Positions 1-64,000 of a stretch of DNA of 64,000 nucleotides are shown here, piece after piece. The position numbers and the translations under genes are program-made. Below the pieces are notes generated by a model that was not told where the DNA came from, did not search any database, and saw nothing but the letters and a program-made list of their open reading frames with translations. Source of the stretch: Marsupella aquatica (taxonomy: Eukaryota; Plantae; Marchantiophyta); assembly GCA_973895155.1 (NCBI GenBank), contig OZ316894.1, forward strand, positions 14,934,699 to 14,998,698, given 5' to 3'. Each line of letters starts with the position of its first letter. Position 1 is the first letter of the stretch.

Positions 1-5
1 TATGT

Positions 6-105
6 CACTAGTAGAAACCGTGGCAATTTAGACCAAACCTTATAGGACTAAGGCCACTAAGTCCTTTTTGGCAACCTTAAATGACTCGAAACCATTGCCA
101 CGGTT
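6..105 (+). mobile_element. Probable CACTA (En/Spm) DNA transposon terminus
   Basis: CACTAGTAGAAA at 6-17, plus a subterminal inverted pair AACCGTGGCAAT (16-27) / ATTGCCACGGTT (94-105). The other end was not seen. Confidence 0.45.
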
Positions 106-360
106 CACATGAGCACTACAAAAGACTGTGAGTGCTTTTTGGTTTTGGATAAGACTATGAAAAGTACCCTTCTTTGTGAATGTATGAACACTCTAGCACA
201 TGATGGGTTGTAGGGTTTAGTTGTGGGCTTTAATTTGATAATGGGCATATGGGGGGGGGGGGCACAATTCATTTGACGACCTCTTTACCAACATCCCGCT
301 AACTTGAACACGGACAAACGGTGTAAATGTTGAAATTCCCTAATTTTGAATATACTCCAT

Positions 361-575
361 AGTGGGTTTGGGGGGGTTTAGGGCTCAAGGGTGGGCCGGT
401 TACATGCAAAGGGTGTGGGGGTTCACCACTAAAGGGGTTTAGGGGGGTTTATATGCCAAGGGTGGGCCGGTTAGGTCTCAAGGGGGTGGGGGTCAGTAAA
501 GGGGGTTTAGGGTCAGAGAACACTCAATTGAAATAGTGATGCAGCGATTTAGGGTAAACGAACGATTTAGGGTAA
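361..575 (+). repeat. G-rich degenerate repeat with scattered TTTAGGG units
   Basis: Several isolated TTTAGGG motifs, a duplicated CAAGGGTGGGCCGGTTA and many G-runs. It is not a contiguous telomeric array. Confidence 0.45.
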
Positions 576-2976
576 GCCCAAAATTTGAATATGCCAAGAC
601 TATCGGAAGCTCAATGACACCACTCAAAAAGACCATTACCCGCTTCCGTACACGGATATGGTTCTTGACATGGTAGCTCGAAATGAGGTATACACCTTCC
701 TGGACGGGTACTCGGGGTATAACCAGATTTGGATCCAACTATCAGACCAACTCAGAACCACCTTCATAATGGAGTGGGGAACCTACGCGTTCAGAAGGAT
801 GCCCTTCGGCCTATGCAATGCCCCCGCTATGTTCCAACGAATCATTATGAATATTTTTCATGACTTCTTACGAGAATTCTTAGAGGTGTTCATAGATGAT
901 TTTGCCATCTTCAGAACAATTGCTCAGCACCTAGAACACTTAAGGCGGACTTTTGAGCGATGCAGGGAAGTAGGTTTGAAGCTTCACTCGGGTAAATGCT
1001 TCTTTGGGGTAACGGAAGGAGTACTGTTGGGACACCAAGTATCCAAATGAGGGATTGAGGTGGACCAAGAGAAGGTGGTTGCGTGGATGAACTAGAAGGC
1101 GTTGCGATCCTTCTTAGGCTGTGTGGGGTACTACCGACGATTCATTCAGGATTTTGCCAAAATAGCCCTACCCCTCACAGAAATGATGAAACAAGACGCA
1201 ATCATAAAAATGACTCCCCGCCAAGTAGCAGCCTTTGACGAACTAAAAAAACGTCTAACTATGGCTCCTATCTTGACTACCCCCAACTGGAATAAGGAGT
1301 TTCACGTGTACGTTGACATATCTAGGTTTTGCATTGGGTCAGTCTTGAGCCAACTAGACGACGAGAAACAAGACCACCTCATCTACTATGCGAGCCAACA
1401 ACTGTTTGCGGCGGAGAGGAATTATTCGCCCATGGATCAGGAGGCCTTGGGGATTATCTACTCCTGTAAGAAGTTTTGCCATATCTATTGGGATATAAGG
1501 TAATTTTCCATACGGACCATGATAGCCTGAAATACATGGTAAACAAAACAGACTTGACGGGGAGAATAGCCCATTGGGTCTTACTACTCCAAGAATTCAA
1601 CTACAAAATCCGAGTGCAGCCTGGAAAATCACACGTGAATGCAGACTTCTTCTCAAGGATTGAGGGGGGGTTAGATGACGCACCCATTGATGATGCATTT
1701 CCAGACGAAGAGTTATTCCACGTCGGGATGGATCATCCAATGTGGTACGGGGACCTAATCACTTTTCTCTTAACTGGCCACATTCCAAGTAACATTAACT
1801 AGAAGGCCCACGTCAGTCTTCCTGCGTAAGGCATCACCTTACATGATGATACGCGGACATCTGCATAAGGAGGGCGTCGATGAGAAGATCCGCAGATGCC
1901 TAGAGTATAACGAAATGATAATCGTCATGCAAGCTATGCACGAGGAGGAAGCAGGGGGACACTTTGCCCTAGTAACCACGTCTCACAAAATCTTGGACGC
2001 GGGTTACTGGTGGCCTATGCTTCATCACGACGTAGCCCATTTTGTCCGAGGTTGCGACTTATGTCAACGGACGGGCAAACCATGCAGATTGGGTAATCAC
2101 CCTCTTACCCCTATCTTCCCTCTGGCCCCATTTGAGAAGTGGGGCATTGATTATATCGGGCCATTCACCCCCATAACCCGAGGTCGGCATTGCCAGTACA
2201 TTCTTCTCGCTATCGACTATTCAACTAAGTGGGTGGAGGCCCAAGCAACGGTCAAAGATGACGTAGCCACCACCGCCAGTTCCTGTACGAACAGATCTTC
2301 ACCCGTTTCAGACCCCCCTTGGAATTAGTCAGCAACCGCGGGACTCGTTTCCTGAACAAGACAGTAAAAAAACTGACTAACCGTTACCTCGTCAAACACA
2401 AGAAGACTACCCCTTATCACCCCAAATGTAACGGGCTAGTAGAGCGGGCTAATGGTATAGTGGGAAAAATCCTTAACAAGACAGTCGCCGCTCACAAAAC
2501 TCTTTGCAGCGGTCTATTCATACAATCTAGCGTTTAAAACCACTACAAACCATAGTCCATATATTTTGGTCTTTGGACAACATGCGCTCGTTCCCGTCAA
2601 GTTTGAGGTCGAGACTCCACGGGTAAGCATCCACCACAGGTTAACAAAGGATGCTAGCTCGTCCGATCGAGCGTATAAGATTGACAGTCTACAAGAAAAG
2701 AGACTGTGGGCATCGTGACTCGTGGCTGCAAAGCAGGAAGCAACGAAGAAACAACACGACAAAGGACTACGGCAGGTGGACGTCGCTATAGGAGATCTCA
2801 TCCTTCTATACGATAGTAGGTACATGTACTTTCTAGGAAAGCTGCACACACGTTGGCTGGGACCTTTCATTGTCCAACAGATGTACCCGAATGGATCCTT
2901 GCAGCTATCAATGTACGCCGACAACCTCTTTCTTAACCGAGTCAGTTATGATCATGTGAAAAAGTACTTTCACTAG
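573..2976 (+). pseudogene. pol: Ty3/Gypsy (non-chromovirus) pol remnant: RT, RNase H, integrase; 5'-truncated, with stops and frameshifts
   Basis: Motifs CQDYRKLN, FLDGYSGYNQI, MPFGLCNAP, FIDD, FLGCVGYYRRFI, HTDHDSLKY, GGHF...CDLCQ, WGIDYIGP, YHPKCNGLVER and WLGPF occur in RT-RH-INT order. Confidence 0.95.
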
Positions 2977-3017
2977 GACGATGAGCATAATGATGTTTGC
3001 GTGGACGCTTTACACTT

Positions 3018-3030
3018 GAGTAGGGAGCTA
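3018..3030 (+). promoter_or_regulatory. Degenerate polypurine tract
   Basis: GAGTAGGGAGCTA lies between the integrase stop (2976) and the LTR start TGTGACAC (3031). Confidence 0.5.
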
Positions 3031-4750
3031 TGTGACACTGGTAACGTGTCACTAAACAGGATGCAAGTCATAGATTAGGATATATACAGTCATTAGGACC
3101 GTAGCCGCAGGATAGAGTAGTACGAATAGCTGTCTTTGCAATTATGAATAGACTAGGAATAGGTTAGTCAACTTAATGAGTAGGAATTACGGGTGAGTTA
3201 TTTTGATTGCCTGCAGTACGGTGGCGGCGGCGGAGTAAAAATCTGTTTGGGGGATCACGCTTGGACCGAGACGTCCAGACTTGAGCCATTAACAACGACT
3301 AACGGCCTTGCATTCTCACGCTCGAGCTTGCCTTGGCACCACCATAAGAGCCCAGTCGATGGCGTTGCAGCCCATTTGCTCTTTCGCACCTTTCAGGATT
3401 AGTGGGCACTGCCGGTCGCTCTTGCACTTTGCTTGGATCGAGTGCTCTTCAGGTTCCGACGAACGAGTTAGTCCACATCTGGAGCAACGCTCTCGTAAGC
3501 GAGCAAGGAATACATCAGGTCCAAAACCAACTGCGTGGATTAACTCCGCCCTCGTACCCGTTCCTGCCCCGGCCAACCCGCCGCCCAATAACCAGTCCTG
3601 ATGGCCCTCTGACCACCGACAGCCGGACCTGTTGCAGGTAATCGGCGTCCCCAAAGTAGTTTGGAATGCCATCAAGAAACCAGACCACGCGGGCTACCTT
3701 AAGGAGCATCTTTTGGAGCAGTTCGCTCATTTGCTATGGAGGCCTAGCGCAGCCGGGCCAAAGGAGGTTTATGAGTTCATCTCCAACTTCGACATTGATG
3801 CGGCGGCCACCAAGGTTTCAGGGCAGACCCTATCGCTTACGGAGTATTGGTTGGCACATATCTTTTGTCTGCCAATCGGGCTTGTGTCGGTTGAACTCCA
3901 AATTGGGGATAAGGAGTATACACCTCGGCACTTCAAACCCGAGGGTAAGACAAACAACGGGTATAAGCAGGGGTCATGCACCAACTTAGTCTGTATGGAG
4001 CGGCTTAACTTCATACGGACTACCTTACACATGATCAAGCCACGATCCGAGATCTCCCTCTGTACGATTGTGCAGGTGGAGCAGTACAAACGGCGGAACT
4101 GGGCCCAATTCTTTTGCCGCAGGTTCTTGGGGGAGACTTGTTTTTATCTCAGTAGGAGAATCTGTGAGGCAAAGGGAGTCCCGACCTGAGGAAGATAAGA
4201 GAGCACTAAGGAGTGAGAGCTAGAGTTGAGCTTGCTGGGCAAGTGCGAGGCAGGGCCTCGTAGAGACTAGGCATCGACTGCCGTTAGGCCTGCTGATCAC
4301 TTAGAAGTTGAGTCAACTATGTAAGCTGGCCCCTCTTATCTGAGTAAAATGGTCTTTTCCCTCTGATCTCTCGCGAGTAACTGGTGTTGTATGCATGCCT
4401 TGCCTCGCAAAGGCGCCATTTTAAGGGACGCACAGGGTGCAGACTAATGGTTGGGATTGTTGAAGAAGTGCATGTTGCAAAGTTTTAAGTTGCGTCAATG
4501 GTTTGAAAGTCCCCAAACCGGGAGTTAGTCCGAGTCACTAACTATGGGAGTCTTCCAGTGGTGGAAATAAAAAATACCTATGATATCAGTGATTGTCGTG
4601 TAATATTATACCAGTACGTATATTGTTATAGTCCGATTCGGACTAACCAGGGCCACAACACACCTCCTTGCCCAAAACCTCACCCCTACTGGTGGTCATG
4701 CGCGCACCGAGGAACTAACTCGGATTAAGGCCCGGGTTAGAGGCGCGACA
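3031..4750 (+). mobile_element. 3' LTR (copy D) of the Gypsy element; ORF-bearing, internally deleted
   Basis: Starts TGTGACACTG and ends GGATTAAGGCCCGGGTTAGAGGCGCGACA. Segment 4129-4750 aligns by eye with the R/U5 part of solo LTR B (GGGAGTCCCGACCT, CCTCC(T/C)TGCCC.AA.CCTCA, TTAAGGCC...GACA). Confidence 0.8.
3308..4128 (+). pseudogene. LTR-embedded accessory ORF (copy D), PF20167/Athila-ORF1-like core; C-terminus deleted
   Basis: ORFs 3308-3601 and 3632-4189 are in the same frame, separated by one TGA. EVYEFISNFD...TKVSGQTLSLTEYWLAHIFCLP...NNGYKQGSC aligns with the ORFs at 21916-23217 and 19491-20268. Confidence 0.75.
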
Positions 4751-4836
4751 TAAGCCAAACTGTCGAATCCGTGTGTCCTTGTCAATCCACTACCATTGAC
4801 AAGCGAGGGTATCAAATCCACTTCCAAGGAGTATTA

Positions 4837-7800
4837 TCATTCAACCACTTCATTCACTACTTTTCTTAACACATTTAACAGTATTTTATTTGTGGACTCT
4901 GCTTGTCCATTACATTGTGGATAATATAGTGTTGAAAACCTATGGGTAATTTTATAATTGTCTATTAACTCCTGAGTAACTGTATTCATAAAATGTGTTC
5001 CTTGGTCACTGATTAATTCTTCTGGTGGTCCATAACGGGTTATAATGTTCTGGTAAAGAAACTTAGCTGTTACTCTAGCATTGCTTTCTCTTGTGGTCAC
5101 CTCTTCCACCCACTTGGTGGTATACTCTGTTGCTGCTATGATGAATTGATTCTGGCTGTACCTTCCCACATGGTTTATTGGCCCTATGAAATCAAAACCC
5201 CATTTCTGAAAATAGTATGGTGATATGATTGGTGTGTACTCCATGCTCTCTTTAATAGGATCCAATTGTTGGCAAACATCACAGGTCTTCACAAACTTAT
5301 AAGTGTCTTGGTGGATGGTTCTCCACCATAACCCTTGTAGTATTTTACGTACTGTTATATCTACTCCAAAATGTCCTCCTCCAAATCCTTCATGTGCCAC
5401 TCTCAAAATGTTGTTCTGTTCAGCTAGTGCCACCACTCTTCTCAAAATGTCATCTGACCCTTTGTAATACAACACTCCGTCTATGAGTGTGTAAGGTCTT
5501 GCCTTGTGAGCATAAACTTTTCTTTCCTTTTGCTTAATCCAATTGGGTATTCTGCTGTTTCTGAGGTAATGTTGTAGCTCTTCACTTGAGTCCACTGTCA
5601 CCCTCAATACATGTCTTCTTCTTGCTCTGGCTCCAAAGAGTTGTCTTCCTCCTTTACTTGTTTTGAAGACTCATCTCCCTCCTTTACAGTTACCTCAAAT
5701 TTATCTTGGTACAACTGTTGTCATCCACTCCCGTTGGCTCTTCACCTGACTCCAATCTGCTGAGTTGATCCGGGATGACATGTATTTTTCCTGGCTTATA
5801 AACAACAGTATAGTCAAATTCTGAAAGCAACAATATCCATCTAGCTATCCGACCAGATAATTGAGGTTTATTTACTAAACTGACCAAAGCATTGTGGTCT
5901 ATATAAAATATGAGCTTGTTCCCTAGTAAATAATGTCAGAATTTCTTTACAACATATATCATAGCTAAAGCTTTTCTTTTTGTAGTTGTGTAATTCCTCT
6001 CATGTACATTTAACAACCTACTTGCATAGTAAACTGGCAAATCCAACCCTTCATCCCCTAGTTGAGCTAAAACTGCTCCTACTGCTGTTAAGGAAGCATC
6101 AGTATGTAAATGAAACACCCTACTCCAATCTGGTTGCTTTAAATAGGTGCTTTAATTTAAGAGTTTCAAATGCCTTTTGACAATCTGTGGTCCATTTGAA
6201 AATGCTGAAACTACCCGTTAATTTGGCTAGTGGGGCACTTATCTCTGAGTATCCTCGAATATATCTTTGATAGAACCCACTGGCCCCCAGGAAACTTGAG
6301 TGGCTATTTCAGGTGCTGGCATTTCCTTAAAAACTTTAACTTTGTTTGGGTCTACTAACAACCCCTCCTTACAAACAATATGTCCTAATAGTCTTCCAGA
6401 CGTTACAAAGAATGTACATTTATCTGGATTTAAACTCACTCCACCCTTCCCTACATCTAAGTAAGCAAAGTTTTAGTTGTATCAAATGTACATATCTGTT
6501 CCCATAAATGGTGAAGTCATCCAGAAATATTTGCATAAAATCATTTAAATACTCATAAAATAGCATCATCATAATACGCTGAAAGTACTTGGCCCATTAC
6601 ATAACCCAAATGGTAGCACTTTATATTGAAACTCTCCCCACTCTGTTATAAAAGTAGTCATTTCTCAGGCCAAGGGAGAATTTCACTTGACTGTAACCAC
6701 TAAATCCATCTAATAAGGAATATGCCTCTTTACCCCTGGCCAACTTGATGTAATACAGATTCTATGGAAATGGATCCTTAATAGTAGCTGCATTTAATTT
6801 TCTGTAATCATACAAACTCAAAGTTTACCATTTTTCTTGGGTACTACTACTATAGGTGATAACCAAGTATATCTATTGACAGGATAAATAAAATCTGCAT
6901 CCATCAACTTTTGTATTTCCTCTTTTACTTTAAGTGCATAATTAGGATTTAGACGGTACCTCTGTGCTTGTATGGGAATAGTTCCTGCTTCCAATCTTAT
7001 GCAATGTTCCTCAATTCAGGTATTCCTTTTAAGTCTGTATAATCCCAAGCAAACACATCTCGAAACTCCCTTAATAATTCCTTTAATTGTGTTTCAATTC
7101 CTGGTTCCAAGTTATCCCTATTTTGACCTCCTTGGTGACTCCCTCATCTCCCAGGTTCACTTTCTTAATTTGTTCCTCATCTGTTACACTCCAACCCACT
7201 ACTTCTTGTTGATTTGACTATAAAGTAGTTTGTGTTGTTTCTTCCTTTAATTTACAATCATGCTCTTCTTGTGGTCTAACATGCAATAATAAATCTTTCT
7301 TTAAATCCTGTTCCATGATTTCCCTCTCTTGCTTAATAGTTCCTTCTCTCCTGACCACTTTTGCTTCTGCTAGAGGAATTAAATTAGGACAACATTCAAA
7401 TAGAGTGACTTCTTCTTCTTCTGATAATCCCTCTTCCCAGTTCAGGGTACATACTCATACCCGTTGATACTCGGTTCCATCCATCGCTGGTTTAGTGTAA
7501 TTTTATAGGTTTCTCCTTCACTCTCAATTTTTATATAATCTTTATCCTTAGCCCAACTTTGTTTAACCCTGGCTTGCCTTAACCAAAGCCGTCCCAATAT
7601 CATAGGTTGCCTTTTTGATGAATCCCCTCTTCTTAAGACTACCACATCTATGTTATACTTAATTCCCGATATTTGTATTGGCAATTCCTGTATATAACCC
7701 AATGGGTGGCAACTACTTTGATAAGCCATTAATAGATTAAAAGGTGCAGGTAATATCTTTACTTTTGCAATTTTCCAAAATATGTCTTCACTCATTAAAT

Positions 7801-9491
7801 TAACTACTGAACCACCATCTAGCAAGACATTCTTAATTTTTGTTCCTTTTATATTTAACTGTACCATTGCTCCCTTATCCGCCAATACTGTCTTTTCCAA
7901 CTTATAAGTTGGTGCTTGTGGCAACTCCTGCTGATCCTCCTTCTCATTTATGGTTTCAGCTGTCTGTCCCCTTACTCCACTGGTGTTTGGTGCTGTAGTC
8001 TCTTGTGCTCCCTCACTCATTTTCTTGAATACTGCTTCTCTGCATTGTGGAGCTATACATAACAATTCCTCCACGGTTAGCTCCACTTTAGCTTTTGAAA
8101 TAACCTCTACTAATTTCCTTATTATTGCTCACTTTTTACTCTGACTGTTTCTGTACTTGAGGGTTCTTCTCTTAATGATTCCTCACTCAATGGTTCGCCC
8201 TCATAGATAACGGGTTCTCTACTTCCTTCATTAAGATTTTCATTAGATTCTAAAATTTCAGGTCCACTTTCTATTCTCTCATCCAACCCCATTAACCTTT
8301 CTGGTCTTGGCAGCAATTCACTTTGCTGATGCTGCCAAATTTGTTCTGCCGTATTTCGTGTTGTAGCGTCCAACTGTTCCCAACTCGGAACTCCTTGTGG
8401 ATGGTAGAGCTAACACGATGGATGGCTCTACTTGTTGTGACCGGGTCACTATATTCACATCCCTTGTTTGAATTCTCACATGGTTAACTGGCAATTTAGT
8501 TTGTGCTTCTGTTCTTTCCTTTTGTGTTGCACCCATAATTCACATTTAGCCCCTCTTATATGACCAAGCTTCCCACAGTAATAACATGTAAGAGGAGGTC
8601 TCTCTCCTTCATCCCTGAAGTTCCTTTTATTGGTAAACTGTCTATCAGGATTGTAATAGTTTTGATTTTTCTCTATTCTTTTATTTTCTGCATTTAGTGC
8701 CACATTCCCCCCTTTCTTGTATGGGTTCTGGAAACACTCCTGGGTGGTATGCCCTGCCCTCATGTGAATTTCACAAAATTTTCTTCCTTTATACTCTCTT
8801 TTCTCATTGTTAGAGCCCTCTCCTTTACCTTTAATTGTTTCCCCCTCACTTTGGGTAGAAAAATCATTCTTCATCATCTGAGTAATCCCTTTTAACCTAA
8901 TAAGCCTTCTCTCATACTCATCAGCATCTTGAGTGGGATTTTGTTCTACCACAATTACTAGATTTTCTTTAACTGCTCTCCTCGTCCAACTAATCCGTTG
9001 GGCATATGATGGTTGATGAGTCAATCTGCGCATAGCAAACTTTAATCTTCCTATGTAACTCTAAACTTATTTTTTCTTTTGCTGCGTCATATTTTGTATA
9101 ATGCTATACAAATCAGTTTCTTCTTTAGCCACCCAGTACTGGTCTAAGAACGACTTTGCTAAATGTTTCCATTCTTGAAAATGACCAGGTGGGTATTGGG
9201 TGTACCAGACAAAAGCACCCCTTTCAAAGAACTTGGAAACAGTTCCAATCTTGTTACATCATTTTGCTCGTGATTAGCTTGAAGCATTTCTTCAAATCTG
9301 GCCAAATGTGTATCAGCGTCTTCCTCTAATGTACCTTTGAAAATTGGAATTTTCACCCTTCTCAAAGGTATCATGGTCGCTTTTACTCCCTTGTTGCTCA
9401 TTTCTTCACCAGTGTGTATTTTTGTCACTTCCTCTCTTATGAATTCCACTTTAGGGTTCCCTTCCTTAAAGGATTCAAATTCTTCCCCCAT
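4837..9491 (-). pseudogene. gag-pol: Ty3/Gypsy gag-pol remnant (gag, zinc knuckles, protease, RT, RNase H, truncated integrase)
   Basis: Gag IPIFKG...DADTHL; CEIHMRAGHTTQEC and CYYCGKLGH; protease LLDGGSVVNLM; RT LNPDKC/GRLLGHIV; RH HTDASLTAVGAVL; INT GGHFG..CDVCQ, WGFDFIGP, ISDQGTHF. Many frameshifts. Confidence 0.95.
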
Positions 9492-10379
9492 TCTGTGGAC
9501 CGGCTCAATATAGGGTATGTAAGGAACTTGTCAATTTTTTTGTTGTTTGTACAAGGAATAGTAAGAAAGTTGTTGTAGTGTTAGCAAAGTACTTAGGGTT
9601 TGCAACCCTAAGTCACTAGGGAAGGCTAGTAGGAAATCATGGAAGGGAGAAAATGTGTTGTTCTAAGAAAATGTTCCACCCTTAGTTAGGATAGGCGACT
9701 AAGTCGGGACCGAAAAATGACCCGACACCTGACATCTTATTTTTGGCTGATATTTCTCCCATGGGTGCTGGGAGGTCCCTAGGGAACCCTGAAAAAGTAT
9801 GAAGTCAAGTGGGGTCTCAACCTAGGAGTTGTGAGTATTTTGACAGAAATTAAAATAACCAACTAGCGAGCCCCGGAGAAAATAGCCAAGGGGTAAATTT
9901 TGTGGGTTCGAGGTTATAATTGAGTTTAGTATAGACCATAATATCCCTGGATTGTCTTAGAAATAATTTGTCACCTTTTGTTACTTTTTGGGAACACCTC
10001 AAAGATTGGGAATAGTAATCCGCTTTAATAGATATGGTCAAACTTATGTATTTTTAGAAAAGTCGTTATGGAGTGTTTAGAGAGTTTGATACATTTAGGA
10101 GTGAGTCCTATGTCCAAGGATTCCAGAAATGTGCTCAGAAGTACGTTTGGACATTTGAGTGAAGTATGGCATGGCCTTCAAGAGGGGCCAGTATAACTGT
10201 TTCTCCTGAGAGGAAAACAAAATTTTTCTAAGTGTCAAAACACGTTGACGCGGCTACGACCAGACTAGCACGAGGTCAGGCAAGCACGACATGGGCAGGA
10301 ATGCACGAGGTGGGCTAATTGAAGGGCTGGTGCTCATCAAAATAGGCCACTCTTGATCTGAATAGGCAGGTGCGGGATT

Positions 10380-10990
10380 GAATTGAGCTAGCTGCTGCTG
10401 AGAAGGACTTGACCCAGCTGCTACTGTGAAATTGAATTGTGAGCTATGGCTGCTGATTGGAATAGGGAGGCTGGCTTTGAATTGGGAAGGTTGCTTGCTG
10501 CTATGGCAGCGGCACAATAGATTAGAGGTGCTGCTATTAATCAGGCATGAGATGCTCACGAGAATTGGCTGGCTGCTGTCTTGATGCTGCTGAATTGATG
10601 GATGCTGCTGCTAGCTGCAAAATTGCAGAGGTGGGCAGCTACAAAATTGAGAAGAGAGACTTGCTTGGCTAAGTGATTGGAATAGAGCTAGTTGTTGAGA
10701 AGGAATCAAGTTATGGCTGCTGCTGCTGTGCTTCGAATCAGCTGGTATGCTTCGAATCTGCTGCTGTGCTGTTGTGCTGCAAGCTGCGAATTGGTGGGCT
10801 ATGGCTGCTGCAAAATTCTGCTGCGATTTTGAATCACTTGCAAGGCTGGATGGCTATGGAGGTGGACTGAGAAGGGTGCTGTAGACCTGGCTGAGCTATC
10901 AATTGACCTGCTGTCATTCGATCCAATAGAGAATGCTGTCGTTTCAGATTGAATTCAAGAGAGAGGAAAATGCTGCAAAAATTGGTGTCC
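10380..10990. repeat. GCTGCT/AATTG-rich degenerate minisatellite
   Basis: Dense recurrence of GCTGCTG, GAATTG and GCTATGG. Confidence 0.6.
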
Positions 10991-12014
10991 TTATCAATCT
11001 TCTTCATAAGAAACGTGAGTATAATGAGAGTACTCTCCCCTCATGACACGTGGAATCCCCATAAGGGGCGTGTAAGGTTCAAGTGTAATCGGGTCGCCGC
11101 TTACACCCGCTTTACACCAAAAACATGCCTTGGGAGAATGGACATAACTTTGGCTAGTGGTATCCGTTGGGGCCCAATTTTTTTTGTGCTGAGTTAGGGG
11201 AAGATAAGGCACCCCTTGGTGAAGGTGGAAACCCATAAAAATAATCACTCAAATATATTTTTAGTGGAGGCCACGAGGGGGTCCCCATAGCTTGCAAACG
11301 GGAGTCGGCATGGGGGAAGTAAGACCAGGTTTTTAGCCGACACTTCTTGCACCCGTGTCACCCAAGTTAGGATACATGGAGAAGAGAGTACCTCAGGGGA
11401 AAGGTGAAAGGGCGTTAGGGTAAGGAAAGTAAGTTGATAGGTCGGGGTAGTAAGTAAGAACTAGTAAATAAGGAGCCAACTTTGACATGACACAACTTGA
11501 GACTCACTCACTCTTTTTGCGAGCTTTCAAGTGGGTTGGGAAGCTGGTGAGGAGGACCATAAGTGAGAGCAGGTTTGGAGGTCAAAGCATGCAACTCATG
11601 TGTGGCATATTCCAAGGCTTGGAAGGAGTCAACCAATAGGTTGTAGAGTGAGCTACAAACTATAGAGTTGGACTTTGTGTGTTAGGAGGACTTGGGGGAG
11701 GAGTAGTTGGACCCCAGGTCAAGCTTGGTGTGGTGTGGAAGGAGAATAGTATATAAGGAGAAATTTTTCCTTTGTTAGGGACCGGGAGTCTCATCTCTTA
11801 AGTGGAATCTCTACCTTGCCAAGGTAGGGCTAAGCTTGAGAAGGGAGAGGTGGTCCATGCTTAGTGTGGAGAATGTGTAGTGAACTTTTGTTGTAAAGGT
11901 GATGCAATAAAAGGAGACTTGCCAATCTTCATTGTGACCATTAAGTGTGAGTGCATTTGAAGCATATGAGAGCAAGAGAAGAGTCCATGCTATGATGTAA
12001 TCTTGGTCTAAGCT

Positions 12015-12320
12015 TGAAGGGGATGTGCTAGTACAAAACCAAGGCCAAGAGGAAAGGTTAAGGTAGAGCACTACTTTGAGACTTAGAGAGGATTATAGCT
12101 TGAGGATGGAAAGTATTTTGCTTGGTGTGTGGTGTTAACAAGAAGTAAGAACAAGAGGAAGAGTACTTAGATAGAGGCACCTTCTCTAGAGCTCAAAGGG
12201 GATGTGTGGACCCAAACCAAGGCCAGGGGGGCAAGGTTGAGGGGTAACACTACTTTGAGGGTCTTGAGGAGACTTAAGCTAGAAGAGGAAAGTACTTTGG
12301 GTTCTTGGGTGTTTGTGTGA
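12015..12320. repeat. Diverged ~180-bp tandem duplication
   Basis: GGGGATGTG...AAACCAAGGCCA...CACTACTTTGAG...GGAAAGTA.TTTG occurs at ~12018 and ~12197. Confidence 0.65.
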
Positions 12321-14240
12321 GAATCTACTCTAAGGTGACAGCTTGGAGCGGAGATCCCCCTTGCTGATCCTTGGAGTAGAGGAGAGGGGAAGGGTGTGAG
12401 TACAAAAGTAGTCAAGGGGACTACCTCTCTAGAAGTGGAGAGTTGAAACTACTTATGTATGGAGTGATTAGACATTGTAGGCACATTTCAGAAGTTTTGT
12501 CAATCCTTTGTGACCCTGGTATGATATGGAGCAGGTATTAGGTAGTCTTTTGGGGAGAAAAGCCACTTAAGCTCCTTGACAAGTGTCTGACACATTCCAC
12601 CTGAACTAGTCTCTCCTGAAGTCTTTCCCATCATTATGAACTTCCAAATTTTCACTTTTAGTTCTTGGGGGTTTCATTTCCACAAAAATGGCATATCACA
12701 TGCGGCGAAGGATAGAGTCATTTTATTGGTTCTAAGGGAAGACTTAAGATTTTTTACAGAAGAACAATAGAGTCTTTTAAATTCAATTTTGAGATTTATA
12801 AAAATATTAGGGTATTTTTAATCCAATTTTTGGAATATTCCAAGAATATTCCAACTTTATAGGGGTAAAAAATAAAAAACAATCTTACATTTTAGGGGGT
12901 CCAAGGCCTAAAAACGTTGCAGGTGATGGGAGATCCCCATATAGTGAGACCCCCGAGTTTTAGTTATTCCAATGTATAGTTAACTGGTTAAATCCTAAGC
13001 TTTCAACAATCCATTTTCATTTCCAATCTTTTATATGTGCAATTTCCTATTCAACTTTGACCTTGCACATAGTTAATTTAAATTTTCATTAAGTATACTA
13101 ATTCTTTTCCAAGATTTCCTTTCATTCTATTAACAAGCAATTTCAATTCTTTCTCCCAATACCTAATTTATACTAGTTTTGGGGTGCGCTTTCCACTTCC
13201 GCTACTGTGCACCTAACTATATTTTTCTTGTATAACGTTAATGCCACACTATTCCATTTGTCAATTGAAATACTCCCACCACGACTGGCCGATAATTTCT
13301 CCTCGAATCCTTTATAACTATATATAGTTCATGATGAGTAACCTATAGTTCCAACTGAAACATTTTCATGAGCTCAGTCCGTCCCATTGTGGAAAACGTC
13401 ATTGTAACTTAGCATATATAAATAATTATTAACTAACAAATATCATCGTTAGCTTGACAGAGCCCTTCTGAAACTTCCAGACACACAAAATTCAACATCC
13501 CGACTCACTATTCTAACTTTGTAAAAACAACAGCTAAGCAAGACTATCTTTTTTGACTAATCATCTCACTTCTTTATTCACTCAACGTTGGAGTACGTGC
13601 AACCTTTTGGTAACATTAGTTGCGTCTTGCATAGCCACATCAACTCCTTTAACATGTTATAATCAAACACCTCTTCTCTGCTCTAGAACAGACTCCCATC
13701 CTCGTTTGTTGTGTTCTATCTCAATTTCCTCTACAACCTCCTCAGCACCCGTCCAATCTACAATGCTACAGGCGCTAGATATTTAGACCTCTGCCATAAG
13801 CATACAACTAGAATTTTTTCCAATTCCTTACTCTGGCTGGGTGGTCTCACAAACACACACGGCCCCTTTCTTGAATTGCTCATCTTCTTGCTGGCTCGAA
13901 GCAAACTGGTTTCCTTTCGCCTTCTTCTTGTATTTGGCTTGTCTCACTAGTCTCCAAATTTCCTTATGGGTCTCACAGTTAATTCTGTATAAGTGGAGAG
14001 TTATGAATCAACAGAATCACTTCCCCTCCTTCTATCTTCACCTCTCCTTTGCTCAACGCTTTGTATTCTGCTTTGCTCAAAGTACTATCACTGGCAATTC
14101 ACTATCCTCACTAAATAAAAACAAAGTCCAGAATTCATTTCTTGATCCAATTACGACTTCATATTGTACTTTCTTTCCCTTACTCCCATTTCTTGATTCT
14201 GGTCCGGGCCACAAGTGTTAGCAGCTTCCTCAATCGACAT

Positions 14241-14258
14241 TCCCCAGTATGGTCGCCA
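14241..14258 (-). promoter_or_regulatory. Primer binding site (tRNA-Arg-like) following an LTR end at 14263
   Basis: The minus strand reads ...GGTTGACA TCTT TGGCGACCATACTGGGGA, resembling Tat/Ogre-type PBSs complementary to a tRNA-Arg 3' end. Orientation matches gag at 9491. Confidence 0.55.
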
Positions 14259-17200
14259 AAGATGTCAACCGATGGAGTTGACTAGTTGCCAAATCCTTGT
14301 ATTACTTATTCACCATAACTCTTAACTTCCTTAATGTATTTTCTTGTATCAATTAAACATTATATGACTTCAATTTACTTGATTTCTGGTACACCTTTTG
14401 CTTGCTATCCAGCCTTTCCGACAATTAGATAGTGACAACTTGTGCGATTACTCAAGACAATGATCCAACTTTCCTTAGCCACAGACCTTGCCTGTCACCT
14501 GAATTGAAGGTCAAGTTCTATTTACCCTTCAACTAATGTTTCTTCAAAGAGGATTTCACTGCTCATTGTGGTAGGTTCCTCAATTATTAAATCTTCTTCT
14601 TCTATAATTTTCATCCAACTTTCAATTATATGTTTGCATTCACTTGGTGCATTCTGTAGACCAAATGGAATGCATTCAAATTTAAACGACCAATCAAAGG
14701 TAGTTACTTCCATATTCTACTACTTTGGGTCCCTCTTTTACCACATTTCTTATCAATTACTCTTAATTCTAATCTTATAGGGATTTTCTTAAGAGTTTAC
14801 AATCTCAATTTCCACATGCCATACAATTCTTATTTTCCCTTTAACAGGTTCCAACCAAATCCAAATGAATGTTCCATTGTCAAATATCAGTATTTCCAAC
14901 CATCTTCTTTTTACAATTAGCTTCTTAACTTTAACTCTACTGATATACAATAGATACAAGCTATGTAATCGAATACTCCCTGTAGTTCTGCCAGTATGTC
15001 TTGATTGCATCTTTCATTCCATGAACACATCAATTTCTTTACATGGTTGTTCTTCCATGGGCTCCTATCTCTCTACCTTCAGGTCTAGCAAAATCAGCAC
15101 TACCTCTTCCCGGGCTGCCTCTTTAGCTTCCTGATCTTGAAAGTTTCTAAAACAAAAGACCCTATTCACTCCTACTCTGCTACCCTATATCCCTCATACA
15201 TACAGGTTTTTCTTAACTTCTCCTAACTATCAGTAGTTGTAACTGCCAAACTGCTTATTCGGTTTCTGTACCTGTTTTATTCCACTAAAGCTATTGGTTA
15301 ATGGTTATTTGTTCTGCTTGTCTAATAGAACGAGTAATTCTTAACTATTATTTGTTACTTGATAATGCATCTCCGGTTTGGTGGTTCTTCAGTTAATCAT
15401 CCTCTTGATTAATCAGTCAAGATTGATTTCATCCTTTGTTTCCACCGCTCCAAGGTTAAGCGCTTGAATGGCAACCTCCACTTGTTCTACTCTTGTTTCT
15501 CTGGCTTTCCTCTGTTCGGCGGAGCGTTGGGTTGGTTCTCATCTTCTAGAACCCCAATATCTGTTTAGTTTTCTTGCTTCTGTTCACCACAATTCTCACT
15601 GCCCAATATTCATTCATGACGCAAAAACAATCTCTTTCTTGTGTGCTAACTTGCATATGAAACTCATGCCCAATGATTCCAAACAATTGGCAACCTGCTT
15701 CTTCCCACACTTGATAAACAACAATGTTGATTTGCACAAAGAAATTATACTTATATTTTCCTGAACCTACTGGTCGACAAAAATGATTCACTCAATTCCG
15801 CATCACCAATTCTACATTCTGGGTTTCTTTGTTCAGTCTAACTCTGGGAGCACTGGGCCCTAAGGCACACAACTTTCCATCTTCTAATGGGATATCGCAT
15901 CCCTCATAAACTAAGTCGCTACCATACATGCCCCAAATTGCTACAATCATTATTCCAACCAAGCAGATGACTCGAGATTGATCCATCTCTATAAAACTGC
16001 CACTTGACCAAAACTGAACCTTGATTGAATAAAATGAAACTCTGGTCATATTTTTAGGGTTTTTAAATAGTAATTGCCCTAATGACTCAACCTCTACTTC
16101 ATTGTAACTTGATAATTAACCTCAAAATTTCACTAATCTAAATTGCTCAAATCCTGCCATTTCATCATGCCTAGGCCCTCAGATCTCATCGCCGCCCGGG
16201 GCTCCCGATCAGCCAAACCCGGATCGGGCCATAACTCACGCCCCAAGCGTCCGTTGCCCATGGAGTCAACTCCATTGGCCTTGGGCCCAAGAGGAGATCT
16301 CACTCAAGTCCTCAGAACTCAAAGTTTGTCCAAGGGTCTGGATGGTCGACCTTGAGCCCAGCCCCTTTCCCCTTGACCTGACCAGCTGTGGTGCGTCCCA
16401 TGGCTCCCTAAACCCAAGAAACCCCCCTGCACAAGCCGATTCCTGTAGGTTTCGCGGCTTAGCGGCATGGGACGCTGCTATCTCTCTTCTACTAACATTT
16501 TACACACATATACTGGACAGATCGTTCATTGGGTCATGAGATACGTAGCCGACCTATTCTATGCCTTCCCTTATATTCCTCTCCTTATCTTCTTCAGGTA
16601 TGTTTGGATTCCGCCGCCGGAATGATCCCCAACTAGCTTGGGTTAGCCACTAAGACCTCTCTCAGCTTGACACATCCAACTCTTACTACCTTGCTTACTT
16701 CCTTCTCTCTTGGTTGATGTGGGCAATCTTCAAACAAGTTAATGCGACACACAAATAGCAAAATGACTCCTTCTGATTGAGTTATACCATGCACTTGCCA
16801 TACAAACAGTACTTCTCATACACAAGATTTGCAAACTAAGCCGTGAGGCCAACTCTATTCATCTCTTAGACATGAGGAAACATGAATATACACAAGGGTC
16901 ACTGTATAACTAACCGAGAGTTTCTTTTAACTACTTGATCCCAGCCCTGCTGGTGCACTAAAAACTTGCTAAAGAAGAAGGCCCTGAACTCCTCGCTGCC
17001 CAGGTACTTATCCTGGCAGTGGATCGATCCGCCTAATTCCTTGCAGCGTAAGCCTAATCTATCCTAACTGTAATCTACCTATGTACAGTGAGGCAAGAGC
17101 ACAAGTGTTGCTTTTACCAGTAGATCTGCAATCCCACTAATCTAAGTGTCAGGGCCACCTCCTGGTCCTAATCCTAATTCTAAACTTGGAGATTTGAGCC

Positions 17201-20200
17201 CGCCCTACCCACTCACGCCTCCTACCTCCACGTCCGCCCTTTTTAAAAGGGACGGTGCCCTTACACCGTCACGACACCAGTGGCTAGTCCTCAATGGACG
17301 CCCCCGATCCTTCCTCGGTAGTCAATGTGGGCCTTCCGTTCTCGGACAGGTTATCCGCTCCTGACCTGGTCAACCCTTTTTTGGCGTGTCCGAGCCCCAC
17401 CACTACCTCGGCCTCAACTTCCTTGGCTTATGCTTTCCAGGCTTCCACCAACCTGGCTTCAGCCTGCCCGACTTCTATCTGTGGGGGTCCCACCCCTGCG
17501 GCTCCTATTTTCTCCTTCCCGGCATCGGCTACCTTGCCGTAGTGGTCCTCCTCATAGGCTTGTTCTATGAGGCGGGTTGTCTCGTCCTCCCAAGGTTGTG
17601 GTTGATGCCAATCAATGGCTGGCAACCTTGGGCCGGTGCCTGTCATGGCCTCCCCCAACCGGTCTTCTTGGCCTACCTCTCGAACTGCTTCCTTGACGGC
17701 TACAACCTTGCATAAGGCTGGTGCCATGCTCTCTACCTCAGCCACAGTGGCCTGGCAAACGGTGTGGCTCCCTGACCCAGAAGGCTCTTGCTTTTTGTCC
17801 TTCCCCACCCAAACAGCTGGTGCCTTCCCTTGCTGCTTTCTTCCGGCAAGGGTGAGGGTACCATGGCTTGTCGCTTGGTTAGTACCACGCCCTGCGACTC
17901 TATTGCCGCTATCGGGGGTCCACTTGTTGCGGCCAGCCGATTTAGCTCCTTGGACTGCTTCTTCAACCGCTCAGTTTGGTTGTCCGCCCGCCTCTGCAGA
18001 TTCTCTATCCTCTGGTTGGCTTCCTCTAGGTCCACGAGGGCTTCGTCTAAATCCCCACGAGCTTGCTCCAACTCTGCTAGGTTGTCGTCCAACTCCTTCT
18101 GTAAGGCCGCCCTCTCCTCCTGGGTTGCCCTTAGGTCTGTGTTGATCTTATGGACAACATCAAACTTGATTTTATTCATTTTGTCGTAGGTTTGATCGAG
18201 CATGTCATTCTTCTTCCGCAGTTTGGCTTGAAAGTTGGCCGACAGGTCCTCCAGGTCTCCCTTCAACTTGTCGATGCCCCTGTAGGTCTCATCAAGTTTG
18301 GCTTGTTTTTTATGAAGGGCCTTGCGGCATTCTTCAATCTCATCCTTCAGTGCCTGCTCCTTCCTATGGGCCTCGGTCATGGCTTTGTTGCAGGCCGTTA
18401 TGTGAGTTGCTTCTGCCTCCTTCTGTTCCCGCTTCCACTTCTCCTTCTCCTTGAGGGCTCCGGCCAAGTCTTCCTGAGTCTGGGCTAGTTGCCCCTGCAT
18501 GATACTTATTTCATGCTTCCTAACTCGTAGCTTGTCCTGGGCCTGCTTGGCCACCCTTAACTCTCCGGCCTTGGCTTCCTTCTCCCTTAGCCGTCGGATG
18601 ACTTCCTCCTTCTTCATCCTCTCCAAGGCTAGTGCGTCCGTCAATCGGCTTTTCTCCAACATCTCCTTATGGACGAAAGGCCCTGTCTCCAATTCTGCCC
18701 CAAAGATATCGAGGGCGAGTAGCCCGCACATCCTCCCATACTCCAGGGCTTTGGAACGTGCATAGGTAGAGTGGTTAGGAGATGTCGGCATCTCCCAACG
18801 TGGCCTTACCGTCCAAGCCGCCCTTCTTATCTCCTCAACCATGGGCAAGGGCACGACTTGAACCCTTGCCAATTGTTGAATGTTCTCCGGCCATCCACCG
18901 CCTGGCAAGTCCTTCTCCTTGACCAGGGTTGCTTCCTCTAGGTCCATGAATCGCTGTTGCGACTCTTGATCGGCCTGTTGTCTTTCGTCAAACATTGGTG
19001 GAGGTACGTTTGGTGGGGGAGACTTTGGGCTCCCCTGCTATTGTGGATCCCCCTGCACCACCCTTGGTAGTCTGGGAATAAAACGGCCGCAGGTCCGCAC
19101 TCCTGGTACCGAGCAATCCAACCCGTAACCCAAGTCCTTGTGGTATTCCTCCTCGTAATCCCCATCCTCCGGGCGTCCTGGTGCCTGTCGGTCCTCTCTA
19201 GGACTAGCCATAAACCCGACCTCCTGCCAGGGATTATACCGGCGTGTGGCTTGCTCTTCTGGCTTACGTACCTGACTTCCGCACTCCTTTTCGGGATTGG
19301 GAACCCTGGGTCCTAACTCCTCTGAGTCACTAGAGGCTCCCACATACCTCCGCACCCCCGGCTCGTGTTCCGGCCTCCTTCTTTCTTTGGCTCTGGTAAA
19401 GGGGTTTTCCCTTGTCATTTTTCTGGTGCCCGTTGTTGCTACCTTTGGTACTAGAGCCGCCTTCTCCTTGGTCAGTACATGCAAGAGGCTCTACATGGCC
19501 GGTTGTTGCATTGGCCCAGCTTTTGGCACCTGTTGGAAGACCTGAGCTATCATGGGACTGCCTGGTGGGTTGGGCTGCTTTGCTGCCGCTCTCGGGTCTG
19601 ATTCCTCTTCTGGCGCTCTAGCCTGCAGGGGAAGAATTGGGGCAAAGATTTGACTTTGGGCATACCGGCATAACAACAGCATGTGATAACCAAGCCAAGA
19701 TACGCTTCCTTGGCTAGTCACAAGGTGTTCCTCCTTTAATATCTTTCTGAGTTGGTTGAGGAGGTACCCATTGTAATCCTGACTTGGGTCTGGCCTCTCT
19801 GCCAGGTAAACCTGTGCTTTGCCAAACTCCGGCCTTGGCCAGTTGCAATGCATCGTTACCCGGAAGAAATCAATCATTTCTCCAATATGCGGGTTGGTGC
19901 AGGTGCTCCTGAGGAAGCCATTTTTCAATGACGGTCCGGGGATTTGATCTAAACTCCTTGTCTGGCAAGTTCTTCCGGGTTTCTACCTTAGCTTTGTTGC
20001 CCTTGGGCAAGCCAAACACTCCGGCAATCACGTTGGAGGTGAGAAAGAAGTCCCTCCCATAGATCTTTGTGGAGCTGGTCTCGTGGTCCCATGATCCCAC
20101 GAATTCCAGTAAGTCCAATTTTGGCACCTCCTTCTTCAGCCATGACAATCTTACAAAGCTCTCCAAGCCTGATCCGACCATGAAGCCCTGGTACTTCTTG

Positions 20201-21378
20201 GTCTGCATGGCCATAAAGCATGCATCCTCCTCTTGTGCAAAATGTAGTTGTATCGCCAGTGGTATCATTGTCGCCCATCCCTTCTAGGTGTTGTCTTGGG
20301 TAGGGACGACATTGACTAGGTTGACTTCTTGTTCCTCGGGTTCCTTCTCCCTTTGCTTCCCTTGTTCGGCTGGCTTCCTTGATACTGCCAACCTCGTCCT
20401 CTTGGCCGGTGTGTTTTCTTCATTGTTGGTCATCTTCCTCCTAATTTTAGCGGCACCTGAAGATTCTCCCAATACTGTTGTCACGTCGTCAGCCTAGGCC
20501 TTAACCTGGGCTTCGGCTTAGACAGGCACATCCTTCGTCAAAATGAGGGTTCGGGCAGGGAGGGAGGCACGGAATGCACCTAACTCACGTAAACTAGCGC
20601 TAAGTGCGCCTATTGTCATATACAAATACCTCTTAGGTATGGTTTGTGTTCCGCCGCCGAAACGTACCTCAGTCAATAGCAGGATCGACCCTGGCTTACA
20701 GGCTTCTAAGCCTTCGTGTTTTCCGCCTTTGATCCGGATTTGATGGTATGGGTACTCAACCCGGGTTCGCAACCACTTACCCGCAAGCTGCACCCCGTGC
20801 ATGACTAGGGTAGTGCGTTCGGCCAAGCATTGCCACCTATACACGAGATTCACACATATACATACGCACAAGCATACAATCTCAATTTACACGAAGGAAA
20901 TAATGGGAAAGGATTTTACTACATAGGAGATATATGCGTACACTTAGTTGACCCGAAAGCTCTGGAATGAACAGGTCCAAGGCCGAGGGTGTACACTACA
21001 ATGGAGCCCGGCTCCGCACTCGCCCAACGAGCTTAGTCCTACACCCTCCCCTTGGTACTCTTTCACTCCCAGAGGTCGGGACTCCCCGCACATACCGCGG
21101 ATGTCCAACACTGAGACTAAAAATCCCCCCCTTGCCTCTACCGAGGGGTGCACTAAATACTAAGGGCCGAGGAATGGAGTGCCCTCGCGCCCGAAGATTC
21201 GCTAACTAAGGTCCTAACTAAGCTGGCTGTCAGGCCGGAAAATAGCTCGTCTTATTACAAGATCCTAATCTACGCAGGTTGGATAGCATGGCAGTGCTAC
21301 TATAACTAGGGTAGGTGCTTGTCCCTATAGCCTGATTTAGCTATTCCTAACTCTGACTATTTTAATCCTACTCCGCCG

Positions 21379-23987
21379 CTAATGCCTGGCATGCTTGCCA
21401 AAGCCGCCTGAGTGGGAGTGACTATCCCGCTGCCTTCTGAGTCTGTCGACGTCCTGCTTGAGTAGCTGGACCTGGTCCAGTAGAGATTTGTTCTCCCGCT
21501 TCGCCGCGTCCACCTCTTCCGCGGCCTCCTGGCATGCCTCCTCCAGTTGCTGGGTGTTGCTTGTCAACTTATCCACCAACTGGGCCTGTTTCATGACTTC
21601 TCCTTGAAGCCGCGCCACCTCTGCCTTCAGGGTGTCAATCTTGGCTGTGTCCCGTTGAGATCTAGAGTCAGCTTCCTCCAGATCCTTTTGCCAACTGATG
21701 GTTTGTCCCTTCAAACCGTCAATCTTGGTCCGGAGCCATGCGATCTTGGCGTCCTTTCTGAGCCTGGCCTGTTATGCTAAAGCTGCTTGGGCCCTAGCCT
21801 CGGCAACCTGGTCCTCCGTGGCCGTTACCTGAGGCCGTAGTTGCTAGAGTTCAACCTCCAGGGTTGCCACTTTGTCCTTCAGGTAGGCAGACTCAACCCG
21901 ATATCGCTCTATTCTCTACGCTGTCTCTGTCTGCGCATGTCCTGCCCTTATAGCCGCAACCAACTCCTGGTTGAAGAAGTAGGCCACCCTCCAAGCCATG
22001 TATTCCCTGGTGTCCCGAGAGATTTGTTGCGAGAAATCTCCCAACAACCCGTTCAGAAATGTGCCCGACGCAAAGAGTTCCGGATGGTCTAGACTGTGTC
22101 CATCTGGATTCGGGCACGGGCAGACTCCAACCCGTGCGGGAGTAGGAGTGGACACATCCAGCCCTTGAGGTAAGTCGGTCGAAGGGGCTGGTTCCACTGG
22201 AGGTGGGCGGTTCTCCTGCACAACCGCGGGGGGTGGCGGAATCTCCTCGGCTACCGTGGCATCTGCTTTGGGTATGGCTTCATCAGGCCTGGCTTTGATT
22301 GCATTGTCCCGATTGATTGCGTCTAAGGTCGCAATAATGTCAATGGGTATGCCTGGCGAGGCGGCAGCGGTGGGTTGCGGGGCCGGGGTAGCAGGGCTTG
22401 CAGTTGCCAAACTTTGGGCCTCGGGCTGCGGTCGCCTCACTTGGGCTGGGAACACCCATTTTGATGGGGTTAGCTCGGGCTCGTTGATACGCGGGAGGCT
22501 CCGGCGGTCGAAACGAGCGTACCACTCAATGATGATTTCGATGTGGCTAGTGAAGTACGCCCTTCCGCCAAGGTACAAAGTCTTTCTTCTCTGCTCCATC
22601 TCCTCGTGGAACTTCTTGACGAAGAAGGACGCCCACTTCCTGGGCCAATAGTTCTCCACCTGGATGACTTGAGCGGCCGATATTTCTCCTCTGGGTTCCA
22701 TCATGTGGAGGGCATACCGCTGGAACTCCAGACGTTCTGCTACCTCCGGGATGAGGCACGTCCTCATTAAGAACCCATTGTCCACTACCCCCTCGGTCGG
22801 GAAGCTAGAGGACTGGTATTTAGCTCCCTTGCCCCTAGGAGCCCGCGACTCTACTCGGTTTATCCCCTCGGGTAAACTGAAAATCATCTTTAGACGTGCC
22901 TCATTGAGACACATCACTCTCCCGTGCGCTCGGGTTTGTTGACGGGCCTCGTCAAAGTTTTGAATGAACTCCGACATATCCTGTCCGTAGTACCTACTTG
23001 AGTTCCAAGGGAGAGAGGCGAGGTGCTCAAACCCTTGGGTCTTCAGATAGCATGCATGCTTGGGGTGGAGGATGTTCTTGTGAACATTGTCCCCCATGCG
23101 ATGCATGGTCAGCTTGGCTACCGCAACCGTGGCCAAAGGCAACCCGAATATGGCTGCGAGCTCCTTCCTCTTCCTACCCCAAGACTGATTCCCGGGGTGA
23201 CTAGAAGAGGGGGACACCTCTCCTTCCTCTCGGTCAGGTGGTGGTAGCGCGACTGCCGTGAGTATTGGTGTCGGGGCCGCTAGAGTTACCGTGTTATCCC
23301 CTTGGGCTTGCTGGAGTGGTGCTGGGTTGTTCGGCGCTTGTTGAGTCGTACCCCGCGGCCGTTGATTCAGAGGAGGGTGAGCCTCCTCGTCTTCAGAGCA
23401 ATATTTATCACATTCACCATGGATCGTACTCGGAGAGGTGGTGGAACCGGTGGTGGGGACCGGCTCGGCTGAGGCCGAGGAGTTGTAGGTGCGGGTACGG
23501 ACACGGGTTGGCCGGCACTGGTCGTTGATGGTAGAGTTGCCATGAAGTTCTGCAAGTGCCGGTGGAGGTTTTCCGAAGCAAGTGAAGACGGCCTTGTCGA
23601 CCGGGTAGTATTGAACTCGCTGTTGATGAGAGCCCGGACCCGAGCGCGGATGTGGTCAAAGTGGTGCCGCTGCAAGTCGATCGTGCCCGGGATATTGAAG
23701 ATCTCATTTGGAAGCCGAAGCAATGCCTCCCAGAAGCCAATGTATTTGCCTCCATCGAAGAAGTACCCTGATACTTCTTCGGGTCGGTAAAGCTCGCTCT
23801 GGGATGGGTAATCAAAGTTAAGGAGATAGTGGTGTCGTCCTGCTAGGCGGATGGCTCTCTCGTATTTGCGTTCAATCTTGTATCGGTGCGGGTTGGCATG
23901 TTTCAATGAGTCGGCCAAGTGCCCTCCGATAGATAGGAACTGAGTCCAGAATCATATGGCCAAACTGGAAAGGATCGTGTGCGACAT
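21379..23987 (-). pseudogene. LTR-embedded accessory ORF (copy B), about 870 codons: unknown N-domain, PF20167-like core, Pro-rich linker, coiled coil
   Basis: ATG at 23987 (MSHTILSSLAI*FW). ORF pieces 23367-23918, 21916-23217 and 21379-21714 are collinear, and the first two read as one frame in the homologous copy at 62898. Confidence 0.85.
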
Positions 23988-24084
23988 TCAGAGGAGATAG
24001 TAGGTGACTAAGGAAAAGCGAGAGAGCCGGGGTCGAAGCTGGCGCGTGGACTGAAGAACTGGTGCATTGCAAAGGATCGGCCCC

Positions 24085-24093
24085 TTTTTATAC
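24085..24093 (-). promoter_or_regulatory. TATA box upstream of the LTR-embedded ORF
   Basis: GGTATAAAAAGGGG lies ~100 bp upstream of the ATG and is conserved as GGTATAAAAGGGG at 62788-62800 in copy E. Confidence 0.6.
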
Positions 24094-27000
24094 CCTGAGA
24101 GCTCGTCGATCGCCCGATGCCTCCTCGTCGCTTATAGGCCGAGCCTTTCACGCTCGTAGTGTACCGGCCCCTTCGCCGGTCCGGGTAAGCTTGTGTCAGT
24201 GACCGCCTCCTAAGTTCGTTATACGGACCCGAGGGAGGGGGAAAGGGGGTCCATTACACGCTCGCAACCCGGGCGTGCAAATGGTGACCCGCCGCCAGCC
24301 CGAACATGAATTCCCCTTATTGACTAATGATTTCCTACTCATAATGGCTACCTAAATATTGTCGTTATGCTAATAATAATGGCCTAAGATACCCCTAACG
24401 TGTGTGCTAAGTGCGGTTAGACCAAATCACTCATTACCTGCCATTCCAGCGGTGTCACAATTGTTGCTTTCGTCCATGCCGTTGTGCAACCCTTTAGGTC
24501 CCAATGTTCGTCATTGCAGTTGTTGAGGGCTTGCCGGATGCCGACGATTCGGTTGTCTTGAATTAGAAGGTTGTCAAGCTCGTCGCTAGTAGGTGTCCAC
24601 AGGAATTCAGCCTTGATGAGTTCTCCTCCTAAGAAGGTCGTCTTCTGTTGCCATAGCCAAGCAAGTTCTTGTTGCTCGCGGGCTGCTCTTTCTGATTCTT
24701 CTTCTTCGTAAGTCCCGACGTACTCACTTGCCCGTTCAAACGGGCATCCCCAAAAATGTGCTGCTTGATTGGTGTTGCTCATTCCCTTCTCTGGCCGTGC
24801 TTGGTAGCTGCTTATGTCCCTCCCGTGTTCTCCTCTGTAGCTGACAGTTGTTGGCTTCTGCTTGCACTTTGCTTGCTCGAGGTGTGAATGTGAGCCGTCC
24901 TTCCTAGTTTGGCTTGCCTTACCCCCCTGCTTGGTCGATCTGCCCGTTGGTTACCCATACCCGCCGGCACTTAGTTTGCCCTAACCCTAATCGTGTTCCC
25001 TGTCGTGGCATCCTTACTTCTGGCCTCGGCTTGGGTTCCATAGTCACCCTTAATTGTTTATATTTTCCTTGTTTTTGTTACTATACTAATGTGTTTTGAA
25101 GGTATTCTCCTGGTTTTACCATTTAAATAGCCTAGTGATTCTTGGCTAGGCATCACACCAACCCACAACTAGTCTAAGTCCTTAGTGTTAGTCATTGGCT
25201 TTGCGCCTTGCCTTCGCCAGTGCCACACTCCACTGCCCACAAGTCTCCCCATGCTATGTCCTCCCTAGATGGCCTATCCGGGCGTGGACCATAAGGGAGC
25301 TCGGTGTCGGAGTCAGGGACACCGGAGCTAAGTGTTAAGGTAGTTGAGTTCCGTGACTGTCCAAGTGCTTGTTGGCAAGAATGGAGCACTCTACCCACCG
25401 AGTAGAGATGAAATGCACGGTTTCAGTGAAATGCTCCATCAAGCCAGCATAGTCATTGAAATGCTCCAAACCTGTTTCCACGTATTTTCCATCAAGAAAT
25501 TGGTTTGTGAGGTACATAGCTTGTCAACAAGCCCTCCACGGCACAAGAACCCTCGAACCATCTTCTCCTCCGCACCAAGCGGGAGGAAACAACAATGCAC
25601 ATTTGCAAAAACTTCCGCACCATAGCTGAACACTTTTCCTCCCACCGTTCAACTTCTCTACACTGAGGACCTTGGATGTCTTCACTCGGGAATGGTGGCT
25701 ATAGTGAGCCTCCCGCCTATAGTTCAGTCTATCCCCCGCTAATCTGTGGACTTAACGTCGTTCTTCCCGATAAACTTATGGTATGCTATTCATGACGACG
25801 TATCTTCAGATATGTCATTCCCAACGCCTTAGAAACTTAAGAACGTTGTCCCATAGTACGTCATCAATAACGTCATCTGGGGCCAGACAAGTAACCATGT
25901 CTAGTAAGACGTAATATGAGGTACATTGTACAATGCAAGGTTAATTACCGTGCCTTAAATGACGTAAATTTAATGTCACACAAAGCGACATTATCTGCTC
26001 CCGTCGGATCTCCGGACGACATCCGACTGCCGTCTGGAGATTAACGAGGTCTTGTCCAACGTTAATCCAAGGAAAGTCATTTTGGGTTAGGTTAAACCTG
26101 GTCCCGACATGCAAAAATGCAGTTGTGTGCATGGCAGAAAACATTCTAGGGTTATATATGCCAAAGAGTGGATTGATATGCACCATAGGCAGTGGTTTTG
26201 TTCTGGTCATAGGTGTTTTATCACTTGGGCTGATTGAGGCCACATTTTGGTGCTCTCTACTTTGGTGATCCTAGTAGGGTCCTGGCCGTGATTGGGTCTG
26301 GGTCTTGGATCTTTTGGTCTGGTGGTTACTTCTGTGCCCTCGTGGATTCTCCCTGGATCCGGGTTGTGGGTCTGCTGGGCTCTTGGGGTGCCTTGGGCCC
26401 TCGGGGGCTTCTTTTGTTGTGTCACTATGAGCCGTATGCCCCTGCGTTGTGGTGCAAGGAGGGCCGGCCCATAGGGAGTCGGGCCAGGGCATTTTTGGGG
26501 CAGTAGGAAGCACATATGTGTCAAGGGTGCACATTTTCTCCATCAATGGTCAGGGAAAACAGCTAATTGAATCCAACGGTTATAGATCCTTCCTGCCCAT
26601 GACCGTTTTTGTATTGGGACGGAGTTAAAAAAAGACGGGATCCCTTATTACAGTTGTAGATGATTTGGACTGGCTGTTATTGGACTGATTGTCGCCCCCC
26701 CACCCCCTTCCGTGGGGTTTTCACAGTATTAAAACTTAAATAAAAAAATCCATTCAAGGAAATATTGGGATGATTAAATAGTGTCACTGGCAAGAAAATG
26801 AAGGCTCACTCATTAATTAGTACGTATAATACTATTTTTGGGTGATAATAATTACCTACATATACTAATTATTATTTTGTGTGATACTACTAAGTGTAAA
26901 AAGTGCAAAGATCTTGAGTTCTACGAAATCTAGGATAGTGTATTGACGGTAGAGGATAAATAAATGAGGTGAAAATAAATGCGGGAGACCCATTAAATTC

Positions 27001-30000
27001 CTTCCTGCCCCCACCATTACATATTTCCTTTGGTGTGGTGACAGTCGTTACAGTGAGTATTTCTCAACCCCTGACTAGACAGAAGACACGAAAGAAGGAG
27101 ACGGTGTCGTGGAGCAGTAGTCTTTGGAAATCTTTCTCGTACGGGAAGCAGGATAGTTAGGAGGACAGATTGGCAGTGGTGCCGAAATTTTCGGACAATC
27201 GAAGGTTCGTCAATTTACAAACGATTGAAGAAACATCGGTGTCAGGCTCTTGTTGCCGTTTCTGATAAGAATTTTGTGGAATTTCGTCGATGTGGGGCCG
27301 GCTGCCTGTCCGTGGCTGCTTCTAGGGACAGCGTCGGGCAATGAAAGTAGTCCAGCAGTCTGGAGAAGAAGGTACAGATCGTGTCGATTGCTTCCGTTTT
27401 GCAGTTACGAGTAATGAAGCAATCCTGTCGATGATGTGCCTTGCTTTGTTCTACATGGCGATTTTTCACTACTTATGGTACGCAATAGCTGTGCGAAACA
27501 GTCTCATTCGTGTCCTGGGGCTGGTCGATAAACGCTTCCGTAGTTTCTGGCTGGTAGGATAGCTACTATAGTCTGGTGGAACACCAGTTATGTAATCGTG
27601 TTCAATTGGTAATTGGTATCAATTTGATTTTTATTGAGCGAAGATGATGAATTTGAAAGCGGTTGTCACTGTCTGGGCACCGAGGGTTCCATTGTTAGTC
27701 GGTTTATTTATTCATGGGCAGAGATCTTCCTTATCAACGTAAATAGCACTCCCCCCCTTGTTGTCACGCTAGGTGAATTTGCTTGGCTTTCCCGGTCGTC
27801 TACGTAAGATTTGGCGTGCACAACCATCCTTCCTAGACCTCTGCTTTATACAAAGTCGGTACTCGTCTAAGGTCAGATGGTGAAATTCAATTGGTTGGGG
27901 CCAGCCTTCTTAATTGCCGCACGTAATTTCTTAGATGTTATTCTCATCGCGCAGAGTGTGCTTGATTCAGCGCTGCGCTTTACCGGTTGTTCGGTTCACA
28001 TCTTGGTGCTCCTGACCCAGCGCTGTAACTTGTGATAGAACGAGTTCGTGAATTCCGATAACTTCGTTACTGTGCTTTACTCGACTCACAGCCCTGTCTC
28101 CACTTAGACGTTTCGTTTTCGAGTCGGCGTGTTGAGTTTTATACCGTTGGCATTGTACTTTACTGGCACAAGTGCAATATGCTTCTGTGGGAATATATCG
28201 GTTTCCAATAGTTTTATGGAAGTGCGGGGCGATCGTAACAACTCTGTTGCGGGGTTGCTGCCAATGAATTAAAGAGGTGCGTGGAGAGAGATTTGTTTGC
28301 TGAAACAGTCTTGCTCGAATTCTGTCATTTGTGACCGTCCGTACCAGTATAGTGTAACCCCGTGGAACAAACATTGGTCTCGTTCTAGAGCAAGACTGAG
28401 CACATGGGCCGGACGGTTTCCAATCTTTAGTTTATTGGAGACTCTCCATGAAAGCGATAACTAATTGGAAGAATTCGATTTGAGAAAACCGAGGGTGTGG
28501 GGAAAAGAAAATAGACGAGGGTGAGTGGATAATTTGTGCTCGGTTTGCTACAAGGACTTTGGACAAAACATTACAAAACACGTGGTAAGGTGCTGTAGCG
28601 AAGCTACAAATTAGTGATTGGCGAGCTTCGTTGTGTCCTATCTGTTTAAATCAAAGAAGCAGGTTCGCCTGATTTTCTTGAGCTAAGTCAGACGAAGGGT
28701 CAGTGGAGATTTTGGGGGTCCTCCTGCGACGTTCATCGTCTGCTTAAGCTGTGGTACAGCGTTATAACAATGCTCTCTTGATTAAAAGCGGCTTGCGGGT
28801 AGGTCTTTTTGGCAGTTTTTCAGTTCCTGTGTTGTGAGATCCTGTACGCGGAAGAACTTCTCTCTTAGAAGTTAAAAGCTGAAGACTGGTAGGGTTATCT
28901 GTCAAAATTTTGGCAAGAGTTCCATTAGGTGCGTACGTCTCCTGATGCCATGTCCAAGTTATACTGTTTCTTCTTATGTTCAATCCATTTCTTTGTATCG
29001 ATTGATATGCATGAATTTCCCTTGGAAATCTGCATTCAGTTTTCTATCGGTGAGATTATGAATGGAGTTGTCCCATTCGTCAGTTTGGCGTCATACCTCG
29101 AAGGGGTGAGGCTTGTAGACACTTGTGATTGGCATGAATCTCCAGTGGGTTGACATCAAACTTTGAGTCCCCCCCTCTGGGTTTGCCGTTTTGGTTGATG
29201 CGCTGGAGGTACGCAATGCGTTTCGGAAAGGCATGTCTCCTACTTTCGAGTTACAGAGAGGTTATCTAATCTGTGGCATGCTTAAGGTTGAGAGATATAT
29301 CGTCCTGGATACCCGGACTCCGCGGTAGCAATGCCTGCTGTTTAGTCCCATTTGGGATAAGCTATGCTAGTGGAATCATGAGCCAAATTGATTGAGAGAA
29401 TATTTGGAAAGTTTCCTTGGCCAGTGAGGGGCATGTCTTTGTCAAACTCTGCAGGTTTGGTCATATTTAGAGGCGCCTTTGTCTTGTCTGCCCCTTTTTT
29501 GCAATCTCAGCTTGGCTGGTAGGCCTCTCACGATAAAGTCCTCACCGGTAATATGGAATGCTCATAAATTGAACAGTTCTAAACTGCTTGATATCCTTTT
29601 GTTCCCCTTTCCCTCAGAACTTTGATAAAGATATCAAACTCCACCCAGTAGGTATCTATTTGCTTATTTTAATGTCCAGCAACGTTGACAGGATTGAATG
29701 CTCCCTGGACCTGCGGGGCTTCCATTCAAACTTTTCAAGTAGTCCAGCCTGAAGCTGCACGAGCTTTCCGGCGTTAATGTTACTTACATTGCGACAAGTA
29801 CTTGATAACCAGAGGCAGGATATTTCAATCGGTATTCTATCGAGGTCGGAACAGTGTATGATTTGGACTTAATAATGAAATTATGACTACAAATATGTCG
29901 TTGATGGGACAAGTAGGTTGTACAGAGATGTTTTTGAGATTTGATGCCATCTCGGAGAGAATGAATTATGTTTGAATCACTCCAGGGACGTGGGGCTGGC

Positions 30001-31049
30001 CAATGTTATTGTTGCACTCTTTAAAGGTAACCTTTATCACATGGAAGCCATTGCTTTACTATGACCATGTCCCCCACCCATGTTGGAGAGGATCAACATC
30101 AGTTTCAAAATATCCGAAGGGATTGCGAAATCTGAGAGACTGCACGTTGGCTGTTCACGCAGTATACATACATTCTCAACATCTGAGACTTAGATTCATC
30201 GTATAGTGGTGTACGGGTTTTGCAACGGAAGTAACTTTCATTGCAGTTCTGTCTTATATCTGTTGCCAACCTCCTGCGACTCTGATTAGAAACTGTTTGT
30301 TAATATCCCGTTGGGGTCTTAGGGTCGCCTGCTCAAGCTGCACACCAGACTCTTCGTCAAACGATCCTTATCGCAGCTTTTAGGGTACTCGGCTTTTAGA
30401 AGGTAGCAAATTCAGTAAATTCCGTGGCGCTTGGTCATTTTTGGAGGGAGGGATACTGCTGTTGAAGATCACATATTTTCACTCATTTGGAATTGGTTTG
30501 TCTGGTTTGTGTTTACTGCAGGGCTTATTGCTGTGGTGGAACAATCAGATGTTGGAGGCATTGACTTCACAGTGGTCTCCCTTGTTAAGTAGCAGATGTG
30601 AATCGGTAGCCTCTACTTTTGAGACAGTTACCTCCCATGGCTGCAGGTGCTAAAGTTGATTTTGAGCAGGTGAAACCGACGTGGTATTGGAGGGCATATC
30701 CTTAGAGCAAAAGGTATTAATCTTACATGAGATTTGGAAAACAAAGCTGTTTCAAAACCAATTGTTAACTCAACTCTACTTACAGAGAGGTTTCATTATA
30801 CTGGAGGTACTGTGAAGCTGAATATCGTGTTGGGTTTGGTAATCCGAATAGCCCCCTTTTTGTTTTTGTTCTTGGACATCGGACATGTTTGGGTTGATCT
30901 GCTAAGAGTATAATATTTAGAGTTTGATGTTGTGAACATTGGTGATGACAATGTGAAGTTGATAGCTTTCCAGGGAGCCAACGTTCTGAAAGTAGGTCCT
31001 GAACCTTTGAAGAGAAGGAAACTTCTTCATTTGTGCTACTGAATTGATA

Positions 31050-34000
31050 ATGGGGGGATCATGCTCAAGAAAAAGAGATGAACAAGAAATTGAGGGTGTT
31101 GAACTGAGTCCGGAACCAGGAAGGCTAAGCAGGAGCATAAGCCTGAGATGGCCAGTAAAACACCTTAGCTTTCATCACGGAGAAGAAACTGGTTCCAGGG
31201 CAGGACAGTACCCATCTCTTTTGGAGATATCAGTTCAGGTTATATGCCAGGTACTCGTTGTAGATGTTGTATTCATTAGAGTGCTTATTTCCATTTCGAG
31301 GTTTTATGCAACATGATGACTAGTCTAGGCCTTTGCATATATTGGGACGTGGAGTAGGTTCCCAAATACGTAGGGCTGTAGACGTTGGTTTGGCTTTAAA
31401 ATGTCGCTGTCCTACCCTCAGAAATTCTCCGTGTACTTTCTGTGCTTTCCTCGCCTTAGGTGTTCTTCGGACCTCTAGATCAATTCAATTTGATTCAGTT
31501 CCTGAGCTCTTCTGCAACTGTTTCATGACAGAGCGTTGGTAGATATGGCTCGTTGGCTATGCTACCAAGGGACCTGAGTCAACAAGTGTTTAATGAGCTG
31601 GTTCGACGTCAACTCCTCTGTGGGTCTGTGCTCCGTGCATTTATCGACTGTGCCCTTCAGGTTCATTGCATACCAACGACATTTCTTTTCATTCTTACAG
31701 ATTTGGCTGGTCGTTGACATTAGTAAATACGGGATGCTTGCTTTGCGTATCACTTAGGAGCATTCTTAAGATTCAATTGCCTGCCACAAGTATAGAGGAA
31801 GTTGCATGTACTGGTCTCGATTGTTAGTGATCACTTCTGGTTGCGTGATTGACTAAACTGGCAGGATGTTATTCTTGGCGATTATTCTGGAGTTGACGAT
31901 AGTTGGATGGAGGTGGTTGGCAGGCAGGGTGAATCCTTGCTAGCGATTGATATCTCAAGCTCAGCTGTCACTGATACAGGACTTCTTTGTATTGAGGGAT
32001 GCCAGAATTTGCAGAGACTCTGTCTCAATTATTGTGATCAGATTTCTGACATTGGCATCTTGCCTTTATCAGGCAAGTAATACGCCACGCCTAATTTTAG
32101 GGTTTGAAGTCTTGCCAGTGTTTGCAATTTGACATGGTTAAGCAGATAGCTTTGCTTGCAGTCAAGTATGTCTTTACTACTTATCCCCCATCTTGTACAT
32201 TAATTAGTAAGCTAATCTTTGACAGTATGTTTCACTCTTTTTGTTTCCCTAAACAATACTGTTGGCTCCTGCAACATGTGGGGAGTTCTGAGTACGTCTA
32301 TTTTATCAGAAGGTTCTACATCGGTTTTCTCGATTCTAGCGGAGGGTTTTCAAACTGTTTTTACTAACTTGTACTTTTGATAATTTAGGTTTAACGAATT
32401 TGACTTCTCTGAGTTTCCGTGGGAGTTGTGCAATAACTGCCAATGGTATGAGTCATCTGTCAGAGCTTGTTAATCTTACAAGCCTTGACTTGGAAAGATG
32501 CCCAAGGATACATGGGGGTCTAGTGCATCTCAAAAGTATGTTGTTCCTACCCTGCAGTCCTTTTTGCCTCTTATTCCCACTCTTGTGTATTACGCGTAGT
32601 TGTAGCCTCAGATCTCCTTCAAGACTTTAACATAGAACTGCGTTATTGTCCAGTTTACTACCACCTTACGAGTTTTCTTGGAATTGGCAGAGCTTACACA
32701 ACTGAAGAGTTTGAATGTTGGCTGGTGTATCTGCATAAAAAATTCTGATGTAAAGTCACTGGCAGGTATGTGACTTTGATTGCTTGCTTCCATTGAGTGG
32801 TGTTGTTTGGGCCAGTGTTTGTTTGAGCTTGGCTTCGCTGCAGTTTGGGGGATGGGAAGTCAGTCATCGATCTGCGATGCAACGATTCCATTTTTGTTGG
32901 TCTACATTTTAGTTCATTGAAAATAAGTTCTAAGTTCTATATCTGATATCGTTAGAGAACTTCAAAGGTCGTACACAAGTCCTTATTGTCGTATTGTTCT
33001 AGCACGTCAGGCTTCTCACTTCCATGTCAAGTACTTGTGCAGCAGTAAATTTATTGGTTATGAAGTCTATCACCTTATGTTATAGTCTCCTTTTGCAGGC
33101 CTCACTAATCTTGAAGACCTACAAATTTCGAGAAGCAAAGTAAATGATGCTGGGATAGCATCCTTGAAAGGTGATTGAAAGACGCGTTAGATTTTATCAA
33201 GCTGAACAGTAGCGTGTGGTACTAGTACAAAACTTACGTACTGCAAAGTTAGACTTCAAACTCTGTAGCAGTTTCACATTTACAAGAACTCATATGAGTC
33301 ATCTCTGCTTTTGAGCATGTCTTCATGATGCTGTTGCATTTTCATCCAAGAAGCAGGGCAACAGAAAGGTCAAAAGATTGTACCATTGTATTGCACAGGT
33401 TTAAGAAAGCTTCAGAACCTGAGCATGGAGGGCTGTCCTGTTACCGTAGCGTGCATGGACACCATTGCTGGTAATGAGCTAAATTTAGGAAACGGGGTTT
33501 TCGAGTAATTTATAATCTTTTGCTCTTGACTTGTAGAAGTGGTGCTGTAAAAATTCTGATCTTTACCTTGTACCGTTAGCATCCCCCTTCACGATCGATA
33601 TCTGGAATTTCTTTAGAAGAATTTCCTCGTTTTGGAGATCTTGATTTTGTGATTAGTCACAGCTTGTACACATAGCAGTAATTTTGTGGTTGGTGGGCTG
33701 TGTAGGCCTGACTTCTTTGACCTCGCTCGATATCAAAGCTTGCCAAATCTCTGATGCTGGCTGCCGAAAACTTGAAGGTTAAAAATTTGCTCCTGCCTGG
33801 TTGCCTTCCGGTTCTCGTTAGTGCAGATTGATGCTTTGGGTTGTGTTAGAAGGAGACTTTGTGTGTGCTGTTGAAACAAGCTGGCTGAGAAGGAGGTTCC
33901 ACCAAGAATGTCTATATGCATAGCGGTTGAATTTGATCATTCTCATTGCCCAGACCTGTCTAGGAAGTTAGACTGGCCACAGTTTCAGATGACGCTGCAG

Positions 34001-37000
34001 CCCTCGTTTCCTTCCACGGGATTTTTTCTGGCGAATCTCCTTTCCTGAGTTGTTTTGCTTCCAGTGCTCTTGGAAAGATGGAATTGAATAACTGATCTCC
34101 CTTTTGTGAGTGCAGGGCTTACAAAACTGCAAAGTTTAAATATGGGGTATAACCTTAATGTAACAGATGTTGGGTTAGCCAGCTTAAGAGGTAATGCTAC
34201 TAAACTAGCTCAGGACTGTTTATGAATGTAGTCCGCCTACAAAATATAGTAAGTCATAACAATCTCAAGTCAAGTTTTCACTCCTCAGTAAGTGCATGTT
34301 AATTATTATATTCTTATGATACTCATCTTATAGATGAGATAACTCTTCGAGGCTGCAGATGTCAGTCTTGTTTTGCAGATTTAAAAACTTGATTAGCAGA
34401 CTCTGGAGGATTAATATTCCCTATCTCATTATCTCTTGGAATTTTCTTGACTGAAGAGAGCCGCAGGCATTGTGGCATAACAGATATTGAGGGAACTTAA
34501 TGGAGAAAGTTAGGTATACACTAAGCTGGAGTTTGCGCATGCATGCAGGGTTGAAAAATTTGGAGAATCTGAACCTGGACTCGTGCAAGGTCGGAGACGC
34601 AGGGATGGAACACCTCAAAGGTATTCAACACCCGCTGAGACATTTTTATTGGCTCAAATATGTCGGTCTGTCAGAGAAGCTTGCTGCCTGTGGATATTCT
34701 AAGTTATAGATTAGTAAAATCTCAAGGAGGATTGAAACTTGTGTAGGTGTAGTTTGAGATCTCCGTCTAAGAAAAGCCTTAAATTCACCGCGAGAATTTC
34801 CACTTTTGTTCAATAGTACATTTGAATGTGCCAACAGATACCGTTTGCCTCGAAGAGTGTTTGAATGTCAGGGTTATCAATGAAGTTAATCCTGTTACTC
34901 GGCGTGTAAAGGGAAGTGTGCTTTCGTGCTTTAGCTGATCCCAGGAACTTCTGATCATAGAGGTTTTCAAGATTTCATACTGATATAGTCGCAAACTTGC
35001 TGCTCAAAACTTTGTTGATATGCATTCATATTAGCAAGCACCGGTATCACCACAGTGAACTTACTTTGACCTGTATCACACATCAGGGCTTCACAATTTA
35101 CACACTCTTGACCTGTCAGACTCAGATGTGGGCAATAATGGGCTACAGCATCTTTCAGGTAACAAGCAAGTGCTCCTCGATTTTGACTGATATCAGCTTT
35201 TCATTTGTCTGAATCAATGGGCACGTGCTCATTGCCATTACATATTCTGTTTTTAAGACTAGTTTCTTTCATAAATTGAGACAAGATCGAACTTGTTGCG
35301 TCTGCAGAGGAAATACTTCAGTGAGACTTATCTTGGAAAATTGACAATACAGTGACAGGTTGTTTTCGATTGTGATTCAGGTTTAACCAACTTAAAGAGT
35401 TTGAATTTGTCTTTCACATCAGTATCAGACAGTGGAATGAGGAAAATAGCGGGGATAGTGTCGCTCACATCGCTCAATCTTGACTCGCGTCAAATTACAG
35501 ATGTTGGTCTTGTGGCTCTAACTAGTAAGTATCTAGGAGAGCTGGTGGGGATGCGCAACTTGTGTTTTGCCTTCTGTCCGTTTAAGAGATTTTGTAGGAG
35601 GTATTTGATTAAACAAGCAATTCTCGCCTGTTGTCTGTTAATGTAGGTGTGAGACGCATTAGCAACTTGTTTAAACTAACTGTGCAGGTAGTTTGCACGA
35701 ATTGGATATAATTTAGGCGACGGGAAAACTGAACAGATCTTTGAAAATTTCTTTGTTATTTTCAATGTTCTGGTGAAGACATTTAACCCTTGATACGTTT
35801 TTCATTCTCCTTGTAGGTTTGACCAATCTGACACACTTGGATCTCTTTGGTGCACGGATTACAGACGACGGCACAGCCTCCCTTCGACGTATGTTGTAGA
35901 AAAACTTCAATCACACATACCTCTCGATTTGACTCGGCTCTTTCGTAATACTGTGGAGGGCTTCCCAAATTGTTCTTGATTTACTGCTAAATTTTGTAGA
36001 TGCTCAGAGTTCGTTCTCTGCTGTTTTTGTTTTCACTCCCTGGCAGATCTTTGAAAATAACAAAGAAAATTTTCACACTTTTCTGAGTGACGGACTATCT
36101 CGATTATTAGCATGTCTTCACGTGGGGTTGCTAAGTGGATTTGGTTGCAATGTGCACAATCCATGAATCAGATTTCAAAAGGCTTCAGTCACTAGAGCTA
36201 TGCGGTGGAGGAATAACTGACGCTGGTGTGAGAAATATAAAGGACTTGACTGCATTGACTTGCCTGAATCTTTCACAAAACTGTCATTTGACCGATCATG
36301 CTCTGCAGTTCCTCTCTGGTACTGCTCTTCTATCACAAAGTTTTGCTTTCTGTTGTGTGTTCCTTTGATTGTCTTCAGATCGGACTCTTCCAGCAATAAT
36401 CTTCACAGTTAAAAGACAATTATATATTTTGGCCCTTTTCCGTAGCTCTGATGTTGGTGGGTTGGGAAACACCTTTTTCTCGAACATCTGTATCCCGTTG
36501 CACACAAGTATCAAAGGCTAGCAAGCAACAACTTTTATTGTTGGGAGAAGCCTGTGTGGTAAGGATCCTGATAAGCACCCTCTTATGCGAACTGAAGCTG
36601 TGGAGTCAATGGAACACAATCGAAAGGCTCCCTATTGGGATTCAGAAAGTCCGAATGTGAAACCCCTTTCCTGTTAAACTTCTTGGGCCAAATTCGTGCT
36701 GGGGAGTGCTCAGAAAGTGGCACAGCCTAGATTGAGAAGATCTCAGCTTTGCAATTCCTTTCACTTCATTCTACATTGCTTGCCATTGGTTGTCAAGGAA
36801 TCCAGACCAACTCAGGCATATCTATGAAATAGCAACTTTTATTCATAAGTTGTTTGTATCTTACATCTTCTGATATCCTGCATGATGATTTCTTGTTGTG
36901 ATGATCTAGGAATGACAGACCTGGTGTCTCTGAACGTGGCCAATTCACGGATCACAAATGCAGGATTGCAGCATCTACGGCCGCTAAGCAACTTGACGTC

Positions 37001-37091
37001 TCTTGCCCTTCAAGGCTGCAAGACCACTCTCCTAGCTGTTGAAAGACTTCAGTCATCTTCGATGCCGAACTTGACAGTGATCCGGCGATGA
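31050..37091 (+). CDS. Leucine-rich repeat (RNI-like) protein, At1g15740-like (often annotated F-box/LRR-repeat protein 14-like), 579 aa, 15 coding exons
   Basis: Exons: 31050-31250, 31532-31660, 31865-32072, 32389-32535, 32691-32765, 33099-33170, 33399-33470, 33706-33777, 34116-34190, 34549-34620, 35087-35158, 35381-35524, 35817-35888, 36172-36318, 36910-37091; total 1740 nt, open frame. N-terminus MGGSCSRKRD (myristoylation-type), then PSLLEI, LPRDLSQQVFNELV and repeated GLTNLxxLxL LRRs. Introns are GT-AG except one GC-AG. Confidence 0.93.
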
Positions 37092-38633
37092 GCATGACTT
37101 CAGATAAATGACCACAGCTTGTGTCTCATGAATTCGTGTACTCTTTCCGCTATACGTCCATGGCCATCCAGGCTCGCAATTGAAGAAGGGAAGCACGTAA
37201 ATTAACATACACGGGATGCATCAGCGACTGTTTCAGATAGTGACACTGAGACATGGGATCTTAGTGCATCATGGACTAGGCAATGAGAATTGCAGTGGCA
37301 TATAGTATATAAGTGTAGAGGTGTCAGTGAAAATAATCTGTAAACAAGTTTTACTCCATGTACTCTGAAATGCATTATGCTTGAAACCTTTATATATAGA
37401 TAGATGTGGTAAACATATAGTGCAGTAACTGTACACATTCTGTACTTTGGCGTAATTAATTCAGGAAAAGATTGATGGATATTAGAGAAAAAGAGCAATT
37501 TCACATCATCGGTTATCATTAATACTGTGATATCAAGTTTGAGCTGCATATAATACAAATAATAGAATATGCAGTAGGTATTTTTTTTACACAATATCTT
37601 GAAGGCCTGTGTTCATATGATTTGGAAATTGTTCGATCGTATTGTTTTACCCTCTTCAAAGTTAATTTTCCGCTGCGGAATGTGAGCGAGGCAAGCAAGA
37701 TGTGAGAAAGCATCTTGGGCTGTCTGGGCCTGGGTACTGGAAGTTGGACAGAACGTATAACTGACAACAGGGTTCAACTTTATCAAGGGCTGAAGGGCGT
37801 TATCCTTATGTACATGAAATACAATGGTTCTGAAACGTGAAACGCTTGCACCAAGGGATGCAGATTAAGAATAAGCAGATTACGAATAAACGTTCTTCTT
37901 CCTTGTTTGGACTAAATATATCTAGTTCAGTCTCAGTGTAGCAGATTTCGGTCGAACTATTGTCTATAGCCTATAGTCATCAAAAGTCACATGCATAGTT
38001 ATGTAAGTGGTTGATTTACAAGGGGATTAAGCGACGTTTTTAGAGAAGATGTAGGGGCGTGAGAAATTTGCCTCAGCTTGATGCTAATTTACGCACTTGC
38101 TGATTGCCACAGGCACTTTAAATTTGAGCTTGAAAGGTCAAGGTAAGGCCATAAATCCATTCTCACGTAGTTTGCCTACTTCACTCCACCTAGTACACTT
38201 TGGAAATATGCAGAACTTTTCAACCTCTTGTGGGGAAACATCCGCCTATGTACTATGCAAGCTTTTGGTGCTTGCGTGCTTTGGGAGCTTTCTGATTGTG
38301 GAAATTGTCTTCCATTAGTTTCTGTGATCTGCTGGACTTATTTGTGCGATCTCTGAGCTTCCACCATTGTTCTAGAGATCTATTGCTGCTTTGTATGCAT
38401 CAAGTTTTGCCTCTAGCTGCCTGGGATCATTTATTTGTTTCTTAGTATGGCTTAAGTCCAATCTGCCTCTCTTTTCTATCACCTTTGCATCCCCTTTTCC
38501 GGTGACTACTTTTCAGTGATTTGCGTCTTGTCTTAGATTTCGACCCTTTATAACTGCGCTTGTAGGTTTTTATGCTACACCATGCCTTCTTTCCATTTGC
38601 CTCACCTCTCCTTGAATGCTTATTTGCACTTTT

Positions 38634-38947
38634 TTCATTCCTCCATTTTATCTTTCCTGGTTTGTTTGTCTCCTTCTGATGCTGTCACTTACTTCCAGTC
38701 CCTGGTTGTCCAAGCCAGTGCTGGGCAGGTATGTTTCTTCATTCCTCCATTTTATCTTTCCTGGTTTGTTTGTCTCCTTCTGATGCTGTCACTTACTTCC
38801 AGTCCCTGGTTGTCCAAGCCAGTGCTGGGCAGGTATAGTGTTTCTTCGTTCCTCCATTTTATCTTTCCTGGTTTGTTTGTCTCCTTCTGATGCTGTCACT
38901 TACTTCCAGTCCCTGGTTGTCCAAGCCAGTGCTGGGCAGGTATAGTG
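38634..38947. repeat. Three near-identical tandem copies of a 104-107 bp unit
   Basis: CTCCATTTTATCTTTCCTGG...CCAGTGCTGGGCAGGTAT starts at 38641, 38745 and 38852. Confidence 0.95.
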
Positions 38948-39138
38948 GACACCGCTGACCAGCAAGGGATGGTATTAGCCTGGGCCCCCCAAAATGACAA
39001 GTTTCTTCACCTATTGATAGTCTCAATGTGCCACCATGTCTCCTTCGAAAAACGGGAGCGTTCATGAATTTTAGAGAACCACCTTGCTCTCATGGACTCA
39101 TGGCAGCCCATGACCAAGGCAAGTCCATAATTACAATA

Positions 39139-39430
39139 GGGTGTCTCAAAGGTGACAAATTACAGATGATGGCAATTCAGCCATAAAGGAATGGTCATAA
39201 CTTTTTCACAAGCTTATGTTAAAATTCTTTTTTTGCTTTTTCTTTCAGTGACTGGTGGTAATGGCACAAGACCAATTCTTATAGCAAAAAGTTATGGACT
39301 GTGAAATTTAGTAGACCTTAACTTTTTAACCCAGAACTAGGGAATTAAGGTCCATCGAATTTTGTGTCCTTGTGTCCTTAACCCATAACTAGGGAGTTAA
39401 GGTCCATCAAATTGTCAGCTTGAGACGCCC
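39139..39430. mobile_element. MITE with ~22-bp TIRs, flanked by TA
   Basis: Left end GGGTGTCTCAAAGGTGACAAATT; reverse complement of right end GGGCGTCTCAAGCTGACAATTT. TA on both sides. Confidence 0.7.
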
Positions 39431-40369
39431 TAATGATTGGACCAAACCTGATTTGATAAGTATGCGCCATCAGACCAAACCTGCTTGAACTAGCATAACT
39501 CCTGGATCAGGGCAATCAGATGGGGACCAGAATGGGTGGTGGGGAGACATTGATTTCTTCTTCCTAAGGTCAAATGGTGGAGCATGCATCCTTGCTTTGC
39601 TCAATTTTCCAGTGCACTACCAGAATGGACACTAGGACACAGGTGTTGTCGTGACGTCTAGCATTGTGGCATTAATTAACACAGTGAAATGATATGTAAG
39701 GAGTGGAGACTTAATAGAAACAAGTGTACTGAAATCAAATTGTAACATGGGGGATGCCAAGATCAGCCAGGAGCATGGAAACGAGTGTGCATTCTCCGAC
39801 ACTTGTAGAAGAAACCACCAAGACAAGAAACAAGTTAGTCATTAAACCTATCACTTCTAAGATGGCAACCATAGGAGAGACTTCACTTAGAAATTCAATC
39901 AGATTCTTTGTTGTCTCCCTCAAAGAGACCTCCAATTTCCCAACAGTCTCCACGGCTATGACTCTTGAAGGCACTGAATTCACCTCACAATCTCAACATG
40001 ATGTATTGTAGTTTTGGCCAAATGTATCAAACCAACTTGCACATTCCCCATAGCACATGGCACAGCCGGAACAACCGGAGAGCCAACCACTATAAAATAT
40101 TACAAACCTGTATTCAGCTGGCATCCAGGAGAGTCATGCCAAGTTTGTGAGACCACGCAATTCTTGCATAGCGGCAAGCTCTCAATTGCGCCTCCTGAAT
40201 TTGAGTCAAAGCAAACAATCTGGTCTTGTTGTCCAAATGTCTGGAAGAGGTGAGAAAGGTTCATCTGTGGAGATAGAGAAAAATGTGAGAAATTGGTGAG
40301 AGGAGCAATTCCCAGAGCAATTTAATCAATTATCAATGATTGATATCAGTCACCGACGTATTTTTGGAC

Positions 40370-40990
40370 AATCTTGGAGGCCTCTCCAAGATTAACACCC
40401 TTTTTTAGTCAATGTTGGAGTCCTCTCCAAGATTGACATCCTGTTTTGTGTCAATCTTAGAGGCCTTTCCAACATTGAGTTGCTCTCCAAGATTGGGTCG
40501 GAATCTTGGAGAGGCTTTCCGAGATGGGGTCAACACTAGGTTGGCATCTTGGAGAGCCTCTCCAATTAGATGGGATCAACACTGGGTTGGAATCTTGGAG
40601 AGCCTCTCCAAGATTGGGTCGGAATCTCGGAGGGCTCTCCGAGATGGGATCAACACTGGGTTGGAATCTCGGAGAGCCTCTCCAAGATTGGGTCGGAATC
40701 TTGGAGGGCTCTCCAAGATGGGATCAACACTGGGTTGGAATCTTGGAGAGCCTCTCCTAGATGGGATCAACGTTGGGTTCAAATCTTGGAGAGCCTCTCC
40801 AAGTTGGGGTCAAACCTGGGTTGGAATATTGGATAGCCTCTCCAAGACTGGGTCAAAATCTCAAAGAGGCTCTTTGAGATTGGGTCAAAACTAGGTTGGA
40901 ATCTCAAAGAAGCTCTCCAAAATTGGTTCAACACTGGGTTGGAATCTCAGAGAGCCTCTCCAAGATTGGGTCAAAATTGGGTTCAATTGA
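40370..40990. repeat. Tandem array of palindromic units with alternating short and long linkers
   Basis: Core AATCTTGGAGAG-C-CTCTCCAAGATT repeated roughly 14-15 times, linked by GGGTCGG or GGGATCAACACTGGGTTGG. Confidence 0.9.
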
Positions 40991-41384
40991 TAACATCATT
41001 TGGATTCTTGAAAATATATGATTATGAAAGGACACAAAATTAGATATATCTACCCATTAAATGACATCTATAACGCAACATTGTCAGCGCATCCTAAGAG
41101 CCCTCTCAACATCTACAATGCATCTTGTCACACCAAAGCACGTGTCACTATGCGGATTTCCAACCCGTGGGACATGACTTCGTTAGTAATTGAGGGTTCA
41201 GGCAAGGAGGGATGCGCATTATGCTATATTTACAGCGTACTAGCGCTAACCGTGCATTACCATACATGTATAATCCTTACTAATAGGTATAGTTTATGTT
41301 CTGCCACTACCCTTGTCTGATTCCCCAATCAGTCTTGGCTTAAGGTCTTCTATGCCTTTGTTCGTACTTATACAAACAAAGAAA

Positions 41385-42567
41385 GTTAAAAGAGAACTTG
41401 CAGTTAAGGTACTTCGTTCTCTATATGGTTTAAAACAGAGTGGGCGGACCTGGTACAAACAATTCAAAGCTGAAATGATTGCACTGAATTTTATTACTGA
41501 CGACATTGCCCCTTGCCTATTTCTCAAACAAGAAGGAAATGAATTCGTCATTATCTCAATTTATGTGGACGACATAAATATTTTTGGCACAGCAACAATC
41601 ATAGCTGAGACAATAGACATCCTAAAGAAGACATTCGAGATGCGGGACATAGGTAAGCCCACCTATTGCTTGGGCTTACAATTTAATCACTTGCATAATG
41701 GTATACTAATTAATCAATCTACCTATACTAAGAAGGTATTAAAACAGTTTAACATGGATACTGCTTACCCTGTTAGCACTCCTATGGATTTGAGGTCCTC
41801 AGATCCTGAAAAGGATACATTCAAGAAATGGACTGCACCGGAAGCAATTCTTGGCCCAGAAAAACCTTACCCCTCAACCATCGGGGCTCTCATGTACCTG
41901 GCTACACAGTCCCGTCCTGACATCTCTTTCGCAGTGAATCTTCTTGCACGCCATAGTGCAAAACCAACTATCCATCACTGGAATGGTGTAAAGCGAGTAT
42001 TCCGTTACCTACGAGGAACCACAGACCTGGGACTATTTTTCCCAAGCAGTCAGAAAATCTATTGGTGGGATATACGGACGCAGGATACCTTTCAGACCCT
42101 GACGACGCAAAATCCCAGACGGGATATGTTTTTCTTTAGGGAAGTACTGCTATCTCATGGAGAAGCTGCAAACAGACATTGACAGCTACTTTGTCTAACC
42201 ACGCGGAGATCATTGCCCTCTACGAAGCCACTAGGGAATGCATTTGGTTAAGACACTTGATAGATCATATTCAGACAAACACAGGCAGACCTCGATTTGA
42301 TAAACCTACGATTATATATGAAGATAATTGACCCTGTGTCGATCAGATAGTGCAAGGATTTATCAAAGGGGATCGTATTAAACATATAGCACCCAAGTTC
42401 TTCTATACACATGAGCAGCATGGCAAATAGGTCAATGTGCAGTGGATTCCTAGCAAGGAAAATTGAGCAAATTTATTTACGAAACCACTACCACCATCCC
42501 TACACAGAGAACATACATATGGTATTGGAATGAGAAGCATGACCTCAATGCTGCAGGGCATTGATAG
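41385..42567 (+). pseudogene. pol: Ty1/Copia RT-RNase H remnant (Bianca-like), 5'-truncated
   Basis: RSLYGLKQSGRTWY, IYVDD, IGALMYLA...RPDISFAVNLLAR; then a frameshifted RH GYTDAGYLSDP...SNHAEIIALYEA...IKGDRIKHIAPKFFYTHE...FTKPLP. Confidence 0.93.
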
Positions 42568-42614
42568 ATAAATCGGAAAACCAGAGATATACTCTACTGC
42601 AATACTGATCACTG

Positions 42615-43510
42615 AACAGATTGAGGGGCTGCAAAAGCTATTTCTTGAGATGGAGCTTGGGATCAAGTCACAAACCCCATATGCACTTACACTTGCAGAG
42701 GTAGGCTTGTTTCCTTTGGAGGTGGAGGCACTCTTCCACACACTCAAATACATCATGCGTGTAAGAGAGTTGGAGGAAAACAGATTTCCTTTTCATGCCT
42801 TGCGCTCATCTTCAGCTAAAGGGTGGTATGCAGATGTGTGCAGGTGGGCCCATGCTTGGGATTTTCCTGAACATGAATGGCCAACACACCCAACCAAGCT
42901 AAGAGCAAAACTTGAGCAAAAGGCTTTGCACAAACTTTGGCATGAACCTAGCCCACGGCAGCAATACTACATGAGAGATGTGAACCCCATGAAGAAATAT
43001 CGAGAACAAGAATACTTATCTAGCACTATCTCAGTACAACTTAGACAACTTATTGCTCAGTATAGACTAAGCTCACACCACCTTGAAGTAGAACAAGGGA
43101 GATGGAAGGATATTGACAGGAAAAAGAGGGTTTGTCAACTATGTGATAGCTCTAGTATAGAGAATGAATATCATGTATTCATTGCTTGCAAGTTTTATGA
43201 GGGGGTTAGGATGGCATCTCAAATCTTGGTGAAAGATTTGTATGCATTGTTTGGTCTGCCCCCTCAACAACTTGGAAGATATATCTTTGCGGTGGATAGG
43301 GAAAGGAGAATAGGTTTGGAAAATCTTTCAGGGCTCTCTAGGTCCATAGGGCTCTCTAGGTCCATAGTTTCTTTGAGGACATAGTTGTCCTCTTCTGAGC
43401 AATCTCTTTTGGTTGCTCTTTTCTTTGATTGCATTGTACTTTACTTTTTGTGGCAGCTCCTTTGACTTTCATGGTCCCGGAGCTTATAATACATTACCAT
43501 TACCATTACC
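42615..43510 (+). mobile_element. 5'-truncated RTEX-like LINE with (CATTAC)n tail, inserted in the Copia 3' region
   Basis: ORF2 C-terminus YRLSSHHLEVEQGRW...CQLC...ENEYHVFIAC and tail CATTACCATTACCATTACC. AACA at both junctions. Internal 18-bp duplication (GLSRSI x2). Confidence 0.9.
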
Positions 43511-44239
43511 AACATTCGGCTTACGCTGATATGAAAAATGAACAACATAGCCAAGCTCAGGATATGTATATACATCAAGAACCAAGAGAGACAGAGGTCG
43601 ACTTACAACCGACTCATTTTCGCGTTTAATCACAAATAAGCAAAGCATCTCCTCACCTCCTGAACTCCATCGACCATGACCTAGCTCCACCAAGAAAGCC
43701 GAGCATCTATCCCACGTTCTCCAGCATCATAAGCGCGTAGCAGCGCACAGCGGAACCAGCAGAAGTCGACCATCAGAAATCAACCACCAGCAGCTACCAT
43801 CGCCTTAGTTCGCGAATCAATGGACATCAACATTCTACATCAGCGCAACGCCAAACAGCAACGCGATTTCCTTTCTTTCCAGTGCAACATTCCTATCGAT
43901 TAACTTGAAGTTCTAATGTTTTCCACACTTTTTCGGGAATCAAGGTCCAGCTCACAAAGGAGACTATCGAATGCATACCTAGTATGTAAACTTCTTTTAC
44001 ACTTAGCATCACACTCAATAATCGATAGCATTTTGATTTACTTTTACATAGTCATGGTAATTCTTTGATATATTTCATTTTTGGCCTTAGACCATGTAAT
44101 AGTAGTGGCACTCTTCCCATGATTGAAGCATGGTTTTAATGAGACCATACTAAACTTTGGCCAAGTAATAGAAATATCATTAGAAGGGTTATTTTTTCCC
44201 CATATTTTTGTGGTTGTTTGAAATATTTTTCATTCAACC

Positions 44240-44356
44240 AAGGGGGAGTGTTATAAGGGATAAAACCCTAACCCTACTTACCCTAGAACATAGGAGGTTA
44301 CATAACCGCCATACCATGTACTACATAGGGAGAGATTTCCACCCCCACAAGGCAAT
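44240..44356 (+). mobile_element. Copia PPT and start of the 3' LTR, interrupted by LTR C
   Basis: AAGGGGGAG is followed by TGTTATAAGGG at 44249. Confidence 0.65.
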
Positions 44357-44822
44357 TGTCACGCGATTGACATGGGTCTTAACACCAAAAACGTCACTAT
44401 GGGTGCCAAAAGCATCTCCTTGTACCTAAGGATCACGAAGGGATGTTGTGAAGGCCGGTAAACACCAGTTTATGCCCTTAACACCAGACTATCATAGCAA
44501 GACTCCGTCACACATCACCCAAGCTCAATCCCTAAGAACCAAGGTTGGGAATCAAATCCTGTGCTCATGATAGTTCTGGTGAGAAGGGGTCTTCATATCG
44601 GGCCCGTACACACAGGGCCTAGCGCTACGATGCGCATATGTCTATACGTATGCTTACTGTCATAGGTATATTTCTATTCTTCCGCCGGAATGTACCCATA
44701 AACCAGTGACTCCTGACTGATTCCCGGCTTAGGGACTTCTAAGCCATTGCCCCACCACTCTGCCATTCCACTCTCAGCAATCAGAGCTCTGATAGCCCTC
44801 ACCCAACCCACTTCAATGCACC

Positions 44823-45130
44823 GAGGTGTTTACAAAAGACAGCAAACAGGAAACAGGATTTAATAACAAAAACTGGTAGCAGGAAAATGGGTGGAATTTT
44901 AATTTTTTTTAGAAAAAATAAAAATAAAAATCGGTCGACCAGTTTTTTTGCTAGCGCCCAAAGCTAACCAAAAATGTTGCATTGTTAATTTTTTTTGGAA
45001 ATAACATGTTTTAGGAGACATTTTTAAATTGTCATTTTTCCTGGTAACAATGATTTTTTCCTGGTAACAGCACATTAAAAACAGGAAAAAAAATTCTTGT
45101 TTACCTATTTTCTGTCTCCGTCGCTATACC
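44823..45130. mobile_element. Non-autonomous DNA transposon (MITE) with 9-bp TSD (Mutator- or hAT-like)
   Basis: CAATGCACC at 44814-44822 and 45131-45139; imperfect TIRs (AGACAG.AAA.AGG.AAACA.GA); AT-rich interior. Confidence 0.7.
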
Positions 45131-46399
45131 CAATGCACCCGGTACACCTCTTAGTGGCGCTGCTAGTCCCATCATACACTCAGATTGCCTTACACACACA
45201 CACACACATCCATGAGGGAAATGAGGCCTGAGAGGAAAACTCAATTAGATTCAAAGATGTGCACAATAGTTCACGGAGAACACTTGATCAGAACAATAGG
45301 CCTGAAGGTTGTCTACTCCAGATTGCGACGTGCTTGCCATGCAAGCTCAATCGTGAACCTGAGCCCGGCTCACTCCAGATTGCAACGGAAAATTGGACTC
45401 GAACCAATCCCGTACTTGCCTTGCAAACTCAATCCTGAACTCAACCTCCTTCACTGCACTTCATTCTGGGTGGCACATACAGATCTCACACCTCCATTTC
45501 CGAATGTCAAGTTACGCATGCACAGTTGACTCAACTTCAAAGCTGGTACCAGGCCTAACGGCGATCTATCCCAGACTGCAATGAGGCCCGGCCTCACCCT
45601 TGCCCTGCAAGCTCCGCTCTGGCCATAGATCCCTTAGTGCTCTCCACCAGACAAAGGTCGGGACTCCCCATGGATCACGTAGCCTTGCCAGACTGAACTG
45701 TAAATGCTCCTTCTGCTGCCCCTCAATCAGTGTCTCAGCCTCCCTAATGTGCCCACCGCAAATTGAATTGAAATCTTCCCCACAGTTTACAATCACCAAC
45801 ACAGCACCTATCACCAAGGCTCTATATTGGGGGAAAAGAACCCAGTTGTGTTGCCCACTAGAAAGAGCCACAATCGAGCTTGTAAACCTGGCCAACTGTT
45901 GCTGTGAAGCGTGGCTGATTACTCCCTGAGTAATAGCACAACCCAGCTCTCCCCAGCACACAGCTTCCAAGCCCAGCCTTCCTTGCACAGAGCTCCTCTC
46001 TGCTGCTCGGTCTACGTGAGATCACACAACTGAAGTCCCCCCCTTGCCTCTATCGGGGGCTGCTCTATATACTCTCATATTGAGCCCAAATCGGTGGATA
46101 CTACGCTGTTGGAGCCCCATCCTAGCCCTAACAGAGCCGCCACTATCTCTAACTACTGAACCCTAACTCGCAACTTTATTTCTATCTCGAATTGGCTATG
46201 TACTTCGGATTTGGCCCTCCTCCATGGTTTTTGCAAGCTTGAGCCTCCTCTCCCGATTTCTCTATTCAACCATTTTTTGCGTGGATAGCAGCGTTGGAAG
46301 CGGCTTGAGCTCCTCTTTCCAACAAGGTCAATTATAGCCAATTTGGTCAAATACACCGAGAGTTATGCCCCCACAACCGAGAGAGGGTACTCATTGTTG

Positions 46400-46710
46400 C
46401 GCTAACCCGAGTTCGGCTAACCTAGCTATCCTATCTAACCCGGGTAGAGCTAACCCGTGGTCTCGGGTTAGGCCGCTACCCGCTATCCGCTAATCTAGGC
46501 TAAGCTGAGCCCGAACCCGAGCTTAGGTTAACCGAAGTTTAGTCTAACCCGGGCTCAATATAACCCGAACCCGGGTTAAGCCTAAGCTGAAGCCATGCTG
46601 ACCTAAGCTAAGCTGAAGCCGTGTTGACCTGAGCTAAGCTGAATCCGAGCTCTCATAAGCTAAGTCGTAGCCTCAGCTTAGGTTAACCCGAAACCGAATC
46701 CGCTCATTCC
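46400..46710. repeat. Degenerate TAACCCG/GCTAAG sub-repeat cluster within LTR C
   Basis: Many TAACCCG(A/G), CGGGTTA and GCTAAGCTGA motifs. Confidence 0.6.
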
Positions 46711-48147
46711 GGCCACAAGTTAACCTGTCACACTAATCAGGCCGTATCTTTCTTAATACACCTCTGTTTCTCAAGTGTTTTATATCGATTTTATTCGCCT
46801 TGACCAGATCTTTCCAATGCTCTTTACAGATCCGGATTTGGTGACATATTGAAAGAGATATGGTCGCCGACCACCCGCAACATAGCTTTTATTTCCCTAC
46901 TCAATGCCATGATTGCCCTTATTCTTGCCATCTTGCTAATTGTTATGCAATATCAATAGCTACTCCTTGCATACAGCAACCTACTTACTCAGATTATAGA
47001 ATAAGGACCATGTCATCGGCGTCACAACAATGAAGGAAGTGAGCTTGCTGGTGTATCGTGTGTCCATAATTGATCCATAATAATTCTCACATTTTGATAA
47101 TTTTTGCGTCGAAGCGATCCGCTTTTCTTCTCTTATCTTTCCCTTATATTCTTTGCCTTATGTACATAGTAGTGAGACATCCTTTGGCCCGGATAGCAAA
47201 TGAATGAGTGATAGATGAGACCTTAGTGAACAAGATCTCTTTGGAAACTTAGGGGTGGGGCATCCTTTGGCCTGAATAGCAAAGAAACAAGAGAGTCATT
47301 ACGAATCAAGGAGGGAGAGATATCCCTAATCGTCCCCTTCATAACCCATTTTTGGTTAGAGTCCATCTTTTAGACAAGTCATCCATGATGCAATATTTAA
47401 CCTATCACTTTGAAGTTTAATTTGCAGCTACTGTTATGAGTTCTAATGAGCCAATAGTATACCTAATAGTATCTTACCAAGAGGAGTGGGGGTGCATTAA
47501 TATCTTTGTCCTCTATTGAAGTCATGGATCTAAATAGGAGTCCAAAGGACATTCCTATTTCATTTTTTCTTGGAGATATTAGGATCATATGTCGTAAAAA
47601 AATTAGTTTTCAAGAGGTGTTGATCCGCAAGTATGGTGAAGTAAGATTTAATGTTATATTAGTTTAACCTTAACCTTTCTTAATACCCACTACCTTTCTT
47701 ACAAGAGTTATCATTTTGGTTTTAGTGTATAACTTATGGGCATGCAAGGTTGACTTCATAAGAGCCACCATGCTCTTACCAAAAAACACGATCACCTGGA
47801 TAGCGGGAGAGATGCTACCTCCTCCGAGAAAACACATGACTAACTAACTACCAATTGACATGATTGACCGCCTGCACACTGTCCTATTGACTATCAATGG
47901 CAGGGATCGCCGACCGTGTTGCTAACATCTAAATCCTATTGTTAGTTGTTTCTAGCGCGTTGATTACCATTTATCCTATGTTGGATGTCCCTAACTAATA
48001 GTTTGTCCTAATCTTGCCTATCGCGCCGCTAATTGGAGCCTAACAATAACTATTCTGTCACTACGATTAAGTCACAGGATACCCGTGTCCTACAGCTATC
48101 CTGCGCGGCTGCCGGACCGCACCCTCCTTAACTGCCCCTTGTGCGTG

Positions 48148-49091
48148 TCACGCCATTGGTCCAGGGTTGGTCCCCTTGCTAGTTTGGGTCCTTGAGCCGC
48201 CTTGGTCAGAGGTGATTCCTGCCCCACTCCGCTGGCTCACCAACAACGTAATCCGCTCTTGCAAGGCCTTGTTGTCCCGTGCTGCTTCCTCCGCCTCGTT
48301 AGAGACTTCATCTACCTCCATTTGGAGTTGGGCCACCTCCATGTTAAGCAGCAGGTCGATCATTTTAAGGTCGGCCTGGTTCTGGGCCAAACGCTTATCT
48401 CGATTGGCGGTGACCGTATTCACCTGCTGGGCAACCTGAACAAATTGGTTGTTTAGATTGGTCAGGATGTTAACCTGAGTCAAGGACTCCATTTCCAGCT
48501 AAGCACAGTAGCCTCCAGTCCCTTAAGATCCGCTTGAGCCTTAAGTAATTCTTGATTTAGTCCATCCCGTTGTTCAGAGACACGGACTAAGTCCTTGCGG
48601 CAAGCAATGGTTGCCTCCTCCAGTTGCTCCATAGTCATCTGGAGATCCCTGATCTCATTCTCCTTGGCCATAAGTTCATCCTCCAAGCGGGTTACAAGCC
48701 GTGGATGGTGATCCAACATGAAGAAGGCCGGTTGGAAGTAATGTGCAACCTGTTGCCCAATGTACGTTGCTAAGTCCCCGAATAGGTCCTGACTAAATTT
48801 CTAGACCAAATCGTGGGCCAAGGTCTCGGAAACTACTTGGTAGTCCTCCATTCTCTCCTCGGGCAAGGGTGCATCCACAGTCGGGGTGGCCACATCCTTT
48901 GTAGTCTGCACCAAGGAGGGAATGGGTTCCTTAGGTGGTGGTGGAATTGGGGGTGGCTGTGCCGAGGGCAGCGGGGGTTCAGGTGGTGGTGGAGATGGCC
49001 CATTGTTCACAATGGTGCTGAACAGAGTAGAGGGCGGGGGAGTAGGTTGCAACGTAGGGGGTTGGGGTTTACCCGAGCGGTGGTGGTTGGG
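48148..49091 (-). pseudogene. C-terminal part of the LTR-embedded accessory ORF (copy C): Pro-rich linker and coiled coil
   Basis: DLV*KFSQDLFGDLATYIGQQVAHYF matches B GLLGDFSQQISRDTREYMAWRVAYFF; EAEEAARDNKALQERITLL matches B EVDAAKRENKSLLDQVQLL. Confidence 0.75.
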
Positions 49092-49430
49092 GTAATGGTA
49101 ATGGTAATGGTAATGTATTATAAGCTCCGGGACCATGAAAGTCAAAGGAGCTGCCACAAAAAGTAAAGTACAATGCAATCATTACCATTACCATTACCAT
49201 TCAAAGAAAAGAGCAACCAAAAGAGATTGCTCAGAAGAGGACAACTATGTCCTCAAAGAAACTATGGACCTAGAGAGCCCTAAAAGATTTTCCAACCTAT
49301 TCTCCTTTCCCTATCCACCGCAAAGATATATCTTCCAAGTTGCTGAGGGGGCAGACCAAACAATGCATACAAATCTTTCACCAAGATTTGAGATGCCATC
49401 CTAACCCCCTCATAAAACTTGCAAGCAATG
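49092..49430 (-). mobile_element. Short (~340 bp) 3' fragment of the RTEX-like LINE (repeated at 51966-52304 and 54840-55178)
   Basis: (GTAATG)n tail followed by the reverse complement of the LINE 3' end at ~43180-43490. Confidence 0.9.
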
Positions 49431-51530
49431 GTAATGGTAATGGTAATGGTAATGTATTATAAGCTCCGGGACCATGAAAGTCAAAGGAGCTGCCACAAAA
49501 AGTAAAGTACAATGCAATCAAAGAAAAGAGCAACCAAAAGAGATTGCTCAGAAGAGGACAACTATGTCCTCAAAGAAACTATGGACCTAGAGAGCCCTGA
49601 AAGATTTTCCAACCTATTCTCCTTTCCCTATCCACCGCAAAGATATATCTTCCAAGTTGCTGAGGGGGCAGACCAAACAATGCATACAAATCTTTCACCA
49701 AGATTTGAAATGCCATCCTAACCCCCTCATAAAACTTGCAAGCAATGAATACATGATATTCATTCTCTATACTAGAGCTATCACATAGTTGACAAACCCT
49801 CTTTTTCCTGTCAATATCCTTCCATCTCCCTTGTTCTACTTCAAGGTGGTGTGAGCTTAGTCTATACTGAGCAATAAGTTGTCTAAGTTGTACTGAGATA
49901 GTGCTAGATAAGTATTCTTGTTCTCGATATTTCTTCATGGGGTTCACATCTCTCATGTAGTATTGCTACCGTGGGCTAGGTTCATGCCAAAGTTTGTGCA
50001 AAGCCTTTTGCTCAAGTTTTGCTCTTAGTTTGGTTGGGTGTGTTGGCCATTCATGTTCAGGAAAATCCCAAGCATGGGCCCACCTGCACACATCTGCATA
50101 CCACCCTTTAGCTGAAGATGAGCGCAGGCATGAAAAGGAAATCTGGTTTCCTCCAACTCTCTTACACGCATGATGTATTTGAGTGTGTGGAAGAGTGCCT
50201 CCACCTCCAAAGGAAACAAGCCTGCCTCTGCAAGTGTAAGTGCATATGGGGTTTGTGACTTGATCCCAAGCTCCATCTCAAGAAATAGCTTTTTCAGCCC
50301 CTCAATCTGTTGCCACCCAGATTTAGACACACCTGCTCCCCAAATTGGTGCTCCATAAAGAATGACTGGTTTCACCAAAGCTCCAAAGAGATGTTTCCTT
50401 AACCTCCAAGTGTGTAGACCAGCTCTTTTGCATTTGTTCATGAATGCATAAAAAGCTCTGTACCCATTGGCAGCCCTAGATTTTACACATGAGGCCCAAC
50501 TCAAGTTTTGAGAGAACTCCACCCCAAGGTATTTGTAGGTCCTCACAAATTCCACCAGATTCCCTTGGAAGTAGAGCTCTGGATTTTGTCGTGTGCCAAT
50601 GCCCAAACACTTGGTCTTCTTGAGGTTGACTACCATCCCTGTTGCTTGACAAAACTCCTCCAAGGCATTGAGATGTCTTTGCAAAGCTTCTTGAGCATGA
50701 GCAAGTAGGACCACATCATCTGCAAATATAAGAAGTTGGAGGACAAACCTACCCAATTGAGTGCCAACTCCACCATGCTCCTCCAAAATGTTGTGTAGCT
50801 GATCAATGAAGATGCCAAAGAGAGTTGGTGAGAGAGGACAACCTTGGATCACCCCAAGAGTGCTCCAGATTTCTTCAGAGGTTTCCTTTGAAAGTTTGAT
50901 GCGCACTTCTTGGTACAATTTAGAAACAGCCAACCTGAGCTCTTCAGGCACTTCCAACTCCACCATCCTATCCCAAAGCTTGGATCGGGAAACTTTGTCA
51001 AAGGCCTTGGAGAAGTCCACAAACAAGCAAAATAATGGTTTATGTGGAGATTTGGCCTTTTCACACAACACCCTCAAGCAGAGAATGTGATCCATAGTGC
51101 TGAATTCTCTCCTAAAACCTGCTTGTGAAGGTGCCCTTTTCATCTCACTCTCCAACCAAGAGCTTAATCTGGCTTCAAGTAGTCCTCCCAAAACTTTAGC
51201 AAAAGTATTGCCTACCATGATGGTTCTGTAGTTGTGCACACCTGCCTTGAAGATAGGCACCACTCTTCTGGTCATCCAAGCTTTAGGTAAACCTAAAGCC
51301 ATTGCTTGATTCAGCTCATGCACCAAGTTTGTTAGTAAAGAGGGTCCTCCCCACAAAAGAAGCTCCAAGTTCAGGCCCAACAGATCTTTAGCTTTCCCAT
51401 GTTGCATGTGGGAAAGATGCACCTTCACCTCCCTCTCTGTAAACTGAATGGTGTCCCCAAGGGGCAAAGGCATGCCACTAGCATCTGGAAAGAAATACAA
51501 GGATGTGACATAGGTTACCAGGTCCTGGTG
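49431..51530 (-). mobile_element. RTEX-like LINE RT and zinc finger, unit 1 (pseudogenised)
   Basis: NYRTI, QAGFR, FVDFSKAFD, GVIQGCPLSPTLF, FADD, YKYLG. Relative to the + copy there is a 1-bp deletion after FPFHA and a CAG>TAG change. Confidence 0.93.
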
Positions 51531-52304
51531 ATTCTCCTTGGCCATAAGTTCATCCTCCAAGCGGGTTACAAGCCGTGGATGGTGATCCAACATGAAGAAG
51601 GCCGGTTGGAAGTAATGTGCAACCTGTTGCCCGATGTACGTTGCTAAGTCCCCGAATAGGTCCTGACTAAATTTCTAGACCAAATCGTGGGCCAAGGTCT
51701 CGGAAACTACTTGGTAGTCCTCCATTCTCTCCTCGGGCAAGGGTGCATCCACAGTCGGGGTGGCCACATCCTTTGTAGTCTGCACCAAGGAGGGAATGGG
51801 TTCCTTAGGTGGTGGTGGAATTGGGGGTGGCTGTGCCGAGGGCAGCGGGGGTTCAGGTGGTGGTGGAGATGGCCCATTGTTCACAATGGTGCTGAACAGA
51901 GTAGAGGGCGGGGGAGTAGGTTGCAACGTAGGGGGTTGGGGTTTACCCGAGCGGTGGTGGTTGGGGTAATGGTAATGGTAATGGTAATGTATTATAAGCT
52001 CCGGGACCATGAAAGTCAAAGGAGCTGCCACAAAAAGTAAAGTACAATGCAATCATTACCATTACCATTACCATTCAAAGAAAAGAGCAACCAAAAGAGA
52101 TTGCTCAGAAGAGGACAACTATGTCCTCAAAGAAACTATGGACCTAGAGAGCCCTAAAAGATTTTCCAACCTATTCTCCTTTCCCTATCCACCGCAAAGA
52201 TATATCTTCCAAGTTGCTGAGGGGGCAGACCAAACAATGCATACAAATCTTTCACCAAGATTTGAGATGCCATCCTAACCCCCTCATAAAACTTGCAAGC
52301 AATG

Positions 52305-54404
52305 GTAATGGTAATGGTAATGGTAATGTATTATAAGCTCCGGGACCATGAAAGTCAAAGGAGCTGCCACAAAAAGTAAAGTACAATGCAATCAAAGAAA
52401 AGAGCAACCAAAAGAGATTGCTCAGAAGAGGACAACTATGTCCTCAAAGAAACTATGGACCTAGAGAGCCCTGAAAGATTTTCCAACCTATTCTCCTTTC
52501 CCTATCCACCGCAAAGATATATCTTCCAAGTTGCTGAGGGGGCAGACCAAACAATGCATACAAATCTTTCACCAAGATTTGAAATGCCATCCTAACCCCC
52601 TCATAAAACTTGCAAGCAATGAATACATGATATTCATTCTCTATACTAGAGCTATCACATAGTTGACAAACCCTCTTTTTCCTGTCAATATCCTTCCATC
52701 TCCCTTGTTCTACTTCAAGGTGGTGTGAGCTTAGTCTATACTGAGCAATAAGTTGTCTAAGTTGTACTGAGATAGTGCTAGATAAGTATTCTTGTTCTCG
52801 ATATTTCTTCATGGGGTTCACATCTCTCATGTAGTATTGCTACCGTGGGCTAGGTTCATGCCAAAGTTTGTGCAAAGCCTTTTGCTCAAGTTTTGCTCTT
52901 AGTTTGGTTGGGTGTGTTGGCCATTCATGTTCAGGAAAATCCCAAGCATGGGCCCACCTGCACACATCTGCATACCACCCTTTAGCTGAAGATGAGCGCA
53001 GGCATGAAAAGGAAATCTGGTTTCCTCCAACTCTCTTACACGCATGATGTATTTGAGTGTGTGGAAGAGTGCCTCCACCTCCAAAGGAAACAAGCCTGCC
53101 TCTGCAAGTGTAAGTGCATATGGGGTTTGTGACTTGATCCCAAGCTCCATCTCAAGAAATAGCTTTTTCAGCCCCTCAATCTGTTGCCACCCAGATTTAG
53201 ACACACCTGCTCCCCAAATTGGTGCTCCATAAAGAATGACTGGTTTCACCAAAGCTCCAAAGAGATGTTTCCTTAACCTCCAAGTGTGTAGACCAGCTCT
53301 TTTGCATTTGTTCATGAATGCATAAAAAGCTCTGTACCCATTGGCAGCCCTAGATTTTACACATGAGGCCCAACTCAAGTTTTGAGAGAACTCCACCCCA
53401 AGGTATTTGTAGGTCCTCACAAATTCCACCAGATTCCCTTGGAAGTAGAGCTCTGGATTTTGTCGTGTGCCAATGCCCAAACACTTGGTCTTCTTGAGGT
53501 TGACTACCATCCCTGTTGCTTGACAAAACTCCTCCAAGGCATTGAGATGTCTTTGCAAAGCTTCTTGAGCATGAGCAAGTAGGACCACATCATCTGCAAA
53601 TATAAGAAGTTGGAGGACAAACCTACCCAATTGAGTGCCAACTCCACCATGCTCCTCCAAAATGTTGTGTAGCTGATCAATGAAGATGCCAAAGAGAGTT
53701 GGTGAGAGAGGACAACCTTGGATCACCCCAAGAGTGCTCCAGATTTCTTCAGAGGTTTCCTTTGAAAGTTTGATGCGCACTTCTTGGTACAATTTAGAAA
53801 CAGCCAACCTGAGCTCTTCAGGCACTTCCAACTCCACCATCCTATCCCAAAGCTTGGATCGGGAAACTTTGTCAAAGGCCTTGGAGAAGTCCACAAACAA
53901 GCAAAATAATGGTTTATGTGGAGATTTGGCCTTTTCACACAACACCCTCAAGCAGAGAATGTGATCCATAGTGCTGAATTCTCTCCTAAAACCTGCTTGT
54001 GAAGGTGCCCTTTTCATCTCACTCTCCAACCAAGAGCTTAATCTGGCTTCAAGTAGTCCTCCCAAAACTTTAGCAAAAGTATTGCCTACCATGATGGTTC
54101 TGTAGTTGTGCACACCTGCCTTGAAGATAGGCACCACTCTTCTGGTCATCCAAGCTTTAGGTAAACCTAAAGCCATTGCTTGATTCAGCTCATGCACCAA
54201 GTTTGTTAGTAAAGAGGGTCCTCCCCACAAAAGAAGCTCCAAGTTCAGGCCCAACAGATCTTTAGCTTTCCCATGTTGCATGTGGGAAAGATGCACCTTC
54301 ACCTCCCTCTCTGTAAACTGAATGGTGTCCCCAAGGGGCAAAGGCATGCCACTAGCATCTGGAAAGAAATACAAGGATGTGACATAGGTTACCAGGTCCT
54401 GGTG
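52305..54404 (-). mobile_element. RTEX-like LINE RT and zinc finger, unit 2
   Basis: Translation identical to unit 1. Confidence 0.93.
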
Positions 54405-55178
54405 ATTCTCCTTGGCCATAAGTTCATCCTCCAAGCGGGTTACAAGCCGTGGATGGTGATCCAACATGAAGAAGGCCGGTTGGAAGTAATGTGCAACCTG
54501 TTGCCCGATGTACGTTGCTAAGTCCCCGAATAGGTCCTGACTAAATTTCTAGACCAAATCGTGGGCCAAGGTCTCGGAAACTACTTGGTAGTCCTCCATT
54601 CTCTCCTCGGGCAAGGGTGCATCCACAGTCGGGGTGGCCACATCCTTTGTAGTCTGCACCAAGGAGGGAATGGGTTCCTTAGGTGGTGGTGGAATTGGGG
54701 GTGGCTGTGCCGAGGGCAGCGGGGGTTCAGGTGGTGGTGGAGATGGCCCATTGTTCACAATGGTGCTGAACAGAGTAGAGGGCGGGGGAGTAGGTTGCAA
54801 CGTAGGGGGTTGGGGTTTACCCGAGCGGTGGTGGTTGGGGTAATGGTAATGGTAATGGTAATGTATTATAAGCTCCGGGACCATGAAAGTCAAAGGAGCT
54901 GCCACAAAAAGTAAAGTACAATGCAATCATTACCATTACCATTACCATTCAAAGAAAAGAGCAACCAAAAGAGATTGCTCAGAAGAGGACAACTATGTCC
55001 TCAAAGAAACTATGGACCTAGAGAGCCCTAAAAGATTTTCCAACCTATTCTCCTTTCCCTATCCACCGCAAAGATATATCTTCCAAGTTGCTGAGGGGGC
55101 AGACCAAACAATGCATACAAATCTTTCACCAAGATTTGAGATGCCATCCTAACCCCCTCATAAAACTTGCAAGCAATG

Positions 55179-57426
55179 GTAATGGTAATGGTAATGGTAA
55201 TGGTAATGTATTATAAGCTCCGGGACCATGAAAGTCAAAGGAGCTGCCACAAAAAGTAAAGTACAATGCAATCAAAGAAAAGAGCAACCAAAAGAGATTG
55301 CTCAGAAGAGGACAACTATGTCCTCAAAGAAACTATGGACCTAGAGAGCCCTGAAAGATTTTCCAACCTATTCTCCTTTCCCTATCCACCGCAAAGATAT
55401 ATCTTCCAAGTTGCTGAGGGGGCAGACCAAACAATGCATACAAATCTTTCACCAAGATTTGAAATGCCATCCTAACCCCCTCATAAAACTTGCAAGCAAT
55501 GAATACATGATATTCATTCTCTATACTAGAGCTATCACATAGTTGACAAACCCTCTTTTTCCTGTCAATATCCTTCCATCTCCCTTGTTCTACTTCAAGG
55601 TGGTGTGAGCTTAGTCTATACTGAGCAATAAGTTGTCTAAGTTGTACTGAGATAGTGCTAGATAAGTATTCTTGTTCTCGATATTTCTTCATGGGGTTCA
55701 CATCTCTCATGTAGTATTGCTACCGTGGGCTAGGTTCATGCCAAAGTTTGTGCAAAGCCTTTTGCTCAAGTTTTGCTCTTAGTTTGGTTGGGTGTGTTGG
55801 CCATTCATGTTCAGGAAAATCCCAAGCATGGGCCCACCTGCACACATCTGCATACCACCCTTTAGCTGAAGATGAGCGCAGGCATGAAAAGGAAATCTGG
55901 TTTCCTCCAACTCTCTTACACGCATGATGTATTTGAGTGTGTGGAAGAGTGCCTCCACCTCCAAAGGAAACAAGCCTGCCTCTGCAAGTGTAAGTGCATA
56001 TGGGGTTTGTGACTTGATCCCAAGCTCCATCTCAAGAAATAGCTTTTTCAGCCCCTCAATCTGTTGCCACCCAGATTTAGACACACCTGCTCCCCAAATT
56101 GGTGCTCCATAAAGAATGACTGGTTTCACCAAAGCTCCAAAGAGATGTTTCCTTAACCTCCAAGTGTGTAGACCAGCTCTTTTGCATTTGTTCATGAATG
56201 CATAAAAAGCTCTGTACCCATTGGCAGCCCTAGATTTTACACATGAGGCCCAACTCAAGTTTTGAGAGAACTCCACCCCAAGGTATTTGTAGGTCCTCAC
56301 AAATTCCACCAGATTCCCTTGGAAGTAGAGCTCTGGATTTTGTCGTGTGCCAATGCCCAAACACTTGGTCTTCTTGAGGTTGACTACCATCCCTGTTGCT
56401 TGACAAAACTCCTCCAAGGCATTGAGATGTCTTTGCAAAGCTTCTTGAGCATGAGCAAGTAGGACCACATCATCTGCAAATATAAGAAGTTGGAGGACAA
56501 ACCTACCCAATTGAGTGCCAACTCCACCATGCTCCTCCAAAATGTTGTGTAGCTGATCAATGAAGATGCCAAAGAGAGTTGGTGAGAGAGGACAACCTTG
56601 GATCACCCCAAGAGTGCTCCAGATTTCTTCAGAGGTTTCCTTTGAAAGTTTGATGCGCACTTCTTGGTACAATTTAGAAACAGCCAACCTGAGCTCTTCA
56701 GGCACTTCCAACTCCACCATCCTATCCCAAAGCTTGGATCGGGAAACTTTGTCAAAGGCCTTGGAGAAGTCCACAAACAAGCAAAATAATGGTTTATGTG
56801 GAGATTTGGCCTTTTCACACAACACCCTCAAGCAGAGAATGTGATCCATAGTGCTGAATTCTCTCCTAAAACCTGCTTGTGAAGGTGCCCTTTTCATCTC
56901 ACTCTCCAACCAAGAGCTTAATCTGGCTTCAAGTAGTCCTCCCAAAACTTTAGCAAAAGTATTGCCTACCATGATGGTTCTGTAGTTGTGCACACCTGCC
57001 TTGAAGATAGGCACCACTCTTCTGGTCATCCAAGCTTTAGGTAAACCTAAAGCCATTGCTTGATTCAGCTCATGCACCAAGTTTGTTAGTAAAGAGGGTC
57101 CTCCCCACAAAAGAAGCTCCAAGTTCAGGCCCAACAGATCTTTAGCTTTCCCATGTTGCATGTGGGAAAGATGCACCTTCACCTCCCTCTCTGTAAACTG
57201 AATGGTGTCCCCAAGGGGCAAAGGCATGCCACTAGCATCTGGAAAGAAATACAAGGATGTGACATAGGTTACCAGGTCCTGGTGATCCAAGGGGGGAGTA
57301 GTCTTGCCTGATTGCATTCTCTCCCAAAAACGTTTTGGATGTTTGATGAACTCCTCACATAGTGATTGTTGATGACTCTTCAAGAAGCACCTCTTCTTGT
57401 GTTTGATGAAGTTCTTGCCATAGTGA
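55179..57426 (-). mobile_element. RTEX-like LINE, unit 3, 5'-truncated upstream of RT (no endonuclease)
   Basis: Same RT, extending to the KHKKRCF...HPKRFWERM linker and then abutting an inverted (CATTAC)n. Confidence 0.93.
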
Positions 57427-57845
57427 ATTACCATTACCATTACCATAAGAACTTTACCCTCTTTTGAACTGTTTCCTTCACAAGGGGTTTGCAAACCCTC
57501 AAAATGTGACGGACCTCCTCGAACATGCTTAGTAGTACGAAACGAAAGAATATCATTACTTTGTTCCTTCTCCCTCGCCACATGAAATTTGTTATGTACA
57601 TGCAGAGGGGTGAATTAACAACCAGAGTATCGAGTGGAGTGTCATTAGCGCCTTGTGCCACGTTAGCACGTTCCAGGAGGAAAAGGTACTCACTGATTAC
57701 CGGAAATTGAATTGATGGACCTCCACTTTTGCCAGAAGTCTAAGATAGATTTTTGCCCAGGCCATCCTCACTTAAGCCAAAAGTCATTGATGGTTTCATT
57801 CACATCAAAATCTCTTGGTTTGTTGTAGAACCCTATCTCGTTCCT

Positions 57846-57978
57846 TAGCATCACAATTGCTACCAATAGAGCCACTACACAAATATTTCAACATTCTCTC
57901 GTCCTTATGAATAGCATCACAATTGCTACCAATAGAGCCACTACACAAATATTCCAACATTCTCTCGTCCTTATGAAT
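57846..57978. repeat. 66-bp tandem duplication
   Basis: TAGCATCACAATTGCTACC...CTCGTCCTTATGAA at 57846 and 57912. Confidence 0.9.
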
Positions 57979-58737
57979 ATCTTGCTGTCCAAAACCTACA
58001 TCACCAACATCCATTGATATTTGAAGACTTGTCATCTACTCCATCTAGCAGCCCAGGAATAAGAATTGGAGTATCATGTAGTTTGAAACAGTTAGGATCA
58101 TTTGTGGTGCTCTTTGATATAAGATCATTCCCTCACACACTTGCTCACACAAAGTTGTTCACTTATGGTCAAAATAACAGGAAATTTGTGTGAGTGGTGT
58201 CACCGCAAGAAATTGTTTAAAAAAAGTGGATGAGGGTGAAATTGTATCCTCCTCATGATGCAGGTCTTTGGAGTTGTTAAGGATCCCCGGCCTGGATTTG
58301 ACAATAATATATTTCCTAATCCAATGGACCCAACAACCTCATGTGCATGCTATGCTACAAAAATGGTTCACTTACACACCAAGATCAGATTCTCATGATT
58401 GTTCATTTCACCCACGCAATCTCCTTCCTCACACATCTATTAAAAGATGTTGAAATCATGTCAGGTCCTTGGCAAAAATGTGTAATGACATCTTATACAT
58501 ATACTGTGATCAGGGTTGTCTCCTGACTTTTCAGACAAATACGTGCAATAAACTAGGTGGAGACTATAGCATAGAGACTAAACCTTTCTTAGATTTGGGA
58601 ACACAAGAGGTTCTAATTTTAGAATGCGAGACAAGATTTCATGATTCTCAATACTTCAAAGGAAGGACTGAGAACCTGTCTATCAATTAAAATCTTGTTG
58701 TTGGTACACACCAACTTTGATGTGTTTCTTCCTTGGA

Positions 58738-59560
58738 ATTTTTTTCTTTTATAATTAACCTTGAAAAACCCACGGCGGGGGAGCAAACAACACAAAAACA
58801 ACCAAAAGGGACAACTCCCGGAGGAGGCCAGCAAGGCAGCCCCAGATCAGGGCATGCCCAAACACAATACACCACAATGGTCAAGGGACCAATCTGCCGC
58901 CAACAAGGCAAAGTCAAGGGGCCCGCATCCTTAAACGACCTAAGGGCCTACAGCCAGAACATAGGGGCTAGCCCCATAAGCAAATAATAGAGCAGCCCCA
59001 AGTGAGACCAGCCCAGGTCCCCCAGAGCCGCAGCTCCAAATCAGAGAGCCTAACACACACCCAAGCACAATCAGCCAAATATCACATTCCATCCCTACGA
59101 GTCAACCAATGTCTCCATTCCAGTTCAATTACTTCTTTGGCCCTTAGAAGCCGGATGTGTTTCCTCCCTGTTGGGAACTGTAGGGAAGCCCCATGCAAGT
59201 GCAATACTGTCTCAGAGGGAACTAATCATACGTCAAAGGATCTGCGTCCATGTTCCAACAACTATGTGTTTCATCCCAGCCAAATCATCCACAGTATTTG
59301 AAACAGCAAGAAGAGACGAGCAACCTGCAAGTGGCTGCGGCCAAATGAGGCCTCCACACAGTCCAAAGGCCCTGCCCAGGTACAAACAGAACTCCCAAGC
59401 AGCAATTGCAGCACATTCGCCAACACTCCACAACATGTACATAGTGCACAAAGAGATGAGGAATGCTTTCTAGAATACCAAGGGAGAGACGGAAAATCCC
59501 ATTACTAGCACCAATAGTAAGGGCCCTTGCTCCCGTAAACAGGCCACGAGCAATGATATG
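58738..59560 (-). mobile_element. Degenerate L1-type LINE 3' end
   Basis: zf-RVT-like RGLFTGARAL...ESIPHLFVH and ILWMIWLG*N; A-rich tail at ~58738-58752. Cut by the LTR start at 59561. Confidence 0.6.
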
Positions 59561-60005
59561 TGTGACACCGCCAGCATGGCTGTAATCAGTAATTATACGG
59601 CTTAATCCATATTTAGCATGTACAAAGTAGACGTAGGAATCCAAAGTTATTAGCATAACAACACTAAATTAGTTATGTCATGACCATACGTAGCGTGCTA
59701 GACTATGTAGTGTGCTAGCGGAGTCCATACCTTAGATGGGCCGTAATGCCTAGTTAGGAGTCTGGTTCCATGGTAGAGGGTTAGAGGGGGTGCCCTGTTG
59801 AGGGTGACTCTTCTAGTAGGACCCGCCCTTAGGGTTGGAGGGTATAGTGTGGAGAGGCTCAAAGGACGGTTAGTTCTTTGAGTTGAGCCTTTGGCGTTGG
59901 GAGAGCCTTGGTAGTGAGTGGAGCTCCTTGGCTATGGTGTCCTGTTAGCTTCGACCTAGATTCTCCATTGTGGAGTGGGTTTGGCTTCACTGTGTGTGTT
60001 GTGAT
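59561..60005 (+). mobile_element. LTR fragment F related to the B/E family, no ORF seen (right end approximate)
   Basis: TGTGACACCGCCAGCATGGCTGTAATCAGT...TTATTAGCATAAC matches the starts of B and E. Confidence 0.65.
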
Positions 60006-60289
60006 GTCATTCTCTCATAAAAATATCTCGGATTGAAAACATTGGGAAGTCTTCCAAATGGATTAGGGAGGTTGAACCAGCCTCAATGTTTCCGACTAAA
60101 ATTTAGAACACAATGATTTCTAGTTAAGCTTCCTTAATTGTCTCAAAGTTGCATTGGATGTCTCTAAAGTAGGATTATAAACATTTAAACAGTAAAAACT
60201 TCAAGACTTTTCTTCTTTTCTCTCTTTAAGAAATAAGTACCATCTCACAATTATACCCTTGCTTCAACGCCATCCATTCCATGAAATAT

Positions 60290-60680
60290 ATTTGGTTTAA
60301 TACCCTTATTGCCTTAGTTATTGCCTTATCGCTTTTGGATACACCTTATCACCTTATCGCATTTGGATACAACTTATTTGGTTAAATACCTTGTGGAGAC
60401 GCCTTATCGCCTTTGGATACAAAGTCGAGTCAAGGGCAAAATGTCTAAATAGAGATGTCTTGATGTAAAGTTTACGCTCATTTGTCCTTATCAACTTAGT
60501 TTGCTTGCCTTCGGCCTTATCGCCTTATTGCCTTTGGAAACACCTTATTAATTTGGTACATACACCTTATTTCCTTTGGATAGACCTTCGTTATTGCTTT
60601 TGGATACACCTTATCGCATTTGGAAACAACTTATCGCCTTGTGTGGAGATGCCTTAGTTATCGCCTTTTGATACAAAGCC
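60290..60680. repeat. Degenerate ~20-bp minisatellite (CCTTATCGC.TTTGGATACA)
   Basis: The motif recurs many times within a larger ~260-bp duplication. Confidence 0.8.
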
Positions 60681-60869
60681 GAGTCAGGGGAAAAAGTATA
60701 AATAGGAGTGTCTGGTCAGAAAGTTTACGCTCATTTCTTTTCCTTCTCAACTTTGCTTGCCTCCGTATTTTTCTCGGGCCGCAACATCTCTATAGGTTTT
60801 CGTATTTGCTCGAATCCAAACCAAAAAACAGGTAAAAAATCAAGAAACTCTACCCTCCATGGCGCACTT

Positions 60870-61460
60870 CAATGTTGAATCCTGAGTGGGATACGCCGTA
60901 TCCCCCTTTACATTCAACTCTCTATTTTTTGCCCTTCTGTGCGAACACCGGACAATTGTTAATGTTGAATGCAAGATGGGATACCGCGTATCCCATCTCG
61001 CATCCAACACCCTCTTTTTAGTCTTCCATCGGAACCTCCTGGCTATTTGTTGATTTTGAATATGAAATGGGATACCGCGTATCCCATTTCGCATTCAACT
61101 CCATCTTTTTGGTCTTTTATTGCAGACTACTAGAAATTCTTGATGTTAGATGCCAGAACGGATACCGCGTATCCTATTTCGTATTGAACTCCTCTTTTTG
61201 GTCAATCGTGGCAAACTACTGGCAAGTGTTGAAGTTGGATGCAAAGTGGGATACCGCATATCCCATTTTGCATTCAACTCCCTCTTTTTGGTCTTTCATT
61301 GCAGACTACTAGAAATTCTTGATGTTAAATGCCAGAACAGATACCGGGTATCCCATTTTGTATTGAACTCCTCTTTTTGGTCAATCGTGGTAAACTACTG
61401 GCAAGTGTTGAAGTTGGATGCAAAGTTGGATACCGCGTATCTCATCTCGCATTCAACCAT
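60870..61460. repeat. ~90-bp period array with palindromic core GGGATAC-CGC-GTATCCC
   Basis: About seven cores near 60889, 60978, 61069, 61160, 61248, 61340 and 61428, with a ~179-bp higher-order dimer. Confidence 0.9.
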
Positions 61461-61512
61461 TTCTTTTGGATGTTTTGGCTCTGGTACTAAGTGCGTCAAT
61501 CTTTGACAAGAT

Positions 61513-62425
61513 CATGTCGAACAAATCTAAGTCTTCTGGTTCGATCAAGTCCTCCCAAACTTCCATCATTGATGAAATCTGGAAAAAGGACCTTTACAAC
61601 GAGGAGAAACTCGTGAGGAATAGGTGGTACTTTTGTGATGCCCGGGCGATGGATATTCACAAAGCTTATAAAGGTCCATCCATGTGGTTGATTATAGTTA
61701 AGGGTAAAGACCATTGCCATTATGGATTGGTCATTGACACTGCGGAGGTGGATATAACGGACTCCAAAACAAAATAGCAGAAGAAGGTTCCAATGTACCT
61801 CTGCATTGGTCCAAACAATGCCTTCACGGTGGTTGTCCTCAACTACAAGAAACTTGATCGGGTGTCGATGAACACATTCCCGGGCAACTCAATCATGAAG
61901 CTTATTTTGGAGGTGCCGGAGGTTGAGGACTTTTTGTATTGGTGTCTGAAATTTGTCTTCAAGTCTTGGAGGTTTGTTGAAGATTTTACCAAGGTTGCTT
62001 ACCGGTCCGTGGTTGGAGCCGACTTTGGCGTCAAAGATTGTCCTCTGAAGCTGAAGGTGACAAAGCCCACCGACCCGGCTTCAAAGTCAGGGGAGACTTC
62101 TGGAACTCCCTTGACAAAACAGAAATCTGCCCCCGTCTCTTTTAAGGAACCGGCAAAGAGGAAGCTTGTAGATCAACTCTCTGGGCAAGGTTTGAAAGCA
62201 GTGGTCTCAGAAGATGCTGCTGGAAAGAAGAAACTGGATCAACGGGAGATCCAGAAGCGCGCACCATCTGCACCCGAAAGTGTTCTCATCTTTGGTCCCA
62301 CCAAATTTAGAGAGACCGTCTCAGATTCTTGTAAATTCTTTCGGTGGGCCTTCTCTATCATCGAAGGGTGCAGTTCAAGAAAAGAAAAAAGATTCAACAG
62401 ACATCACTACCGCTTTGCAGCATGA
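61513..62425 (+). pseudogene. Unidentified intronless ORF, probably transposon-borne; one internal stop; cut by LTR E
   Basis: ORFs 61418-61777 and 61793-62425 share a frame (MSNKSKSSG...TK*QKKVPMYLCIGP...). TATAAATAGG lies upstream at ~60697. No family recognised. Confidence 0.5.
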
Positions 62426-62430
62426 AGAGA

Positions 62431-64000
62431 TGTGACACCGCCGGTATGGCGGTTAATGAGTGATTCGGTCTAACTGCGCTCGGCACGCGCGTTAGGAGTA
62501 TCTTAGACCGCTATTATTAGCATAACGACAGTATTTAGGTGATCATTATGGGTAGGATATCATTAGGTAATAAGGGGGAATTCAGGTTCGGACTGGCGGC
62601 TGGTCGCTATTCGCACACCCGGGTTACGAGCGTGGAGGGGCCCCTCCCCCGGGTCCGTATAACGAACTTAAGGAAGCGGCCACTGACACGCGCTGACTCA
62701 GACCGGCGGAGTGGCCGGCACACCACAAGCGTGAGCGGTTCAGCCTATGGGTGTCGAGGAGACGTCGGGGGATCAACAAGCCCTCAAGGTATAAAAGGGG
62801 AGCCAACCCTTTGTAGTGCACCAGTCCATCAGTCCACGCGCCAGCTTCGACCCCAGCTCTCTCGTTTGCTCTAAGTCGCCACTACTATCTCCTCTGAATG
62901 TCGCACACGATCCTCTCCAGCTTGGCCATTCGATTCTGGATGCAGTTCCTATCTACCGGAAGGCACTTGGCCGACTCATTGAAACACGCCAACCCGCGCT
63001 GATACGAAATCGAACGCGAGTACGAGAGAGCCATCCGCCTAGCAGGACGACACCACTACATCCTTAACTTTGACTACCCGTCTCAGAGCGAGCTTTACCA
63101 ACCTGCAGAGGTATCCGGGTACTTCTTCAACGAAGACAAATATATCGGGTTCTGGGAAGCATTGCTTCGGCTTCCGGATGAGGTCTTCAATATCCCAGGT
63201 ACAATCGACTTGCAGCAACATCACTTCGACCACATCCCTGCTCAGGTTTGGGCTATCATCAACAGCGAGTCCAGCACTATCCGTTCGACAAGGTCGTCTG
63301 CACTCGCTTCGGAGAACTTCTACCAGCACCTACAGAGTTTCATAGGAACTCGGCCAACAACCAACATGACCAACTCAGTCGTACCCGTACCCGTACCCAT
63401 ACAACCTCAAGCTCAGCTTCAGCTTCAGCCTCAGCCGCAGCCTAGCCAAACCCCACCACCGATCGCCCAGCCAGCACAAGTACGCTCCGTCATCAATGCT
63501 GTGGATATTAGCGATGACGACGAGGCTACCCTACCCTTGACCAGGCGGCCAAGAGGAGCAAGCGCTCAGGGGGCCGACACTATATCGTCCCCACCCCCTG
63601 CTCTGACCCCAGGAGCGGCCCCAACAGACAACATGGTGACCGTGGCCGACCCGGGCCCGTTACTAACGGCAGTGGCACTACCCAGGCCCGATCGGGAGTT
63701 TGGGGAGGTGTCACCTTCCCCGAGCCAGTCACGGGGGAAGAAGAGGAAGGAATCCGCCACTGCATCCGGGTTACCGTTGGCCACGGTAGCCGTGGCCAAG
63801 GTGACGATGCACCGCATGGGGGAAAACGTTCACAAAAACATCCTCCATCCCAAGCATGCGGTGTACTTGAAGACTCAGGGATTCGAGCACCTCGCCTCCC
63901 TCCCCTCGAACACTTGCAGGTACTACAGGGAGGACATGACGGAGTTCGTCAGGAATTATGACGACGCGCGTCAACATACTCGGCTGCGGGGAAGGAGTAT
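62431..64000 (+). mobile_element. ORF-bearing long LTR, copy E (runs off the window)
   Basis: Starts TGTGACACCGCC and is collinear with the reverse complement of 22900-24459. Confidence 0.9.
62898..64000 (+). pseudogene. LTR-embedded accessory ORF (copy E), open to the window end except one TGA at 63000-63002
   Basis: MSHTILSSLAIRFWMQFLSTGRHLADSLKHANPR*YEIEREYERAIRLAGRHHYILNFDYPSQSELY...GKKRKE...MGENVHKNILHPKHAVYLKTQGFEHLASLP. Confidence 0.85.

What the first reader, a model, noticed from the sequence alone, without database searches (positions are those of the whole stretch)
20479..24459. A ~4-kb solo LTR that carries a whole protein-coding gene inside U3
Seen: a 3981-bp TG...CA element with a 5-bp TSD (ACTGT/ATTGT) and no gag/pol. 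On the minus strand its order is LTR start, TATA box (~24090), a ~870-codon ORF (23987-21379), a second TATA-like/G-run block (~21160-21125), then ~650 bp of R/U5-like sequence. Four other diverged copies in the window (D, A, C, E) fit this layout. Established: plant Gypsy extra ORFs (Athila env-like, Ogre/Tat aORFs) normally lie between the LTRs, and LTR-internal genes are mainly a retroviral feature (MMTV sag, nef overlap). Inference: this lineage carries its accessory gene in both LTRs and leaves an expressible copy in every solo LTR. I do not recognise this as a described plant system, but I could not search the literature.
Basis: partly seen in the sequence, partly recalled or inferred. 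Interest (0 to 1): 0.88.

Follow-up and report, generated by a model that had tools for sequence, protein, structure and literature searches.

The report
Gene carried inside a retrotransposon's LTR
A 4-kb leftover end-repeat (solo LTR) of a plant jumping gene, likely from a liverwort, holds a long but now broken protein gene inside the repeat itself, where plant elements normally have none, and the protein's core is predicted to fold like a known transposon anti-silencing factor, so every such leftover would carry a switch against silencing.

Summary
Anatomy confirmed; two claims corrected. 20479-24459 is a 3981-bp TG..CA unit with a 4/5 TSD and no terminal direct repeats. Public contigs show the empty site (3986 = 3981+5 skipped, 3 of 4 runs). 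In other copies its start is preceded by the same polypurine tract that, in window copy A, lies between a Gypsy integrase stop and TGTGACA, with the homologous ORF downstream. The ORF is therefore inside the LTR. It evolved under purifying selection (dN/dS 0.14 and 0.09 against copy D). Corrections: this copy is broken (4 premature stops, 1 frameshift), none of 5 ORF-bearing window copies is seen intact, and U3 rather than R/U5 is not shown. No full element, PBS or RNA was seen. New: 65 homologs, all 8 with an organism name from the liverwort Calypogeia fissa. The confidently predicted core best matches VANC21, a DNA-transposon anti-silencing protein (Z 7.7, next 2.5); a coiled coil follows. 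Likely mechanism (inferred): an LTR-borne, sequence-specific anti-silencing protein acting on its own LTRs. Ten literature searches gave no plant LTR-internal gene. New variant of a known kind.

The parts
20479..24459 (-). Solo LTR (copy B), 3981 bp, TGTGACA...CGTGACA, inserted in the ORF of related copy C
   Evidence: empty site; PPT before this start in other copies
20474..20478 (.). Left copy of the 5-bp target-site duplication (ACTGT)
   Evidence: joint with 5 ambiguous letters
24460..24464 (.). Right copy of the target-site duplication (ATTGT, one mismatch)
24086..24092 (-). Upstream TATA box (TATAAAA), kept in copy D; likely promoter of the ORF
   Evidence: function inferred
21379..23987 (-). 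Broken accessory ORF, 870-codon span, 4 premature stops and 1 frameshift
23616..23987 (-). N-terminal helical domain (about 120 aa), shared with homologs, no clear known fold
   Evidence: dN/dS 0.14
22450..23109 (-). Core domain, predicted VANC(DUF1985)/PMD-like fold
   Evidence: pLDDT 92.5; VANC21 top hit; Atlas leads
21382..21915 (-). C-terminal coiled-coil region (contains two stops)
   Evidence: many generic coiled-coil Pfam hits, all shown ones below cut-off, for 21382-21771
21165..21378 (-). TAGGA-rich non-coding stretch after the ORF; candidate binding sites
   Evidence: 4 copies vs 0.65 in shuffles, p 0.002, motif chosen after looking
21125..21159 (-). Second TATA-like box (TATTTAG) and G7 run; likely promoter of the genomic RNA
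   Evidence: matches 46033-46073 where the box reads TATATAG; function inferred
20479..21124 (-). R/U5-like 3' part, conserved at DNA level with copies A and E, collinear with A to the terminal CA
589..2976 (+). Copy A: degenerate Gypsy pol (RT, RNase H, integrase; stop at 2974-2976), 5' part missing
3018..3030 (+). Copy A: polypurine tract GAGTAGGGAG plus CTA, directly before TGTGACA
3031..4750 (+). Copy A: 3' LTR (1720 bp) with the ORF core at 3602-4189, apparently internally deleted
62431..64000 (+). Copy D: LTR start, TATA and first 367 codons of the ORF (one stop), cut by the window end
16600..25980 (-). Copy C (host of B): TGTGACA start at 25980, ORF from 24958 interrupted by B, core domain near 20240-19700, long coiled coil; 3' end not found
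44506..49090 (-). Copy E fragments: ORF C-terminus 49090-48164, TATA/G-run block 46078-46033, 3' blocks; possibly two elements
59561..59678 (+).
   Evidence: score 28 vs shuffle max 15

Best explanation
This is a solo LTR of a non-chromovirus Gypsy family, likely from a leafy liverwort, with a long accessory gene lying downstream of the polypurine tract and so inside the LTR, and its product is predicted to be a VANC/PMD-like DNA-binding protein that would keep the family's own LTRs from being silenced. Shown: ends, TSD, empty site, PPT position, past purifying selection, breakage of this copy. Follows from reverse transcription: what lies between PPT and the terminal CA is copied into both LTRs, and LTR-LTR recombination leaves one gene copy per solo LTR. 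Inferred: the upstream TATA drives the gene and the mRNA ends at the LTR's own poly(A) site; the second TATA/G-run starts the genomic RNA, placing the gene in U3; the protein dimerises by its coiled coil and binds short motifs such as the TAGGA clusters in the LTR. Odds by step: gene inside the LTR 0.9; in U3 rather than R/U5 0.65; anti-silencing role about 0.55.
For: Empty site 3986 = 3981+5 in 3 of 4 runs. Loose ends behind 24459: in X1, 3 contigs (agreement 0.98) begin with the reverse complement of AGGGAGCTA, the sequence before copy A's LTR at 3022-3030; in X3 a mix of 4 contigs (0.58) begins with its first 7 letters. In copy A only 54 nt separate the integrase stop from TGTGACA, and the ORF core follows at 3602; B-A core tblastx E 8e-28 with no blastn match. 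dN/dS B vs D 0.14 (122 codons, p 1.3e-9) and 0.09 (70 codons, p 5.7e-12); shifted frames 1.05-3.1. 65 homologs at E<=1e-3; stop-free P0070 (906 aa) and P0077 (787 aa) have the same layout. Core model pLDDT 92.5; Foldseek top hit VANC21-DNA 9lnj_A, TM 0.49 vs <=0.17 for the other listed rows; VIA-align 9lnk_A Z 7.7, rmsd 4.4, 201 aligned, next Z 2.5, of 48,161 chains. Atlas leads to PMD (0.86) and DUF1985 (0.86) clusters. Passages: VANC binds short motifs in non-coding TE DNA and causes demethylation (PMC5735166); its DUF domain resembles PMD and VANC21 is predicted to dimerise by a coiled coil (10.1101/2024.04.02.587720; 10.1101/2024.09.27.615353).
Against: No full element with two 4-kb LTRs was seen (no genome), and the PBS side was not tested. 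PPT loose ends are clear in 1 of 4 runs, partial in a second, and not in the shown rows of the other two; 26 rows were hidden. The VANC match is middling: Foldseek E 0.38, Z under 8, 8-10% identity, and both searches use one model. No PMD or DUF1985 Pfam hit in 3 window pieces or 35 homologs. Atlas scores are under 0.9. B is a pseudogene and none of 5 window copies is seen intact. The second TATA is weak in B (TATTTAG) and absent in A. The TAGGA motif was picked after looking and was not enriched in 5 of 9 segments. PMD-fold proteins have other roles, and direct DNA binding of MAIL1/MAIN was unproven in the passage read.
Confidence: 0.55

Rival explanations
1. Same anatomy, but the gene lies in R or U5: the upstream TATA is the main LTR promoter, the genomic RNA begins with this ORF as in Ogre-like elements with a 5' extra ORF, and gag-pol is reached by splicing or from the second TATA.
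For: TATAAAA at 24092 is the only TATAAA in the unit and is kept in D. The second box is TATTTAG in B and missing in A. TTTTTAGTCTCAG after the G run could be a splice acceptor (sequence).
Against: It needs a strong-stop DNA of about 3.6 kb (inference). The 650-bp block after the second box is the part that aligns between distant copies A, B and E (scores 51 and 70, shuffle max 18), while the 5' parts of A and B do not align; this fits R/U5 being the short 3' part (recalled pattern).
Confidence: 0.3
2. The gene is inside the LTR, but its product does something other than anti-silencing, for example guiding integration into chromatin or into other family copies, or acting as a plain transcription activator.
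For: Fold alone does not give function (note). B sits inside a related ORF and A abuts another Gypsy integrase. The N-terminal domain has no clear structural match (best Z 4.8).
Against: The only close solved fold is an anti-silencing protein bound to its own element's DNA, and related PMD proteins counter silencing. Nesting in TE-rich DNA needs no targeting.
Confidence: 0.3
3. The unit is a rearranged or non-autonomous element (TRIM/LARD-like, or a deletion product joining a 5' LTR start to an ordinary internal env-like ORF and a short 3' LTR), and the G run at 21131-21125 is its PPT.
For: The G run is purine-rich and about 650 bp from the end; summed contig depth is higher over 20960-21263 than over the ORF in 3 of 4 runs (not a copy number).
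Against: No terminal repeats. The G run is not followed by TG. A PPT precedes the ORF-side start in A and in B-family contigs. D has the same start-to-ORF layout from an independent insertion. Depth differences can come from sequence conservation.
Confidence: 0.07
4. The ORF is decayed captured DNA that never served the element.
For: All window copies seen are broken or partial.
Against: dN/dS 0.09-0.14; protein-level conservation without DNA similarity between A, B and C; stop-free homologs of 787 and 906 aa.
Confidence: 0.03

Closest known systems
Ogre/Tat, Retand and Athila Gypsy elements with extra ORFs (PMD PF10536, Transposase_28 PF04195, Athila ORF-1 PF03078; PMC6317226 passages, PMC7264820 parts 1-2 of 3, PMC5418596 passages)
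   Same: Non-chromovirus-type pol, LTRs of several kb (up to about 5 kb reported), 5-bp TSD, a sense accessory ORF with a likely PMD-like fold.
   Different: Those ORFs are described upstream of gag or between pol and the 3' LTR. Here only 54 nt separate the integrase stop from the LTR and the ORF lies after the PPT. No PMD, Transposase_28 or Athila ORF-1 hit; one weak Transposase_32 hit (E 0.006) in 1 of 35 homologs.
VANC21 of Arabidopsis VANDAL21 (Mutator-like DNA transposon; PDB 9LNJ/9LNK; PMC5735166 passages)
   Same: Predicted core fold (Z 7.7, 201 aligned), a coiled coil, variable low-complexity linkers, clustered short motifs in nearby non-coding DNA.
   Different: 8-10% identity, no DUF1985 Pfam hit, encoded by a retrotransposon LTR in a likely liverwort, extra N-terminal domain; binding and demethylation untested.
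Retrosat2/FRetro3/RIRE3 (rice; PMC3485330 passages)
   Same: LTRs over 3 kb, TGTCAC...GTGACA-type ends, an extra ORF, many solo LTRs.
   Different: ORF0 is described as upstream of gag-pol; the paper queries LTR, ORF0 and ORF1 as separate parts.
MMTV sag, and nef/bet overlapping U3 in retroviruses (recalled, not from a call)
   Same: A protein gene inside the LTR, duplicated at each round of reverse transcription.
   Different: Vertebrate retroviruses with shorter genes of unrelated function; no relationship was tested or is implied.

Membership tests
Ty3/Gypsy solo LTR | TG...CA ends with a 4-6 bp TSD | tested here: met
   (4/5 match; empty site skips 3981+5)
Ty3/Gypsy solo LTR | No gag/pol and no terminal direct repeats within the unit | tested here: met
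Ty3/Gypsy solo LTR | Same start preceded by a PPT in other copies | tested here: met
   X1 3 contigs, X3 partial; copy A
Ty3/Gypsy solo LTR | Same end followed by a PBS in other copies | not tested
Ty3/Gypsy solo LTR | Full element with two such LTRs around gag-pol | not testable with these tools
   no genome held
Ty3/Gypsy | pol order RT-RNase H-integrase | tested here: met
   copy A; B's link to A is by ORF, PPT and 3' block, not by its own pol
TRIM/LARD | Terminal direct repeats flanking an internal part | tested here: not met
Athila/SIRE env-like (eORF-3'F) | ORF between pol and the PPT | tested here: not met
   54 nt from integrase stop to LTR in copy A
Athila/SIRE env-like (eORF-3'F) | Conserved transmembrane helix | tested here: not met
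   19-residue hydropathy max 0.68-1.29 in 6 of 6 homologs; one 1.82 peak in B only (crude test)
Tat (OTA) | Additional RNase H | tested here: inconclusive
   no room for it between RH and INT or after INT in copy A; the part 5' of RT is missing; liverwort Tat Z2 lacks it anyway; no tree was built
Chromovirus | Chromodomain or CR motif after integrase | tested here: inconclusive
   integrase tail of A ends after a GPF-type module by eye; the tail was not scanned with a profile
VANC (DUF1985)/PMD | Pfam DUF1985 or PMD above cut-off | tested here: not met
   0 of 3 window pieces, 0 of 35 homologs
VANC (DUF1985)/PMD | Shared core fold | tested here: met
   Z 7.7, rmsd 4.4, 201 of 220 aligned, next 2.5; TM 0.49; a predicted model and a middling score
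VANC (DUF1985)/PMD | Sequence-specific binding to the element's own motifs and loss of silencing marks | not testable with these tools
   needs binding and methylome data
U3-encoded gene (MMTV sag type) | ORF upstream of the genomic RNA start site | not testable with these tools
   no RNA holder listed

The most novel reading that the evidence does not exclude
A liverwort Gypsy lineage has moved a VANC-like anti-silencing gene, its promoter and its target motifs into U3. Each integration then deposits two copies, and each solo LTR left by host recombination remains a self-contained, self-activating gene that can shield the whole family in trans. Solo-LTR formation, the host's usual way of disarming an element, would not remove the element's counter-defence.
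Probability: 0.35. Interest if true: 0.88.

Novelty: new variant of a known kind. Interest (0 to 1): 0.74.

Why it matters
The plant reviews read place extra ORFs between the LTRs. A gene of about 870 codons after the PPT breaks that pattern, and it means solo LTRs can be annotated as host genes (the named homologs are Calypogeia fissa 'unnamed protein products'). The function of Gypsy extra ORFs is an open question (PMC7264820). A VANC-like fold sitting beside candidate motifs in a 4-kb unit makes the anti-silencing idea directly testable, and would extend this fold to retrotransposons of a non-seed plant, bearing on whether it arose in retrotransposons or host genes (left open in PMC5418596).

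Tried and rejected
No own genome. No RNA holder listed among 6 runs: no evidence either way. Word-based protein searches found nothing for the 579-aa piece or P0070 1-530. Two metagenome scans gave 0 confirmed loci of 71 and 592 pattern matches, so no outside genomic context was obtained. Sequence search of the PDB with the core alignment: best E 0.15. Viral fold library: no match at E<=0.001. N-terminal domain: model pLDDT 86.5, no Foldseek match, best Z 4.8 among ties; fold unassigned. The first dN/dS run had the N-terminal frame off by one and was redone. A bacterial promoter scan on 42 bp was irrelevant. A host LRR exon search gave 3 unnamed hits and no taxon. Earlier scan findings: none in 3 look-ups. 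Literature searches: searches gave 0 papers; others gave listings with no title or abstract start describing a plant LTR-internal gene; the one 'ORFs within the LTRs' phrase (PMC6673714) meant ORFs within whole elements. I considered 44357/44506-46732 as an ORF-less LTR supporting U3 and dropped it as evidence: no good TSD and no homology of its start to other copies. I rejected the G run as PPT because no TG follows it.
Full report
Observation. The unit at 20479-24459 is 3981 bp. On the minus strand it starts TGTGACA and ends CGTGACA, with flanks ACTGT and ATTGT. No whole genome is held, so I used public runs: 5 of 6 listed runs hold part of the stretch, none on record as RNA. I laid 4 of them (X1-X4; two organism labels, two studies; X1 may be the window's own source). 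Between 7,176 and 11,600 contigs per run fell on 20200-24750 and all 30 bins were covered, which points to a high-copy family (depth is not a copy number). Contigs in X2, X3 and X4 join 20475 to 24462, skipping 3986 bases with 5 ambiguous letters: the unit plus one TSD. The host sequence C is itself repetitive, so these are uninterrupted C copies or the empty locus. A contig with no differences bridges the right junction in X1 and X3, so that junction is not an assembly artefact. There is no terminal direct repeat (score 22; shuffles mean 23.6, max 28), which rules out a TRIM/LARD layout.

The ORF. ATG 23987 to stop 21379 spans 870 codons, but with premature stops at 23954, 21918, 21846 and 21774 and a frameshift between 23655 and 23370. 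The lineage kept the protein under selection: B against D gives dN/dS 0.14 over 122 N-terminal codons (p 1.3e-9) and 0.09 over 70 core codons (p 5.7e-12), with shifted-frame controls of 1.05-3.1. A, B and C match as protein (B-A E 8e-28) with no blastn match in the ORF.

Is it inside the LTR? Copy A has RT, RNase H and integrase in Gypsy order, a stop at 2974-2976, GAGTAGGGAG-CTA at 3018-3030, TGTGACA at 3031, the ORF core at 3602-4189, and a 3' part collinear with B's down to CGCGACA at 4750. For B's own family I laid contigs on 24340-24500. Behind 24459, 3 contigs in X1 (agreement 0.98) begin with the reverse complement of AGGGAGCTA, the letters before A's LTR; in X3 a mix of 4 contigs (0.58) begins with the first 7 of these; the shown rows of X2 and X4 give other flanks, and 26 rows were hidden. 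Since the PPT defines the start of the 3' LTR (established), the ORF is in the LTR, and reverse transcription would copy it into both LTRs. I did not see a full element or test the PBS side.

U3 or R/U5? Not settled. TATAAAA at 24092 is the better box and is kept in D; the second box is TATTTAG in B and TATATAG in E's block. The DNA after the second box aligns among A, B and E (scores 51 and 70, shuffle max 18), while the 5' 700 bp of A and B do not. That, and the 3.6-kb strong-stop DNA the alternative needs, favour U3 at about 0.65 (inference).

Other copies. D agrees from base 1 (76%) and has one stop in 367 codons. A lacks the N-terminal domain, coiled coil and second TATA; its core runs straight into the G-run block. 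C has the core, a long coiled coil and the 3' motif, but its end was not found. E is fragments and may be two elements. A further LTR start, F, lies at 59561. None of 5 ORF-bearing copies is seen intact.

The protein. A profile of the window's core pieces found 65 proteins at E<=1e-3. I looked up 20 of the 65: 8 carry an organism name, all Calypogeia fissa, a leafy liverwort. The host taxon is inferred from this. P0070 (906 aa) and P0077 (787 aa) are stop-free and show the same order: N-terminal domain, linker, core, proline-rich linker, coiled coil; their genomic context is unknown. Pfam gives no family above cut-off in 3 window pieces or 35 of the 65 homologs; one homolog has a weak Transposase_32 hit. 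No conserved transmembrane stretch by a crude hydropathy test. The core model (50 sequences, pLDDT 92.5) matches VANC21 bound to DNA best: Foldseek TM 0.49, E 0.38, other listed rows 0.17 or less; VIA-align Z 7.7, rmsd 4.4, 201 aligned, next 2.5 among 48,161 chains. The score is middling, but it stands alone and covers the whole domain. Atlas leads, all under 0.9, point to PMD and DUF1985 clusters. The N-terminal domain has no clear match.

Mechanism. From passages read: VANC proteins bind short motifs clustered in non-coding parts of their own elements and cause loss of DNA methylation (PMC5735166); the VANC domain resembles PMD and VANC21 is predicted to dimerise through a coiled coil (10.1101/2024.04.02.587720; 10.1101/2024.09.27.615353). 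Here TAGGA is enriched in 4 of 9 non-coding LTR segments tested (after the ORF in B, C and E, and at A's 5' end; p 0.002-0.028, motif chosen after looking). I therefore propose a gene driven by the upstream TATA whose dimeric product binds its own family's LTR motifs and opposes silencing, so that solo LTRs with an intact frame could act in trans. Expression, binding and anti-silencing are inferred, not shown.

Comparison with what is known. Neumann et al. [quoted passage not shown] Vicient and Casacuberta (PMC7264820, parts 1-2 of 3) place such ORFs in the internal region. Retrosat2 ORF0 is upstream of gag-pol (PMC3485330, passages). Gypsy-encoded PMDs are reported from angiosperms (PMC5418596, passages). 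Passages of PMC13468544, PMC10508981, PMC12885004, PMC11728184, PMC11963269, PMC6673714 and PMC6431247 showed no LTR-internal gene. Ten searches of an open-access library found no such plant system; subscription papers, Steinbauerova 2011, the VANC21 structure paper and Repbase were not seen. MMTV sag as a retroviral precedent is recalled. The lineage of copy A was not placed on a tree; its RT and RNase H look Athila-like to me (recalled motifs).

Verdict. A real and unusual layout: known parts (Gypsy LTR, PMD/VANC-like accessory gene) in an arrangement I could not find described. New variant of a known kind, interest 0.74. It would reach about 0.88 if solo LTRs prove to be working anti-silencing genes (probability about 0.35).

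Noticed in passing
window 48657-57286: A 2.87-kb unit repeated three times in tandem at 99.8% identity, holding part of a LINE reverse-transcriptase ORF and a piece of copy E's ORF; recent duplication or assembly artefact. A 97%-identical LINE piece with CATTAC-repeat tail lies at 42615-43511.
   Followed up: no
window 4790-9760, minus strand: A second degenerate Gypsy (gag zinc knuckle, protease-like, RT, integrase). Its likely 5' LTR end near 9731 is followed by GGTGTCGGGTC and a hairpin instead of a TGG-type PBS, possibly self-priming.
   Followed up: no
window 4-560: CACTAGTAGAAA at the window start with short repeats behind it, like a CACTA transposon end (recalled motif); it truncates copy A's pol.
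   Followed up: no
window 31000-37100, plus strand: Multi-exon host gene for a leucine-rich-repeat protein; one exon has 3 unnamed homologs at 78-83% identity.
   Followed up: partly
window 46080-46732, minus strand: TGTGACA followed by 650 bp rich in CGGGTTA and AGCTTAG repeats, then the TATA/G-run block; may be an ORF-less LTR start of the same group, TSD not convincing.
   Followed up: partly
window 20646-20660, 4553-4566, 16606-16620, 44678-44691: A TTCC-N6-GGAA inverted motif with a following ATACCT is kept about 170-190 nt from the 3' end in B, A and E, and is present in C; role unknown.
   Followed up: partly
window 61778-62425, plus strand: 215-codon stop-free frame without Pfam match that ends 5 nt before copy D's start.
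   Followed up: no
window 41274-42182; 38630-38947; 40453-40983; 60871-61476: A Copia RT fragment, and tandem arrays of about 105, 120 and 90 bp.
   Followed up: no
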